Positions 1 to 64,000 of a stretch of DNA of 64,000 nucleotides are shown piece after piece. The stretch is taken from NCBI GenBank assembly GCA_002269645.1, contig NIVC01001334.1:247910-311909 (forward strand). Reading direction: 5' to 3'. The translations under genes were made by a program, and so were the position numbers. Source of the DNA: Macrostomum lignano. Lineage: Eukaryota. The notes beneath the pieces are model-generated. The model did no database searches, was not told the DNA's origin, and saw nothing but the letters and a program-made list of their open reading frames with translations. The number at the start of each line of letters is the position of its first letter. The first letter of the stretch is position 1.

Positions 1-194
1 TTGTCGCATTTGCCGATCAAAGAGCCCGTAATTTGACCGTGCCAGTTTCCTGATCTTGCGTATTCTTACCTTATATTAGCATGCTTCATGAGAAATATTA
101 ACCATTTTTATTCCACTAAGGTGCGCTGCTGCCTGCTGAGCCTGCTCCCTATTCTTTCTCCTGGGCTTGGGGTTCGATTCACATGACATGCATT

Positions 195-380
195 AGTTAT
201 GTATACATTATGTATGCATGACATATGTATTAGTATGTATACATTATGTATACTTGACATATGTATTAGTATAATACATTATGCAAACATGATATGTATC
301 AGTATGTATACATTATGCATACATCACATACATGTATGTATTAGTATACATACATTATGTATACTTGACAAATGTATTAG
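195..380. repeat. AT-rich degenerate minisatellite (~36 bp, ATGTATACATTATG.. unit)
   Basis: About 5 visible copies. Confidence 0.7.
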
Positions 381-2041
381 TCGCTTGATTACCACGGTTT
401 CATTACATGATTCACCCTATCGGATGCCGACTTTCCTACCTGTGCTGAAGGCGTTGTTAATGTAGTCGGATTTATCGCTGTGATTAGCCAAAATCAGTTT
501 ATTGATGAATATTCCTCCTGTCTGTATGTTTAGTCTGATGGTTACTTAATGCATTGTTTTTTATTCATAAGTGGCTCTGCTGCATGTCCCAGTACATTTG
601 ATGCAGTAACGCTTTGGTGAGACTAATAAATGTAATATTTTTGCCATTCATAAATATTATTGAACTATTCACTTATTGCTAAACTAAAACATATTGATGC
701 TAAAGTCTTGGCTTGGTTATTTTTGGCCCATCAATTATGGGATCTTCGAGAGCGGTTGGTGCAGTAGCTGAACAGCACTTAAAATGGATACTTTCAAAAC
801 CAGTCACCAGTCACCAGAATTATTTGTACTCAAAAAAAATCACAAAAATTGTCAGCTTAGGAAACCAGTTTCTCAATATTTGGCTCCAGAAAATTAATAA
901 TGAGTTCATGTATATTATTCACAGAGTCAAAGATAAAGATAGGAGAGCCAATGTTAGACTAAGGATTTTGATTGATAATGAAGAAAACAGCATTTTCAAT
1001 GACATATAATTATGCACAGCATGAAGCAAATTGAATAATGAAAACTTACAACTTAAACAAGAGAAACGAATCTAATGAGCACTATTTAAAGTATTAAAAT
1101 TGTCATTCAATTTAATAAGCAATTATGGCAAAATTATAAGATGACTCATTTTATCCAATAAGATTTAGAAATTTTTATGCTGTTAGACTACACAATCACA
1201 CATAATACTAAAATGCATACTAAGAAACCAGATTATATAGATTAAACAAAAGATTTTTGAGGCACCAGGCACAAACATACTTATTTAACAGCAAAAAAAT
1301 GAAAATTATATTTCATTTATTAAATACCATTTATACTGGTAGACACACTTAAATAAATCAAGGCAGAAAATGAAGAAATGTAAAAATGTACTTAAATTTT
1401 TAGTTTTTTTACAAGCAGATTTTATTGTTAAGAATTACAGTTCTAAAAATTGGCAAAGTTGGAGACAAAATTTAACATAAATTGTATTTAAACAGATAGA
1501 AAATGGTATTAATGTTAATTAATTTAAATTATTCTTTATCTTTTCTTGATGAGAAAACTCTGAAGGCTCCAATTGAGTAGTAGTATCAAAAATTATAATT
1601 AAATAACAAAGATGATGAATTAGATTATTTTTAATGGCTTTAGTGATCTCAAGCTGCCTATCTGGGCAATTAAATTGTAGCCCAGAAATATACATTAATT
1701 AAAAATATAAAAGTCCATTTATACTCACTCGTATATGACTGTATATTTATAGAGCAATGTTATTACAAAACTTAGATACTAGATATGATATATTTCATGC
1801 TTAGCTATTTAATCACAATGTAAAACCAATACTGCAATAGTGTAAAACTGTATATCAGTACTATAAATCAAGTAGGCCTATTAACTGTATAAAATATTAA
1901 AGTATTCTATGATACTTAAAGTTAAAAATCAAGTGTCAATTTTATAGGCCTAATTGAACTAGCTATTGAGACTAAGTTTATTGAGGACTGGATATTGAGT
2001 GAATCAACTTGGACTAACTTAAAGAAAGCTAAAAATAAGGC

Positions 2042-2944
2042 TTATTGGATCCTGCTAGCCATTGCTGCTGCTTCTGGTGCTGGTGCTGCTGGAATAGGCA
2101 GCTTATTGAGTCTGCAATAGGCTTCAATTGTATACTCGATGATCTTCTCAATAAACTCCAACTGACCAGTCTCTTCAAACCGCCTCAGAAACTGTGGATC
2201 AAACTGCAGCAACATTGCTTTGCTGTCTGGCTCCTGGCCTTTGAACTTTTTCTCCAATTCCATGGCTGCCATGTCATACAGGGCCTCCACAATAAAGCGC
2301 CAATACATTGGCTTGTTACCCCAGTGCTCTGGGTGGTGTTCGTTGTGGCAATAGTGATGGTGCAGGCCAGTCTCCCAGGCGTCATCGTCGCACTTGCTCC
2401 CATGGAAGCAGGGATACCATTTCATGGCGTAGGTGACAGTCTCTACAAAGCTGTACTTGCTGTCATCATGCACATCGATCTGCTCCTCAGTGGGATCTTG
2501 CTCTGGGCGGTACTCGGGGAGTAGGCGGCCTTCTTGGTGTAGTCTGGGCTTTACTGCAGAGATGACTAAGTCATTAAAGACTTCGAAGCCCCTTTTAACG
2601 TAGCTTTTGTGCCGATTGACGTACGAATAGTAAGTCTCCACGTTCAGGTTCTTCCAAATCAGCTTTGTAGGCGGACTTTCAGTTAGAAGCGCTGATCGCT
2701 GTTCATCACTTCTCAGCTGCCTTAATTTATTCAGCCGTGCAGTCACATCTTGTTTCAACTTACAAGGCCAGATGAACAACACGATACGCATTATCGTATG
2801 GTAGGGCTTGTGCCTGGACTTAATCTTCAGAATATCCAGTAATTCTACATCTGTCTGGTCAACAGTGGCAATAAACGGCTCCGCCAAGTTCTCGTTTTGT
2901 TTGGAGGAGCCTGCTATAATCAGACCTTCAGTCTGTTTAGACAT
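2042..2944 (-). CDS. Intronless DUF5662-like / HD-superfamily putative metal-dependent phosphohydrolase, ~300 aa
   Basis: Open ORF from ATG 2944 to TAA 2042. Motif series RHKSYV ... HDDSKYS..E ... HHHYCHNEHHPEHW ... M...IVE..YD..A matches my recollection of DUF5662 (HDxSK...HHxxxNxHHxExW...ExxxD). AATAAA on the minus strand (tttatt 1977-1982) lies ~60 nt past the stop. Family call needs HMM confirmation. Confidence 0.75.
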   Translation of the reverse strand: MSKQTEGLIIAGSSKQNENLAEPFIATVDQTDVELLDILKIKSRHKPYHTIMRIVLFIWPCKLKQDVTARLNKLRQLRSDEQRSALLTESPPTKLIWKNLNVETYYSYVNRHKSYVKRGFEVFNDLVISAVKPRLHQEGRLLPEYRPEQDPTEEQIDVHDDSKYSFVETVTYAMKWYPCFHGSKCDDDAWETGLHHHYCHNEHHPEHWGNKPMYWRFIVEALYDMAAMELEKKFKGQEPDSKAMLLQFDPQFLRRFEETGQLEFIEKIIEYTIEAYCRLNKLPIPAAPAPEAAAMASRIQ

Positions 2945-4402
2945 GGATAACAATTAATACTCAACACTCCAAATAACACTTAGTAATTGTATTTAGTATA
3001 TTTAGATATTAATTAAAATAATACAAGCTCCATTTCCTAAGACCTAGTAGCCAAGGCAACAACTGCTATCGATTAAGCCAGATGGCCATACCGAGAAAAC
3101 TCCATGGGAATTCCGTGGGCAATCCAAATGGCTATAGCGGGCTGTGCGTACACTTGCCACTATGTACGTTTAACCCCCCAAACCATTCTGTTTTTCAAGT
3201 TTCCAATAGTAGCTCGTATAGCAGCCCTATCCCACCTCACAACCCCAGCCAAAGTCAAAGAGCAGCATTACATAGCATCAACGCTCAAGTGTACACAAGG
3301 AATGGAAAGTAGCTTGTTTCTCTTGCCTTCTGTTCTCAGTAGTTTTATATGGTCACAGATAAGGGGAAGGCAGAGCTTGCTGCCTCTGTCTTTTTATTCA
3401 GACAATTTTAGAGGTAGCTCTGGCTTGACGCTTTAACCGTTTGTATTGTGCATAGGCTCTATACATCAACTTGGCAATAAGCAATTTAGTATGCTTCTGC
3501 TTCCACAAGTCACATTAAAACACTAGCCATCAAAGGCAGCGCGAGCTGCAGAATTCCAGGCAAAGACAGACTAAAATGCAACACAATAGCGTATATGCAA
3601 TTGTAAATTCAAACTGTGCATTTATAATTTCTATTGTGTAGCTTGTAGATGTAGATGAATTTTTTCTGCTACTAAATGCACATCATATATTGCATTGCTG
3701 CTAACTTCATGTATGCGCACTGACAAAAGCAGCTTCTTAGTCGAGCATCTACATGTATACATGTACGGTCCTCCTTGCCCTGGCCGGCAATTCCAGGGAA
3801 AGCTCACTTGAGGCGGGGTTTAAACTAGCAATGTACACGTTCAGACGTGCACTCTGTACTTCGGCCTTTCTCTCTCTACATGTACGCATGGGCAACTGCG
3901 ACCCTGAAAATTGGTGCGAAATTTGTTTAATTAGCGTGTAATAATCTGTCTGCAACAAAGTCACTGCTGTATTAAATTATATGAAAGCGGAGATTTAATA
4001 AGGCAAGTCAGTTACAATCCAGTTGGATTAAATCAGTTCGTAACGAAGCCATGCACAATGCCAGGTGTGGCAGTTGCTTGTTTGGCAGCTTTTGAAAGCC
4101 TTTTCAATATTCTTGCACGGAAGAATAACTATAGTGTAGTATAGAGCACAATTATAAATAATATTCGAAACTTGTGTACAAAATAAGTGGATATTAATCG
4201 ATAGCAAGTAAAATATACACAAATACTAAATCGAAGTCTACCGCGAGACTGTTTAATTTGAGTCAAAGCATAATTTATAAATAAGCAATTCCATGCAATG
4301 TCAGTTAGTATGCGTTAGCAATAGCATTGCTATATACTGCATCTCATTAGCCTAAGCTGATACATAATACCGAAATTAGGGTCGAATTTAAGAAACGGTC
4401 TA

Positions 4403-5232
4403 AGGGTGATTCTCACACCATAGGGGCGATTCTCACAGATGACATAGGGGCGATTCTCACAAATGGCATAGGGGCGATTCTCACACATGGCATAGGGGCG
4501 ATTCTCACAGATGGCATAGGGGCGATTCTCACACATGGCATAGGGGCGATTCTCACAGATGAAATAGGGGCGATTCTCACACATGGCATAGGGGCGATTC
4601 TCACACATGGCATAGGGGCGATTCTAACACATGGCATAGGGGTGATTCTCACAGATGGCATAGGGGCGATTCTCACAGATGGTATAGGGGCGATTCTCAC
4701 AGATGGCATAGGGGCGATTCTCACACATGGCATAGGGGCGATTCTCACAGATGACATAGGGGCGATTCTCACACATGGCATAGGGGCGATTCTCACAGAT
4801 GGCATAGGGGCGATTCTCACAGATGGCATAGGGGCGATTCTCACACCATAGGGGCGATTCTCACACATGGCATAGGGGCGATTCTCACAGATGGTATAGG
4901 GGCGATTCTCACACCATAGGGGCGATTCTCACACCATAGGGGCGATTCTCACACATGGCATAGGGGCGATTCTAACACATGGCATAGGGGTGATTCTCAC
5001 AGATGGCATAGGGGCGATTCTCACAGATGGTATAGGGGCGATTCTCACAGATGGCATAGGGGCGATTCTCACAGATGGCATAGGGGCGATTCTCACAAAT
5101 GGCATAGGGGCGATTCTCACAGATGGCATAGGGGCGATTCTCACAGATGGCATAGGGGCAATTCTCACAGATGGTATAGGGGCGATTCTCACAGATGGCA
5201 TAGGGGCAATTCTCACAGATGGTATAGGGGCG
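4403..5232. repeat. 24-bp minisatellite (GGCATAGGGGCGATTCTCACAGAT)
   Basis: Direct inspection; explains the 8-aa-period ORFs. Confidence 0.95.
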
Positions 5233-5240
5233 TCTGTGAG

Positions 5241-6007
5241 AATGACCCGAGGGGCAAGGGCGATTCTCAGGAATGACCCGAGGGGCAAGGGCGATTCTCA
5301 GGAATGACCCGAGGGGCAAGGGCGATTCTCAGGAATGACCCGAGGGGCAAGGGCGATTCTCAGGAATGACCCGAGGGGCAAGGGCGATTCTCAGGAATGA
5401 CCCGAGGGGCAAGGGCGATTCTCAGGAATGACCCGAGGGGCAAGGGCGATTCTCAGGAATGACCCGAGGGGCAAGGGCGATTCTCAGGAATGACCCGAGG
5501 GGCAAGGGCGATTCTCAGGAATGACCCGAGGGGCAAGGGCGATTCTCAGGAATGACCCGAGGGGCAAGGGCGATTCTCAGGAATGACCCGAGGGGCAAGG
5601 GCGATTCTCAGGAATGACCCGAGGGGCAAGGGCGATTCTCAGGAATGACCCGAGGGGCAAGGGCGATTCTCAGGAATGACCCGAGGGGCAAGGGCGATTC
5701 TCAGGAATGACCCGAGGGGCAAGGGCGATTCTCAGGAATGACCCGAGGGGCAAGGGCGATTCTCAGGAATGACCCGAGGGGCAAGGGCGATTCTCAGGAA
5801 TGACCCGAGGGGCAAGGGCGATTCTCAGGAATGACCCGAGGGGCAAGGGCGATTCTCAGGAATGACCCGAGGGGCAAGGGCGATTCTCAGGAATGACCGG
5901 AGGGGCAAGGGCGATTCTCAGGAATGACCCGAGGGGCAAGGGCAATTCTCAGGAATGACCCGAGGGGCAAGGGCGATTCTCAGGAATGACCCGAGGGGCA
6001 AGGGCGA
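5241..6007. repeat. 31-bp highly homogeneous minisatellite (AGGAATGACCCGAGGGGCAAGGGCGATTCTC)
   Basis: ~25 near-perfect copies abutting the 24-mer array. Confidence 0.95.
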
Positions 6008-6441
6008 CTCAGCGACAGGCCAAGTGAACCGCATCTAAGCAGATTGAACAAACGACAATTCAGTTAAGGAGACTCAAAGCTGATGAATGAAAATTGGCAA
6101 AATGTGGTAAGAAAACTCAGCAGCAGGTTGAACAAAACTGACCCAACTTGAGAAAAATTTTGCTTTTGCAAAGAGGAAGACGCAAGTAGAGCAGAATGCA
6201 ACTGGGATTGTGAAAATAGAAGCGCTTTAAAAAGCTGGACAACAGCGATGGTGAATGCAGTGTGAAGTACACTACTGCCAGTAGCGGGCTAATAAAACTA
6301 ATTATGAGAAGGCCAAACAGATGGTTAAGACGCAAGCTTTAGGGACAAATTTCACATGTGGGATTGTTTATTGCGGCTGAAATTACTGCTTGACAATTTT
6401 GAAAAAATGAACCAGTGTGAATTTTAAGCTGAATATAAAGT

Positions 6442-6712
6442 GCATGATCTGGGTTCATGACTTGAGATCTAGACTTCATGATCTGGAATCTAGACTTCAT
6501 GATCTGGAATCTAGACTTCATGATCTGGAATCTAGACTTCATGATCTGGAATCTAGACTTCATGATCTGGAATCTAGACTTCATGATCTGGAATCTAGAC
6601 TTCATGATCTGGAATCTAGACTTCATGATCTGGAATCTAGACTTCATGATCTGGAATCTAGACTTCATGATCTGGAATCTAGACTTCATGATCTGGAATC
6701 TAGAGTTCAGGA
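6442..6712. repeat. 21-bp minisatellite (CATGATCTGGAATCTAGACTT)
   Basis: ~12 near-perfect copies. Confidence 0.95.
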
Positions 6713-7660
6713 TCTTGGATTTAGAGTTCAGGATCTGGGATTCAAAGGGTTCAGGATCTGGGACTCAAAGGGTTCAGGATCTGGGACTCAAAGGGTTCAG
6801 GATCTGGGATTCAAAGGGTTCAGGATCTGGGACTCAAAGGGTTCAGGATCTGGAACTCAAAGGGTTCAGGATCTGGGACTCAAAGGGTTCAGGATCTGGG
6901 ACTCAAAGGGTTTAGGATCTGGGACTCAAAGGGTTCAGGATCTGGGACTCAAAGGGTTCAGGATCTGGGACTCAAAGGGTTCAGGATCTGGGACTCAAAG
7001 GGTTCAGGATCTGGGATTCAAAGGGTTCAGGATCTGGGACTCAAAGGGTTCAGGATCTGGGACTCAAAGGGTTCAGGATCTGGAACTCAAAGGGTTCAGG
7101 ATCTGGGACTCAAAGGGTTCAGGATCTGGGACTCAAAGGGTTTGGGATCTGGGACTCAAAGGGTTCAGGATCTGGGACTCAAAGGGTTTAGGATCTGGGA
7201 CTCAAAGGGTTCAGGATCTGGGACTCAAAGGGTTCAGGATCTGGGACTCAAAGGGTTCAGGATCTGGGATTCAAAGGGTTCAGGATCTGGAACTCAAAGG
7301 GTTCAGGATCTGGGACTCAAAGGGTTCAGGATCTGGGACTCAAAGGGTTCAGGATCTGGGATTCAAAGGGTTCAGGATCTGGGACTCAAAGGGTTCAGGA
7401 TCTGGGATTCAAAGGGTTCAGGATCTGGGACTCAAAGGGTTCAGGATCTGGGACTCAAAGGGTTTAGGATCTGGGACTCAAAGGGTTCAGGATCTGGGAC
7501 TCAAAGGGTTCAGGATCTGGGACTCAAAGGGTTCAGGATCTGGGACTCAAAGGGTTCAGGATCTGGGACTCAAAGGGTTCAGGATCTGGGACTCAAAGGG
7601 TTCAGGATCTGGGACTCAAAGGGTTCAGGATCTGGGACTCAAAGGGTTCAGGATCAGGGA
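6713..7660. repeat. 23-bp minisatellite (CAGGATCTGGGACTCAAAGGGTT)
   Basis: ~40 copies; explains the 441-aa repeat ORF. Confidence 0.95.
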
Positions 7661-8344
7661 TTTTAGGGGTTTAAGGTTCAACATTCTAGCACATCTGGGA
7701 CTCAAAGTCCGAGTATTGAGATCTAATAAGGATAGGATTTGAGTGAATTTTCGAAATCAGAAAAAATTTAACAGTTATATAAATAAAACTAGCAAAAACA
7801 TTAGCTTACTGTGTCACCGAAATATTCATTACACACGGGGTCTGAGCAGCGCTGGACACACAAGCTACAATATATAATACAGCGAGGCGTGTCTACAGAA
7901 AACAAAATAAAGCATTTTAGCCGTACATCCTCAAGAGTCTACGTTTAAAAACAATTGCAAGATAAAAAATTATATTTAGAAAAACACATTGTATTCTGTT
8001 ATAAATTCTGCATACTTTCTGCTACTACAAGTAGTATACCCAAAGCGGCAAGTGGACACAGGAAGTTTTTAGCACCCTCAGCTTTAATCAGGAAGCGAAG
8101 CGAAGCGGCGAGAGTTGGGAAAGACGGGGGGCAGAGGCGGCAAACAGAGGGAGGCACCGACCCCGGGTCCTCAGTCCGATGCTGGCAGATTCTCCAGCGA
8201 ATCGGATGGACCACAATAAATCAAAGAGGGCAAAACAATCAAAATACTGAACTAGCGTGAGATTCGCGACACTAAGCATCACTCAGGTAGGCCACTGAGC
8301 AGCTGCCAGCTTCCTTCATCAGGTGCTCGAACACTCCCACGAGA

Positions 8345-9003
8345 TCCTCAGATTATTGGGAGATTCTTCACCAATGGTATTATCAGGCTATTGGGAGATT
8401 ATTCCTTAGTGGGATTATCTGGCTATTGAGAGATCATTCCCAAATGGGAATATCAGGCTATTGGGAGATTATTCCCTACTGGGATTAGCGGGCTATTGGG
8501 AGATTCTTCCCAAATAGGATTATCTGGCTATTAAGAGAGTCTTCCCCAGTGGGATTATCGCGCTATTGGGAGATTCTTCCCAAATGGGATTATCAGGCTA
8601 TTAAGATTCTTCCCAAATGGGATTATCAGGCTATTAGATTCTTCCCAAATGGGATTATTAGGCTATTGGGAGATTATTCCGAATGGGATTAACAGGTATT
8701 AGGATTCTTCCCAAATGGGATTATCAGGCTATTAGGATTCTTCCCAAATGGGATTACCAGGCTATTGGGAGATTATTCCCAAATGGGACTATCAAGATAT
8801 TGGGGGACTTTTCCCCAGTGGGATTATCAGATTATTAAGATACAAAATCACGGGGAAGAATCTCCCAATAGCCTGATAGTCCAATCAGGGAAGAATCTCC
8901 CAATAGCCTGATAGTCCAATCAGGGAAGAATCTCCCAATAGCCTGATAGTCCAATCAGGGAAGAATCTCCCAATAGCCTGATAATCCAATTAGGGAAGAA
9001 TGG
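8345..9003. repeat. ~35-bp minisatellite with an orientation switch near 8845
   Basis: ATTGGGAGATTCTTCCCAAATGGGATTATCAGGCT units, followed by reverse-complement units GGGAAGAATCTCCCAATAGCCTGATAGTCCAATCA. Confidence 0.85.
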
Positions 9004-9039
9004 ATCCCGAGCACCGATCATGGAGCAGCTGGCGCGCAG

Positions 9040-12000
9040 TCAGCGCAGAGCATTGCTGCTCTCCAGCAGGGTGTCAAACTTGGCCACGATGGCGCTGAAC
9101 GTTGGCCGTTCAACCGGGCTGGCCTTCCAGCACTCCAGCATGACGTAGATGTACACTTGCTGCTCCGGACAGAGGCGGGGCTTCTCCAGCACGCCGCCTT
9201 CCATGACGTACTCGCACACCTCCGGGTTGGTCTTGCCCTGGTACGGAGTGTCGCAGGCGGTGAACACCTCCCACATGAGGATGCCGAACGCCCACACGTC
9301 CGACCTGGCGCTGTACTTGTTGCACTGGAACACCTCGGGGGCCGCCCAGCGCACCGGGAACTTTGAGCCTGCCGATGCGTCATACTCCTGGTCCAGCAGG
9401 AACCGCGCCATGCCGAAGTCGCTCACCTTCACCTGCGAGAGAGACGACCATCTTTCTGATGAATTGATCATTTTACTCATCACCCTCCACCCGAAGTCTC
9501 TACCCTTCTACCGATCAGTCTACCCTCCTACCGGACAGTGCCTTTACCGGATAGTCTCTGCCCCTTTACCAGACCCCGGGCCCCACCCGCAGCTCCCCTC
9601 ACCTCAATGTAGCCGTGCAGATGCAGCACAGACTTGACAAGAATATTCCTAGATGCCAGATCCCTGTGGATGACATTCCTCTCCTCCAGGTACATCATTG
9701 CCACGGCGACTTGATTGCAGACGTCTAGCAGAGCCGCCACCCGATTATTCTTCAAATAGTGAGTCCGCCTCGATCGCAAGAAGTCCTTTAACGATCCATA
9801 GGGCATGAAGTCTGTGATGATCATCACCGGCTTGGACTTGGTGACCACGCCGAACAGCTGCACCAGGTTGGGGTGGTTCAGGTTCCGCATATTCCTGGCC
9901 TCCTCAATGAAATCGTCCTCGGCCATGTTGCCGTCCAGCATCAGCTTCACGGCTACCTGCGTGCCGCGCAGCTGGCCCCGACGGACTTCGCCGAATTGGC
10001 CGCGGCCGACTGGCTCCGGGTCCAGGCGCAGCTCGGCCGGGTCCACCTCCAGCTCGTCAAAGCCGAGGCCGGCCGGGGCTGGCGCCTCCTGGCCGAGGCT
10101 GGGCGGCGATCGAAGTCGGACAACCAGGCCTGGAGTGTCCGGAATTCGAGTTGCGGACGTAGGGGACGAATGTGAGACATGCGATTACTGTGTGAATGCG
10201 ATTACTGTGTGAATGCGATTACTGTGTGAATGTGATTACTGAGTGAATGTGATTACTATGTGAATGCGATTACTGTGTGAATGCGATTACTGTGTGAATG
10301 TGATTACTGTGTGAATGTGATTACTGAGTGAATGTGATTACTATGTGAATGCGATTACTGTGTGAATGCGATTACTGTGTGAATGTGATTACTATGTGAA
10401 TGCGATTACTGTGTGAATGCGATTACTGTGTGAATGTGATTACTGTGTGAATGTGATTACTGAGTGAATGTGATTACTATGTGAATGCGATTACTGTGTG
10501 AATGCGATTACTGTGTGAATGTGATTACTGTGTGAATGTGATTACTGTGTGAATGCGATTACTGTGTGAATGTGATTACTGTGTGAATGCGATTACTGTG
10601 TGGATGCGATTACTGTGTGAATGTGATTACTGTGTGAATGCGATTACTGTGTAAATGTAATTACTGTGAATGCGATTACTGTGTGAATGCGAAAATGTCA
10701 TTGCTGTGTGAATGGGATTACTGTGTGAATGCGATTACTGTGTGGATGTGATTACTGTTACTGTGAAATTATTAAATGTATATTGTGTCAATACCACCTT
10801 ACTGTTTGAATTCTGGATTACTACGGGAGTTTGCAATTAGGAGTACTGTGTGACTGCGTGATTACTGTGTCTATGTGACAGCAAATGGAGCTCAGTACTC
10901 CTATATATGAACTTATGATTCACGCACCTCCAGAGTTGTGCTTGTGATAGTAAATAAGCTCAGGAATGGACGGAAATGCGTGCTTCTCAGACAGATAGAA
11001 CTGGTTGTCCTCCGTCAGGTTGATGTGATAGTGGTGCACTCGCCACTCGCTTCGGCTGAAAACCAAATTTAGAAGACAAAATTCTCCGGTTACCTACTAT
11101 GAGTAGTTGAAGCATTAAACACGGATAGCATGTAACTCACTTGTTCACATCCTTAGCCATAACAGACAGGGTGTAGGCGTCCTTTTTTGAGACCGAGTCC
11201 CGGACCAGGAAGCAGCCCTCCTTCCTGCCGGCATCCAGCAGCATGTGCTCAGCCCGCTGGCGACTGATCTTGCGGTAATACCAACTGCGATTTGGGTGAA
11301 GCAGGCGGGGCAATAAGGTCAACTTTTGGGCTGGTGCAGCACAAGATGGATGATGATCATCTAGTGCGGCTATCCTATCCATCTCAGTCACTATCTACCT
11401 TAAATCTACTTCTGAGTCTCTACCTACCTTATCTACTTTTCAGTCTCTACCTACCTTATCTACTTCTCAGTCTCTACCTACCTTATCTACTTTTCAGTCT
11501 CTACCTACCTTATCTACTTCTCAGTCTCTAACCTATATTCTTAATCACTATTTACCTTTTCTACCTCTCTAAGTCTCTACCTGCCTTATCTATCTGAGTC
11601 ACTATGTATCTTATCTACTTCTCAGTCACTATCTACATTTCTACTTTTAAGTCTCTACCTACATTATCTACTTCTCAGTCTCTACCTACCTTATCTACTT
11701 CTCAGTCACTATTTACCCTTTTCTACGTCTTTGTCAATATCTACCTTATCTACTTCTCAGTTAGTAGCCACCTAATCTACTTCTCAGTCAGTATCTACCT
11801 TATCTACATCTCAGGCGCTATGTACTATACCTGTTTCTCAGTCTCTAATCTACCTTACCTACTACTGCCACGATCTCTATACATGTAAATGATAGCATAA
11901 ATCAAAGCAACCAGACAGCGCTCACTCGAAAGTTTCCAAACTATCTGGCTTGCGAATGTAGTTAGTCGGTATGTAGCCGTATTCGCTGCAATTGTATAAA

Positions 12001-15000
12001 ATTAATAATGCCAACACACTTCATTCATAGTAAAAATAAAACAAATTGTAAACTAGATTTGAAATACGAAATACAATAACCAGACTCACCCGGCAGAGTC
12101 GCGCACGTACCACCACTTTGAATTGGTGCCGTCCACTACTATGTAGCGATTGCCCTGAAGTGCAGCATGGCGTGAGTGAAAGTGCTTTAATAGGCTATGC
12201 ACGTTTTGTAGAGAGATATGATCCCGAATCCCGACTAGACTGAAGGGACTGACCCCGAATTCCGACTATACTGAAAGGATTGATCCCGAATCCCGACTAG
12301 ACTGAAGGACTGATCCCGAATCCCGACTAGACTGAAAGGACTGACCCCGAATCCCGACTAGACTGAAGGACTGATCCCGGATTCTAGGAGGAGGACCCGT
12401 ACGCAAACCCTTCGATTAAAATATCCCAATGCCGCACCTTCTCCAGTTTGAGTTGGTTCTCCCGCATGGGCCGGAAATTGTGGATAGCAACCACCACGTT
12501 GCCACCGACTGGGGGAGCTGCCGCTGTCACACCGGCGGCGTCGCCAAAAACGGCGCCAGAAGCTTCAGTTGAAGCGGCAACTGCTTCAGCTTGCTGCTGC
12601 TGCTGCTGCTGCGGCTGCTGCAGGTTAGACAGAGACCGGCTGTGCGGCGCCAGCGGCTGCCGTCCGGAGCCGTTCTCTTCCAGGGCGCCGGTCGCCGCGG
12701 CGCCATCCGTTGGCATTGCCGGCTGGCAGCCCTGGGCGCGCTTGTCCCCGGCGGCGCAACAGGCGAATCGGCCGGCGCGCCACACGCTCGGGTGATAGGT
12801 TGGCGCGAATCTGGCGCCGCGCGCCACCGCGTGCTGCCTGATGGCCGACAGCCAGGAGTCTCGCTCTGATTGGCTGGGCGCCGTGGCGTACATCGTGTAG
12901 AAAGTGTTGTGCACGTCCTCCACGTAGACAATCTGCAAGCTGCAGGAGTCGCCGGACTGCGGCATCTCCAACTGCTGCTGGCAGTCTAACGCGCCTCGCT
13001 GCACAGTCTCTACGGCCTTCATCAGGGCCAGGAATATGCGGCCTTTCATCTTGTGGCGCGGATTCTAAATTATGAAAATGAATTGTGTCGCTATTACTAA
13101 GAATGGGAATGAATTGTGTCGCTATTTCTAAGAATGGGAATGAATTGTGGCGCTATTTAGAATAGGAATGAATTGTGGCGCTGTTAGGCTTGGGCGGAGC
13201 TTCGCACTGTTTATTATTTGATTGCTTATTCCACTGGTGCTTGTACTTTTGTTCAGTTTGAGTGTACGCGTCAAATTATTATTGTCATCGTGCTCTGATG
13301 TGCAGTGTGGTGAGTTTTAGTCCTGGGTTGGGGGGTTGTCGCAGGCTCGTGCTTTATCGTTGATAATAAATATTTTCGCACTGAGCATTGGCTCAGAGCT
13401 ATCGTTTTCTCGTCTCATAGCAATTGCTCGCCTTGGCTTGTCATTTCCAACATTTTGGCGTCGCAAGCAGGATTGCATGCATGTCTATCAAGCTACGAGA
13501 CCCACTGCCACTGGAAAGCATTGAAGAGCTGCGGGTGAAACGAAAAATTTATATGGGTTTTCCCATATTATCGTTTCCTTCTGCCAACAGTTCAGGAAGA
13601 CAACGAACAATGGACCTCGATGGTAACTTTCTCTTTGTGATCTCTAGAGTCACATTCACAAACTTCAGGCGAGGATCTTTCCTCTTCAATCAGCATATTT
13701 TATAAGCTAGCACACTGTACGCGAGCAACGAGGAATAGGAGCAGTAGGGAGAGAGAGTGGGATTTCGATGCCCAATAGGCATTGTCGGTCAGAGGTTGTG
13801 CATGCATCACGCGAGGGTCGCATGGCTGGGCTTCTTGCTCGCCGATCATCAGGACTATTTTTAGGCATGCAGATCTTGTGCATCTGGGGAGTTGCTGCCA
13901 AGGCTGGATGCTTGTTCACGCATCACGCGCGTGTCGGCTGATTTCTCCCATCCTCTTGCTAACGGCGCCTTCGTTTCACTTCACGGGCATGGGTCGAAGT
14001 CTTCGATGCTCAGGCGAGGTCAAAAGGAGTGCAGGACACCGACGGCAACCTGGCACTGACAGACGCTTTTCTGGGCTGTCTGGGCGTGGCTCAGCTAATC
14101 AAAGTGAAGCAGCTGGTGGCACCGAGCCAGCTTTCTAAGATGAAGTGGGCCGACATCAAAGCGTGCCTGATTCGATTTCTGGAACCCAAGAAAAGGCTGC
14201 TGATTTCGGAGCGGGTGGCCTTCATGTCCATGCGCCAGGGCGAGGGTGAGAGCATCACCGGCTTCGCTGCCCGTCTTCGAGAACAGGCAGTGGTGTGCGA
14301 GTTCGAGAAGCTGAAGGACGAGGATGTAAACCCAGCAGAGCAGCTGATCAAAATGCGACTGATTGCTGGCCTCAGAAATCAAGACATCAGAAGCAAAGTG
14401 CTCGAACGTGAGGTTTCTTCGGAGCTTTCGGTGGACCAGATTTCAGACTATGTGCAGCAGCTACAGATGGTGAGCACCTTCTTGACTGGACCGCTGACTG
14501 TGTTAGGCCAGGCTCAAGTTGGTTCAGCGGTGCACCAGACGGCGCCTAGCCATGATGCGCCATGCCAGGACCTTGAAGACGCGGCCGGTGTCAATACGTG
14601 GAGAAGTCGAGAACCGAATGTGAGTGGAAGCCAGATGTGCCAGCGCTGCGGCCAGAAGTCTCATCGCAAGTCAACTGACTGCTGGGCGCTGAAAGCCACC
14701 TGTCGTCAGTGCGGAAAACTCGGACACTTTGCCCGAGTCTGCAGGAGCGCCAAAACTCACTTCGCCGCAGAAAAAGCAATGTCTGCAGATTCTACCAGTT
14801 ATGAGCCCGTCTTCTACTGCGGTGAGGGCACCCCGGCTGCTTTCTGCATGGTCAAGATCAACGGCAAGCAGGTGAAGATGGAGAAGGATAGCGGTGCGGC
14901 GTGCTCACTGATATCAAGAAAGATCTGGGAGGATCTTGGCAGACCGCCACTGAAATCGGCGAAGTCCCGGATGCTGACCTACGACGGTCATGTGATGAAG

Positions 15001-18000
15001 CAGCTCGGCATCCTGGAGTGCCTGGTGGAGACTGACGGCACGGACGGTCGCTTCATTGCCGCTGAGTTGCCTGTCATCGACTGCCAGCAAAAGTTTGGAC
15101 TGCTAGGCCGGGATTTGCTCAACTCGCTGCCAGCTCACCATTCTGATGAGGCCAAGGCACCCAGCAGCAACAGATATGAGAGCTTACTGGGTATTAAGGG
15201 AGCAGTCGGAGAGATTCGGTTGAAGACAGGAGCCGGGCCGATCTTCCAGCCAGCCAGAGAGCTGCCATTGGCGCTGCGTCCGTTAGTAAAAAAGGAGCTG
15301 GACTTGATGGAGAAGGCGGGAATAGTCGAGAGGGTGACATCGTCGGAGTGGGGCAGCCCGATTGTGGTGACGGTGAAGTCGGACAAGGCGTCAGTGAGGA
15401 TTTGCGGAGATTACACAGCAGTCAATCAGTGGGTGCAGGATCAGACATACCTGACTCCATCAATAGAGACAGCGTTTTCCAAGATGGCCAACAAGAAGCT
15501 GTTCTGCCGTCTTGACCTTTCTGATGCCTATTATCAAATACCGCTGGAGAATGAGTCTAAAGACATCACCACCATCAACACTCCATTTGGCTGTTATCGC
15601 TTCAATAGGCTGCCGTACGGCATCAAGGTCTCTCCGTCTGTGTTCCAGCGGGAGATGGAGAAGCTGTTAAGCGAACATCCAGGTGTCATTGTGTATCAGG
15701 ATGACGTCCTCATGGGCGCGGTGACGAAGACAGAGTTGGTGAACATTCGCACAGGAATACTCGACAAGTTGAGAGCGCAAATGTTAAAGTCAATGAAGCA
15801 AAGTGCATCATGGAAGCACCCAGTTTGAAGTTCCTTGCCCACATAATAGATGAGGAAGGGATCAAGCCAGATCCTGGCATGGTTCAACGGATTCAAGACG
15901 TGGAACCTCCAAAGAACAAGAAGGACCTCGAGCGGTTTCTGGGACTGGCCCAGTTCTACGGTCGGTTGGTCCCCAATTTTGCTGAGAAGTGCCGGCCTTT
16001 GCAGGAACTTCGCCAGGCGGACCGGGTGTTCGAGTGGAGTTCTGTGGCTGAAGCTGCGTTTGCCTGTGTGAAGCAGAGCCTGAGTTCGAATCCGTGCGTG
16101 AAACCATTTGATGTCAGCTCTCCTGTCTGTCTACGCGTGGATGCTAGTGAGCAGTCATTGGTTACTGTTCTGGTGCAGTCAGGTCATCCGGTTATGTACC
16201 TGTCACGTGCTCTGACGAAGTCTGAAGCAAATTACTCGAACATTGAGAGAGAGGCCCTTGCAATTGTTTGGGCAGTGAAGAGAGCTCGCAAGATGCTGCT
16301 AGGCAAGAGGCTTACTCTCCAGACCGACCATGAGCCGCTAAAGTATATTTTCAATCCGAGCAAAAACCTTCCCAAAACGGTGTCAGAAAGACTAATGCGC
16401 TGGGCTTTGAGACTGTCGGCTTTCGATTACGTGGTCGAGTACGTGCCTGGGAGGTTGATGACGGATGCTGATGCTTTGTCACGTTTGAGCTTTTCCGAGC
16501 AAGATGCACAGAATGATTTAATTCACCAGCTGGAGTCTGAGGTCGTCACTGAAGGGGCTCTGGTGACCTTGCAAGAGCTACGTGAAGGAACTCGGAGGTG
16601 TTCGTTGTTGACACGGCTCCGGCAGAGAATCAGAACCGGCAGGTGGGGCCAGGTGTCGCAGGTGGAGAGACCGTACAAGGCGTGTCGTGAGGCTCTGTCA
16701 GTCGAAAATGGCCTGGTGATCCATGGAACCAGAATTGTGCCGCCACCCATTCTCCGCAGGCGCATCCTGGAGGCGGCCCATGACGAAGTACACCCGAGTG
16801 CTGACAACACCAAGGCGCACATCTCCAAGGAATTCTGGTGGCCTGGCCTGGATCGCGAGGTGCGGAATTTTGTGGAGCGCTGTCCGCAGTGCTCAGAAAC
16901 TCGACCGGTGCTTCAGCGGAAAATCGACATCTGGCCAGCCGAGAGTGAGCCATGGGTGCGAGTTCACATGGACCACTGTGAGATCTCTGGTGCAGGGCTG
17001 CTCCTGCTGTTGTCCGACTCCTATTCAGGGTGGCCTGAGGCGATTCAGGTGCCTGATTGATCTGCAGAAAGTGTTCTGCGTGTTCTAAGAGCGGTTTTTG
17101 CGAGAAATGGAGTGCCTCAGACGCTGGTGTCGGACAATGCGCCGGAGTTCAAGTCGGAGAAGGTCTCGCAGTGGCTGCGCAGCATTGGTTGTCGTGAACT
17201 GCACACCCCGCCGTATCATCCCGCCTCGAATGGTCAAGCTGAGAGACTGGTGCGAATCATTAAGGATGGTCTCAGAGCGTGGACTAAGGTGGTGCCGTTC
17301 GACCACTTTCTGCAAAAGCTGTTGCTGACGATAAGGACCAGCCGGCCAAGCGGCAATCGCGCAGCCTCTCCAGACATCCTCATGTGGGGCCGTCGGCTTC
17401 GACACCCGCTGACAATGACGGAGCAAGCTGGCGATCCAATCTGGCTGAGGATGCGACCTGGAACTCCTCCGGTGCCAGCCAAGTTCGTGGTGCAGCATGG
17501 CCTGAACACGGCGCTCGTCACTCCGGCCGATCAGCCTGGCGGTGGCTTGCGGCTGGCGCACTCAAATCAGTGGACCGGCCGGCCAGACTCTCCTAAGCGG
17601 CTTGAGACACCTGAACCCGATGGTGCGCTGACTGACCCAGTGGTGGCCATGGAAGACGACCCGCGGCTCGACCTGGAGCGCCAGGAGCCTGGAAACATTT
17701 GCCACCGGGAGCCGTACGAGTTTCGCCCTCGGCAGCCTGTTTGCTACAAGGACTGATGAGTGATATTGACTGTGGGGATTTCATGTGACTGTCTTTGACT
17801 TTTGTTTGCTTTTTGTGGGGAGCAGTGTTAGGCTTGGGCGGAGCTTCGCACTGTTTATTATTTGATTGCTTATTCCACTGGTGCTTGTACTTTTGTTCAG
17901 TTTGAGTGTACGCGTCAAATTATTATTGTCATCGTGCTCTGATGTGCAGTGTGGTGAGTTTTAGTCCTGGGTTGGGGGGTTGTCGCAGGCTCGTGCTTTA

Positions 18001-19027
18001 TCGCTGATAATAAATAGTTTCGCACTGAGCATTGGCTCAGAGCTATCGTTTTCTCGTCTCATAGCAATTGCTCGCCTTGGCTTGTCATTTCCAACAGGCG
18101 CTATTTCTAAGAATGGGAATGAATTGTGGCGCTATTTCTAAGAATGGGAATGAATTGTGGCGCTATTTCTAAGAATGGGAATGAATTGGGGCGCTATTTC
18201 TAAGAATAGGAATGAATTGTGTCGTTATTTCTAAGAATGGGAATGAATTGTGGCGCTATTTCTAAGAATGGGAATGAATTGTGTCGTTATTTCTAAGAAT
18301 GGGAATGAATTGTGGCGCTATTTCTAAGAATGGGAATGAATTGTGGCGCTATTTCTAAGAATGGGAATGAATTGTGGCGCTATTTCTAAGAATGGGAATG
18401 AATTAGGGCGCTATTTCTAAGAATAGGAATGAATTGTGTCGTTATTTCTAAGAATGAGAATGAATTGTGGCGCTATTTCTAAGAATGGGAATGAATTGTG
18501 TCGCTATTTCTAAGAATAGGAATGAATTGTGGCGCTATTTCTAAGAATGGGAATGAATTGTGTCGCTATTTCTAAGAATAGGAATGAATTGTGGCGCTAT
18601 TTCTAAGAATGGGAATGAATTGTGGCGCTATTTCTAAAGAATGGGAATGAATTGTGGCGCTTTTTCTGAGAATAGGAATGAATTGTGGCGCTATTTAGAA
18701 TGGGAATGAATTGTGGCGCTATTTCTAAGAATTGGAATGAAGTATGTCGCAGATTTAAAAGAATTGAAATGAATGAAGTGCAAAAAATGACAAAATGACT
18801 TGGCACTGATCTTGCCAATAAATCTTGGTCATTAAATGCATATGATGCAATACTTGTGATTAAAATGAATCCCTTACCTCATCCGAAGGCTCAAAGTACT
18901 GCAGACTCATGGGCGACAGCACAAAGAATCTGCGCTTGTAATTGTCCCTGGTGAAAAAGTGCCGGTTCTGCGACTTTTTCAATAGGAAGCCGGACTTCAC
19001 TTCCAGATTGGAGGCGATTCGCTCCAT
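9040..19027 (-). CDS. Tec: Tec/Btk-family non-receptor tyrosine kinase (PH-BTK motif-SH3-SH2-kinase), 8 coding exons, ~697 aa
   Basis: GT-AG exons in consistent phase: 19027-18878 (PH: [19 protein letters not shown]), 13064-12438 (PH, BTK Zn motif [15 protein letters not shown]), 12154-12090 and 11985-11926 (SH3: KWWYV..GYIPTNY), 11284-11141 and 11055-10928 (SH2: [13 protein letters not shown]), 10129-9603 ([20 protein letters not shown]), 9432-9040 ([20 protein letters not shown]). Total 2094 nt. Confidence 0.93.
10178..10760. repeat. 17-bp minisatellite (ATTACTGTGTGAATGYG) in a Tec intron
   Basis: Direct inspection. Confidence 0.95.
11385..11880. repeat. Degenerate ~27-bp CT-rich minisatellite in a Tec intron
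   Basis: TCTCTACCTACCTTATCTACTTCTCAG units. Confidence 0.85.
12217..12382. repeat. ~30-bp minisatellite in a Tec intron
   Basis: TGATCCCGAATCCCGACTAGACTGAAGGAC, ~5 copies. Confidence 0.85.
13182..13452 (+). repeat. 5' LTR (271 bp)
   Basis: TGTTAGGC...TTCCAACA; 2 substitutions relative to the 3' LTR by manual comparison. Confidence 0.95.
13456..13474 (+). promoter_or_regulatory. Primer-binding site complementary to a tRNA 3' end (probably tRNA-Ser)
   Basis: TGGCGTCGCAAGCAGGATT begins 3 nt after the LTR; its reverse complement AATCCTGCTTGCGACGCCA has CCA, a G discriminator and a T-arm-like ATCCTGC. Confidence 0.7.
14029..17756 (+). pseudogene. gag-pol polyprotein with a 1-nt frameshift (~15775) and an in-frame TGA (17058-17060)
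   Basis: CCHC knuckle [14 protein letters not shown], protease DSGA, RT YQDD, RNase H (DAS..E.EALAI..TDH), integrase H..H..C..C plus D,D-35-E core. Split across ORFs 14029-15828, 15810-17060 and the same-frame continuation to 17756. Confidence 0.92.
17826..18096 (+). repeat. 3' LTR (271 bp), preceded by polypurine tract GGGGAGCAG (17817-17825)
   Basis: Near-identical direct repeat of 13182-13452. Confidence 0.95.
18097..18745. repeat. 31-bp minisatellite (GAATGGGAATGAATTGTGGCGCTATTTCTAA); the left part at 13080-13181 is split off by the LTR element
   Basis: The same unit occurs on both sides of the retroelement. Confidence 0.95.
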
Positions 19028-21084
19028 TGCTGCAGAACTCCGCCTGGAGCAGCTATAAATGGGTTAAGAAGCCATAATTAAGATGCAGGAGTATTAATTT
19101 AATATTCCATAGTTTATTATGGCTACAGCTACAATACAGCTTTGTTACCCATGACAAAATGGGCACCCTATAGTAGTAAATTTTACAGTTTACATTTAAA
19201 TTTTAACACTTTGCTTTGTGCTTCCAAAAATACTTTATTTGTGTTAAACAGTTTTTTATCTTCAAATTTCAAAACTGCACTTATCTGCTAGATTTACAGT
19301 CAGTCAATATGTATTGTGGAAGTAGGCCAACTAATAAATATACAAAATTGCAAAAAACCTAAAAAATGCATACCAAGTAAATATTCTAAACAAATAAGTG
19401 ATTGATGTGTTAATCATTTAAGCCTATTAAGAAAATAAATGGCTAAACTTTCAGTCTATTTGATAAACAGACTGAATTTCACTATGACACTAGTTTTTAT
19501 TTCTATTTCCATTTAGCAATATATGAGTAGAATTTCCTGTGCCTAGGCTAATATCAAAATATTTATGACAAGACCACAAAAGGACTAAAATGACAAATTA
19601 GCACTTTAAATTGCAAAAATTGCAAAAATTACATAAGTTAAATCATATATAAACAGCCAAAGGTATAGGCCTAGCCCTATTTATACAAATGATCTAAAAA
19701 TAACTTATAGACTATAGATTTATTTAGAATGAATCTTTGTTTTTTTTATAATAGAAACAGTTTATTAGAATTTACTTTGACATAATTACTTACAAAATCA
19801 ATCCTAAATTAGGCCTATCCTAACCATTTTTAAAAGCAGGAAGATAGGAAAAGGCCCCTAAAAAAAGGCTATAGCTGATCTAATGAACTTTAATACTCAT
19901 TTTATATAAGTGTTCCTGCCATCCCTCAGGCCTTATTATGCTAATAAACCCACAATGCATTTGAATAGTCAAGGTGACATTGACATAAGACTAGTCCTAT
20001 ATACTTAAAACATTTTTGAGACCAATCTAAAAATAAGAACTATTTATTAAGTCCAAAGAGTAGGGGGTCACCACATATTCTATACTCCAGATCATGTTAG
20101 CTACATGCCAGAATGTATACCAGAGTTTTTTGTTTATATACCTACTACACACCATGCTTATTGGCTACATGCCATGCACACCATTGACAATAATTAACAA
20201 TAGGCCTATAAACAAAAACAGAAAAATATATTCAAACATTGTTTCAAAAAATGCAAAAGAAAAAACAAAGCTTAAAAAATTTGTAACCATAGGCATAAGC
20301 ATTAAGATCATCATAGGCCCTACCATATTCTATGCCATCAAGCTAAGGGCCTAGCCTATTCCACAGCATAGTATCCACACTCAGGAAAGTATAAATTATG
20401 GCGGAAAATTCCGGTGCACATCAACAAAAAATGTGCGCAAAGTGGCGCATACAGTGCATAACAAAGGCTTAGCAGAAGTTTTTAGCATACAGTGGCAAAC
20501 CTGATCAGAAAAATTTAGCTCACAATGAGTTATCTAAATGTATAATCTGTATATGCAATGCGTAAAATATGCTTTAAGATTACATTTTTTAAGCATATCA
20601 ATAAAAAATTGTTTCTTGGTAAGTGAAACAAATAATAAAACTCAAAATAGGATTTTACCGTAAAGTTAAAGCTATTTCTTTTGATAATTTTCTACATGAG
20701 CTAAAATAAAGCAAAAGTTTTGAGTTGAAAAAAAGCCTACATAAGGTACAAAAAATTTTTCCATTTTTTAGTTTTGTTTTAATTGGACTTATACCAAGTT
20801 TTTAGTGCTATAGCACATTAGTACTCTAGCTATGTATTTGTCAATAAATGAATGTAGACCTTGGCACACAAATTCATATTTTAGCTTTGCACACAGTGCA
20901 CACTCCAAAAATACACTGAAATATATTCCTGCGCACATATGACACCTTCCTGAGTATGGCATAGTATGCCACTAGGCCATATACCCAAATGCACACCAAG
21001 TTACCAATACATGCCAAATTTTTTTGGCCAAACCAAAATGCATGCGAGAAATTTCTGGCATGATGTATACCTTCCAAACTATAG

Positions 21085-21265
21085 CATATACCCTCAATTA
21101 TCCCAGCTAATACTAGGCCTAATACCTATTTTACAACTAGCTAGATGAACTGAAATAATGCAAAGTTAAGCATTTTGCTCAAGGATAGGCCTACAAAGTA
21201 AAATTGTTCCAAGTAGATTAAGAGTCAATCATCTAACTCTCAAGTTGTGAGTCCAATGCTCTAAG
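21085..21265 (+). mobile_element. Degenerate copy of the L2/MIR-like interspersed repeat also seen at 51994-52131
   Basis: Shared ACCCTCAATT..CCCAGCTAAT..ATTTTACAACT..GATGAACTGAA..AATGCA.AGTTAAG..TTGCTCAAGGA. Confidence 0.6.
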
Positions 21266-21727
21266 GTTATTGGTCAGATTGGTTCCAACTGAAGTCATCA
21301 TATTCAAGATCGTGACATCGTCATCTGTGGCTTACAAGAAAAACAACCAAAATTATCTAAATTGTCATCTTATTTCAGTATTAGACAATGCTGCATTCAC
21401 TAAATTGTCATATTGTGTTGCATTGGCTATGCAAGGATCTTAGCTCATGGCAGCAATTGCGTGTTCTTGTTTGCCAACAAATTAAAATGATTTATAGTGT
21501 ATAACTAGCAATCTACGCCCCCCGTTGGGGAGCCAAAGAAATGCAATACACGTTTTTTTAATAAGCTACATGTATCCTTGAAATCTTAAACAAATCTCCT
21601 GTCAAACCTTGTAAGCCTTGACATGTCAGTAATTCCCCCCCACAAGCTTTAACTTATCAACTTCCCCCCTTGACATCACAGCAATGCCCCCAATAAGCCT
21701 TGAAGTCTAAAAAAATCTGTCAACCTT

Positions 21728-21791
21728 CTAACCCTAACCCTAGCCTAACCCTAACCCTAGCCCTAACCCTAACCCTAACCCTAACCTAACA
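21728..21791. repeat. Short interstitial telomere-like (CCCTAA)n tract
   Basis: ~10 imperfect CCCTAA units. Confidence 0.75.
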
Positions 21792-22689
21792 TTGAAATTT
21801 CAGTAATTCTCTCTAAGAGTCATTATAGCACTACTACAGCATTATAGCGCTTCCCTGCAAGCCTCGACATCGTAGGGATTCCCAAATGAATCTCTTAACT
21901 TTGACATGAAGCTTCTTTTATTTTTACATTACGCTTTTTCTATCAGCGAGCCCTGAGGAGTCGACAAATAATGGAATAAAAAGTTTTCAATGAACTACAT
22001 GTAGCTTCTGACTTAAGCCTTGAAATCTTATTTATACCCCCGTGAGCCTTGACATCTCAGCTATTCCCCCCGTAAGCCTTGACATGTCAGCGATGCCCCC
22101 CATAAATCTTGAAATCTAAAAAATCCCTTGTTAACCTTGAAACCCGATAAAATATAACCCTCAACCCAAACTTGACCTAAACCTAACTTTAACCCAACCT
22201 AAAGCCTTGAAATCTCAGCAATTCTTCTCCCCTAAGCCTTGGAATTTTAGTGATTCCTTCTTTAAGAATCACAGCACTATAACGATTTCCACCAAGCTTT
22301 GACATCGTAGCAATTCCCAAATGAATCTTTTAACTTCGACACGACTTTTCTTTTATGTATACATAGTGCTACTTTTATTTTTTACATGACTCTTCTTCTA
22401 TCAGCGCCCCCCCGTGGCGAGCCAACAAAGAATGTAATAAAAAATTGAGTAAAGTACATGAACTTTGAAGTAGCTTCTGACTTTTGCTTTGACATCTCAG
22501 AACCCCCCCCCCCGTAATCTCAGTTATTCTCTGAGAGCCTTGACGTCTCAGTTTTTCTCCCCAGCACAGCATTTTAGCTGCATTTAATTTTTCCATGACA
22601 CCTTTCATGTCTGACATGACACTTCTTTTATTCTACCATGATGCTTCTTAATTATTTAAATGACACTTTCATTAGTTTTTAAATGAGGC

Positions 22690-24119
22690 TTCTATGATTT
22701 TTTCTTGACGCTTCTATGATTGTTTACATGACACTTCTATGATTGTTTACATGACGCTTCTATGATTGTTACATGACGCTTCTATGATTGTTTACATGAC
22801 GCTTTTATGATTGTTTACATGACGCTTCTATGATATTTTACATGACGCTTCTACGATTTTTTACATGACGCTTCTATGATTTTTTATATGACGCTTCTAT
22901 GATTGTTTACATGACGCTTCTATGATTTTTTACATGACGCTTCTATGATTGTTTACATGACGCTTCTATGATTTTTAAATGACGCTTCTACGATTTTTAC
23001 ATGACGCTTCTACGATTTTTACATGACGCTTCTATGACTTTTTTAAATGACGCTTCTATGATTTTTATATGACGCTTCTACGATTTTTTACATGACGCTT
23101 CTATGATTGTTTACATGACACTTCTATGATTGTTTACATGACGCTTCTATGATTGTTACATGACGCTTCTATGATTGTTTACATGCATGACGCTTCTCTG
23201 ATTTTTTACATGACGCTTCTATGATTGTTTACATGACGCTTCTATGATTGTTTACATGACGCTTCTATGATTGTTTACATAACGCTTCTATGATTTTTTA
23301 CATGACGCTTCTATGATTTTTTGCATGACGCTTCTACGATTTTTACATGATGCTTCTATGACTTTTTTAAATGACGCTTCTATGATTTTTATATGACGCT
23401 TCTATGATTTTTATATGACGCTTCCCGTCGCTTCTATGATATTTATATGACGCTTCTATGATTTTTTTTATGACGCTTCTATGATTTTTTAAATGACACT
23501 TTTGTGATTGTTTACATGACGCTTCTCTGATTTTTTAAATGACGCTTCTATGATTGTTTACATGGCGCTTCTATGATTGTTTACATGACGCTTCTATGAT
23601 TTTTTAAATGACGCTTCTATGATTTTTTCATGACGCTGCTACGATTTTTTACATGACGCTTCTATGATTGTTTACATGACGCTTCTATGATTGTTTACAT
23701 GACGCTTCTATGATTGTTTACATGACGCTTCTATGATTGTTTACATGACGCTTCTATGATTGTTTACATGACGCTTCTATGATTGTTTACATGACGCTTC
23801 TACGATTGTTTACATGACGCTTCTATGATTGTTTACATGACGCTTCTATGATTTTTTACATGACGCTTCTATGATTGTTTACATGACGCTTCTATGATTG
23901 TTTACATGACGCTTCTATGATTTTTTACATGGCGCTTCTATGATTTTTATATGACGCTTCTATGATTGTTTACATGACGCTTCTATGATTTTTTAAATGA
24001 CGCTTCTATGATTTTTATATGACGCTTCTATGATTTTTTACATGACACTTCTATGATTGTTTACATGACGCTTCTATGATTTTTTACATGACGCTTCTAC
24101 GATTTTTACATGACGCTTC
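22690..24119. repeat. 23-bp minisatellite (ATGACGCTTCTATGATTGTTTAC), ~60 copies
   Basis: Direct inspection. Confidence 0.95.
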
Positions 24120-24129
24120 TTTTTAAAAA

Positions 24130-24747
24130 GTCTTTTAGTTTTCCTGACGTTGAAAAGATTTAATTAAAAAATTATACTCTATGAAAATTCAAACCATCGT
24201 CGCTGCATTTAGCAGTTTAGTTTGTTCACCTCTAGGCTAGCTCTCATCGTTTTGATAACATCAACTTTTGCACTTATATAATTCAACACTTTAAAATCCA
24301 AGCATAGAGTAAATCACACGAAGCAGTTATGACATAATCAGTTTTTCAGTCAGTCGGTATCAGTTATCAATATGGTTACGCAATTTAAATCAAGTCTGGT
24401 GCTACGCTTTCACACTGCATTTCCAATTCAAGTCGGAGTTACAATTCAGTTATGATGCAATCTATTTCAGAATCAGAATTCAACCAGTCAGTTTTTTCTC
24501 TAGCATTCTTACAATGCATTTCAAGTCGAAAAGTTTGTTTGACCTTTGCAAAAAAGCATGTTTTTCGAATATTTAATGCCTTTAGCATCGAGCAATTTCT
24601 TAGCCACGATGCATGTACCGTCACGGGAAAATTTCTGATCAAACAGTGCAAGTTCGAACAAAATCGGTCCAGCCATTTTTTCTCTAATCGATCACATAGA
24701 TAGATAGATAGATAGACACAGACAGACCATTTTTAGTATATAGGACT
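24130..24747 (+). mobile_element. Probable non-autonomous Helitron/Helentron-like element ending in a GATA/GACA microsatellite plus CCATTTTTAGTATATAGGACT
   Basis: The same terminal sequence recurs inverted at 47576-47615; the AAATCGGTCCAGCC...(GAYA)n...TATATAG layout resembles invertebrate Helitron-type MITEs. Left boundary uncertain. Confidence 0.4.
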
Positions 24748-26577
24748 TAAGACTTATTTAAACTACTATCAAATGAGCCATCAAAATCATATAGTCAAAT
24801 ACAAGGAATCAAATTAAATGAGCCTTTATAGGCCAGGGAAATATTCTTGATCACGCATGTACATTATGTACTGTGTACAATGTAACAGTGTACATTTAGT
24901 TCTATGATCAGTGATCTCATGTACATTATGTATATGTGTGTATACTGCATGAATGAAAGTAGAGATATATATATACATACATGTGCTTACACTGAAAATT
25001 GAGAACTCCTGCAATGCTTTTACTGCAGCTTAACTTTATAAACAGGGGCAAACTCTACTAGAGAGTTGATGAATGGTGAACTAATAAATAAACACTTACA
25101 TTTGTAACATTTTTATCTATTGAAGTTGTCATATTTAAATGTTTAAGTCTTCCAGATCTGTTTAAGTCGTCATTATCATATGACGATTTCAGCTGCACCT
25201 GTCAGATTGGTGACAAGACATTTTAGTGAAAAACATTTCAATGACAAGTTTAAATACTTTAGTGACAAGTTCAGATGCTTTGGTGTCAATTTTTGTTTAG
25301 GCCTAGTTAGTTATAGCCTCAGTTGAATCAGTGATATCACTGTTTATATATTCAATTGTGTATAAAAAAATTATAGTTTTATAGTTTAATTTTTAGGTTG
25401 GCCTTTTGAATTTCTCCTTAAAAGCAACATGGTCATGATTCAAATTCATTCAATTGAATAGGCCTACAACAATTGTACTAGATTATAATCATCATAATGG
25501 AACCGTCCATACATGCACATGTAGTAAAAAATAAAAACCTCCTATGTCTTATATATGACTAACTAAATAGGCCTCGGCCTGGTAATTACTATAGCAGCAG
25601 GCAGTAGCCTAGCTGCTAGTCCTAGAATGGCGTATTTAAAAAAAAACTTCCTCCTAAATTTACCAAAAACAAGGCTTCCCGCTCTTCTCTTTGAGTAGTA
25701 CTTGGTTGACACTATTTTAAACCATCTGCACCCAAGAACCAAAAGATTTATGTATGGGAATTGAAAATTATTAGAAATTATAGACTTCCAAGACTGGTTT
25801 GGATTTTGCAAAATTACGGCAAACTATTCCTAGAAACAACCAAACTTGGAGTATAGAAAAAAAAACTTCAAAAACCTTTATCTCTGTTATTTAGGCCCTC
25901 GCTGTTCTTTAGGCCGAGTTAATAATATTTGACCCTTTTTTGCTTTTAACATTTTAAAGATGTAAAAGCGTTGCAAGTTTGTTATAATGGCTTAATAAAG
26001 TAAAACAAAAGCTTGCGTTTTTTACATTTATTGTCATAGCACATGCAATAAATTACTTCTGCTGTTCTTCAAAGTTTTTTAATCGCTTTAATTCTTAAAC
26101 AATTTACAAAAAGATTAATCATTGAGTGCGTTACAGCAAAATTATGATGTACTTTTATGCTTTAAATGGAAAGATTAAAAGCATGCAGCTTGCGCGTGAC
26201 AACGGTAGCCTAAGGGCACTGACGGAATGCCTAACATTTCCATTTTTCCACAGATCCACGGTTCGATCGTCCACAGTTATTTAAACATGGCCTATATAAG
26301 CTAACTGTTAGGGAATTTTTTTGCAGAATATTTTCACTTCTGAGTGATACTAGCCACTAGGCCTATGATACTGATCTAGCTAGTCTCTATAGAAAACATT
26401 GGGACCTAATAAATATTTTTTGCATTAATTCTCATGACTCCTGTCACCAGCTAGTCTCACCATGCATAAGGCTTGTGTATTTTTTTATTTTGTTGTTTTG
26501 CCCTATTTTTTACTTTTACTTAGGCCCTTAGCCGTTAGGGACATTAGGGTCTATGAGTTATGACATCAGTAGGCCCT

Positions 26578-26803
26578 ACCTGTATAACTTTCGCCGACAC
26601 ATTTTCAGACAGATCTTCTGACACTTTTACGACACCTAAAATGTCAGAAAGTGTCGGAAAAATTGTTGTAACAGTTAACTTTCACCAACACTTTTTCAGA
26701 CAGATCTTCCAACATTTTTATGACACTTTTTCTGACATTTTAGGTGTCGTAAAAAAGTGTCAGAAGATCTGTCTGAAAATGTGTTGGGGAAAGTTATACA
26801 GGT
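26578..26803. mobile_element. 226-bp MULE-type foldback MITE
   Basis: ~80-bp TIRs (ACCTGTATAACTTTC...GAAAGTTATACAGGT) with exact 9-bp TSD GTAGGCCCT at 26569-26577 and 26804-26812. Confidence 0.85.
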
Positions 26804-27343
26804 GTAGGCCCTAGGCTAGACAGGCTAGGCTAGGGCCTAATCTGTTCTATTTTATACTGTTTTAGTCATAGACATAGGCCTCCCATACTCATAATTAGCC
26901 ATTTCTAGCTGTAGGCTATTATAGGCCTAGTGGTCTAGCCTAGACCCTAGATTAGAGGCCCACAAATCAGCTTTTAGGTTTCATTAAATGTTTAGATAAT
27001 TCAGAATTTTTTTAGAATTTAGGGCTGCTATACTTTAGCAATTTATCTATAGGGCATACTCTAGATCTAGATCATGTTAAGTCATTGAGTTTCATTAGGC
27101 CTAGGCCCTAACTATTCTCTATATTAGATATAGCCTACTATAATGATACTAGATATATAATATAGTATATATTATATTAGATTCTCTATGGCTATGCATA
27201 CAATGGCCTACAAGAATAAAATGATTAATCAAAAAGTAGACCTATACAAACTATTCTGGCAAAAGTTACTTTGCCAAAAACTTTTTGCCAAAAGCCTATT
27301 CAAGGCTTTTTATGAAAATTGGTTCTAGAACCAGAATTGGTAG

Positions 27344-28216
27344 CAGTGGTATTAGCCTGGCATGAATTTGCGCCAAGCGCGAATTTTGTGTTCAATGGTG
27401 CGAATGTGCAATTTTCAAGGTATGGCATGAATTTCATTTAAGCTTATAGTGCAAAAAATTAGACATTGATTCTGCTAGGGCTAGGCGAGCAAGCCCTACA
27501 CTAGCCTAGAGAAGTCAATGATGACCACTAAAGAGCTAATCAGGCAGAAGCAAATAGAGAAGGAAAATGCCAAACAACTTCTGTTGGAAATGACTAGGTC
27601 AAAAGAAGACCAAGACAGAGAATTGGCAAAATTGCAGTAGTAGCAGGAAAAGCTTCACAAAAAGAAGATGAAGGAAGCCAAGAAGATTGCCAAGAACATT
27701 CTAAAGCAAAAGGCTATTGAAAAAGGGCTTTCAAAACCTCTGCCAAAAACTATTACTGACAAAAGGTTCTATCAAAATTGACCATTTAAAGCTTCCTAGC
27801 TCCTGCTTAGTGTTTCCTAGCTTGCTCCTGTTGAATTATACCAGTTTCTCATACATTTTTTTCTAAGTTAGTGTTTCCAAGATCTTAAATCATGTTGTTT
27901 GCTACTGGAACTTTTATTTATTTTTCTAGCCACTTCTCATAACTCATGTGCTAGTTAGACTATCAATGTAGTTTATATATTCCTATGCAGTTCAATTGTC
28001 AAAATCAAACATATTTTTACTATTGCCATTAACATTGAGCACTATACATTTTCAAATTTGCTTAATTGAACATCTCTGGAAAATATTTCTAAGAACTTGT
28101 TTTGCCTAATGATTTTTTTATGCTAGGCCCTATACTAACTGCAAGCGCAAAAAAGTATGCAAGCACAAAAAAAAATTTAAGGTGCGAAAAAATGGGCACC
28201 CCCGCTAACACCACTG
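27344..28216. mobile_element. 873-bp non-autonomous hAT-type element
   Basis: TIRs CAGTGGTATTAGC / GCTAACACCACTG (12 of 13 match) with exact 8-bp TSD ATTGGTAG at 27336-27343 and 28217-28224. Confidence 0.88.
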
Positions 28217-31181
28217 ATTGGTAGGCCTAGGCCTAGAAAAATGAAAAGTTTCAAACCCATTTTAGGTTTGTTTGTCATTATAATTTAATTTTGTCTTTCC
28301 TTGACTTTGTTTTGTCTTGGATATAACAAAAAACATTATTGATATATCAATAGTAAAAAATTGACAATTTCAAATATATTTTATTGTTAAAGTATAAACA
28401 TGACAATGGATTAAAAAAATTCTCAAACCAAATTCCAGATTTAGATCATGGTTCTAGAACCAATTCTGAAAACAAAACAGATAATATGAAAAGCTTCAAA
28501 CTAATTTTGGTTCTGGAATCAGTAATATGAAAAGCCCAGGCCTAATTGATATCTGATGTCATAGTGTTAGATCTAAGCAATATATAGGCCTAGTTGACTG
28601 CCATAGTTTGGATTGTATATCATTAGTGTACCTAGGTGTTAGAACTATGTTGGTTCTAATGGAAGAGAAAGTACAAAACCTTGCTTGTATACTGGGACTA
28701 AAAAATGTCATTGATACAATGTTTCCACTGTGTTATATACCCCAAGAAATATACTAATATACATTGAAAAAAGGCAAGTACCTTTGTTGTATACTAGGAA
28801 ATCCCAGTATACATTTTGCCTTCCAAACTATAAGTTCACTATTGAAGGTCCTGTCCTGAGCTTAATTTTTTCAATTGGCATTTTTGATAATTTTTATTGC
28901 AATATGCCTATATACTAATTGCAGAATATTTATTTCTTATATAGCTGATTTTCTGCATGCAATAGAACAATTTTTATTTTTATTTGATATTTTAACATTT
29001 CAATATTTCAACCTTCAATGCATTTTAGCCCCATTTATTAACTTTCTTTTATTTGTTCATTAGATTTCATAAATTGCTTTATTTTTTAACCATTAATTAA
29101 TGTTTATGTATATAAAACTTTGGCAAAACAACCTGCTTTTGACAAATTGACTTTTGGCAAATCAACTTTCAGCAAATTGACTTGCTAACTGCATGCTTAG
29201 AATGCTTACCAAATCAAATTTATGCCAGAAACTAGTAACGTCTAGCCTAAATGATATCTTCCAAAGTATGGCAAGTCATAAATAAATATATATTAATTAA
29301 AAGGGGCTTTAACAAAATTTTGAAAGCTATATTATTAATAGTAGCTAGTTTGCCTATTAGCCTACTATTAGTATTAAGTATTCAATTTCATAAGTCTTAG
29401 TTGCATAAATAAGAAGCTGCATACATAAGACATACATAAGATACATACATGCGCAACCCCCCTGATTTACACTGGCCATGCGACTTACTTTTTGACCAAA
29501 AATGCGACTTACCTGTGAAAGAAACCCTAGAGCAACATTAATGCAATTTTGGGTAAACGGCAGGAGTAGCATGTCTTAAAAGGGCTAAATGCCTCGTCAT
29601 CTAATTAGTACTACGTCCGTATTCTTTGGGTGGGCATTTTTGCGACTTACCCCTGGTCCACCACAATTTACGGTGGCCAGATCGGCCAGCAGTTGCGCAT
29701 GTATGCATAAGATATGTAATATATAATTTATGAACTTTTTAGGTTATGTTGTTATTGCTATAATAGAAAGGTATGCAATAGAAAGTTAGCATAAATATTC
29801 ACCAATTTTTTGTCTGCATTGCTCCATTCCAGTGCAGCAAAATTGCTGGTGGGGGGGTTTCCATATCATAACAAGCATAGGTTTTAAGAAATAATTAGCA
29901 TAAAAATTCAGCTGCCTTCATAGTTAGAAAAAATCTCAGTTATTTTTATTTATTTTTTTGTTTATTCAAATTATAAATTAAATATTTTCACTACTTTCTA
30001 CTCATGTTAGTAGGTTATGCTGTAATGCAATCTATTTTTGCTGAATTATCCATTACAAACCAACTTGAATACATTGCATGTGGAGGCCACACCTAAGATT
30101 TTAATTAAAGATTTGAATTAGATTTTGCTAACTGGCTAATTGGTTGTCACAATGTCTGTCCTGCGGAGATCCTACTCAAGCATTAATCTGTACCGGCTCA
30201 ACTCTGCCACCAATGTGAGTGTTTAGTAAACCTGGTCTTTTATGTGTAAGCCATTTTTTCAAGTGAATGACATGGCATGTTTGCTCCTACGTGTATTTGC
30301 TAACTATAATAACTGGATTGGCTTTTAGTTTAGCAGAAAGCTTCATAAAAAGCATTTTAAAAATATGTTTAAAGACAAGACAACACAAGGTACTCCAGTC
30401 TAATGGCTTTTAGAATTATGCTCATATTGATGCTAACCAAATTGATGCCTGTTGGACCAAATTACTTTAGCAAGCAAATATCGGATTCAATGCTTGTAGG
30501 CCCAAATGGGCTGCAAAAAGCCGTTGTATCTGAGATAGAGCCTAAATACTGTTGTCATGGCGACCGTGACTGCTAGCTGATACTTGGAGCTTTTGAGTCG
30601 TGCTGTGAATAATTGCATCGAATTCAGAAGCACTCACAACACTGTTAATTAAATTGAGCGAAAATAGCAAATTCTAAATTTCTAATCATTTTCTAAAAGC
30701 GAAAGCACTATTTGCGAATTGCCTGTTTCACTTGCCATTTTCCTGCTTGTTCTGCTTGGCTGCCAAACATATTTGGATAATTGGAATTTCTGTCTGGCTC
30801 CCCGAATTCAAATCTGCACCTATTTAGACATTCTGCGAGGCAGCTGGACCGGCTCTGTTTGCTTGAACTTTTATTATAGTCAGAGCCGACTCAAGTCCAT
30901 TCAGAGAATTCCGCTTCTATAAGCTGGGACCGAGCCGAATCTAAGATGGAAAAGATCGCGAATTAGGGGAAGGGTGGTGGGGCAGAGTTGCGGTTGCCTG
31001 CTGCTGATAAATCAAACTCGCCCAGCCTCCTTCCTCCATCTGTAGAGCGGAACCTCATTTGAATTTGAAAAAAAATAGGGCTTAAGAAATTGAGCCGCGG
31101 GTTTTTGGAGTAGCACAGCTCGGGATTTAGTTGCTGTCGGTTGCGTTGCAGTTGGCAAATTGGCCGCGAATTACTGGAATT

Positions 31182-31345
31182 GGCTCTGTAGCTCAGCGAA
31201 TTGACGTGTCCAGGGGGCCTTGGTTCGATTCTCAGTCTGAAGTAAATTAGGCCTGGGAATTTGTGCAAGTCTCGCCCATGAGGGCCGACCCGCGCAAGGC
31301 GATGGTACGGCGGTACCTCCAGTGTCAGCGTGTGCCTTGCTGGCT
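31182..31345 (+). mobile_element. tRNA-derived SINE-like element
   Basis: GGCTCTGTAGCTCAGCG (A-box-like) and GGTTCGATTC (B box), but no complete cloverleaf or anticodon arm; followed by a GC-rich body. Confidence 0.55.
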
Positions 31346-31449
31346 GCGGGTCGGCTGTCACCTTTGATTTGCGGCAGAGCCCAGAGCCCCCCTCCCACTG
31401 CTACAAAATAACAATAACCGTACTAGTAACTGGCATGGCGGATCGTCTC

Positions 31450-32490
31450 TTTCTAAGAATCAAATGTGTCATAATGGCATCTTCTCATTTCTAGAAATAA
31501 AATGTGTCATAATAACGTATTCTCATTTCTAAGAATCGAATGTGTCACAATAGCGTCTCCTCAATTCTTAGAATCAAATGTGTCATAATGGCATCTTCTC
31601 ATTTCTAGAAATAAAATGTGTCATAATGGCGTCTTCTCATTTCTAAGAATCGAATGTGTCACAATGGCGTCTTCTCATTTTTAGAAATAAAATGTGTCAT
31701 AATGGCGTCTTCTCATTTCTAAAAATCAAATGTGTCCCAATGGTGTCATTTCTAAGAATCGAATGTGTCACAATGGCGTCTTCTCATTTTTAGAAATAAA
31801 ATGTGTCATAATGGCGTCTTCTCATTTCTAAAAAATCAAATGTGTCCCAATGGTGTCATTTCTAAGAATCGAATGTGTCACAATGGCGTCTTCTCATTTT
31901 TAGAAATAAAATGTGTCATAATGGCGTCTTATTTCTAAAAATCAAATGTGTCCCAATGGTGTCATTTCTAAGAATCAAATGTCACAATGGCGTCTCATTT
32001 CTAGGAATCAAATGTGTCACAATGGCGTCTCATTTCTAAGAATCAAATTTGTCATAATGGTGTCTCATTTCTAAGAATCAAATGTGTCACAATGGCGTCT
32101 CATTTCTAAGAATCAAATTTGTCATAATGGTGTCTCATTTCTAAGAATCAAATGTGTCCCAATGGTGTCATTTTTAAGAATCAAAGGTGTCACAATGGCG
32201 TCATTTCTAGGAATGAAATGCGTCACAATGGCGCCTCATTTCTAGGAATCAAATGTGTCCCAATGGTGTCATTTCTAAGAATCAAATGTGTCCCAATGGT
32301 GTCATTTCTAGGAATCAAATGTGTCCCAATGGTGTCATTTCTAAGAATCAAATGTGTCCCAATGGTGTCATTTCTAGGAATCAAATGTGTCCCAATGGTG
32401 TCATTTCTAAGAATCAAATGTGTCCCAATGGTGTCATTTCTAGGAATCAAATGTGTCATAATGGTGTCTCATTATAAGAATCAAATATGT
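31450..32490. repeat. 30-35-bp minisatellite (CATTTCTAAGAATCAAATGTGTCACAATGGCGTCT variants)
   Basis: Direct inspection. Confidence 0.92.
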
Positions 32491-32550
32491 CGCAATGAAG
32501 CTTTATCTTTGGCAATTAAAATCCCCCGAATATAACTTGTCGCTCCTCAG

Positions 32551-32781
32551 TCACTCCGCCTGGAGCAGCCTGCTCAGTCCTCACGCCGACAATCCAGCGC
32601 CGGAGACAGCGGAGCCGGTGGCGGCGCAGGCAGCGGCAGCGGCGACAACCGCACAGGCGGATCGGTGGCCACCGGAGCCCTGGTGCTGCTGGCCTTGGCC
32701 GGAGTCACCTTGTCCAGCTTCTCAGCCGGTCAGCTGATGCAGAGCTGCCGCTCCGGAGCGGGCAAGAACGATCGCTGGTGA
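32551..32781 (+). CDS. Possible terminal coding exon (Gly/Ser linker plus hydrophobic C-terminal segment); upstream exons not located
   Basis: Acceptor CTCCTCAG at 32550; GC-rich frame SLRLEQ..GDSGAGGGAGSGSGDNRTGGSVATGALVLLALAGVTLSSF..RW*; AT-rich 3' region with AATAAA near 33197. Confidence 0.35.
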   Translation, partial: SLRLEQPAQSSRRQSSAGDSGAGGGAGSGSGDNRTGGSVATGALVLLALAGVTLSSFSAGQLMQSCRSGAGKNDRW

Positions 32782-33369
32782 CCAGGGAAGGGGGGTTCTG
32801 ACCGACCGCTGTCATGCCTTGGATGCTGGCCAGCACAATTCTCTCATTTAGCCCGCGCTACACTGCTAGCGTTTACTTTTAGGCATGCTGTGTGCGGTTA
32901 CTGATTTTTAATATTGAGTAAATTTTTATTTTTATTTTCTCTGTCTTATCATCTGCATTGCCCTCCCACCCCCCCCCACTGTCTCGTGAGTGTGCGCGTG
33001 AGGCATTGTTAATTTTGCGTTTAATCAGATATACTTAACTGTGTTTTAACTATTATATAACATATAAATAATAATTATATTACAAGCTGCGTTTTGTGCC
33101 GTTATAAAACCTCTTTGCTATTCTTGTAGTCAGCGCAGTGCACCGCAATTTACTTTGAACTCTTAACTGTCACCCAGTGTGTTCGCAAACCAATATTAAA
33201 TAAATTAGAAATACTTAAATCTTAGGCTAAGCTAGCTAGATGACTGCACCCGGCCTTCATCTGCACCCGGTAACTGACTGTCTTCGCAGTCTTTGTGAGA
33301 GTCTCTGAAGTCTTTGTTCGACAAATGTTCCATTGTTGCGTTATTCTTTTCTGCCTTGGCCACCCATCG

Positions 33370-33735
33370 CCAGCCCCTCAGATCCTCAGTTGCTGGGCCA
33401 GCCTCCCAGATCCTCAGTTGCTGGGCCAGCCTCCCAGATCCTCAGTTGCTGGGCCAGCCTCCCGGATCCTCAGTTGCTGGGCCAGCCTCCCCAGAGTCTG
33501 AGTTGCTGAGTCAGCCTCCCAGATCCTTAGTTGCTGGGCCAGTCTCCCGAATCCCCTCAGTTGCTGGGCCAGCCTCCCAGATCCTCAGTTGCTGGGCCAG
33601 CCTCCCAGATCCTCAGTTGCTGGGCCAGCCTCCCAGATCCCCAGTTGCTGGGCCAGCCTCCCAGATCCTCAGTTGCTGGGCCAGCCTCCCAGATCCCCAG
33701 TTGCTGGGCCAGCCTCCCAGATCCTCAGTTGCTGG
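33370..33735. repeat. 28-bp minisatellite (CAGTTGCTGGGCCAGCCTCCCAGATCCT)
   Basis: ~13 copies. Confidence 0.93.
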
Positions 33736-34464
33736 GGAAATCTACTGTTGAGGAGAAAAATTGCTGCATTTGACTCAGTCTGAGTACAGAATCAGTGTGA
33801 GTCCTTGTCATTTCTGTCTCGCCTCCTATGCACTCGTTCTGATTGGCTGCCACCTGCCAGTCGCTGCCAGCCAGTGCGGATTCTGAGGCGCCCGCTCCGA
33901 GAAATCCCAGAAAACTGCCGCCTATTTTTACGTGAGTGGGGGTGGGCAGTCGCTTCAATCAAATTTTTTTCGGTCAGTTCGTCCCAGCTACAGCTCTATC
34001 AGGTAAGTGGTAATTAAAGCTTACGGACTGGGATGTCTTTCAATTCGACTCTCTTCAGCTGCATCTCCGCCAGCTGTGGCACCCGATTAACACTGTCTTG
34101 ATTACACATCCCTGACTTGTGTACGAGGCAATTTTGCCTAAATTGCGCTGCATTACGCGGCCAATTCGCACCTGCGCAGGGTCTCTATCGCTGTGATTGC
34201 AAGCCTGAGCTGGGGCCGCTCGAGAGGTGCTGCTCATTGCATTACGTGTATCAGCTTTGCTCCCCACCTGCCCCTCTCGCTGTCGCTGCTGACGGAGCTC
34301 AAGGTGATCGAGCTCATCCAGATTATCGACTGGGCTTGTCTACGGGGATTAACATGGATTATCTTGTCCGTTGACTGGTTTAAATGGGTATGCGTGCCGT
34401 GATTTCCTTCGTATATTCCCTGCATCTTTCTTCTTCAGCTGCTGCCCCATCACTGCTCTCCCAT

Positions 34465-35280
34465 ACCACGCCTCTCCCACCTCTACCACGCCTCTCTCAC
34501 CTCTCTCGCCTCTCCACATCTCCCACCTCTCACGTCTCACCACCACCTCTATCCCACCTCTCCCCCACATCACCCACCTCTCCCACTCCTCTCCCCCACC
34601 TCTCTCTCGCCTCTCCCGCCTCTCTCCCACGCCTCTCCTCCACATCTCCCACGCCTCACCCCACCTCTCCCACGCCTCACCCCCACCTCTCCCACGCCTC
34701 TCCCCCACCTATCCCACGCCTCACCCCCACCTCTCCCACGCCTCACCCCCATCTCTCCCACGCCCCTCCCCCACCTCTCCCACGCCTCACCCCCATATCT
34801 CCCACCTCTCCCACTCCTCTCCCCCTCCTCTCCCCACCTCTCCCACGCCTCACCCCCACCTCTCCCACGCCTCACTCCCACCTCTCCCACGCCTCACCCC
34901 CACCTCTCCCACGCCTCACCCCCACCTCTTCCACCCCTCACCTCTCCCACGCCTCAACCCCACCTCTCCCACGCCTCTCCCCCTCCTCTCCCCACCTCTC
35001 CCACGCCTCACCCCCACCTCTCCCACGCCTCACTCCCACCTCTCCCACGCCTCAACCCCACCTCTCCCACGCCTCACCCCCACCTCTTCCACCCCTCACC
35101 TCTCCCACGCCTCAACCCCACCTCTCCCACGCCTCACCCCCACCTCTCCCACGCCTCACCCCCATATCTCCCACCTCTCCCACTCCTCTCCCCACCTCTC
35201 TCGCCTCTCCCCGCTTCTCCCCCGCCTCTCCCCCATCTCTTTCCTACCTCTTCCTTCTCTCCCCCACCTCCCCCATTCGA
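34465..35280. repeat. C-rich degenerate ~21-bp minisatellite (CCCCACCTCTCCCACGCCTCA)
   Basis: Direct inspection; produces stop-free P/H/S/T-rich frames. Confidence 0.9.
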
Positions 35281-36244
35281 AAGCAGCTCCAACAGAATCG
35301 CCGCAAGCAACAAGACTTGCAACTTTAAATCCGAGCTATGAAACAGTCTCCGATCTAGCCTCATCACCTCAGCCCTGTCACCTAATCTCCCACCTCTCCT
35401 CACCTGTTCCCCACTGCTCTCCGGATTCTATTAGCCAAGTGCTTGATCATTCATGATATCGGTCTGATGTAATCTCTATAAACTGAATTTTTATTGCGCA
35501 ACTCAAGATGCAGAGGGAGTGGGTTTTTATCGCGCTTTTCCGCTTGGGCTCAGAGATTGCTGCTCTGTATATAGAATTAAGGCTGACGCCGGTAGTGCGT
35601 CTGTCCCAACCAGAGCATCTCCGCCGCGCAATGCCATGGCTGCCCCATACGGTCGTACGCACGAAACCAGTTATTCAAGCATCCACGATCGCTCTCCATC
35701 TCAGCTCTCTGCTGCTTCTGAAAGATTTATTACCGGATTTGGCTGCTCGGCATGCCGACTCGAACTCGATCGGGTCGTTGCAGTCCCAGACATATCCTCT
35801 CTTGGCCTTGCGGGAACGAGTTATTGTGCTAGGGGAGATTTCCTGATCCCCATCGGCTTAGGGATGCGAGCGCGCGGGTCTTACTAAGCATATTGTGAGC
35901 TCGGTCGGGCTCAGCCTCCTTCCTCTTCATCTCCTCGTTCGCTTATTAGTTAAGCAGCTGCATGGTACATGCAAGCCAGTGTGAACGGGTCCATGATTAT
36001 TCCATTCGAATGAAATTAGCGAATGGAACAAATGTTGAGGCCTGACCGAACATTTTGTCACGCCATTTTGCCCTTTCAGGAACTGATTGCATAGACTCAT
36101 ATGGGAAATTGAAAATCGAATTTAACAGAGAACTACTGAGGGAAAGACTTACAGGTGTGGCAAATGGCAGGTGTGGAAGGCCTGGGAATCATTAACAATG
36201 AGAGACCTAATGAGATTTGATGATGGAATGGACGAGTTAAAGAG

Positions 36245-37522
36245 TCGGGGTCTGGGTTGGTGGGTCAGGTAAAGAGTCAGGGTTTGAGTTGGTGGGTCAG
36301 GTAAAGAGTCAAGGTTTGAGTTGGTGGGTCAAGTAAAGATTCAGGGTTTGAGTTGGTGGGTCAGGTTAGGAGTCAGGGTGTAATTTGGTGGGTCAGGTAA
36401 GGAGTCAGGGTCTGACAGGGTCTGAGTTGGTCGTTCAGGTAAGGAGTCAGGGTCTGAGTGGGGGTCAGGTAAGGAGGCAGGGTCTGAGTGGGTGGGTCAG
36501 GTAAGAAGTCAGGGTCTGAGTGGGCGGGTCTAATTCAATGTCAGGGTCTGAGTGGGCGGGTTAATTCAATGTCAGGGTCTGAGTGGGCGGTCTAATTCAG
36601 GGTCAGGGTCTGAGTGGGCGGTCTAATTCAATGTCAGGGTCTGAGTGGGCGGGTCTAATTCAGGGTCAGGGTCTGAGTGGGCGGGTCTAATTCAGGGTCA
36701 GGGTCTGAGTGGGCGGGTCTAATTCAATGGGGTCAGGGTCTGAGTGGGCGGGTCAGGTAAGGAGGCAGGGTCTGAGTGGGCGGGTCAGGTGGGCAGGTCT
36801 AATTCAGGGTCAGGGTCTGAGTGGGCGGGTCTAATTCAGGGTCAGGGTCTGAGTGGGCGGGTCTAATTCAGGGTCAGGGTCTGAGTGGGCGGGTCTAATT
36901 CAGGGTCAGGGTCTGAGTGGGCGGGTCTAATTCAGGGTCAGGGTCTGAGTGGGCGGGTCTAATTCAAGGGTCAGGGTCTGAGTGGGCGGGTCTAATTCAG
37001 GGTCAGGGTCTGAGTGGGCGGGTCTAATTCAAGGGTCAGGGTCTGAGTGGGCGGGTCTAATTCAGGGTCAGGGTCTGAGTGGGCGGGTCTAATTCAATGT
37101 CAGGGTCTGAGTGGGCGGGTCTAATTCAATGTCAGGGTCTGAGTGGGCGGGTCTAATTCAGGGTCAGGGTCTGAGTGGGCGGGTCAGGTAAGGAGGCAGG
37201 GTCTGAGTGGGCGGGTCAGGTGGGCAGGTCTAATTCAGGGTCAGGGTCTGAGTGGGCGGGTCTAATTCAGGGTCAGGGTCTGAGTGGGCGGGTCTAATTC
37301 AGGGTCAGGGTCTGAGTGGGCGGGTCTAATTCAGGGTCAGGGTCTGAGTGGGCGGGTCTAATTCAGGGTCAGGGTCTGAGTGGGCGGGTCTAATTCAGGG
37401 TCAGGGTCTGAGTGGGCGGGTCTAATTCAAGGGTCTGAGTGGGCGGGTCTGAGTGGGCGGGTCTAATTCAGGGTCAGGGTCTGAGTGGGCGGGTCTAATT
37501 CAGTCAGTCAGGGGGTCTAATT
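36245..37522. repeat. 32-bp G-rich minisatellite (AGGGTCAGGGTCTGAGTGGGCGGGTCTAATTC)
   Basis: ~30 homogeneous copies plus a degenerate 5' part. Confidence 0.95.
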
Positions 37523-37794
37523 CAAGTCTAAATGCTCTCTCTTCTCGCAGCGGACTAATAAAGAAGCAATTTCTAATGTGGGCCGGAGAAAAGGGGCCCA
37601 GATAATCTCGGGCTGGCAGTTCAGTCAGCGCGAGTCCAAATTTCGGCACAGTCAAGATAAGCTGCTGCCATGAAGACGATTTTTGCGACGGTTGAAATGT
37701 ATTAGAGATTTCATGTATATTAGATTTACCTTTATCTGAGATTAATGTACAGTACATGTATCCAAGGTTACACATATCTGTTCAGAAGTAAATC

Positions 37795-38330
37795 TATCAG
37801 AGATTACATCTATTCGATATTACATCTATCCGATATTACATCTAACCGATATTACATCTAACCGATATTACATCTATCCGATATTGCATCTAACCGATAT
37901 TACATCTATCCGATATTGCATCTAACCGATATTACATCTATCCGATATTGCATCTAACCGATATTACATCTATCCGATATTGCATCTAACCGATATTACA
38001 TCCATCCGATATTACATTATCTATCCGATATTACATCTATCCGATATTGCATCTAACCGATATTACATCTATCCGATATTGCATCTAACCGATATTACAT
38101 CTATCCGATATTGCATCTAACCGATATTACATCCATCCGATATTACATTATCTATCCGATATTACATCTATCCGATATTACATCTATCCGATATTACATC
38201 TATCCGATATTAAAGTATCTATCCGATATACAGTATCTATCCGATATTACATAATCTATCCGATATTAAAGTATCTATCCGGTATTACATAATCTATCCG
38301 ATATTAAAGTATCTATCCGATATTCCATCT
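37795..38330. repeat. 16-bp minisatellite (ATATTACATCTATCCG) just upstream of the GPCR
   Basis: ~30 copies ending at an acceptor-like CTAACAG (38336). Confidence 0.95.
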
Positions 38331-38379
38331 AACAGAGATTGCCCCCGTGACCCGACCCCCTCCCCCCACGCCCAGCAGC

Positions 38380-40620
38380 ATGCACTCGAGCTTCCCTCAC
38401 TGGCTCAACAAGTCGACTGGCAACGGGTCAGCAACCGAGGCCGCGTTGCTGCGCCTTCGCTACTCCGCGCCCGAGGCCGCTGTGATCGGCCTCAGCGTCC
38501 TGGTCATCTGGGTGCTGGTGGTGCTCGGCAACCTGCTGGTCATTGTTGCCATCGCCCGCGACCGAAAGGTGGCCACGCTGCAGAACTGGTTCCTGGCCTC
38601 CTTGGCCTTCGCCGACCTGCTGCTGGGCCTGCTGGTGATGCCGTTTTCCCTCACCAACCAGCTGCTTGGCGCCTGGGTGTTCGGCGCCAAGTGGTGCGAG
38701 CTCTGGCTGGCTATCGACGTTCTGATGTGCACCGCCAGCATCATGAACCTGTGCCTCATCAGCCTGGACCGCTACTGGAGCATGTCCCGGGCCCTGGTCT
38801 ATCATAGGCAGCGGACCCGGTCCCGGGCGGCTCTCATGATTGCCGTGGTGTGGTTTCTGTCAGCCGGGGTCTGCCTGCCGCCTCTGCTCGGCTGGCGGAA
38901 GCCGCAGGTCAGCGAAGTGCGCTGCGAACTCACCGACGAGATTGGCTACGTTGTCTACTCCAGCATGGGCAGCTTCTACATCCCCATGCTCATCATGGTG
39001 GTGGTGTACGCGAAGATCTTCCAGAGAGCTCGGCAGCGGGTGCGGCGTCGGCAGCTGATTCACTCGGTGAACATGGCGGCGCTGAGGAATTCCGCGGATC
39101 AGCTACGGGTGAGTTGAGTCTGGCCTCTGAATCGTCTAAAAATCTAACATGTGGTGCCACAATTGCCTCAATCATTAACAAATGTGTATTTAGTGGCTAT
39201 CGAACCATTGACATTGGGTTCGTTGGTGGGTGATGCCTCATGAACATTGGGTTAGTGGTGGGTGATGCCTCATGAACATTGGGTTGGTTGGTGGGTGATG
39301 ACTCATGAACATTGGGTTGGTTGGTGGGTGATGTCTCATGAACATTGGGTTGGTTGGGATGACTCATGAAAATTGGGTTGGTTGGTGGGAGATGACTCAT
39401 GAACTTTGGGTTGGTGGGTGGGTGATGCCTCATGAACATTGGGTTGGTTGTTGGTGATGTCTCATGAACATTCGAGTGGTTTGTGGGTGATGACTCATGA
39501 ACATTGGCTTGGTTGGTGGGTGATGTCTTATGAACATTGGGTTGGTTCGTGGGTGATGACTCATGAACATTGGGTTGGTTGGTGGGTGATGACTCATGAA
39601 CATTGGGTTGGTTGGTGGGTGATGTCTTATGAACATTCGAGTAGTTTGTGGGTGATGACTCATGAACATTGGGTTGGTTGGTGGGTGATGTCTTATGAAC
39701 ATTGGGTTGGTGGGTGGGTGATGACTCATGAACATTGGGTTGGTTGGTGGGTGATGTCTTATGAACATTGGGTTGGTGGGTGGGTGATGACTCATGAACA
39801 TTGGGTTGGTTGGTGGGTGATGCCTCATGAACATTGGGTTGGTTGGTGGGTGATGTCTTATGAACATTGGGTTGGTGGGTGGGTGATGACTCATGAACAT
39901 TGGGTTGGTTGGTGGGTGATGCCTCATGAACATTGGGTTGGTTGGTGGGTGATGTCTTATGAACATTCGAGTGGTTTGTGGGTGATGTCTCATGAACATT
40001 GGGTTGGTTCGTGGGTGATGACTCATGAACTTTGGGTTTGTTGATGGCTTATAGTTCAGAGTATTTAATTACGAGCGGTCCGGTCTCAAATCTACACCTT
40101 GCTCAACACAAAACCAACTGCCCATCAGACCCGAACATCGTCCAAACCGTCTTCAAGCAAGTCGGTATCGCCCGGAGACACGGATCGAGCAGATGAAAAA
40201 TCGGACTGCGCGGTCACCGAGCGACGAAATCAATCCGAGGAGGAGGAGGAGGACGCCGATGAGGGCATCGTCCCGGTCGACTCTGAGGCGGACGGCGGCG
40301 GTGGCGGCGGCAACAGCACAGTGGTCGAGCCGCTGACTGAGCTCAGCGAGGCTCTGCAGCGGAAGAGGCGACTAGCGAAGGCCAAGGAGCGCCGGGCAAC
40401 CCTCGTCCTCGGCCTCATCATGGGCGCCTTCGTGCTCTGCTGGTTTCCCTTCTTCACCACCTACCTGCTGCACATCCTCTGCCGCTGCGTGTCTCACCTT
40501 GTCTTCGACTTTTTCTTCTGGCTTGGCTACTGCAACAGCGCCATCAACCCGGTGATTTACACCGTGTTCAATAAGGACTTTAGGCAGGCGTTCAGACGAA
40601 TTCTCACCTGCAGAGCCTGA
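38380..40620 (+). CDS. ADRA2: Alpha-2-adrenergic-like biogenic amine GPCR, 2 exons, ~406 aa
   Basis: Exons 38380-39108 and 40129-40620 (phase 0). GN in TM1, LAFAD in TM2, TM3 Asp (AIDVLMCTASI), DRY, TM5 SSMGSF, KERRATLVL..CWFPFF, FFWLGYCNSAINPVIY, DFRQAFRRIL..C. Confidence 0.9.
39200..40040. repeat. 33-bp minisatellite in the GPCR intron (CATGAACATTGGGTTGGTTGGTGGGTGATGACT)
   Basis: ~25 copies; explains the 11-aa-period ORFs. Confidence 0.95.
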
Positions 40621-41947
40621 CAATCAACAAAGTAAATTAAGCAGATCTGTCAGGACGAATTAACCTGGAGCGTGACTTCTTGAATCCCAAATACTCTCCT
40701 ACTCAGTGACGTGGCTGTTTATTGGGGAAGCCGGATGCATTGGCATAATTATTTTTGATTTGTTGAAGCTTCTTTAAGCCTTTGCTAATTTGCACGAGTC
40801 GCACAGGTAGTCTCGTACTGCAGGCGAGAGAAGCCGCGCAAATCAAATCATTTTTTTTCGAAAGCTTTTGAGATCCATTTTTTAAAGAAAGCACATAATT
40901 AGTCACAATCGATCCATTTGGTTGAAGGCGCACTTGAATCCGTGTCGAACTGAAAAAAATCAATAGAGTCCATTTCTCTGAGTGCTCATTTTTTCTGAGA
41001 TCGAACCAGCCGCCGAGGAAGTTGCTAATTAGAAAGAGTGCCGGCCTGCAGTCACCTGGAAGCAGCGGCGCCAGAATCTGTACAGGTTTTACACACTTTC
41101 CATGTAAAGAGGCTGAAAATTCATTTTGAGCTGTGTCACAAAATTTGCCAGAGTTTCTACTTTAACTGTGTAGAGCCTTAAGCAATTTGTACGCAACACG
41201 TTGTTTACATCGAGAATAGGATTGTATAGGATATTTACTATTAACGAAAAAGTCGTAATTTCACTTGACGTGGAATCTGTTACGATTGTAGGCAAGTATA
41301 TGGCTTCTTCTGGTTCAGCCGGTGTCTGTTCAAATGATCTCAATCGGAAACGAACGTCAGTCGCTGACCATCCAGACGAGTGCAGCATGCGCCGGCCTTG
41401 GACTGAAGGCTTGCGTGACGAATTCGCATATTTGCAGTTGTGTACTGGTTAAATGTCTGCGATTGTAACGTTGGCCATCTGAAATTTGTTGTACCTTCAT
41501 GACGCGTGACACGTGATTTACTCGTAGTGACATTCGATTTTTAAGCGGAGTGTCTGACGTGGAGACATTTTTTCGGAACTTTTTTGCACAAAATGAATCA
41601 GCTAGTCTTATCTGGTGAAGTAGAAAGCGCATCAACCGTTTTAAAGCAAAACTTTTTTTTCGCGTCTCTGCAGCGTCATTAGAACTACGAGCGAAACTCT
41701 TATTATCTAGACCTGCAGGTAAAATCTGAGCAGCGAAGCTCAACCCTGCCTGCCTGGCCGCCCCATGATTGAGCACGCGGGCGCGATAAGCCACCGCGGG
41801 CGGACTTGGACTTCATCTGACAGGGAAAGGGCAGGGGGAGTCCGCCGCGGGCTACATAAAGTACAAGCTGACGAAAGCAGAGCTAAGAATCGGTGCACAA
41901 AATTCAGCAAACATTGTGCACTATTCTGCTAGGAGTGCTGCATCAAC

Positions 41948-43897
41948 ATGAACGGGGCTCGGGCAGACGGCAGGCTGTCTTATGACCAGCTGCTAATCAA
42001 TGCCACAGTAGGTTTCGTTGCCGCTCTAGCCGTATCCGTTTTGGCTTTGTTCTCCGTCGACTGGAACTGCGGTCTGTGCTTCGCAGGGCTTGGTAAGTTC
42101 CACAGCTGCAGCATGCATGGCGTTTCATAACCCTCGATGCTCTCTTGATCCCTTGGTGCTGGCGCCCAACAATGACGTTCCTTACATGTACAATGGCACC
42201 CCGAAGAAGCACCCTACTATTGCGCCTTAAAATTGATGCTCCCCCGAGATGGCGCCTCTGGCACTGGTGCCTCAAAGTCGACGTTCTTCGACTTGAAATC
42301 AAATTTAGAAATCAAGCCCGTTGGTCAATCGATTCGCGTGATTCACGTTTCTTTTCTGTGTTAATTTTAAAGATTTTACACCTGATTGCTCTTCCAGTCT
42401 TGGCATCGGTTCTGCTAGCCGCCGGCGCCGCTGCCTGCCAGTACATTCGACGCAAGGAGCCGTCCGATTCGCTCAGCTGGCGCGGCTTCATCACCAGCGT
42501 GCTGCTGAGGCTTTTCGTCGAAACGATCGCCCGCTACTCGCTGAGCGCCAACCGCAAAGCGTACAAGTCGTGCAGTTCGATCCGAGCGGCGCAGGAGAAA
42601 ACGCTGATGCGAATTGTGCGCCAGAGCCGGGACACGCTGTTCGGCCGCGATCACCGATTCGCTGAGATTCACAGCATCGAGGACTATCGAGCCCTCGTGC
42701 CCGTGAGAGACTACGCCCAGCTCGATAAGTACAACCAATTGGCCTACAGAGGTGAACCCGATGTTTTCTTCAAGGGACGCGCCGATTACCTGGCCAAGAC
42801 AAGCGGAACCACGGGAAAGAACAAGACTTTTCCCATGGCAAAACGGTACCGGATGCAGCAGATATGGGGCTTCTTCGCCAATATGTCCTGCAGCGAGGTC
42901 TTTCTTGCCAAAGTCGGCCGGCGAGAAACAATGGCTCCTCAGCTGTACCTGGCAGTGCTGTCAGGCGACAGGCAAAATGAATTCGGAATTGACATTGGCC
43001 CGCTTTCAAAGTACTTCTTTTCTAACGGTGAGACAAAAATTTCAGCTTGTGCACAGTTCTTAGCAATAATTGAAGCACCGAATGCAGTAGTTCGATGCTG
43101 GTAACGTTTTGGTTCAGAGGCCCAGGTAACATTATTTTCAAACTGTTTCGTCATGTTTAGCATCACAAAAATTCACTTCAGGAGAAATCTACGCCACACC
43201 GGATGAGGTTTTCACAAGAATTCACGACTCGGATGCGTGCTTCTATCTGCACGCGGTGTTCGCCCTGTCCTTGGAGCGGATTGGATCCGCTTTAGCATTC
43301 TTCCCGACAAACCTGATCTCTTTCATGCGCTGCCTGAACTCCAACTGGGACTCGGTGCTGTCTGACATTGAGAACGGCAAGCTTCTCTGGAGAAAACGAC
43401 AGAGAAGAGTCTCCAGGCGGGTGCAATGCTCAGCATTGGGCAACTCGGGTGCACCATGGTCGACTTCACGGCAACCGACTGCTTTCTGTACGAGCCGCTT
43501 GTTAACACGTCGCGCGGGAGCAAGTACTATGTGCTCTTTGTAGAGCTGGACGGAGATAAATGTTTGAACGATGAGGAAAAGCTGCTGGTACGTTAGGTCA
43601 GATAGTTTGTACCAAGATGAGTTCTAAAAATTAAATCGCTATTATACCCATAGTGCACAACTTATGAAATTTTAGTTTGATAAGTCGCTGATGGACAGCT
43701 GCGAAAACTACAAACTGTTTCGAACCGAAGGGCACATCGATTCGATGCATGTCGTACAAGTTGGTCGCGGTGCATTCGCAGACCTCAGACGCACTATGAT
43801 GGAGCTAAATAAGGACATCAGTGAGACTCAGTTCAAGATGCCGAGGGTTTTGAAGACGGGCGAGCATGTGAAGTGCCTGCTGAAGCATCGTCTGTAA
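41948..43897 (+). pseudogene. GHDC: GH3/GHDC-like paralog A with a large frameshifting internal deletion
   Basis: Exons 41948-42092, 42398-43028, ~43181-43588 and 43676-43897. KTSGTTGKNK and QFKMPR are present. At ~43385, IENGKL is fused out of frame to LEKTTEKSLQ, so ~184 codons present in paralog B are missing. Confidence 0.8.
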
Positions 43898-44360
43898 CAG
43901 CTGGTTTCGTACCGTTCAAAAGATTTTTGATGCAGGAAGCTAAACCTTTAGCAAAGACTTTCGTAGAAGTGTTATTTCATACGCTTTCCCTATGCCCTTA
44001 GCTCGTATTCTTACGAAACTAAAGATTGATTTACACGTTAATTATATCAACTACGAGCAAATAGCTTTATATTTAAATTGATCTTTTCAATAAAACAAAG
44101 AATTCTGCTTAGTCTGTTAATTTTTAACCTGTTTATCTTCTCTATTTTATTCTCCATTAATTTGTTTGCCCAGCATTCAGCAAAAAAAGTTCAATCGAAT
44201 CAAACTATGTACTTTTACATCAATTTTTCTACTCTATGGCACAGCTCCGAGTATTAAGGATTCCAGGGAGAGTCTACAGCAAAAAGTTCTGTGGCTAATT
44301 AAGACAATAATCTCTGCATTTGCGGCAAGATCAGGCTGCGACCATTCGTAGCGAAGCAGC

Positions 44361-46308
44361 ATGTCACCCTCATGCACGGCCGCATTGATGGAGAACCGTT
44401 TCAGCCTCGATCCGGAGACAAAAAATCTGAGATTGAAGCGATTCCCCATTCCGGAGTCCCAAGGCTATGACCCCATGGGGATTCTGGACGCCAATTATCA
44501 CGGCAGTGCCGAGCTGCTGATGAGGCAGCGCTGCAAGAGCTGGTTCCGCATGGACATGTTCGTTCTGGACCGCTTGTTGGAGGCGCCTCTGATTCCATTC
44601 TGTCTGCACTTGTTTTGCGACATCTGGTCCTTTCACCGCAGTCTCGAAGGAGATCCAGCACCCATTGTTGATGTCATCAAGCTGGTCCGGCTGGCCAGAA
44701 CGATATCGGAAAAGTACAGCAGCATCAACTACTACCACACCGCCATCCATGGCATGGACGTGGCGCAGTCGATGAGCTGCCTGCTGCGCGTCGCTCTGAA
44801 GCTGGGGGTCCTGACTTTGGAAAGGCAGGAGCTCTTCATCGCGGTGCTGTCAGCCCTGATGCACGACATCAACCATCCGGGTGTCACGTACGACTACTTC
44901 TACGACAAGGTGATTAAGAACTTCTTCAAGTCGAAAAACATGGTCAGCAACGAGAACCCACTGACAAACGAACCGCTTCGTACGTCCATTCACCAGCGGT
45001 TTAGCAGAAGCTCGTCAAAAAGTAAGAGGCAGTACAGGTCTGTGTGAAAACTTTAGTTTGCAGGGGGCTGTAGGCATCCTGGCGCAACGAATTTGACTTC
45101 TATAGTGCTATAGGAAGACACCAAAAGACGAATAGTTACAGACATATCTGTCTAAGTAAAAAATATTACCTATGTGTCGTTCCTGCAGGGCGCTACCTGC
45201 ACTCTCTGGAGTCGCACCAAGCCAACATGTCGGTCTCGGCGCTGCTCTGCAGCAGTCTGATTTCTCACCTGCCCGAGCAACGTCAGCGACAGCTCTGCGA
45301 GTTGATGTCCAGCTTGGTGGAGAGCACCGACATGAGCCTGCATCAGTCGCTCAGCACCGAGGTTTCTCGGCTGGCGACTCTGTTTGACAGCGGCTCTCCG
45401 CCCGAGATCGAATCCCAGGAGCGCCTCATCCTACTCTGCTTCATTCTCAAATGCAGCGACATCAGCAACCCGGCCAAGGAGTGGGATTATTATTTCACCT
45501 GGGCTAAACTCATCACCGCAGAATTTTTCGCCCAAGGCGACAAGGAGCGCTTCATCCGCGGCTGCCTCAATCCGAACAAGTTTGTGACGCATTTCTGCGA
45601 CAGAACCCTGGTGAACTTTGAGCATTCGCAGGTCGGGTTCATCAAGTTTATTCGAGTGAGTTCCGAAAGAAGGTCAATATTTTAGCTTGAGCTTGAAACT
45701 GGCAGGAAGACATTAATAAACTTGATCAGACTTTACATGATCAGAGTCTTGCGGGTCCCATTTGCTAGTTTAAAGCTCCTAGATTTGGACAATTTGAATT
45801 TTTTAGCTTGTAAAGTTTTTTTGTTGCACTACTACGAGTAACAACTTTGAAAGTGAGGGATATTTTTAGTTCTTGATGACTATGTCAAGTTTTCAGTTGG
45901 GGGAATTTCTTGTAGTATAAACTTTAAGACCGTTGTTCATCTCTGTAGCAGGTTTCGGTGGTCCAGCATTGACCCAAGCTTTCCGCGCCTCGCATGCAGG
46001 AATCCTTCCAGTTCCTGGACAGCATCATGCACTGCGGCCTGACCCGGCGCATCCTGCTTCGCTTGGACAGAAACCAGCAGATGATGATGAAGATTCGCGA
46101 CTTGAAGAAGTTCAGCACCGGTGTCGACGTGAAGTCTCCGCCAAGGAAGCTGGTGGTGACGCTGATGCTGAAGGGCCCGGCAGACCCGCAGCCGGCGACA
46201 CAGAAGCTGAAGTGCTGCCTGCTGCTGGGCAGCCGCGACCGCAGCAGCTGCATGCGCCGGTCCAAGCAGTCCATTGTGGTCTGCGACAAGATGCAGATCA
46301 TGTATTGA
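44361..46308 (+). CDS. Class I cyclic-nucleotide phosphodiesterase, catalytic domain only, 3 exons, ~464 aa
   Basis: Exons 44361-44979, 45189-45655 and ~46000-46308. YHTAIHG, HDINHPG, LESHQ, STDMSLH, LKCSDISNP and invariant Gln in SQVGFI. Confidence 0.85.
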
Positions 46309-47847
46309 GCCCAGCGATGCTTCTTCCTGCATTGAATTTGCTGCACAAGTTTTGTGTACACGTGTTTAGTTGGCACGATTTATTTGGCAGTATTACATGA
46401 AAATGACAAAAGTGATACTGCATTATTTTCAGAGCTATAGAGAAGCTACTAGCTATGGTCGCATTGAAATTTCAGAGTGCATCAACGGCTTTCAACTTAT
46501 TTGCTTATCTTGATAGACTCAGAGACGAATGCTGAAGACTAATGTGGTATTTCGATAATAATGAAAGTAGTACCTAAAAGGTAGAACAGGTAGGTATTCA
46601 TATGTGATTGCAGAATGACCCTGAAACCCAATTTCTGTGCACTTGTATTTTTGTTCCCTATTTTAAAGGATCCAACTGAAACATGCGAAGGTGTTAGTAC
46701 ATGCATCATCAAGTAACTTCTGCTTCGCCATCTTAAAATAAGAAAGATAGTGCCAACAATTAAACTTCCGTGAATTAATGGCTGGTGAAGAGCTGGTTTT
46801 AAGATTTCAATGAATCTTAGGAATACATGTGTATGCTTAAATCCTTTATTCCCACATGGCTTAGCCGTTTGAAATCTGCCGCAATGACCAACCAGTTAGT
46901 AACCAAGTATGTACACTGTTGTACGGGGCTTCGACCGGATTCGTCTATGGCTAAACCCCATGTGGAAGATGCTTGCTGTCTGGGCTATACGAGGTATGGT
47001 TAGCCTAAGAGTGTTGAAACGGGGTGAAGCGCACGGCAGCTCGCCCGCTGCAATTGTCTATGGCTAACTTCAATAAATAAAAAGACTCGTATGCATATAA
47101 GTATTTAGCTAATGTTATACATGTACCTCTTCGCAAGGGGGCTAAGCGCCCCCTTGACCACGCTGTCTTCTGACTGCCATAGACATTTTCAGCGGGCCGT
47201 GAAACCGACTGAATACAATGGAGTAAATGTGATTTTACCATAGACAGTTTCTCGCCCGCTAACTTTTAACACTAATATTGGTTGGTATATTGCTTTCTAT
47301 CTGGGGGATGCTTGCTATTTGCGGGGTGCTTGGGGATATTTTTTATTTAGGGAGAGTACCAGTTATTTTTGTGAAGGCTTTATTTCGTTGTCTTTTTGTT
47401 ACTTTTAGAGCTTCATAGCAAATATCTTTGTCAGTGACAATTTTACTGGAATAAGGTGCTTTATTAAACTTAAGAAGGAGTTGGTTCTCAAGAAAATGTG
47501 CTTTTTAATGGATTTGCATGAATAACTTTTGCTCCTTGCTTATTGGACGCACCGAAGGGGGCACTATAGATTGCTAGTCCATATACTAAAAATGGTTTGT
47601 CGGTATCTATCTATCTTTTTTGCTAAACCCGTTTAGAAAACACAACTGTATTTTTTAGCTTTGCCACTCTCTAAAACATTTTTCTCGAAAAAAAACTTGT
47701 GAATGCACTTTAGACGAAACGCTTAGGCTCGAAGTTCAGTGCTAAAAAAACTGAAAACTTGCCATCAAATTTCGGAGCGAAAACCGCAGTCTGTAGCAAA
47801 TTTGCAATTTGAGTTTTATATGGGTGAGAAATGATTAGTTTTAGCCC

Positions 47848-49049
47848 TCAGGACAGTCGGAAGGTTTTTGACTTCCTGTGGGCGAACTGTCCATACAGCG
47901 AGCCGGGCTCGTCGCGGGCCCCGTCAGTCGAACAGCCCTGCAGCCACAGCCCGGGCTGCCAGCCGGGGGCCGCCGCCATGGACGCCCGCGTGAGCTCGCG
48001 GCTCAGCGACCCCCGCTCGGAGCGCCGCAGACCGGCTGCCCCAAGCGGACGGCCGGCCACCGCGCCAAGGCTGGTCCGCGACCTCTGCAGCGACGCCTGC
48101 TGATGCTGCTGCCGATGATGCTGTGGATGCTGCAGCCAGTTCTGATGCTGAGTCTGCCAGACTCCAACAGCCTCGTCGCTGTCGGCAGCTGGCAGCGCGG
48201 GCACTCGGCCCGGAGACTGGAAGACGTACTGCTTGAACTGGGAGTTGGGCTGCTTGCGGAAGGTTGCCCAGTCGGCTGCTTGCTGGCGGAAGTCCTGCGT
48301 TTGGTAAAACTGCGTTGTAATCGGAAATTTTGCCGCGTCTATTTTCAGGCACCACTATGAATATTACAAGGACTACTTAAAAAGTAGGAAGCAGTGCTGG
48401 TCGATACGACTTGTATGTAGCTACAAAATTACCCCATTCTAGAGCTTTAAGTCCAAATGAAATCCTAATAATTTTTTTCCATTTATCCCCTGGGATGTAT
48501 CGACGTTTCTAGTTAACTGGCCCGACAAGTCCCCGATCGCAGTGCGCTTGGTTCGGAGCTTGGCTTGGCATTGTCCCGCCCAGTGGCGACAATTTCAACC
48601 GTGTCGCACATTACCTGACCGTTCTCCTGCTCCAGGCTGAGGTGGCTCACGATGCTCTGCACCTCTTCCAGCTGCTTCGCCGTCTCCCGCTGTCGCCGAA
48701 TCAGGTCGCGAGTCTCGCCGAAATCGACCAGCTGGCAGAGGCTCGCCGCGGCAGTCGAGCCGGTGGCCAGCAACGCCAGCGAAGGCGGCGGCTCCAGCTG
48801 AGGCGGCGGTGCAGCGGGCGGCTGTCCCGGCGGGGCGGCCATGCGGCTCCAGCGCACCCGGGTCGTCGCCATCTTCGACTGACGCGGCGTTCGTCGGCTG
48901 GTCGGCGCGCGAAGCTCGTCAACGCTGGCGGCTGCAGCAGCAGTGGAAGAAGACTCGCAGGTGCCGTTGTAGTCGTCGTGGTCCCCGGCAGCCGCCGGCC
49001 CCAACTGGACGTCAAGCGAGCGCCGGCTTGGAATGGAGGCCGAGGTCAT
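47848..49049 (-). CDS. Hypothetical low-complexity protein with a short coiled coil, 2 exons, ~298 aa
   Basis: 49049-48615 (ATG...ENGQ|gtaatg) joins in frame to 48309-47848 (cgcag|FYQTQDF...KTFRLS*). GC-rich and codon-like; no family recognised. Confidence 0.5.
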
Positions 49050-49924
49050 GGCACGGGCGGGAAATACAGCAAATTTGAATGAAGTTTACAGAAGCCAAAT
49101 GAGGCCGGGCCTTATCAGTGCCTGCTGCTATCGGCTGGAAAGAAGAACTCTCGTTTCAGTGTCTTTCTGCCGAAATGGTGCCTGCCGAGCCAAGCTCTAC
49201 CTGTAGGCTCGGGGCCCAATTAATCAATTGGCTGAAGGCAGAGACTGAAAGGGAGGCAGAGAAATTCAAAGCAATTGCGAGCAAAGCAATTTCGCGTGAA
49301 AGCAGCAGCGTGTCTTCTGCGTTAACTCTGCCCGCTGCTTCGAGTCCGTTGGCTCTCTCTCTCTCCCGCCCCGGCAAAATTGTCTCCATGCTCAGCTTTT
49401 CTTCAACCCAATCTCTCTAGCAGCCTCACCGTGTCTCAAAATGCAGCCTCCTCAACTGAATTGAAACTGACAATTGCGACAGTCTGTGCGCGTCTCACAG
49501 TGCTCAAACAGCTCACCTGCCCCGCTGCTCCAAGCCGATAACTGTTTGGATAGAAACAAGTTGCCGAACTAAAATTAGGATAGCTAAATAGTGTCTGGAA
49601 ACATGATAAAAATATGTTTTTTTGCTGTTTCACCTCAAGGACTTCTAATTAAAACACCTAAGAAAAACAAACACTCGCTGTTAATGTGCGCTCATAACTT
49701 GCTGCCTAATCAATCTTATCTGGTCTCGGATAACAAACATATTGAGGAATTCGATTGGCAAAATTACCTGCTTTTGTCGCTTTTTTGCATCAGATGTGTG
49801 ATTTGATGTTGCTCATCTGATACTGGTTACTGATGCTTACAAGTGTATAGCCAGGGTGGGAGCAAGGGGGTCCGTGCCCCCACCCTCTAATCGGCTGGCA
49901 AAAGAATATGGCGCCCCTGACGCT

Positions 49925-50492
49925 GGCGCCATTTCAACTGAAATGGCACTCGCTCAAGTGAAATGGTGCTCACGCAAGTGAAATGGCGCTCACTCAAGTG
50001 AACTCGCGCTCACTCAAGTTAAATGGTGCTCACGCAAGTGAAATGGCGCTCACTCAAGTGAACTCGCGCTCACTCAAGTTAAATGGTGCTCACGCAAGTG
50101 AAATGGCGCTCACTCAATTGATCAAGTTAAACGGCGCTTGCTCAAGTGAAATTTCGCTCACTCAAGTAAATGGCGCTTACTCAAGTGAAATGGTGCTCGC
50201 TTAAGTGAAATAATGCTCACTTAAGTGAAATGGCGCTCGCTCAAGTGAAATGGTGCTCACTCAAGTTAAACGGCGCTTGTTCAAGTGAAATGGCGCTCAC
50301 TCAAGTGAACTCGCGCTCACTCAAGTTAAATGGTGCTCACGCAAGTGAAATGGCGCTCACTCAAGTGAAATGGCGCTCACTCAAGTTAAACGGCGCTTGG
50401 TCAAGTAAAATGGTGCTCACTCAAGTGAACTCGCTCTCACTCAAGTTAAATGGTGCTCACGCAAGTGAAAAGGCGCTCACTCGAGTGAAATG
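49925..50492. repeat. ~20-bp minisatellite (CACTCAAGTGAAATGGCGCT) with a 60-bp higher-order unit
   Basis: Exact 60-bp repeat at 49971-50090; 20-aa period in the ORF track. Confidence 0.9.
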
Positions 50493-50699
50493 GAGCCTAT
50501 CCATTACTTTGTAAAATGATCATGAGAAACGCATATAAGTTCTATCTTATAAATATTTATTAGGAGCAAATTTCTTTTTATTCTTCCAAATGCTGATCTG
50601 CATTCCTACTGTCATAAAATAATCATTAAATCACGTGACTAATGTACATAGAAATGAAATTCGATGCAAAAGTCGTCTGATCGCTATCGCCCTATCGCA

Positions 50700-51290
50700 A
50701 CCCCAAGTTAAAAGAAACCAAGGCTTAACCTTTGAGGTGGGCCCAGCCCCCGCAAGAAGGCATCGGCGACCCTCATCCGGCCGGTCTCTCGGACGAAGGC
50801 GCGAAGGTCACGGATGTTGTCCGGGGTAGTCAGCTCGGTCCATCCACTGCACTGGGGGTGGCCGAGGTGTTTGTTTGTGCCGCGCCTTATTGAAGTAACG
50901 GCAGAAGGTGACGTGATGCTCCAGTCTAATGTCATAGAAAAGACAGGTGGGAGGGCAGCCGGTTTGCAGCGAGATACGTCTCTGGGAGAATCCCTGACCG
51001 GTTCGGATCATGCAAATCTACCTGAGGTCGGTTCTGTTAAGTGGGATCAGATAATCAGAGACTTTTCTGTTCAGGTCAGACATTAAAGAGCGAGTCTGCC
51101 TGTAGGCGGTGCAGCTGTTCCAGTGGAGCTGGCGTTGCTGGTGGAGCCACCTGTTGATGTGGCGGCTGATTTGCGACCTTGGCATGGGTAGCTTCACCAG
51201 ACGGTGGCTGTGGGAATCCGTGAAGTCTGTGAAGTCATTGGCGCACCATGCAGTGCCGTAAAACATCGGAAGAAGCGGTTATTTAAATTT
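50700..51290 (-). mobile_element. Degenerate 3' end of a non-LTR retrotransposon ORF2 (C-terminal CCHC-type region)
   Basis: Joined frames read [62 protein letters not shown], resembling the post-RNaseH tail of I/Loa/R1-group LINEs; contains a stop and a frameshift. Confidence 0.6.
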
Positions 51291-51511
51291 TATCCCAGGC
51301 TATTGTAACTGGTTGAAGCAGAAAGTTGCAGAAAAAATGATGTATGAAATGAGCGCGTTTTCTCGCATCCAGTTTGTTTATACATGTATTTAGTGTGAAT
51401 TTCAGAGTTGTAAAAACATTTTTGTATTGTTTTATCAACGTGAGTTATATAAATTTGATAATGAAGTGCTTGAATAAAAAATAATTGTTAAACTCCGCTA
51501 AGACCAGGAAG

Positions 51512-54455
51512 TCACAGCCGCTGTTCCAGCAGGCACTCAACGTGCTCGGCCAGCCTCAGAACTCGGGGCATTTTGAATTGCGCCTCGCTGATGTCCGGGT
51601 TCAGCTCCATCATTCTGCGTCGGAGTGTACCAAAAGCTCCCGGTTGCACTTGCACGACCGTCATGGTGTCGATGTCGCCTTCCGATCTGAACAGATTGTA
51701 GTCCTCCAGCGAGTCGCGCAGCGCCTTGTCGAACTGAAATGTGTTAAGAATATTAGGCTCCCGATTCTACTGCCTACTGTACCAACTGAAGCAAACATAA
51801 ATGCAAGTTCTTGTTTACATGGTTTCCTTGATCGGCGACCTGAAGTGTCAGTCAATTCTATTCTGATAATTTTATTTCACCTGCCGTATGGCAGATGTGC
51901 AACCGACAACTCAGCCGCAGCTATTGTGTTGTAAGGCTCGTACATCTGAAGGCTCGTACGTCTGTTCAGTCCAAGGACTGGGGGGTCGCCGCACACACCC
52001 TCAATTACCCCAGCTAATGCGGCACCCATTTTACAACTGGATGAACTGAAGCAATGCAGAGTTAAGTGTCTTGCTCAAGGACACAAAAAACACCTTTCAG
52101 TCGTTAGTCCGACGCTCTAACCACTCGGCTACAACTCCCTGAATAAACAAACTGAATCTAAACAAAGTAAACCATCCAGGCTCCAAAAAAGACTCACCAC
52201 CAACAGCTCATCCTCTACCAACACTCTGGAGCTGTCCAGCTCAACAAAAATGATGTAAAACTTGGTTTCTTTTGACGTTCCGGTGATCGACTCGTACAGA
52301 AAGCAGTCGGTGGCCGAGAAGTCCACGATCTCGCATCCCAGCCTGCGGGCAGCGAGAGCTACGCAGTTCTGAAGGCTCTTCTCGGTTGTTTTTTCGACAT
52401 GCACGGCCAGAACGTGGGACTTTCTGAAAGTTTCAATTACAAGCGTGCGATCTCTGTTACGAGGTAAAAGCAGTTTGTCAAGGAACACACGTTGGCCATA
52501 ATAGTGTATAATATATGCTTGCGTTGACGTTCATCAGTATCCAGGTAGCCCAATTCAATGTTAGTAAAGAAATTTCTTGTAGTTCCTGATATGCTACCAA
52601 ATTGCCAGAAGTTTCTAACGAAAAGCAGAGCTCTATAAAATACCTGTGCGATATCTCGAAGACCGGCGCGCATCCGTCCATCTTAGTCACCTTGATTACG
52701 TCACCGACACGAAGCCGGAAGCAGTTAAACGAGGTGGAGACAGTCTCGTAGAGCTGGCCAACCTTCAGCTCGTGCGCCAGCAGCGGCTCCCCCAAGTCAT
52801 TGCCGTCAGCGTCGATTGGAATGAACTCGACGAAGGAGCCGGACAAGAAAGGATGGTAAGTTTCCGGTCGGTCGTCCGTTTCTAAGTTTAGGTTTATTCC
52901 GAACAGGCCTTCTGTGCTTATTATGAAAGGACAGAAGGTCGGAACATTTCCGAGGTACTTTTTGAGAAAACGGTAGGGCGACTCAAACGAGCCAGACCGA
53001 GCGAGCATTACAAACGGGACGTCGGGCCAGGCCTTTTCAAAGAAACCGCTCAAGTCCTTTCCATCGCCGAACAGGGATCTGAGTTGGGCCGCTCGCTCCG
53101 GCTTCGGACTAAGATACTGGTTTAAAAGACTGAGCAACTCTTTGTCCACATCCTTCAGCTTTTCAGCACTGAGCTTGCCGTTCTCAATGTCAGACAGCAC
53201 CGAGTCCCAGTTGGAGCTCACGCAGCGCACGAGAGAGATCAGGTTGGTGGGGAAGAACACGTTCACTTCGCCAATCTGCTCGTGCCACAGGGCGAACACG
53301 GAGTGAACGTAAAATCCCGTGTCAGCGTCGTGAATCTTCTTAAACGCTTCAACTGGCGTCGTGTAAATGTCGACTAAAAAGCATTAAAAAGTGTTTACAC
53401 TCATTAGTTAATAGCGAGCTATAAAAAGTGTATCAGCCCCAACCTGCTGCTGAAAATTGGTATCCCAGCGCTACTCACCAGGAGTGTGAAAATATTTAGT
53501 CAGTGGTGCGATCGGAACACCGAACTCGTTCTGCCTATCTTTGGGTAGATTTCTGACCACAAAAAGCCGTTTAAGCTTATATTGCCTGCCATGGCGGCTG
53601 GCCAGCAGCTCCCTGGTGTAATACACCAGCATGAAGATGGACATCAGCGAACGCTCAGCGATGGGCCGAATCACCGAGAACGTCTTGTTCTTGCCCGTAG
53701 TGCCGCTAGTCTTGAACAGGCAGTCCGGCCGGCCTTTGAAGTAGACGTCCGGCTCGCCACGGTAGGCCAGCTGGTTGTACTTGTCCAGTTCGTTGTAGTT
53801 CCGCACAGGAACTCGGGCCCGAAAGTCTTCGATGCCGCGCACCTCCGCGAAGCCGTGGTCTTGCCCGAAAATCGTCTCGCGACTCTGCTCGACCAACTGC
53901 ATCAGGGTTTGCTGCTGCTTAGCCCGCATCGCGCTGCCGGATTTGTACGCTCTTTTCAGATCCCACACCGAGTACCTGGCCCAGGTGACGCCTAGCAGTT
54001 TCAAAAGTGACAGCATCAAAAAGCCGCGCCAGCCGAGGGTGTTGCAGGGCTGCTGCAGCCGTAGGTATTGGCTCACGACGGCCGCAGTGACTGACAGAGT
54101 GGCCAACACCCCTACAGAAAGAGATGTCACTTTTGAGACTTGAATGAACAGCCTGGAAATGTGCTTAGCTGTATCTCATAAAAAGTTGGGAGCTCGTTAA
54201 AGAGCTCCCAACATGGCCACTGTGAGAAGTGGCAATACGACTGTTTGGTTTCTAGGATGGCCACATTCCCACATTCAGGATTACACGTATATTTATAATC
54301 CCCCCATGATTTTTGTCAACATGTTCAAATCGCTTACCGAACGCGGCGAAGGTGAGGGGGCCGCCGGAGAGTTGCAGCATCGCAAAAGCGAGGCCGGACA
54401 GCAGCAGGGCAGCCGCTGCCGTTGCCAAATTCAGCAGCTCTTCGTACGTTCGCAT
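51512..54455 (-). CDS. GHDC: GH3/GHDC-like acyl-amido-synthetase-like protein, paralog B, intact, 5 exons, ~642 aa, hydrophobic N-terminus
   Basis: Exons 54455-54338, 54111-53479, 53373-52644, 52423-52198 and 51733-51512, phase-consistent (1929 nt). VPVRNY, KTSGTTGKNK, STEG, VEFIP, RLRVGDV and QFKMPR motifs. Confidence 0.9.
51994..52131 (+). mobile_element. L2/MIR-like 3' tail (SINE/LINE remnant) in the last intron of GH3 paralog B
   Basis: AGTTAAGTGTCTTGCTCAAGGACAC...AGTCCGACGCTCTAACCACT; a second copy lies at ~21085. Confidence 0.65.
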
Positions 54456-54570
54456 GTAACTGGCCAACCTTGGTTATTGAAAGGCGAGCAAAGCAAGAAT
54501 ATCGCCAGCCAGCCAAATAAACAGGCAGCCGAAAACCTTGTAGAACCCTCGCAAATACAATCGACATATA

Positions 54571-54622
<52 letters not shown>
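54571..54622. repeat. (GA)n microsatellite upstream of GH3 paralog B
   Basis: Direct inspection. Confidence 0.97.
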
Positions 54623-54625
<3 letters not shown>

Positions 54626-55199
54626 TGCGGCGGCCTACTCATTTTATGGTCTATCTTTGCTAGCCGTGAGACTTATTGATACAGAAAGCCTTTTGTTGAG
54701 TATTGCGAGTATGAGTATACACTGGCAGCAGCCGGTTTGATCTTGTGTGCACGAGGCGGCAGAATAGGCAGGGTGCTCGGGCTTGAAGCGTGACTTTTTG
54801 CGCGACAGTAATTATACAATTGCAGCCTTACAATAGAAAGTATTTCCCTCAGTACGCAAAATGCGCAAAAGACCGAACGGATTACGAGCGTACAAAGAAT
54901 CCCTTGGAGCTTTTATTAATCAGCTCAATTTACTACTTAATGATGCAGTTTAGCAGTATTTTCAAAAGTGAATATATTTGGAAAGTGTCACACGCTAGCA
55001 GCGCCACTGATCAATTTAAAAAGGGATCCGAGCCAACTGTGCACTGATTTGTGCATTCTTTGATCCGCTAAGCGGTAATTTAAACCGGCTTTTACAAATA
55101 TGAATAAGCCAATAGCAAAAATTCAAGTATTGGGCTACCGAAATTGGTTCAGCGACACATTGTAGGTACACAACGATTCACAATTCCTAAATATAGCGC

Positions 55200-55736
55200 T
55201 CACAGGCACCCGTCCAACAGGCACCGCAGGCTGTCTTCGCTCCTGAGAACTCTCGGCATTTTGAACTGAAACTCGCTGATGCCATCATTCCGCCTCATCA
55301 TCTGCAGGCGCAGCGCAGCGAACGCCCCCAGTTTCACCTGCAGCACTTGCATCGTGTCGATGCGGCCGCCGACTCTCATCTGGTCGTAGTGTTCGGAGCT
55401 CTCGCGAAGGGTCTGGTCAAACTGTGTGAGAGAGAGGGGGAGAGCTGCATCCAGTCACTGTGGTGGGTCACGACTCACCGCGAAAGTCCCGCCCGCAAAG
55501 TCATCGTTACCAGCTGCTTGTCGTCTTCAGCGAGACGCCTGTCTCCGTCGAGCTCAACGAACAGCGCGTAGTACTTGGTCCCGCGGCAGGTTCCGGCCAC
55601 CGGCTCGTACAGAAAGCATTCAGCCGCCGAGAAGTCAATCACGTGACAGTTGAGTCTCTCAGCGGCCAGTAGGACGCAGGATTGAAGGGCGTTCTCGGTG
55701 GTCTTTTCAGCATCAACCGACAGCATGTGAGACTTC
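55200..55736 (-). CDS. GHDC: GH3/GHDC-like paralog C, last two exons only within the window
   Basis: Exons 55736-55511 (226 nt, KSHMLSVDAEKTTEN...) and 55421-55200 (222 nt, FDQTL...QFKMPRVL...*) have the same lengths and phases as paralog B exons 4 and 5. Confidence 0.85.
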
Positions 55737-56715
55737 CTGTACAGTTTTGATAAAAAATGTTGGCAACCAGCGTTAGTCAGCTATAATTAGCTTTGCAGAG
55801 GGGATTTTGGCGCTGCCACAAATAAAAGTTAAAATGAATAGGCAAGTGTGTAAGTCATGCCCTGCTCACCCATGAGCACGCACATGCATGCGGATCATGG
55901 ATGAAGGAATAGAAAGGATCCAAAGAGTTTTGAGGTCGCCTAGTATACCCTGTGGGGAATTTCAGTGCGCCCAACAGTTCGCCGACGGCGGCGCCCCACT
56001 GGGGGCGACTGTGCGCCAAAGCGTACTGCTGGGTCTACGCCGCGCCGGCGCCCCGAGGGGTCCGGGGCGCAAGGTAGATTTTTTTCTGAAAAAATATGCT
56101 ATTTACCTACTGTTAGTAGTATGTTAAGAGCATGCTGCAACAGAATCTTTTAAAGGAGGATTTTTTTCCAGCTTTGCGACCCTGCAGCTACTGGGCCAGT
56201 AGGCCTTGTATACTGCTAGGCATTGCACCAAATGCACTTTGTTTTTGTTGTAACTTCGTCCTGTTCTTGCTCGTTGTCATTTGAGACAATTTGAGACGCA
56301 CTAATTTGAAGAAAAAAATCGTATATATCAATTTATGCGTAATATATATATATAGAAATTTTCATTTCATTTTTACTTTAAGTAGCATATATTATATTGC
56401 AACTGTTTTCATAGATCTTGAGCGACAATATATTGACAATATACAAAATAAAATACTATATTATTATTTCTACACTTTGGAGTTACAATTATAACAATTT
56501 GCAAAAACAGTAAAACATTTACAGGAATTCGTAATCGAGTAACAGAAATATGAAATAACAGTAGAGTAATCCGAAGGGCAAAATACAGAATAGGTAAATG
56601 AAAATGAATAAACATGCAAGACAGCGAACATGGGACAAAGTTAAAATAATAATACACTGAGTCGAGTAATAATGGAGGAAAATCCAAAGACGGTTTTGAT
56701 TGATTGGTTCTTCGC

Positions 56716-59700
56716 CTAAGGCGCCTTAGTCAGACGATGTACATGTATCTGGCTCATCTTCGGAAGACGAGATTCGCGGATGACGGGCTGCGCCATCTGT
56801 CTTTCGCCTTTTGTGGCTTCTGCTTGTTGATGAAGCAGAGGCGGCAGCAGGTGGCAGCCGTGGCGTTGACGACTGTGTCGCCCTGACTGCAGAGGAAACT
56901 GCAGCAGCCTGCAGCCGCCGCCTTGGTGGCGGCAGAGGCGCAGCAGCAGCGGTGGTGGCGGCAACAGCATTCGGCGGCTGGGGGCGGGGTGCGCTGGAGC
57001 CGTTTTTCGCCGATGGGATCGCTTTGACGCTCGGTCGTTCCCGCGCTTAAGCATGTCAATTACCGCATTCTTCACATCATCAAATTTTGGCCGTCCGTGG
57101 TCTTCAGACAGGCCGTATATGACAGTGATGGCATCTGTGGAAATTAAAGTTTGGGGGAACCTCGAATTGTCTAATTTGTATAGGTCTACAGGACATAAAT
57201 GTATACTTCTACTTGATAATTCACCGTGAAGAAAGTACGAGTACAATGACCGGATGAGCGAATTAAAAGACATTCGCGATGACTAATGTCAGCTAATGTG
57301 TTTACGTATTATAAGTGGCATAGGCTGCAGCATTTTACTTAGCTTGTAAGTCTTTACGAGTAAGTCTTCGTTCCTAGGTACTTTGAAATAAAACTCTTTT
57401 TTATTCGTTTCTTTTAATCTCTTTTAATATAAATTTCTCCCTCTCTCTTTTTGTACATGATGACAGGGATGACGGGTATGAAGACAGGCGGAAATGAAGG
57501 AAGAGACAACACCATTCTTACCTTGAAATCTCGGACAAAAGACACTCTGAAATGCCATCTGGCTTTCCGTTAGGACCGTCTCTACTCCGGCGCCTCGGGC
57601 TCTGTCTGGCAAATGTTGGCCATTGTAATTTACAACTGCCTGAATTTGGTCAGAGAGGGTGCAATCCAGCATCGCCCTGAGTGTCTGCTGCCATGACTCC
57701 CGCCGACAGAGTCGCAGTAGAAGCCTCTGGAGTGAATAATTGCGAATAATACTTTGTGAAGGAGTAAAGAATTATATTGCGAATGAATCGGAATGATTGA
57801 TCAATCATAATACTTTAGGACTGTGAAAAAAGATAAAACATTAATTCCTTAATTCTATACTATTGTAAAGAGCGACTTGGAATTTATTGGTATGGGAAAC
57901 TAAGCTTATACTTATTGCTTTTCCCTGTACTGAATTGTATAATTCTTCACTTCTATTAACAAAATTGACAATGTATACTACTACAAGTACTTCATTCCAA
58001 GTTCATCCAAAACGATACTATCAAAGAAGACATAAATTGAAAACTTACCAGCGATGTCAAATGCTCTGCGGGCATCTCGACTACAAAGTCGACATATTGC
58101 TGCCAACTTGAAATGGGCCAGAAGTTGGTCTCCGGCGCAGCCTGTGGGTCCAATGCTGCAGTGAGCCGCATCACTTCTGCCCGCAAACCCGTCAATTCAT
58201 TAATTAAACGATTAATTAATGCCTCCTGGTGGACATGTCGCACCTCGGACTCGCGCAACACGGTCAGCAGAACGAACAGCAGGCCCTGACTGCTGTCAAT
58301 ACGATCAGGAATTGCCCGCTGAAATTGGTCTCGCAGTGATCGTATCGCATAGGGCCACTGACAGCGGTCTCCAGCTGACTCAATGAAAACTTCCGAGGTT
58401 GCAGCAGCGGAAGTGATGGCAGCGGAGGAGGTGATAGCAGCGGCGGAGGTGATGGCAGCGGTCGAGGTGATGACAGCGGCAGACGTGATGGTACCGGCCT
58501 TCGGCACAGTGGAATCATCCACTCGATGCAAGCGCCTCGGTCGAGGCGTTGGTGGCTGGAATGGTAGTGATCCTTTGTGTGATCAAACGAAAATTGGCCT
58601 TATTTGATGGCGGTGTGAATGAGCCTTTAATATGGCGCCCCTCAGATGAAAAAATAACAACATAACAAATAGACGTACTGGCTCATCCATTGCCATCGTC
58701 GCGTTATTCATCGTCGCGTCTTCGGGCTCCTCTTCGATGTCCTCTGGCTAAATAAGACGGGGTAAGTGAGTGGTGGTGTTGGATTGATTAGGTAAATTTA
58801 CCCTCTCCGATCATCTCGATTCTCTACCCTCTACATATGATCATTTGTCCACCCTTTATGACTCTCTCTACCTCTCTCTCCATGATATGATTGACCAAGA
58901 GGAGACTAAGAGGAGTGAAAATTAGTTAAGGAGTGACACCAGCTGAGTAAGTTAGAAAAGACTAATAAACTTACTGACTGATTCACCGACTGCGTCGCGT
59001 TCTCAGAGTGATTCCCAGGGACAGGGTGGTCAATGAGTCGCAGAGGTGGTGGCGCCGAATCCGCATCGTCCTCCCCCACTTCGTGGTCCTCTGGCTGAAT
59101 CAGACGGCAGACAGGGGTGATTAAGATTTGGATTAAATGCAGCTTGTTTCGAAAATGTGACGGAAGGACTGACTGACTGCAGGAGTGACATTTTAGTGAC
59201 AGAAGGAGTGACACAGGGTGAAGGAGTGTGTGTGGTTAAAAAATGAAAAACTTACTGGCTCATTCACCGTCTCAACCTCGTTGGGTGGCGACATTGGAAG
59301 CAATTGGGCGGCTGTGTGTGCCACGTCAGCTAATTTAAATGTAGCATTCCCTTCGGCTTCGCTCACAGCCTGAGCCTCAAAAAAGGCTTCGGTGTCTGAT
59401 GCGGAGCCTGTTTCAATATCCTGTGGAACGAAATGACGAATACTTGTTGCGAATAATGTGTGTTTGTCTTTTGTAGCGGATTTAAACATTTGCTCGCCCA
59501 ATACACAGTTATATACTATAGATTGTAGAGTCATATAGACTATAGGACATAAGTTAATGAGAACTGTACTCCGTACTGCCGAACACTATACTGAGAATAG
59601 AATCCCGAATGTTGGCCCGTTGAACGTTTACCTGCGTTTGATAAGTGCGTCTTGCTACTCTGGCGTCGGCTTCAGTGAAAACTCTTGGTTGCAGCTTTTC

Positions 59701-60179
59701 GAGGATCAGGCCGAGTCGTTGCTTTTTCGCCACGAGTTTCCGGATATAGCGGATGCTAATCGACTCGTCTGACAGAATAACCTTTCGGGGAAGTCGTGAA
59801 GGTGACGTAGTTATATAAATCAAATGTAAGTGTGAACTGTCAGTGCAGATTTTATTTAGTCCATTCTAATCCATTCTATTTTGTTTATCTTTCTTTATAG
59901 AAATGGCACGTCACATATCGGTGGACAGTCCCATTATAAAGACAAGGGTCATTAAAGGTCAAGCCAAAGAATCACATTTATAACATAACTTACTTGCAAA
60001 ATCACTGCCGTGTAGGAGCGCCCTTCGTAAGTCACGCTGCAGCTCCACATATCCGTGGACTGCCTGTGATTGAGCCATTCGACCTCCGTTAGCGAAGCTA
60101 AATGTGCAGGCAGCTGTATGCTTTCACTATCGACCTCAATTACTTGTCTATCTTCTCTAAAGATAATCACAAACTTCAT
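56716..60179 (-). CDS. Multi-exon DUF4806-like transposon accessory gene (~8 exons; boundaries approximate)
   Basis: N-terminal MKFVIIF..VIEV..W segment, acidic/low-complexity middle, coiled coil, then WPISS..., LRAMLDCTLSDQIQAVVNYNG and ..VKNAVIDMLKRGNDR, resembling DUF4806 proteins. Splice-like GT/AG sites bound each coding block. Confidence 0.6.
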
Positions 60180-60462
60180 GGTTCGGAATAATCAGATATC
60201 GGTTTAGCAGAGTGGCATGGGTTCAGCGCCACATGAAGGGCACAATTGAATTGTATATAAAATTCTTCATCGCCCACCCCCTTTCCATTGACTCCTCTGA
60301 GCCAATAGGATTCTTCGGAGAGAATTCTTTAGCAGAACCCCACACTCACCCGGGTCCTCCTATTAGAGGTGCCCGAATGAAACTCGACCTTCGATAAAAA
60401 TTAATTCTGTAAATTCAGTAAATTCAATAATTAATAATTAAAGTAAATTCATTCCATAAACA

Positions 60463-62744
60463 ATGAAAATCAGCAAAGCTAAAAGCACAAGAAAAACAGC
60501 AGACAGAAACCTTAGACATCTACTTCAAAACCCCAGACATCAGGGTAGCCTACTTTCGAGCCAAGAGCCAATTGGAGTTTCCGACACAAGAAGCGGACTC
60601 GGAAGCGAAGGAGGTGCTGCATCAATTGAGGGGCCACACTGCTGTGAGTAGTTTACGTCCGTTCACACTGACTGTGATGGTTATCACTCGCCCCTATTTC
60701 CGTTTTAGCTTCTTGGGGCTACACACTCGCTTTCACAATTCTGATCTCTCTACCCTCTATGACCTCTTTCTACCCTCTCTTATCCCTTTCTACCCTCTAT
60801 GTATGATCATATCGCTACCATCTATATGATTTCTCTATCTACCACTCTGCCACTCTATTCACTCTCACTTACGTCAATATTTCATAAATATACTTTTCGA
60901 CAGGTGGACTTTCTGATGACCACGTTGAAACATATGGAGAACTTGAGTCCGTCTGCAGTGAGTCCAGTGAAGAAGCGGAGGAGGACAGCGCGACGAATGC
61001 CGGTGTGGTGGCGGACAATCGCCCACTCGAAGAGCAATTGGAGGATGTATTCGTTTTATTGAGGACCGTACACGGGGCTTCTCGAAGAGCGGTCGAATTT
61101 CTTATTCGTGAACTGCACCGCCTACGATTGATTGCGCCTATGTCGGTCAGCCGCATTGAAACCATCATTAAAAGGACGGAACCCCTGACTGAGCTGCTGC
61201 CCATGGGCGCAGGGAAGTTCCGCTACGTGTCAGTTCTGAACAATCTACAGGAACTGCATAAAAGAGATTTGCTGCAGCTGAAACCAGAACGTCTTCGACT
61301 CGAAGGAGACAATAGGGTTTACGAGTTCACTGGTGTCGTAAATTGCGACGGCCTTCCGCTATACAACTCCAGCTCCTTTGGAATGTGGCCAATTCTCATG
61401 ACGATTCCACAGGCTTTTCCCAAACCGTTCCCGGTGGCGATTTGGGTTGGTGTAGGCAAACCTCCTCTGGAGGATTTTCTGCAAGAGTTCTGTGCCGAAG
61501 TGGAGCAATTTCTCTCCGGGCCCGTCAAAATTGCTGACGCAGTCAGTGTCACTCTGTCCGAGCTGCTTTTTGTTTGTGACACACCAGCACGGTCATTCAT
61601 AATGCGGACATTAGGACACACCTCCTACCACGGTTGCACTTACTGCAGAGCCACGGGTCCGCGCGTGGACAACAGGGTGACCTACTCAACTACAGTAGGG
61701 GAGCGAAGGTGTGGAATACTGTTCCGAACGAAGGCCGAGAACTGTATGGATTACGAGCGAACACACAAGGTGTCGCCCCTTCTTTATCTGCCACGCGTGG
61801 ACTTCGTTACATCGTTCCCATTGACTACCAGCACGCCGTCTGTCTTGGGGTGGTCCGGAAGCTGATGCACTTCTATTTTCCGGTATCTGCACGACACCGA
61901 GTCAACCATCCGCAGAGACAACTTTCCGACTTTATTGCCGACATTTCCTGCTATACACCTTCGAATTTCCAGAGGAGGCCGCGGCGGATCGACAAAAACC
62001 TGAGCCACTTTAAGGCTACTGAATTCAGGCAGTTTGTGCTTTACATCGGACCCATCCTATTCAAGAACTTTTTACCTACTAGACTGTATAAGAACTTCCT
62101 TCTGCTGCACTTCGCCATCTACACCTACTCGACGCCGAGACTGTCTCACCGATGGGAACACGCCAAGAGCTGCATCGAGGTTTTCGTTCAGCAGCTGGCC
62201 GAGTATTTTGGCCAAAAGTCAATATCATTCAATGTGCACGTCCTATTGCACTTGCATGAGCATTTTGTCACGCGTCTAGGTAGCCTGAACAGCTTCTCAA
62301 CGTTTCCGTTTGAGAATTACCTCGGCATTGTGAAGCGTAAGGTGAAAGTGACTCGCCATGTCGCTTCTCACGCAGTCAAGCAGGTTCTGCAGGTGCGACA
62401 CGTGCAAATGATGCGTGGAACGACTATCCTCTCTCCTCCACCGTTAAAATTTACTCCCACGAGAGGCGACAACTGCTGCATTGTGGGACGCGGCGGTGCA
62501 TGCTGATTGAAGCAACGTCTGACAGTGGCACAGTGACTGGAAAGGTACTACGTCCAGTAGAAGATCTGTACTCCTATCCCTACAGCTCTTTGACATTGAG
62601 ATTGGATTGTACCGCCTCACACCGGAAGATATCTCCGGCAAGCCCGAAAGGAAGTGCTGGTGCATTCCGAAGCAGCCAGACGCTGCGCGTGCCTGCCAGG
62701 TGTTCTATGTTGTGCCACTGACGGGTGAGGACATGGAAAACTAA
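60463..62744 (+). mobile_element. EnSpm/CACTA (CMC)-like tnp2-type transposase gene, 2 exons, about three 1-nt frameshifts
   Basis: Exons 60463-60643 and 60904-62744. NCDGLP, VCDTPAR..GHTSYHGCTYC, P(I)DYQHAVCLG, FKATEFR.F.LY, FNVHVLLHL, FPFENYLG, DNC, and terminal RKCWCIP..FYVVPL. Frameshifts near 61817, 62490 and 62590; AATAAA at 62756. Confidence 0.85.
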
Positions 62745-64000
62745 GTGGATGCATGAATAAACAATTTTTTAACTTTGTTCCTGAATGAAACTTTTACTGC
62801 TGAATGGATGTATTGTGATTTTATCTATTTTGCTCAAGAAAGTCTGCTCTTTGAAATGAATTTAGTTTGAAACACTGTCGGACCTTGCTCCAAATCCGTT
62901 AAGAATTAATATACTTTTGTGTATCATAACTTTTTTAAGTCACATATTTTCGTTTTTATCACCAAGTTTCTACCTAAGAAACTGCCAAGAATTCTAACCA
63001 AAGAACTAACCCGCTTGGAATGCTAGCCCCAAGCATTCCATGATCAATTCGCATCACACCCACGACCCAACCCTCCCGCTCCGCTACGAGTAAAATGTAG
63101 TTTTGTTTGTGATGAACCATGGCTGATGAACCAGCCATGGAAATCTAGACCTAGAAGTCTATGCATGTCTAGATTCTAGATCTAGATCTAGATTTATATG
63201 TCTAGATAGACATAGCAGCTGCATGCTAAACTTAGAATCCAATGAACCAGCCCACACCCTCTGGTGCTCTCTATCTCTATACTGTGGGTGTTCTTCAATG
63301 TGTTGTACAATTTTGAAGAAAGATCGGTGTCTATAATTTTTTTATTCCTTCCTTTAGTGTCGAACAAATGAACAAAAGCTTGGCTTTGATAAATAGAGAA
63401 AAACAGTGGTCCTTTCCTCAAAAGTGGGCGATTCTTTTCTATACAATTCTTGCTATGCAATCTTCTATTATTTTCAAGGGGATCATTTTTGAAAGCCTCT
63501 TTCAGACATTTGCAGGCTTTGTCTAGGAGCCATATGGTCTGTGACAAACAAAGCAAGGAATCCACTAGGAAATAAGACCCGCATAAAAATTTAAGGGAGT
63601 TGTCTCCTTACCATTTCACCCAGGAATCTGTCCTGTATGTCACAGTTGTTTATAAGTTTGCTTGCGGTAAAATCTTGGAATAAAAAGAACCGTAAAAATC
63701 CATGCATTTCTCCATAACTTCTCTTTCCTGTTTGCCCATTCATTTTAGTATGATACCCTCATCATTGTCATGTCCCTTCAATACTCGTATTTTTTTCATA
63801 CCCGTATTCGAATCCCTTTGATCTTTGCGAAGGGGCCCGCTTCAAAATAAATGGCCGATGTGGCCTGGCATGAACCCCAGACCAATGATATATTTTTCTG
63901 CACTATTTTTAGTGTTTTTGTTTTGTCATGTTTTGTCATGTTAATGTTTTCAGCCCGTAACTTTGTAATAAAGCTTATTCATTTTGGCTCTCCCGGAATT

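What the first reader, a model, noticed from the sequence alone, without database searches (positions are those of the whole stretch)
2042..2944. Intronless phage/prokaryote-type DUF5662-like HD enzyme in an animal genome
Seen: a 300-codon ORF without introns, in a window where every other host gene is spliced, set in very AT-rich DNA, with a eukaryotic polyA signal after the stop and a complete HDxSK / HHH..N.HHPEHW / E..D His-Asp metal-binding array. Knowledge: this motif layout is typical of DUF5662/HD-superfamily proteins, which I associate mainly with phages, bacteria and giant viruses. Inference: a horizontally acquired and domesticated nucleotide phosphohydrolase with an extra ~100-aa N-terminal module, possibly acting in nucleotide sanitation or antiviral/antibacterial defence.
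Basis: partly seen in the sequence, partly recalled or inferred. Interest (0 to 1): 0.75.

Follow-up and report, generated by a model that had tools for sequence, protein, structure and literature searches.

The report
Flatworm gene of bacterial-viral DUF5662 family
A real, intron-free gene of the flatworm Macrostomum lignano encodes a protein of an uncharacterised family (DUF5662) otherwise seen mainly in phage-like and microbial metagenome DNA; scallops and a crayfish carry relatives, and it did not match known HD enzymes or any solved structure in the tests run here.

Summary
Window 2042-2944 (minus strand) is an intact 300-codon ORF with AT-rich flanks and an AATAAA 59 nt after the stop. 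It scores 64.7 bits against Pfam DUF5662 (cut-off 27) and keeps all 11 family-invariant residues.

The window is the end of a 312-kb Macrostomum lignano contig. Two further copies sit between the same two animal genes, so this is not contamination.

- **HD enzyme:** not shown. Pfam scans, a profile search of PDB sequences, an hhalign test and Foldseek with two confident models (pLDDT 85 and 95) found no HD protein and no significant match to any solved structure.
- **Phage or prokaryote type:** imprecise. The protein belongs to a long-form subfamily that separates from the ~180-aa forms found on viral (IMG/VR) and metagenome contigs (98% bootstrap). The subfamily also includes scallop and crayfish genes, marine environmental contigs and at least one contig that looks like a large eukaryotic DNA virus. 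The "extra" N-terminal module appears common to this subfamily (weak sequence support).
- **Horizontal origin:** plausible, but the donor is unknown.
- **Domestication:** unproven. dN/dS among the three copies is about 1.

The function is an inferred metal-dependent hydrolase and is untested.

The parts
2042..2944 (-). Complete intronless CDS (300 aa plus TAA) of the Macrostomum lignano DUF5662 gene, in the same gene cluster as Mlig027342.g2 and .g3.
   Evidence: ORF listing and translation. The exact protein is encoded on NIVC01001334.1. Pfam DUF5662 scores 64.7 bits.
2639..2944 (-). N-terminal extension, residues 1-102. Residues 1-28 are predicted disordered. Residues 32-99 are helical and contain W59, which is invariant in the long-form alignment.
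   Evidence: AF2 model. Alignment with scallop modules and environmental long forms. An HMM built from this region alone gives weak, colinear hits in crayfish, scallop and environmental long forms, E 0.004-0.1.
2222..2638 (-). DUF5662 core as matched by Pfam (residues 103-241).
   Evidence: A model of residues 95-285 alone has pLDDT 94.7 and pTM 0.90.
2609..2611 (-). Codon of H112, the first invariant histidine.
   Evidence: Invariant in 122 aligned family members.
2456..2470 (-). HDDSK motif. H159, D160, S162 and K163 are invariant.
   Evidence: Sequence read directly. Invariant columns.
2321..2362 (-). HHHYCHNEHHPEHW motif. H197, H204 and P205 are invariant. H196, N201, E202, H203, E206 and W208 are at least 90% conserved.
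2273..2287 (-). E220-A-L-Y-D224. E220 and D224 are invariant acidic residues.
2059..2061 (-). One-base insertion (a G) relative to the two paralogous copies. It shifts the frame of the last 7 codons and gives an earlier stop, so this copy is 300 aa against 304 and 306 aa.
   Evidence: Three-way DNA alignment of the 3' ends. Protein alignment.
1977..1982 (-). AATAAA polyadenylation signal 59 nt downstream of the stop, conserved in all three copies.
9040..13049 (-). Upstream host neighbour: exon fragments of a Tec/BTK-type tyrosine kinase gene. The kinase domain ORF is 9528-10046 and the BTK-motif ORF is 12384-13049. The neighbour on the other side, a Rab5-bind/FYVE gene, lies just beyond window position 1.
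   Evidence: Pfam scan of window ORFs. The same gene order is seen in L007 and L008 and in L006.

Best explanation
The ORF is a genuine nuclear gene of Macrostomum lignano. It encodes a long-form member of the uncharacterised DUF5662 family.

Shown:
- It lies about 250 kb inside a 312-kb animal contig.
- It has two further copies in the same gene order (Tec/BTK kinase, then DUF5662, then a convergent Rab5-bind/FYVE gene), as expected from the recent whole-genome duplication of this species.
- It keeps every family-invariant residue: H112, H159-D160-x-S162-K163, H197, H204-P205, M213, E220, D224.
- It folds in silico into a confident all-helical domain.

Inferred:
- The His/Asp/Glu array binds one or two metal ions, and the protein is a metal-dependent hydrolase, most likely a phosphoesterase acting on a nucleotide-derived substrate. 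This reading rests on the ligand order H..HD..H..H..D. It also rests on fusions of DUF5662 to DHH/DHHA1 phosphoesterase and to P-loop kinase/NTPase domains in other organisms.
- The gene entered the flatworm lineage horizontally, before the genome duplication. The source carried the long form, with an N-terminal helical extension of roughly 80-100 aa. That source may have been a large DNA virus of aquatic eukaryotes rather than a phage or bacterium.

Whether the gene is still under selection in the flatworm is open.
For: Identity and integration:
- Pfam hit.
- The exact protein is on NIVC01001334.1.
- Paralogues PAA66005.1 and PAA87112.1 have the same neighbours.
- The three loci are colinear at 93-97% identity over more than 13 kb.
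- The recent whole-genome duplication is documented (PMC5704211, PMC10733133).

Expression (indirect): the GenBank annotation was built only from RNA-seq-derived transcripts (PMC5730564).

Catalytic array: 11 columns are invariant across 122 sequences.

Structure: pLDDT 85.2 for the full-length model and 94.7 for the core.

Nucleotide-related associations:
- DUF5662 fused to DHH and DHHA1 (P0135) and to P-loop kinase-like domains (P0182).
- Phage neighbours include an SNF2 helicase, a DNA methylase, a NadR-like protein and PnuC.
- A dUTPase lies next to the gene in L142.

Distribution:
- 2,579 representative clusters match. Most of the 150 best listed are about 170-230 aa.
- Core-only matches were found in 50 IMG/VR viral loci and 80 metagenome loci.
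- The only named animal hits are M. lignano, pectinid scallops and the crayfish Cherax quadricarinatus.

Phylogeny: the M. lignano clade has 93% bootstrap support. All long forms separate from the short forms at 98%.

Virus-like carriers of long forms: L142 and L143.
Against: - No biochemical data exist for any DUF5662 protein, and no paper mentions the family.
- The HD fold was not recovered, so the enzyme class is inferred from residues alone.
- dN/dS among the three copies is about 0.8-1.2, based on few substitutions (4-9 synonymous, 15-26 non-synonymous). This is compatible with relaxed or absent constraint.
- The window copy has a frameshift in its terminal tail.
- The donor is not identified. 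The origins of the closest relatives (P0002, P0003, P0010, P0011, P0126) are unknown, and all sit on contigs of about 1 kb.
- Presence in three protostome phyla also allows ancient vertical descent with many losses.
- The trees are neighbour-joining trees on 160 columns, not maximum likelihood.
Confidence: 0.6

Rival explanations
1. Ancient animal gene. A long-form DUF5662 gene was already present in an early protostome or spiralian ancestor. It was inherited vertically and lost in most lineages, surviving in Macrostomum, pectinid scallops and crayfish.
For: Long-form genes occur in three protostome phyla on chromosome-scale or large contigs. They share the N-terminal extension and C-terminal helices. 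All long forms separate from the short forms at 98% bootstrap.
Against: - Only three named animal lineages carry it among about 5.8 billion database proteins. No other flatworm, mollusc class or arthropod is named.
- The flatworm clade does not group specifically with the scallop and crayfish clade. Each clade is interleaved with environmental sequences or sequences from virus-like contigs.
- The CDS is intronless in both M. lignano and Argopecten.
Confidence: 0.2
2. Decaying relic. The gene was acquired horizontally but has no function in the flatworm. The three copies drift neutrally and are intact only because the duplication is recent.
For: Pairwise dN/dS is 0.78, 0.78 and 1.18. The CDS differs by about 2-4% between copies, against 5.5-7% in alignments that span the gene and its flanks. 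There is a terminal 1-nt frameshift in the window copy. GC3 is 0.565, below the neighbouring kinase (0.76) and GPCR (0.86).
Against: - All three 900-nt ORFs are open and all 11 invariant residues are intact.
- The protein is 41-47% identical to the other members of its clade, with complete motif conservation. This implies long-term constraint in the lineage.
- Transcript-derived gene models exist.
- The AATAAA and the 3' UTR are conserved.
- The substitution counts are too small to exclude moderate purifying selection.
Confidence: 0.15
3. Contaminant or assembly chimera. A bacterial or phage fragment was joined to flatworm DNA.
For: The family is mostly microbial or viral. The ORF is intronless and its composition differs from its flanks.
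Against: Three independent contigs (312, 180 and 176 kb) carry the gene between the same two multi-exon animal genes. They are colinear over more than 13 kb, including satellites and UTRs. No microbial gene lies nearby. A eukaryotic polyA signal is present.
Confidence: 0.02

Closest known systems
Pfam PF18907 (DUF5662), short-form proteins of about 150-200 aa on viral (IMG/VR) and metagenome contigs
   Same: The window protein scores above the Pfam gathering score. It has the same 11 invariant residues (H, HDxSK, H, HP, M, E, D) and the same helical core.
   Different: The flatworm protein is 300 aa. It has a helical N-terminal extension and extra C-terminal helices. It is only 23-30% identical to the short forms and separates from them at 98% bootstrap. 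It is also encoded in an animal nucleus with a polyA signal.
Scallop and crayfish long-form DUF5662 proteins: Mizuhopecten yessoensis LOC110453791, Ylistrum balloti LOC132549525, an Argopecten irradians 224-aa protein, and Cherax quadricarinatus LOC128703814
   Same: They are animal nuclear genes and use the same long-form unit of about 220-250 aa. The alignment runs from the N-terminal W59 region to the C-terminal F..FL.RF helix. The Argopecten CDS is also intronless.
   Different: They are 24-29% identical to the flatworm protein and fall in a different clade. The Mizuhopecten (LOC110453791), Ylistrum and crayfish proteins carry two modules in tandem. They lack the insert at residues 137-150 that is seen in the flatworm protein.
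HD-domain metal-dependent phosphohydrolases, for example YfbR-type 5'-nucleotidases and the dinuclear HD enzymes PhnZ, MIOX and HD-GYP (named from general knowledge)
   Same: The candidate ligands follow the same order, H ... HD ... H ... H ... D, on an all-helical scaffold. The HDxSK motif resembles the classical HDxGK.
   Different: - No HD-clan Pfam hit in any of 122 members.
- No HD chain in a profile search of PDB sequences, even at E up to 10.
- No HD structure, or any significant structure, from Foldseek with two confident models. The best results were E 0.78 and 2.4, with TM at most 0.27.
- hhalign against a phage HD-domain profile gave a probability of 0.14%.

Membership tests
Pfam DUF5662 (PF18907) | Score above the curated gathering threshold of the family HMM | tested here: met
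   64.7 bits against a cut-off of 27, E = 9.7e-18, residues 103-241 matching profile positions 3-127 of 156.
Pfam DUF5662 (PF18907) | Family-invariant residues (H, HDxSK, H, HP, M, E, D) | tested here: met
   H112, H159, D160, S162, K163, H197, H204, P205, M213, E220 and D224 are invariant in 122 aligned members, including the window protein.
Pfam DUF5662 (PF18907) | Typical architecture: a single domain of about 150-200 aa | tested here: not met
   Of 130 DUF5662 ORFs in viral and metagenome loci, 97 are 150-199 aa. The window protein is 300 aa with an N-terminal extension, which makes it a long-form variant.
HD-domain superfamily | Conserved H...HD...D (or H-HD-H-H-D) metal-ligand motif in that order | tested here: met
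   H112, H159-D160, H197, H204 and D224 are invariant. This is a resemblance in residue order only.
HD-domain superfamily | Detectable profile similarity to HD-clan families or to HD proteins of known structure | tested here: not met
   - hmmscan of 122 members at E up to 1 found only DUF5662 and noise.
- The family profile against PDB sequences at E up to 10 found no HD protein.
- hhalign against an HD profile from phage CCA-adding enzymes gave a probability of 0.14%. That profile has only 3 sequences, so this is a weak test.
HD-domain superfamily | HD fold, meaning structural similarity to solved HD domains | tested here: not met
HD-domain superfamily | Metal-dependent phosphohydrolase activity | not testable with these tools
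   Needs purified protein.
Horizontally transferred gene in an animal | Physically linked to bona fide host genes, so not a contaminant | tested here: met
   Three syntenic loci lie between the Tec/BTK kinase and Rab5-bind/FYVE genes on contigs of 176-312 kb.
Horizontally transferred gene in an animal | Patchy distribution: absent from close relatives of the host | tested here: inconclusive
   No other named flatworm appears among the hits. However, the word-indexed searches are insensitive, the exhaustive search carries no names, and some unnamed relatives on 1-kb contigs (P0002, P0126) could be other flatworms.
Horizontally transferred gene in an animal | Nested phylogenetically inside a donor clade (phage or bacteria) | tested here: not met
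   The flatworm clade lies outside the sampled short forms, with a 98% bootstrap split. Its nearest relatives are of unknown origin. The donor is not identified.
Domesticated (functional) foreign gene | Purifying selection and expression in the host | tested here: inconclusive
   dN/dS is 0.78-1.18 among the copies, on few substitutions. The ORFs and motifs are intact. Expression is supported only by transcript-derived gene models.

The most novel reading that the evidence does not exclude
DUF5662 may be a metal enzyme with a fold not yet represented among solved structures. Its long form may circulate in large DNA viruses of aquatic invertebrates, and may have been captured independently by a flatworm, scallops and a crayfish. 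In those hosts it could act on a nucleotide-derived signal or metabolite in virus-host conflict.
Probability: 0.12. Interest if true: 0.75.

Novelty: new variant of a known kind. Interest (0 to 1): 0.45.

Why it matters
If the horizontal origin is confirmed, this adds a clean, well-anchored case of foreign gene capture in a genetically tractable flatworm, where RNAi and transgenesis are available. It would also link scattered DUF5662 genes of scallops and crayfish to a common long-form lineage that may be carried by viruses.

Independently of origin, DUF5662 is a large family of at least 2,579 clusters at 50% identity. It has a strictly conserved His/Asp array, a very confident predicted structure and no detectable relative among solved structures. 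That makes it a good target for structure and function work. The practical value today is modest, because no activity or phenotype is known.

Tried and rejected
- NCBIfam, PHROGs and a PDB sequence search with the single protein gave nothing.
- tblastn of the flatworm protein against 50,697 GenBank phage records found no match. A short-form query found only two uncultured phages. The "phage" label therefore rests on IMG/VR viral contigs.
- The GTDB genome scan was limited by its search patterns and gave only two loci in one Bacteroidales MAG. This says nothing reliable about the bacterial distribution.
- The JGI metagenome scan returned only core-only relatives and no long form.
- The top three BFVD fold matches (D2E886, A0A1C3NFU6, A0A650EAW1; probability 1.00, E 0.005-0.03) could not be named.
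- Literature searches for DUF5662 and for Mlig027342 found nothing.
- Recurrent neighbours in phage loci mostly reflect related phage genomes and gave no clear functional module.
- I considered and rejected contamination and assembly chimera (see rivals).
- I rejected filing the protein under HD enzymes because the profile and fold tests failed.
- I rejected reading the "Kangiellaceae MAG" hit (P0010) as evidence for a bacterial donor. Its 1,160-nt contig carries (TA)n and (GA)n microsatellites and non-coding flanks, so it looks like mis-binned eukaryotic DNA.

Full report
**Observation**

Window 2042-2944 holds, on the minus strand, an uninterrupted ORF of 300 codons. The ATG is at 2944 and the TAA at 2044-2042.

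- HDDSK, residues 159-163
- HHHYCHNEHHPEHW, residues 195-208
- E220-x3-D224

An AATAAA lies 59 nt after the stop, at 1982..1977 on the minus strand. The 1 kb of DNA 3' of the gene is 25% GC, the 1 kb on the 5' side is 41% GC, and the CDS is 47.7% GC.

Pfam gives a single clear hit to DUF5662 (PF18907): E = 9.7e-18, 64.7 bits against a cut-off of 27, over residues 103-241. NCBIfam, PHROGs and the PDB sequence search give nothing.

**Where it is**

The exact protein is encoded on Macrostomum lignano contig NIVC01001334.1 (311,909 bp). The window is the last 64 kb of that contig, so the gene sits about 250 kb inside it.

Two further copies exist on contigs of 180 and 176 kb:
- PAA66005.1 (Mlig027342g2), 304 aa
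- PAA87112.1 (g3), 306 aa

In all three loci the gene lies between a multi-exon Tec/BTK-type tyrosine kinase gene and a convergent Rab5-bind/FYVE gene. The loci are colinear at 93-97% nucleotide identity over more than 13 kb, including satellites and UTRs.

This matches the documented recent whole-genome duplication and the assembly redundancy of this species (PMC5704211, PMC10733133, PMC5730564). Contamination or a chimeric join is therefore excluded, and the gene predates the duplication.

The GenBank annotation of this assembly was built only from RNA-seq-derived transcripts. The existence of the gene models is therefore indirect evidence of transcription. M. lignano genes average 4.9 introns, so an intronless CDS is unusual for this species.

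**Relatives**

An exhaustive profile search found 2,579 representative clusters at E up to 1e-3. Only six reach E up to 1e-30, and most of the 150 best listed are about 170-230 aa.

Core-only matches at 27-41% identity occur in 50 IMG/VR viral contigs of up to 232 kb and in 80 metagenome contigs. The DUF5662 ORFs there are mostly 150-200 aa. Cultured or deposited phages barely carry the family.

The flatworm protein's close relatives (37-50% identity, full length) are a handful of unnamed sequences on contigs of about 1 kb. Their sources are:
- a Logan run
- an ENA metagenome assembly (ERZ17091519) and a marine metagenome of project PRJEB4352
- a "Kangiellaceae MAG"

Those contigs have non-coding flanks, and one has (TA)n and (GA)n microsatellites. 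They look eukaryotic rather than bacterial, which is an inference.

The next-best named hits are animal proteins:
- pectinid scallops: Mizuhopecten yessoensis, Ylistrum balloti and Argopecten irradians
- the crayfish Cherax quadricarinatus

In the Mizuhopecten (LOC110453791), Ylistrum and crayfish proteins the module is duplicated in tandem. All sit on large or chromosome-scale contigs.

The scallop modules align with the flatworm protein from the N-terminal extension (invariant W59) through the C-terminal F..FL.RF helix. An HMM built from the flatworm clade's N-terminal extension alone gives weak but colinear hits in crayfish, scallop and environmental long forms. The "extra N-terminal module" is therefore a likely subfamily feature, though the sequence signal is weak.

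In bootstrapped neighbour-joining trees (81 taxa, 160 columns, 100 replicates):

| Grouping | Bootstrap support |
|---|---|
| Flatworm clade | 93% |
| All long forms against 40 sampled short forms | 98% |
| Scallops, crayfish and environmental relatives | 71% |

Two members on the long-form side of this split sit in densely coding contigs without phage hallmarks. In L142 the gene is next to a 454-aa dUTPase-containing ORF and a eukaryote-type Ser/Thr kinase. L143 is 89% coding and consists of ORFans. I read these as large DNA viruses of eukaryotes, which is an inference.

**What the protein is**

Eleven residues are invariant across 122 members: H112, H159, D160, S162, K163, H197, H204, P205, M213, E220 and D224. 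AlphaFold2 gives an all-helical model.

| Model | pLDDT | pTM |
|---|---|---|
| Full length (residues 1-28 disordered) | 85.2 | 0.81 |
| Core, residues 95-285 | 94.7 | 0.90 |

The order of candidate ligands, H..HD..H..H..D, and the HDxSK motif recall HD-domain phosphohydrolases. Every test of that relationship failed:
- No HD-clan hit in Pfam scans of all 122 members.
- No HD chain in a profile search of PDB sequences at E up to 10.
- hhalign probability of 0.14% against an HD profile taken from phage CCA-adding enzymes. This is a shallow profile and a weak test.
- No significant Foldseek match to any of 350,542 PDB chains with either model. The best E values were 0.78 and 2.4, and TM was at most 0.27.

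Three unnamed viral proteins in BFVD match at probability 1.00 (E 0.005-0.03).

I therefore file the protein under DUF5662 and not under HD. I treat "metal-dependent hydrolase" as an inference from the residue array. That inference is weakly backed by three associations:
- fusions of DUF5662 with DHH/DHHA1 and P-loop kinase-like domains
- neighbours involved in nucleotide or DNA metabolism
- the dUTPase next to the gene in L142

**Selection**

Pairwise dN/dS among the three copies is 0.78, 0.78 and 1.18. These values rest on 4-9 synonymous and 15-26 non-synonymous differences. That is compatible with relaxed constraint after the duplication.

The window copy also has a 1-nt insertion near position 2060. 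It shifts the frame of the last seven codons of the tail and brings the stop forward.

Several observations argue against decay. All three ORFs and all invariant residues are intact. The 3' UTR and polyA signal are conserved. The clade as a whole keeps 37-50% identity with complete motif conservation.

**Verdict**

- The gene is a bona fide, integrated, intronless DUF5662 gene with a very patchy distribution in animals, so horizontal acquisition is the most economical reading. I put this at about 0.6.
- It is not demonstrably an HD enzyme.
- It does not nest among the short forms sampled from viral and metagenome contigs.
- Its N-terminal module appears to be a feature of the long-form subfamily, not of the flatworm alone.
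- Relatives exist in scallops, a crayfish and apparently in large eukaryotic viruses.
- Domestication and any role in defence remain untested.

I found no published description of the family.

Noticed in passing
L142 1-11359 (JGI 3300035416, contig Ga0377075_01, 79.5 kb; only this 11-kb piece was fetched): A 289-aa DUF5662 protein (P0292) lies next to a 454-aa ORF with a dUTPase domain, a eukaryote-type Ser/Thr protein kinase and several ORFans. There are no phage hallmark genes. It looks like a large DNA virus of a eukaryote and is a possible vector type for the animal genes.
   Followed up: partly
L143 1-6056 (Logan SRR22034055, 7.5-kb contig): P0300 is the nearest relative of the scallop proteins in the NJ tree. 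It sits in an 89%-coding contig of four ORFan genes with no Pfam or PHROGs hits, which is virus-like, and it shares no similarity with L142.
   Followed up: partly
L003 1-1160 (GCA_036350755.1, 'Kangiellaceae bacterium' MAG): This 1,160-nt contig is binned as bacterial. It carries (TA)n and (GA)n microsatellites, and the DUF5662 ORF really starts at nt 255, upstream of the called gene. It is probably mis-binned eukaryotic DNA, so the record's bacterial source label is doubtful.
   Followed up: partly
window 2059-2061 (minus strand): The window copy has a 1-nt insertion relative to both paralogues. It shifts the frame of the last 7 codons and brings the stop forward (300 aa against 304 and 306 aa).
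   Followed up: yes
window 4419-5232, 5240-6007, 6454-7660, 8354-9000: Four large satellite arrays with periods of 24, 31, 21/23 and 35 nt fill most of the 6 kb between the DUF5662 gene and the kinase gene. They are conserved in position in the paralogous loci.
   Followed up: partly
window 14029-17060 (+): Two adjoining long ORFs encode a Ty3/gypsy-type retrotransposon pol, with aspartyl protease, RT, RNase H and the integrase zinc-binding domain.
   Followed up: no
window 42145-43104 (+) and 52478-53299 (-): Two ORF fragments match the GH3 family (N-terminal and central domains). They suggest two GH3-domain genes in opposite orientation. A rhodopsin-type GPCR ORF lies at 38347-39117 (+).
   Followed up: no
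L014, L017, L018, L019, L041 and L039, L095, L097, L099 (IMG/VR and metagenome phage loci): In several related phage contigs the short-form DUF5662 gene lies within 3 kb of NadR-like and PnuC (NMN transporter) genes. In others it lies near a CCA-adding enzyme with a classical HD domain (HDxGK).
   Followed up: partly
model m6b48d3358fad (window 2090-2662, minus strand): The core DUF5662 model has pLDDT 94.7, yet no PDB chain matches it with TM above 0.27. The family may represent a fold with no solved representative.
   Followed up: partly

Follow-up and report, generated by a model that had tools for sequence, protein, structure and literature searches.

Analysis of the last 64 kb of contig NIVC01001334.1 in the Mlig_3_7 assembly of Macrostomum lignano (64,000 nucleotides, referred to here as the window; bases 41512 to 64000 are 100% identical to the contig) revealed three sets of exons homologous to GH3 genes. 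A tblastn search with copy B as the query placed these sets at 42385-43894 on the plus strand (copy A) and at 54130-51515 and 55741-55212 on the minus strand (copies B and C, respectively), and no fourth set was found elsewhere in the 64-kb window. B is the only whole GH3 gene in the window; A is disrupted, and C is a 3' fragment. The first-pass annotation had described three GH3 paralogs in both orientations. The homologous sets and their orientations were confirmed, and the count of three genes was not, since A is deleted and frameshifted and C comprises two exons.

Paralog B (Mlig018690, PAA69309.1; 51512 to 54455, minus strand) is a complete GH3-family gene with five exons (54455-54338, 54111-53479, 53373-52644, 52423-52198, and 51733-51512, stop codon included) and a product of 642 amino acids. 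The spliced coding sequence matched PAA69309.1 exactly, and all four introns had GT-AG boundaries. A tRNA-like stretch noticed by eye in the fourth intron was rejected because ARAGORN found no tRNA. B scored above the gathering thresholds of the three Pfam models of the GH3 family (PF03321, PF23571, and PF23572). The GH3, GH3_M, and GH3_C domains were all called on the 642-aa product and likewise in the precomputed annotation of a B-containing protein; on the B exons, GH3 scored 79.5 and 56.5 bits and GH3_M scored 46.6 bits (cutoff, 23.6). With the GH3 N-terminal domain at E values of 3e-22 in B and 1e-26 in A, and with GH3_M and GH3_C matching as well, the GH3 homology proposed from the sequence is real and far beyond chance. 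The gene models of B and C imply transcription, since the Mlig_3_7 gene set was made from RNA-seq transcripts (PMC5730564).

The motifs considered for GH3 enzymes were (S/T)SGT(S/T)xGxxK, SSE/STE (motif II), YRxGD (motif III), and the lysine of a C-terminal QxKxPR. The B protein carries TSGTTGKNK, ISTEG, FRLRVGD, and QFKMPR, which align to the plant motifs and are invariant among 18 animal homologs; the residues invariant over the 18 animal sequences include T174, G176, G179, E405, R470, R472, D475, and K623. A phmmer comparison of B with OsGH3.8, VvGH3.1, JAR1, and PBS3 gave E values from 5e-36 to 8e-21 over residues 105 to 637 with the three nucleotide-binding motifs aligned, and matches to the structures 7dk8, 4b2g, 4epl, 5kod, and 4epm gave E values from 5e-36 to 6e-28 over residues 104 to 637. 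The AlphaFold2 model of B (pLDDT, 89; pTM, 0.85) matched AtGH3.15 in Foldseek with a TM score of 0.84 to 0.86 and an rmsd of about 3 Å, and 6avh with a TM score of 0.86; PaaK-type ANL ligases ranked further off.

GH3 enzymes are central in plant hormone control. Like AtGH3.15, AtGH3.5/3.6, JAR1/GH3.11, PBS3/GH3.12, OsGH3.8, and VvGH3.1, B has the three-domain architecture GH3, GH3_M, and GH3_C, aligns to them end to end with E values down to 5e-36, retains the P-loop, motif II, motif III, and the QxKxPR lysine, and has a predicted fold that superposes on plant GH3 at a TM score of 0.86 and an rmsd of 2.9 Å. It differs from them in its identity of only 20 to 24% and in about 100 extra N-terminal residues; the two hydrophobic helices of B are absent in the plant chains aligned. 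Nothing supports a tie of B to auxin or jasmonate. With PaaK-type phenylacetate-CoA ligases and other ANL adenylating enzymes, B shares the superfamily fold (Foldseek E value, about 1e-9; TM score, about 0.6), and from this fold a two-step adenylate chemistry would be expected for B. The PaaK-type ligases share only 10 to 13% identity with B and, in the second half-reaction, use a CoA thiol as the acceptor where GH3 uses an amine; GH3 also possesses a central domain of its own. For the suggested analogy with the schistosome pheromone system, superfamily membership is the one point of support here. Since every adenylation motif is kept in B, the acid-amine conjugating activity put forward earlier is a reasonable proposal for this copy.

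The coding sequence of a hydrophobic N-terminal hairpin in B lies at 54278 to 54446 on the minus strand and crosses the junction of exon 0 and exon 1. This range takes in intron 1 (54337-54112) only partly; the second helix runs in exon 1 to about position 54058. Two hydrophobic segments with a mean Kyte-Doolittle hydropathy of at least 1.6 over 19 residues were found in each of A, B, and C. In B, they span residues 6 to 31 and 33 to 54, and AlphaFold2 predicted helices at residues 4 to 28 and 33 to 58 (pLDDT, 84 to 92), in agreement with the hydrophobic starts described earlier for A and B. At least one such segment inside the first 70 residues was present in 14 of 16 other animal homologs. 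Judged from hydropathy and the predicted helix hairpin, the two-helix N-terminus of B is a putative membrane anchor, and the description of animal GH3-family (ANL-type) genes with a hydrophobic N-terminal anchor is supported.

Paralog A (41948 to 43897, plus strand) consists of exons 41948-42092, 42398-43027, 43182-43587, and 43676-43897. In tblastn, it matched only residues 34 to 318 and 503 to 642 of B. Alignment revealed that A has lost about 180 codons, which correspond to B residues 319 to about 497 and encode the STEG and RVGD motifs together with GH3_M. The deletion joint lies at 43376 to 43390, inside exon 43182-43587, with frame 2 upstream and frame 1 downstream, and the reading frame as it stands meets a stop 52 codons past the joint. 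The Pfam domains of A are the N-terminal part of GH3 and GH3_C only, and its motifs are reduced to the P-loop and the C-terminal lysine, short of the full GH3 set. With coding sequence lost and the frame broken, A is probably a pseudogene that arose from an internal deletion of about 0.77 kb and a frameshift. A processed-pseudogene origin was rejected because three introns are retained at the parental positions.

The remaining 466 codons of A are free of stops, which points either to a recent disruption or to continued use of a truncated product. The latter would be a protein of about 370 aa, made of the anchor and the N-terminal GH3 half with the P-loop, with a regulatory or dominant-negative role. 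The open retained exons, the intact splice sites, and the preserved ATG and pair of hydrophobic segments fit such a product, but it would be without motifs II and III and the entire C-terminal domain, and its last 52 residues would be out of frame. Moreover, the GenBank annotation has no gene model at the A locus, the transcript-based gene set included, and no intact A-like protein was matched among 5.8 billion proteins, nor was the truncated form matched in any source searched. A functional truncated protein is thus very unlikely, and A is treated here as a pseudogene.

Paralog C is represented by the last two exons of Mlig009145 (55736-55511 and 55421-55200; 55200 to 55736, minus strand). 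The translation of this fragment is identical to residues 495 to 643 of the 643-aa protein PAA87106.1, and the first 494 codons are absent; in Pfam, only GH3_C matched, at 22.5 bits, just below the cutoff. No match to the rest of the C gene was found upstream of the fragment up to the contig end. Mlig009145 is complete with five exons in two sister contigs, NIVC01000248.1 (L001) and NIVC01001598.1 (L003), and elsewhere in the assembly B and C stand in tandem with both genes intact. The M. lignano genome is neopolyploid, and C is intact in its sister copies. In blastn, the alignments of the window with NIVC01000248.1 (99.9%) and NIVC01001598.1 (99%) both begin at window position 55947, which sets a breakpoint of homology at 55947/55948, 211 bp upstream of the C fragment. 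The breakpoint falls within an intron of the C gene of the sister contigs, in one arm of an intronic inverted repeat. It lies 8 kb from the contig end and adjoins repeat-rich sequence.

Window positions 55948 to 64000 showed no similarity to NIVC01000248.1, NIVC01001598.1, or the rest of the window. Transposase-like open reading frames are located in this unrelated sequence at 61005 to 62506 on the plus strand. The one searched (61005-61865) shared 50% identity, across 98% of the open reading frame, with the M. lignano "Transposase domain-containing protein" Mlig012501g5. Pfam gave no match for the open reading frames in 55948 to 64000, both transposase-like ones included.

Each of the two defects, the A deletion and the C truncation, was seen in one long-read contig. 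The defects might therefore be an assembly artefact or conceal structure at a locus that truly has two or three intact genes. Under this explanation, the contig end might be collapsed or chimeric, or a large transposon might sit in the C intron with the missing exons past the contig end. The position of the breakpoint in an arm of the inverted repeat seen in both sister contigs, the end of the contig 8 kb beyond it with a transposase-like open reading frame in between, and the redundant, repeat-rich assembly (PMC5730564) are in its favor. Against it, the A deletion joins two coding segments cleanly in unique sequence far from the contig end, and a search at the C breakpoint revealed neither terminal repeats nor target-site signs that would indicate an insertion. 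In addition, the UniProt entry A0A1I8GPV1 (791 aa), from a separate M. lignano gene set, starts at the penultimate exon of C and runs into B, which fits the truncated arrangement. We consider an artefact or hidden structure unlikely.

The three retained introns of A and the one of C, all GT-AG, occupy the same alignment columns and phases as those of B, which bears out the conserved intron positions reported from the sequence. The mutual amino acid identity of A, B, and C is 52 to 56%, compared with about 25 to 29% to invertebrate relatives. By these pairwise identities, a lineage-specific duplication seems to have given rise to the Macrostomum copies. As had been argued, they are diverged paralogs and not haplotype or assembly duplicates; the near-identical duplicates were located on other contigs.

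An exhaustive HMMER search identified invertebrate GH3-like proteins as the nearest relatives of B (E values, 8e-69 to 2e-40; 24 to 31% identity). The 20 best-ranked matches were looked up, and every named one was an animal protein within this identity range. The nearest relatives belong to molluscs, nemerteans, annelids, a brachiopod, echinoderms, a hemichordate, and a tardigrade, with the genera Haliotis, Lineus, Tubulanus, Lingula, Owenia, Dimorphilus, Lytechinus, Diadema, Ptychodera, Hypsibius, Solemya, and Mactra. Their automatic names include "probable indole-3-acetic acid-amido synthetase GH3.9," "JAR4-like," "GH3 domain-containing protein-like," and "uncharacterized." A word-indexed protein search with B returned B itself and, outside M. 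lignano, bacterial GH3 proteins only; this result was misleading, as the exhaustive search puts animals closest.

Such bacterial matches, and automatic names that copy plant GH3, could suggest that the genes are foreign, through plant or bacterial contamination or recent horizontal transfer. However, the genes contain spliceosomal GT-AG introns, are present on three contigs of this one assembly, and are flanked by an animal phosphodiesterase and a rhodopsin-type GPCR. The phosphodiesterase, a cyclic-nucleotide enzyme encoded between A and B outside the GH3 feature (44361 to 46308, plus strand), was recognized by PDEase_I (Pfam E value, 1e-26). Its three-exon model (44361-45021, 45189-45655, and 46000-46308) gives 478 aa, equal in length to the gene called there in L002. 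A foreign origin was rejected on the grounds of introns, animal neighbors, and animal nearest relatives, and its probability is negligible.

Most of the invertebrate GH3-like proteins resemble B in their length of 630 to 650 aa, and in most of them the first 65 residues include one or two hydrophobic segments. Several species have at least two copies per scaffold or chromosome, with at least five on one 294-kb scaffold in Lingula. The local expansion described in the first-pass annotation is not special to M. lignano; proteins of comparable length, mostly with a hydrophobic N-terminus and in several cases with multiple copies per scaffold or chromosome, occur across bilaterian invertebrates. 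The Macrostomum locus differs from them in that two of its three copies in the window are degraded. Vertebrate GHDC (the LGP1 homolog) is likewise an animal GH3-domain protein, and NCBI gives a hemichordate relative of B the name "GH3 domain-containing protein-like," which is the one pointer to a possible orthology with GHDC. GHDC has been reported at the endoplasmic reticulum and nuclear envelope. Our literature search found no published assay of any animal GH3, and neither a functional paper on GHDC nor an assigned function of an animal GH3, human GHDC included. A full-text search with the gene identifiers and a search of the supplements of M. lignano papers returned no enzymatic, localization, or expression-pattern data for these genes.

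The first-pass annotation had proposed three membrane-anchored GH3 paralogs acting jointly as a local amide-conjugating system. Three homologous copies within 14 kb, their hydrophobic N-termini, the catalytic plausibility of B, and the intact B and C pair on other contigs speak for this proposal. The gene structures already contradict it for the window, where only B is intact: A is frameshifted and has lost its central domain along with motifs II and III, and C is without its first 494 codons. An A-like protein is annotated nowhere among the proteins searched. We regard a functional three-enzyme system as highly improbable. The region is best explained, with a probability of about 0.78, as a decayed tandem/inverted cluster of the bilaterian GH3 (GHDC-like) family, composed of a functional B gene, pseudogene A, and the stump of C. 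The Macrostomum locus is read as an ordinary member of this family. Nothing at the locus is new in kind, and its genes are already in GenBank and UniProt. The annotation is corrected from three enzymes to one gene, one pseudogene, and one gene fragment, and the UniProt fusion models of 791, 1261, and 1272 aa are adjacent genes joined.

From its motifs, predicted fold, and N-terminus, we infer for B a catalytic activity, a reaction type, and a membrane topology. The hydrophobic hairpin (residues ~4 to 58) would tether B, and intact C elsewhere, to a membrane, with the catalytic body facing the cytosol, where ATP is present. Through the P-loop TSGTTGKNK, motif II (STEG), and motif III (RLRVGD), this body would bind ATP, and the enzyme would adenylate a carboxylic acid. 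The C-terminal domain would then rotate, and the acyl group would be transferred to an amine or amino acid, giving an amide in the manner of plant GH3.

The catalytic motifs and the putative hydrophobic N-terminal anchor are conserved from flatworms to echinoderms, which speaks for a genuine ligase activity at membranes in animals. We tentatively suggest, as one possibility, that the anchored GH3 proteins found across bilaterian invertebrates, and possibly vertebrate GHDC as their counterpart, may be active acid-amine ligases making an unrecognized class of membrane-proximal N-acyl amino acid or acyl-amine metabolites, which would serve as signals or xenobiotic conjugates. If so, the intact B and C pair of M. 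lignano would be a practical place for substrate discovery. RNAi and transgenesis are established in M. lignano, and B and C could therefore help to de-orphanize the family.

Pfam analysis of the window revealed GH3 domains on open reading frames between positions 41948 and 55736, where the first-pass annotation had placed three membrane-anchored GH3 paralogs. Searching the window by tblastn, with the exons of paralog B and then with full-length M. lignano proteins as queries, returned exactly three homologous sets: A (42382-43894, plus strand), B (54455-51515, minus strand), and C (55741-55203, minus strand). The three share 52 to 56% protein identity, which identifies them as old paralogs and rules out duplicates introduced by the assembly. 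The introns that they retain occupy identical alignment positions and have the same phases. The GH3 homology, the arrangement in both orientations, and the conserved intron positions were thereby confirmed. The completeness of the three copies was not: only B is whole, A is disrupted, and C is represented here by a 3' fragment. The original observation is therefore partly confirmed and its interpretation partly supported; the window carries one GH3-family ligase gene (B) with two degraded paralogs beside it.

The B gene consists of five exons (54455-54338, 54111-53479, 53373-52644, 52423-52198, and 51733-51512, minus strand) separated by four GT-AG introns, and its translation corresponds exactly to PAA69309.1 (Mlig018690g1, 642 amino acids [aa]). 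Residues 105 to 637 of B align with structurally solved plant GH3 enzymes, with an E value of 5e-36 for OsGH3.8 and of approximately 1e-31 to 1e-28 for VvGH3.1, JAR1, GH3.5, GH3.6, and PBS3. In these alignments, TSGTTGKNK of B corresponds to the plant P-loop, and STEGLFGINL, FRLRVGDVIKV, and QFKMPRV correspond to plant SSECYFGLNL, YRYRVGDVLRV, and QYKVPRC, respectively. An AlphaFold2 model of B, generated from an input alignment of 18 animal sequences, had a mean pLDDT of 89 and a pTM of 0.85. Superposition of this model on AtGH3.15 gave TM scores of 0.84 to 0.86 and an rmsd of about 3 Å. Other GH3 crystal structures gave lower TM scores and an rmsd near 13 Å over the same length, as would be expected if the C-terminal domain were rotated. 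PaaK-type ANL ligases followed next in the structure comparison (E value of about 1e-9). B thus has family membership, motifs, and fold in common with the plant GH3 enzymes, whereas its activity and amide product are predicted. We regard B as a real gene for a GH3-family ligase that is predicted to be membrane anchored and is probably active.

The hydrophobic starts described in the first pass were recovered as Kyte-Doolittle segments (threshold, mean of 1.6 over 19 residues) in B, where residues 6 to 31 and 33 to 54 have a mean hydropathy above 1.6, and as matching segments in A; full-length C has such segments as well. In the AlphaFold2 model of B, these segments form helices 4-28 and 33-58. 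Such a two-helix hairpin would have both of its termini on the same membrane side. The enzyme body likely lies at the cytosolic face because the enzyme needs ATP.

Comparison of A with B revealed how A is disrupted. The first exon (ATG at 41948), the second exon, and the last exon of A are open and homologous to those of B. The third exon breaks after SDIENGKL at approximately 43384 and picks up again at LEKTTEKS; in B, the corresponding residues are found eight codons inside the next exon. The equivalent of B residues 319 to approximately 497 plus B intron 3, about 0.77 kb in all, is missing, and this gap takes out motif II, motif III, and the entire central domain. The reading frames differ across the joint, and reading the sequence as it stands leads to a stop 52 codons past it. 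The GenBank annotation of M. lignano, which was built from RNA-seq transcripts (PMC5730564), contains no gene model at A. When the conceptual A protein was searched against 5.8 billion proteins, B was the nearest match (54% identity). Retrocopy origin was ruled out because the introns of A are kept, and A is a decayed duplicate. The absence of stops from its 466 remaining codons suggests that the disabling event was fairly recent. An 86-nucleotide (nt) tract (A, 43298-43383, plus strand; B, 53172-53257, minus strand) is 93% identical between the two copies, with about 45 nt fully identical, third codon positions included; identity between A and B is elsewhere about 70 to 77%, and C diverges from both in this stretch. 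The tract terminates exactly at the deletion joint of A. This pattern is suggestive of gene conversion, or of aberrant recombination, between A and B, which lie in inverted orientation.

The two C exons in the window (55736-55511 and 55421-55200, minus strand) encode residues 495 to 643 of PAA87106.1 (Mlig009145g1, 643 aa) with zero differences. Two sister contigs in this assembly, NIVC01000248.1 (L001) and NIVC01001598.1 (L003), carry all five C exons upstream of a copy of B and in the same orientation. Across B and its flanks, the window shares 97.4% identity with L001 and 99% with L003, as expected for duplicated blocks of the neopolyploid M. lignano genome (PMC5730564). Both alignments end at window position 55947. 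The third intron of C in the intact copies contains a roughly 156-bp inverted repeat (L001 12522-12678 and 13116-13271), and the breakpoint at 55947 falls within one of its arms. The sequence from 55948 to 64000, the last base of the contig, showed no match to the C loci of L001 and L003 or to the remaining window; an open reading frame within it shares 50% identity with a "Transposase domain-containing protein" of M. lignano. In this copy, C either has lost its first 494 codons or is separated from them by inserted sequence that exceeds 8 kb and continues past the contig end. Between C and B, L001 carries a segment of about 1.8 kb (14250-16028) without a counterpart at window positions 54944-54947 or in L003, so that the genome copies also differ by this insertion or deletion.

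Four UniProt models cover C and B: A0A1I8GPV1, A0A1I8JCN3, A0A1I8HMW9, and A0A1I8H1B1 (our handles P0001, P0014, P0016, and P0015, respectively). They comprise fusions of C, or of a C stump, with B (791 to 1272 aa) and one truncated C. A0A1I8GPV1 (791 aa) begins at the penultimate exon of C and continues into B, and entries of 1261 and 1272 aa join the whole of C to B; these three are gene-prediction fusions of neighboring genes. The truncated C model bears the name "Sulfotransfer_1 domain-containing protein," although it consists of the 415 N-terminal residues of the GH3 protein. The fused models and this name look like annotation errors.

From 41512 to 64000, the window matches the reversed end of contig NIVC01001334.1 (assembly GCA_002269645.1, Mlig_3_7) at 100% identity, and a protein search with its longest GH3 reading frame gave an M. 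lignano protein, also at 100% identity. The window sequence is eukaryotic in character, with short GT-AG introns and many tandem repeats. A and B flank a cyclic-nucleotide phosphodiesterase gene with three exons (PDEase_I, 478 aa; 44361-46308, plus strand), the catalytic domain of which is quite diverged near the HD motif (HDINHPG). About 3 kb upstream of A, a partial rhodopsin-family GPCR open reading frame (7tm_1, E value of 4e-51; 38347-39117, plus strand) has aminergic-receptor-like motifs, and a 33-nt tandem repeat (39211-40047) comes after it; on L001, a GPCR of the secretin type (7tm_2) is located upstream of C. Downstream of B, a 20-nt tandem repeat array has about 28 copies (49934-50493; consensus, TCAAGTGAAATGGCGCTCAC). 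It is also present in L001 and L003, where it aligns in multiple registers that differ by the repeat period. B intron 4 contains a partly tRNA-like stretch (52080-52140, minus strand; GTAGCCGAGTGGTTAGAGCGTCGGACT...) followed by SINE-body-like sequence; ARAGORN called no tRNA anywhere in the window. An LTR-retrotransposon pol region (14029-17756, plus strand) spans three overlapping or adjacent open reading frames with aspartyl protease, reverse transcriptase, RNase H, integrase zinc finger, and integrase core parts. Long arrays of 16- to 46-nt tandem repeats (4419-7660, 22637-24120, 31446-32497, and 34469-37503), some of which yield long artificial open reading frames, explain why GC content and skew fluctuate along the window. 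Two open reading frames, one with a DUF5662 domain (2042-2953, minus strand; E value of 1e-17) and one with a BTK motif (12384-13049, minus strand; E value of 1e-9), probably represent exons from other genes.

In an exhaustive HMMER search, 1.84 billion cluster representatives yielded 3383 matches at E values of ≤1e-3 and 222 at ≤1e-30, the best being only about 30% identical. Among the 20 top-ranked matches, all of the named proteins looked up were animal, from mollusks (Haliotis, Mactra, and Solemya), nemerteans (Lineus and Tubulanus), a brachiopod (Lingula), annelids (Owenia and Dimorphilus), echinoderms (Lytechinus and Diadema), a hemichordate (Ptychodera), and a tardigrade (Hypsibius). 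The aligned animal relatives are mostly 630 to 650 aa in length, and the majority carry one or two hydrophobic segments within the first 65 residues. Residues invariant across the 18 aligned sequences include T174, G176, and G179 of the P-loop, E405, R470, R472, D475, and K623. The similar length, hydrophobic start, and invariant residues indicate that anchored GH3 proteins are a conserved bilaterian family. Several species have two or more GH3 copies per scaffold or chromosome, with at least five on a 294-kb scaffold of Lingula. Within this family, A, B, and C seem to have arisen by duplication in the Macrostomum lineage.

Plant GH3 enzymes use ATP to adenylate an acid, after which the acyl group is moved onto an amine, forming an amide. 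By homology, B would act in two corresponding steps, adenylating a carboxylic acid with ATP and passing its acyl group to an amine to yield an amide; this reaction would take place at a membrane surface. No study addressing the function of an animal GH3 protein or of GHDC was found in the literature searched, and the full texts and four supplement sets searched contained no expression data for Mlig018690 or Mlig009145. B is an additional member of a known, already annotated, functionally orphan family. The interest of the locus is modest and lies mainly in asking what GH3/GHDC enzymes do in animals, and in M. lignano as a workable system for this purpose.
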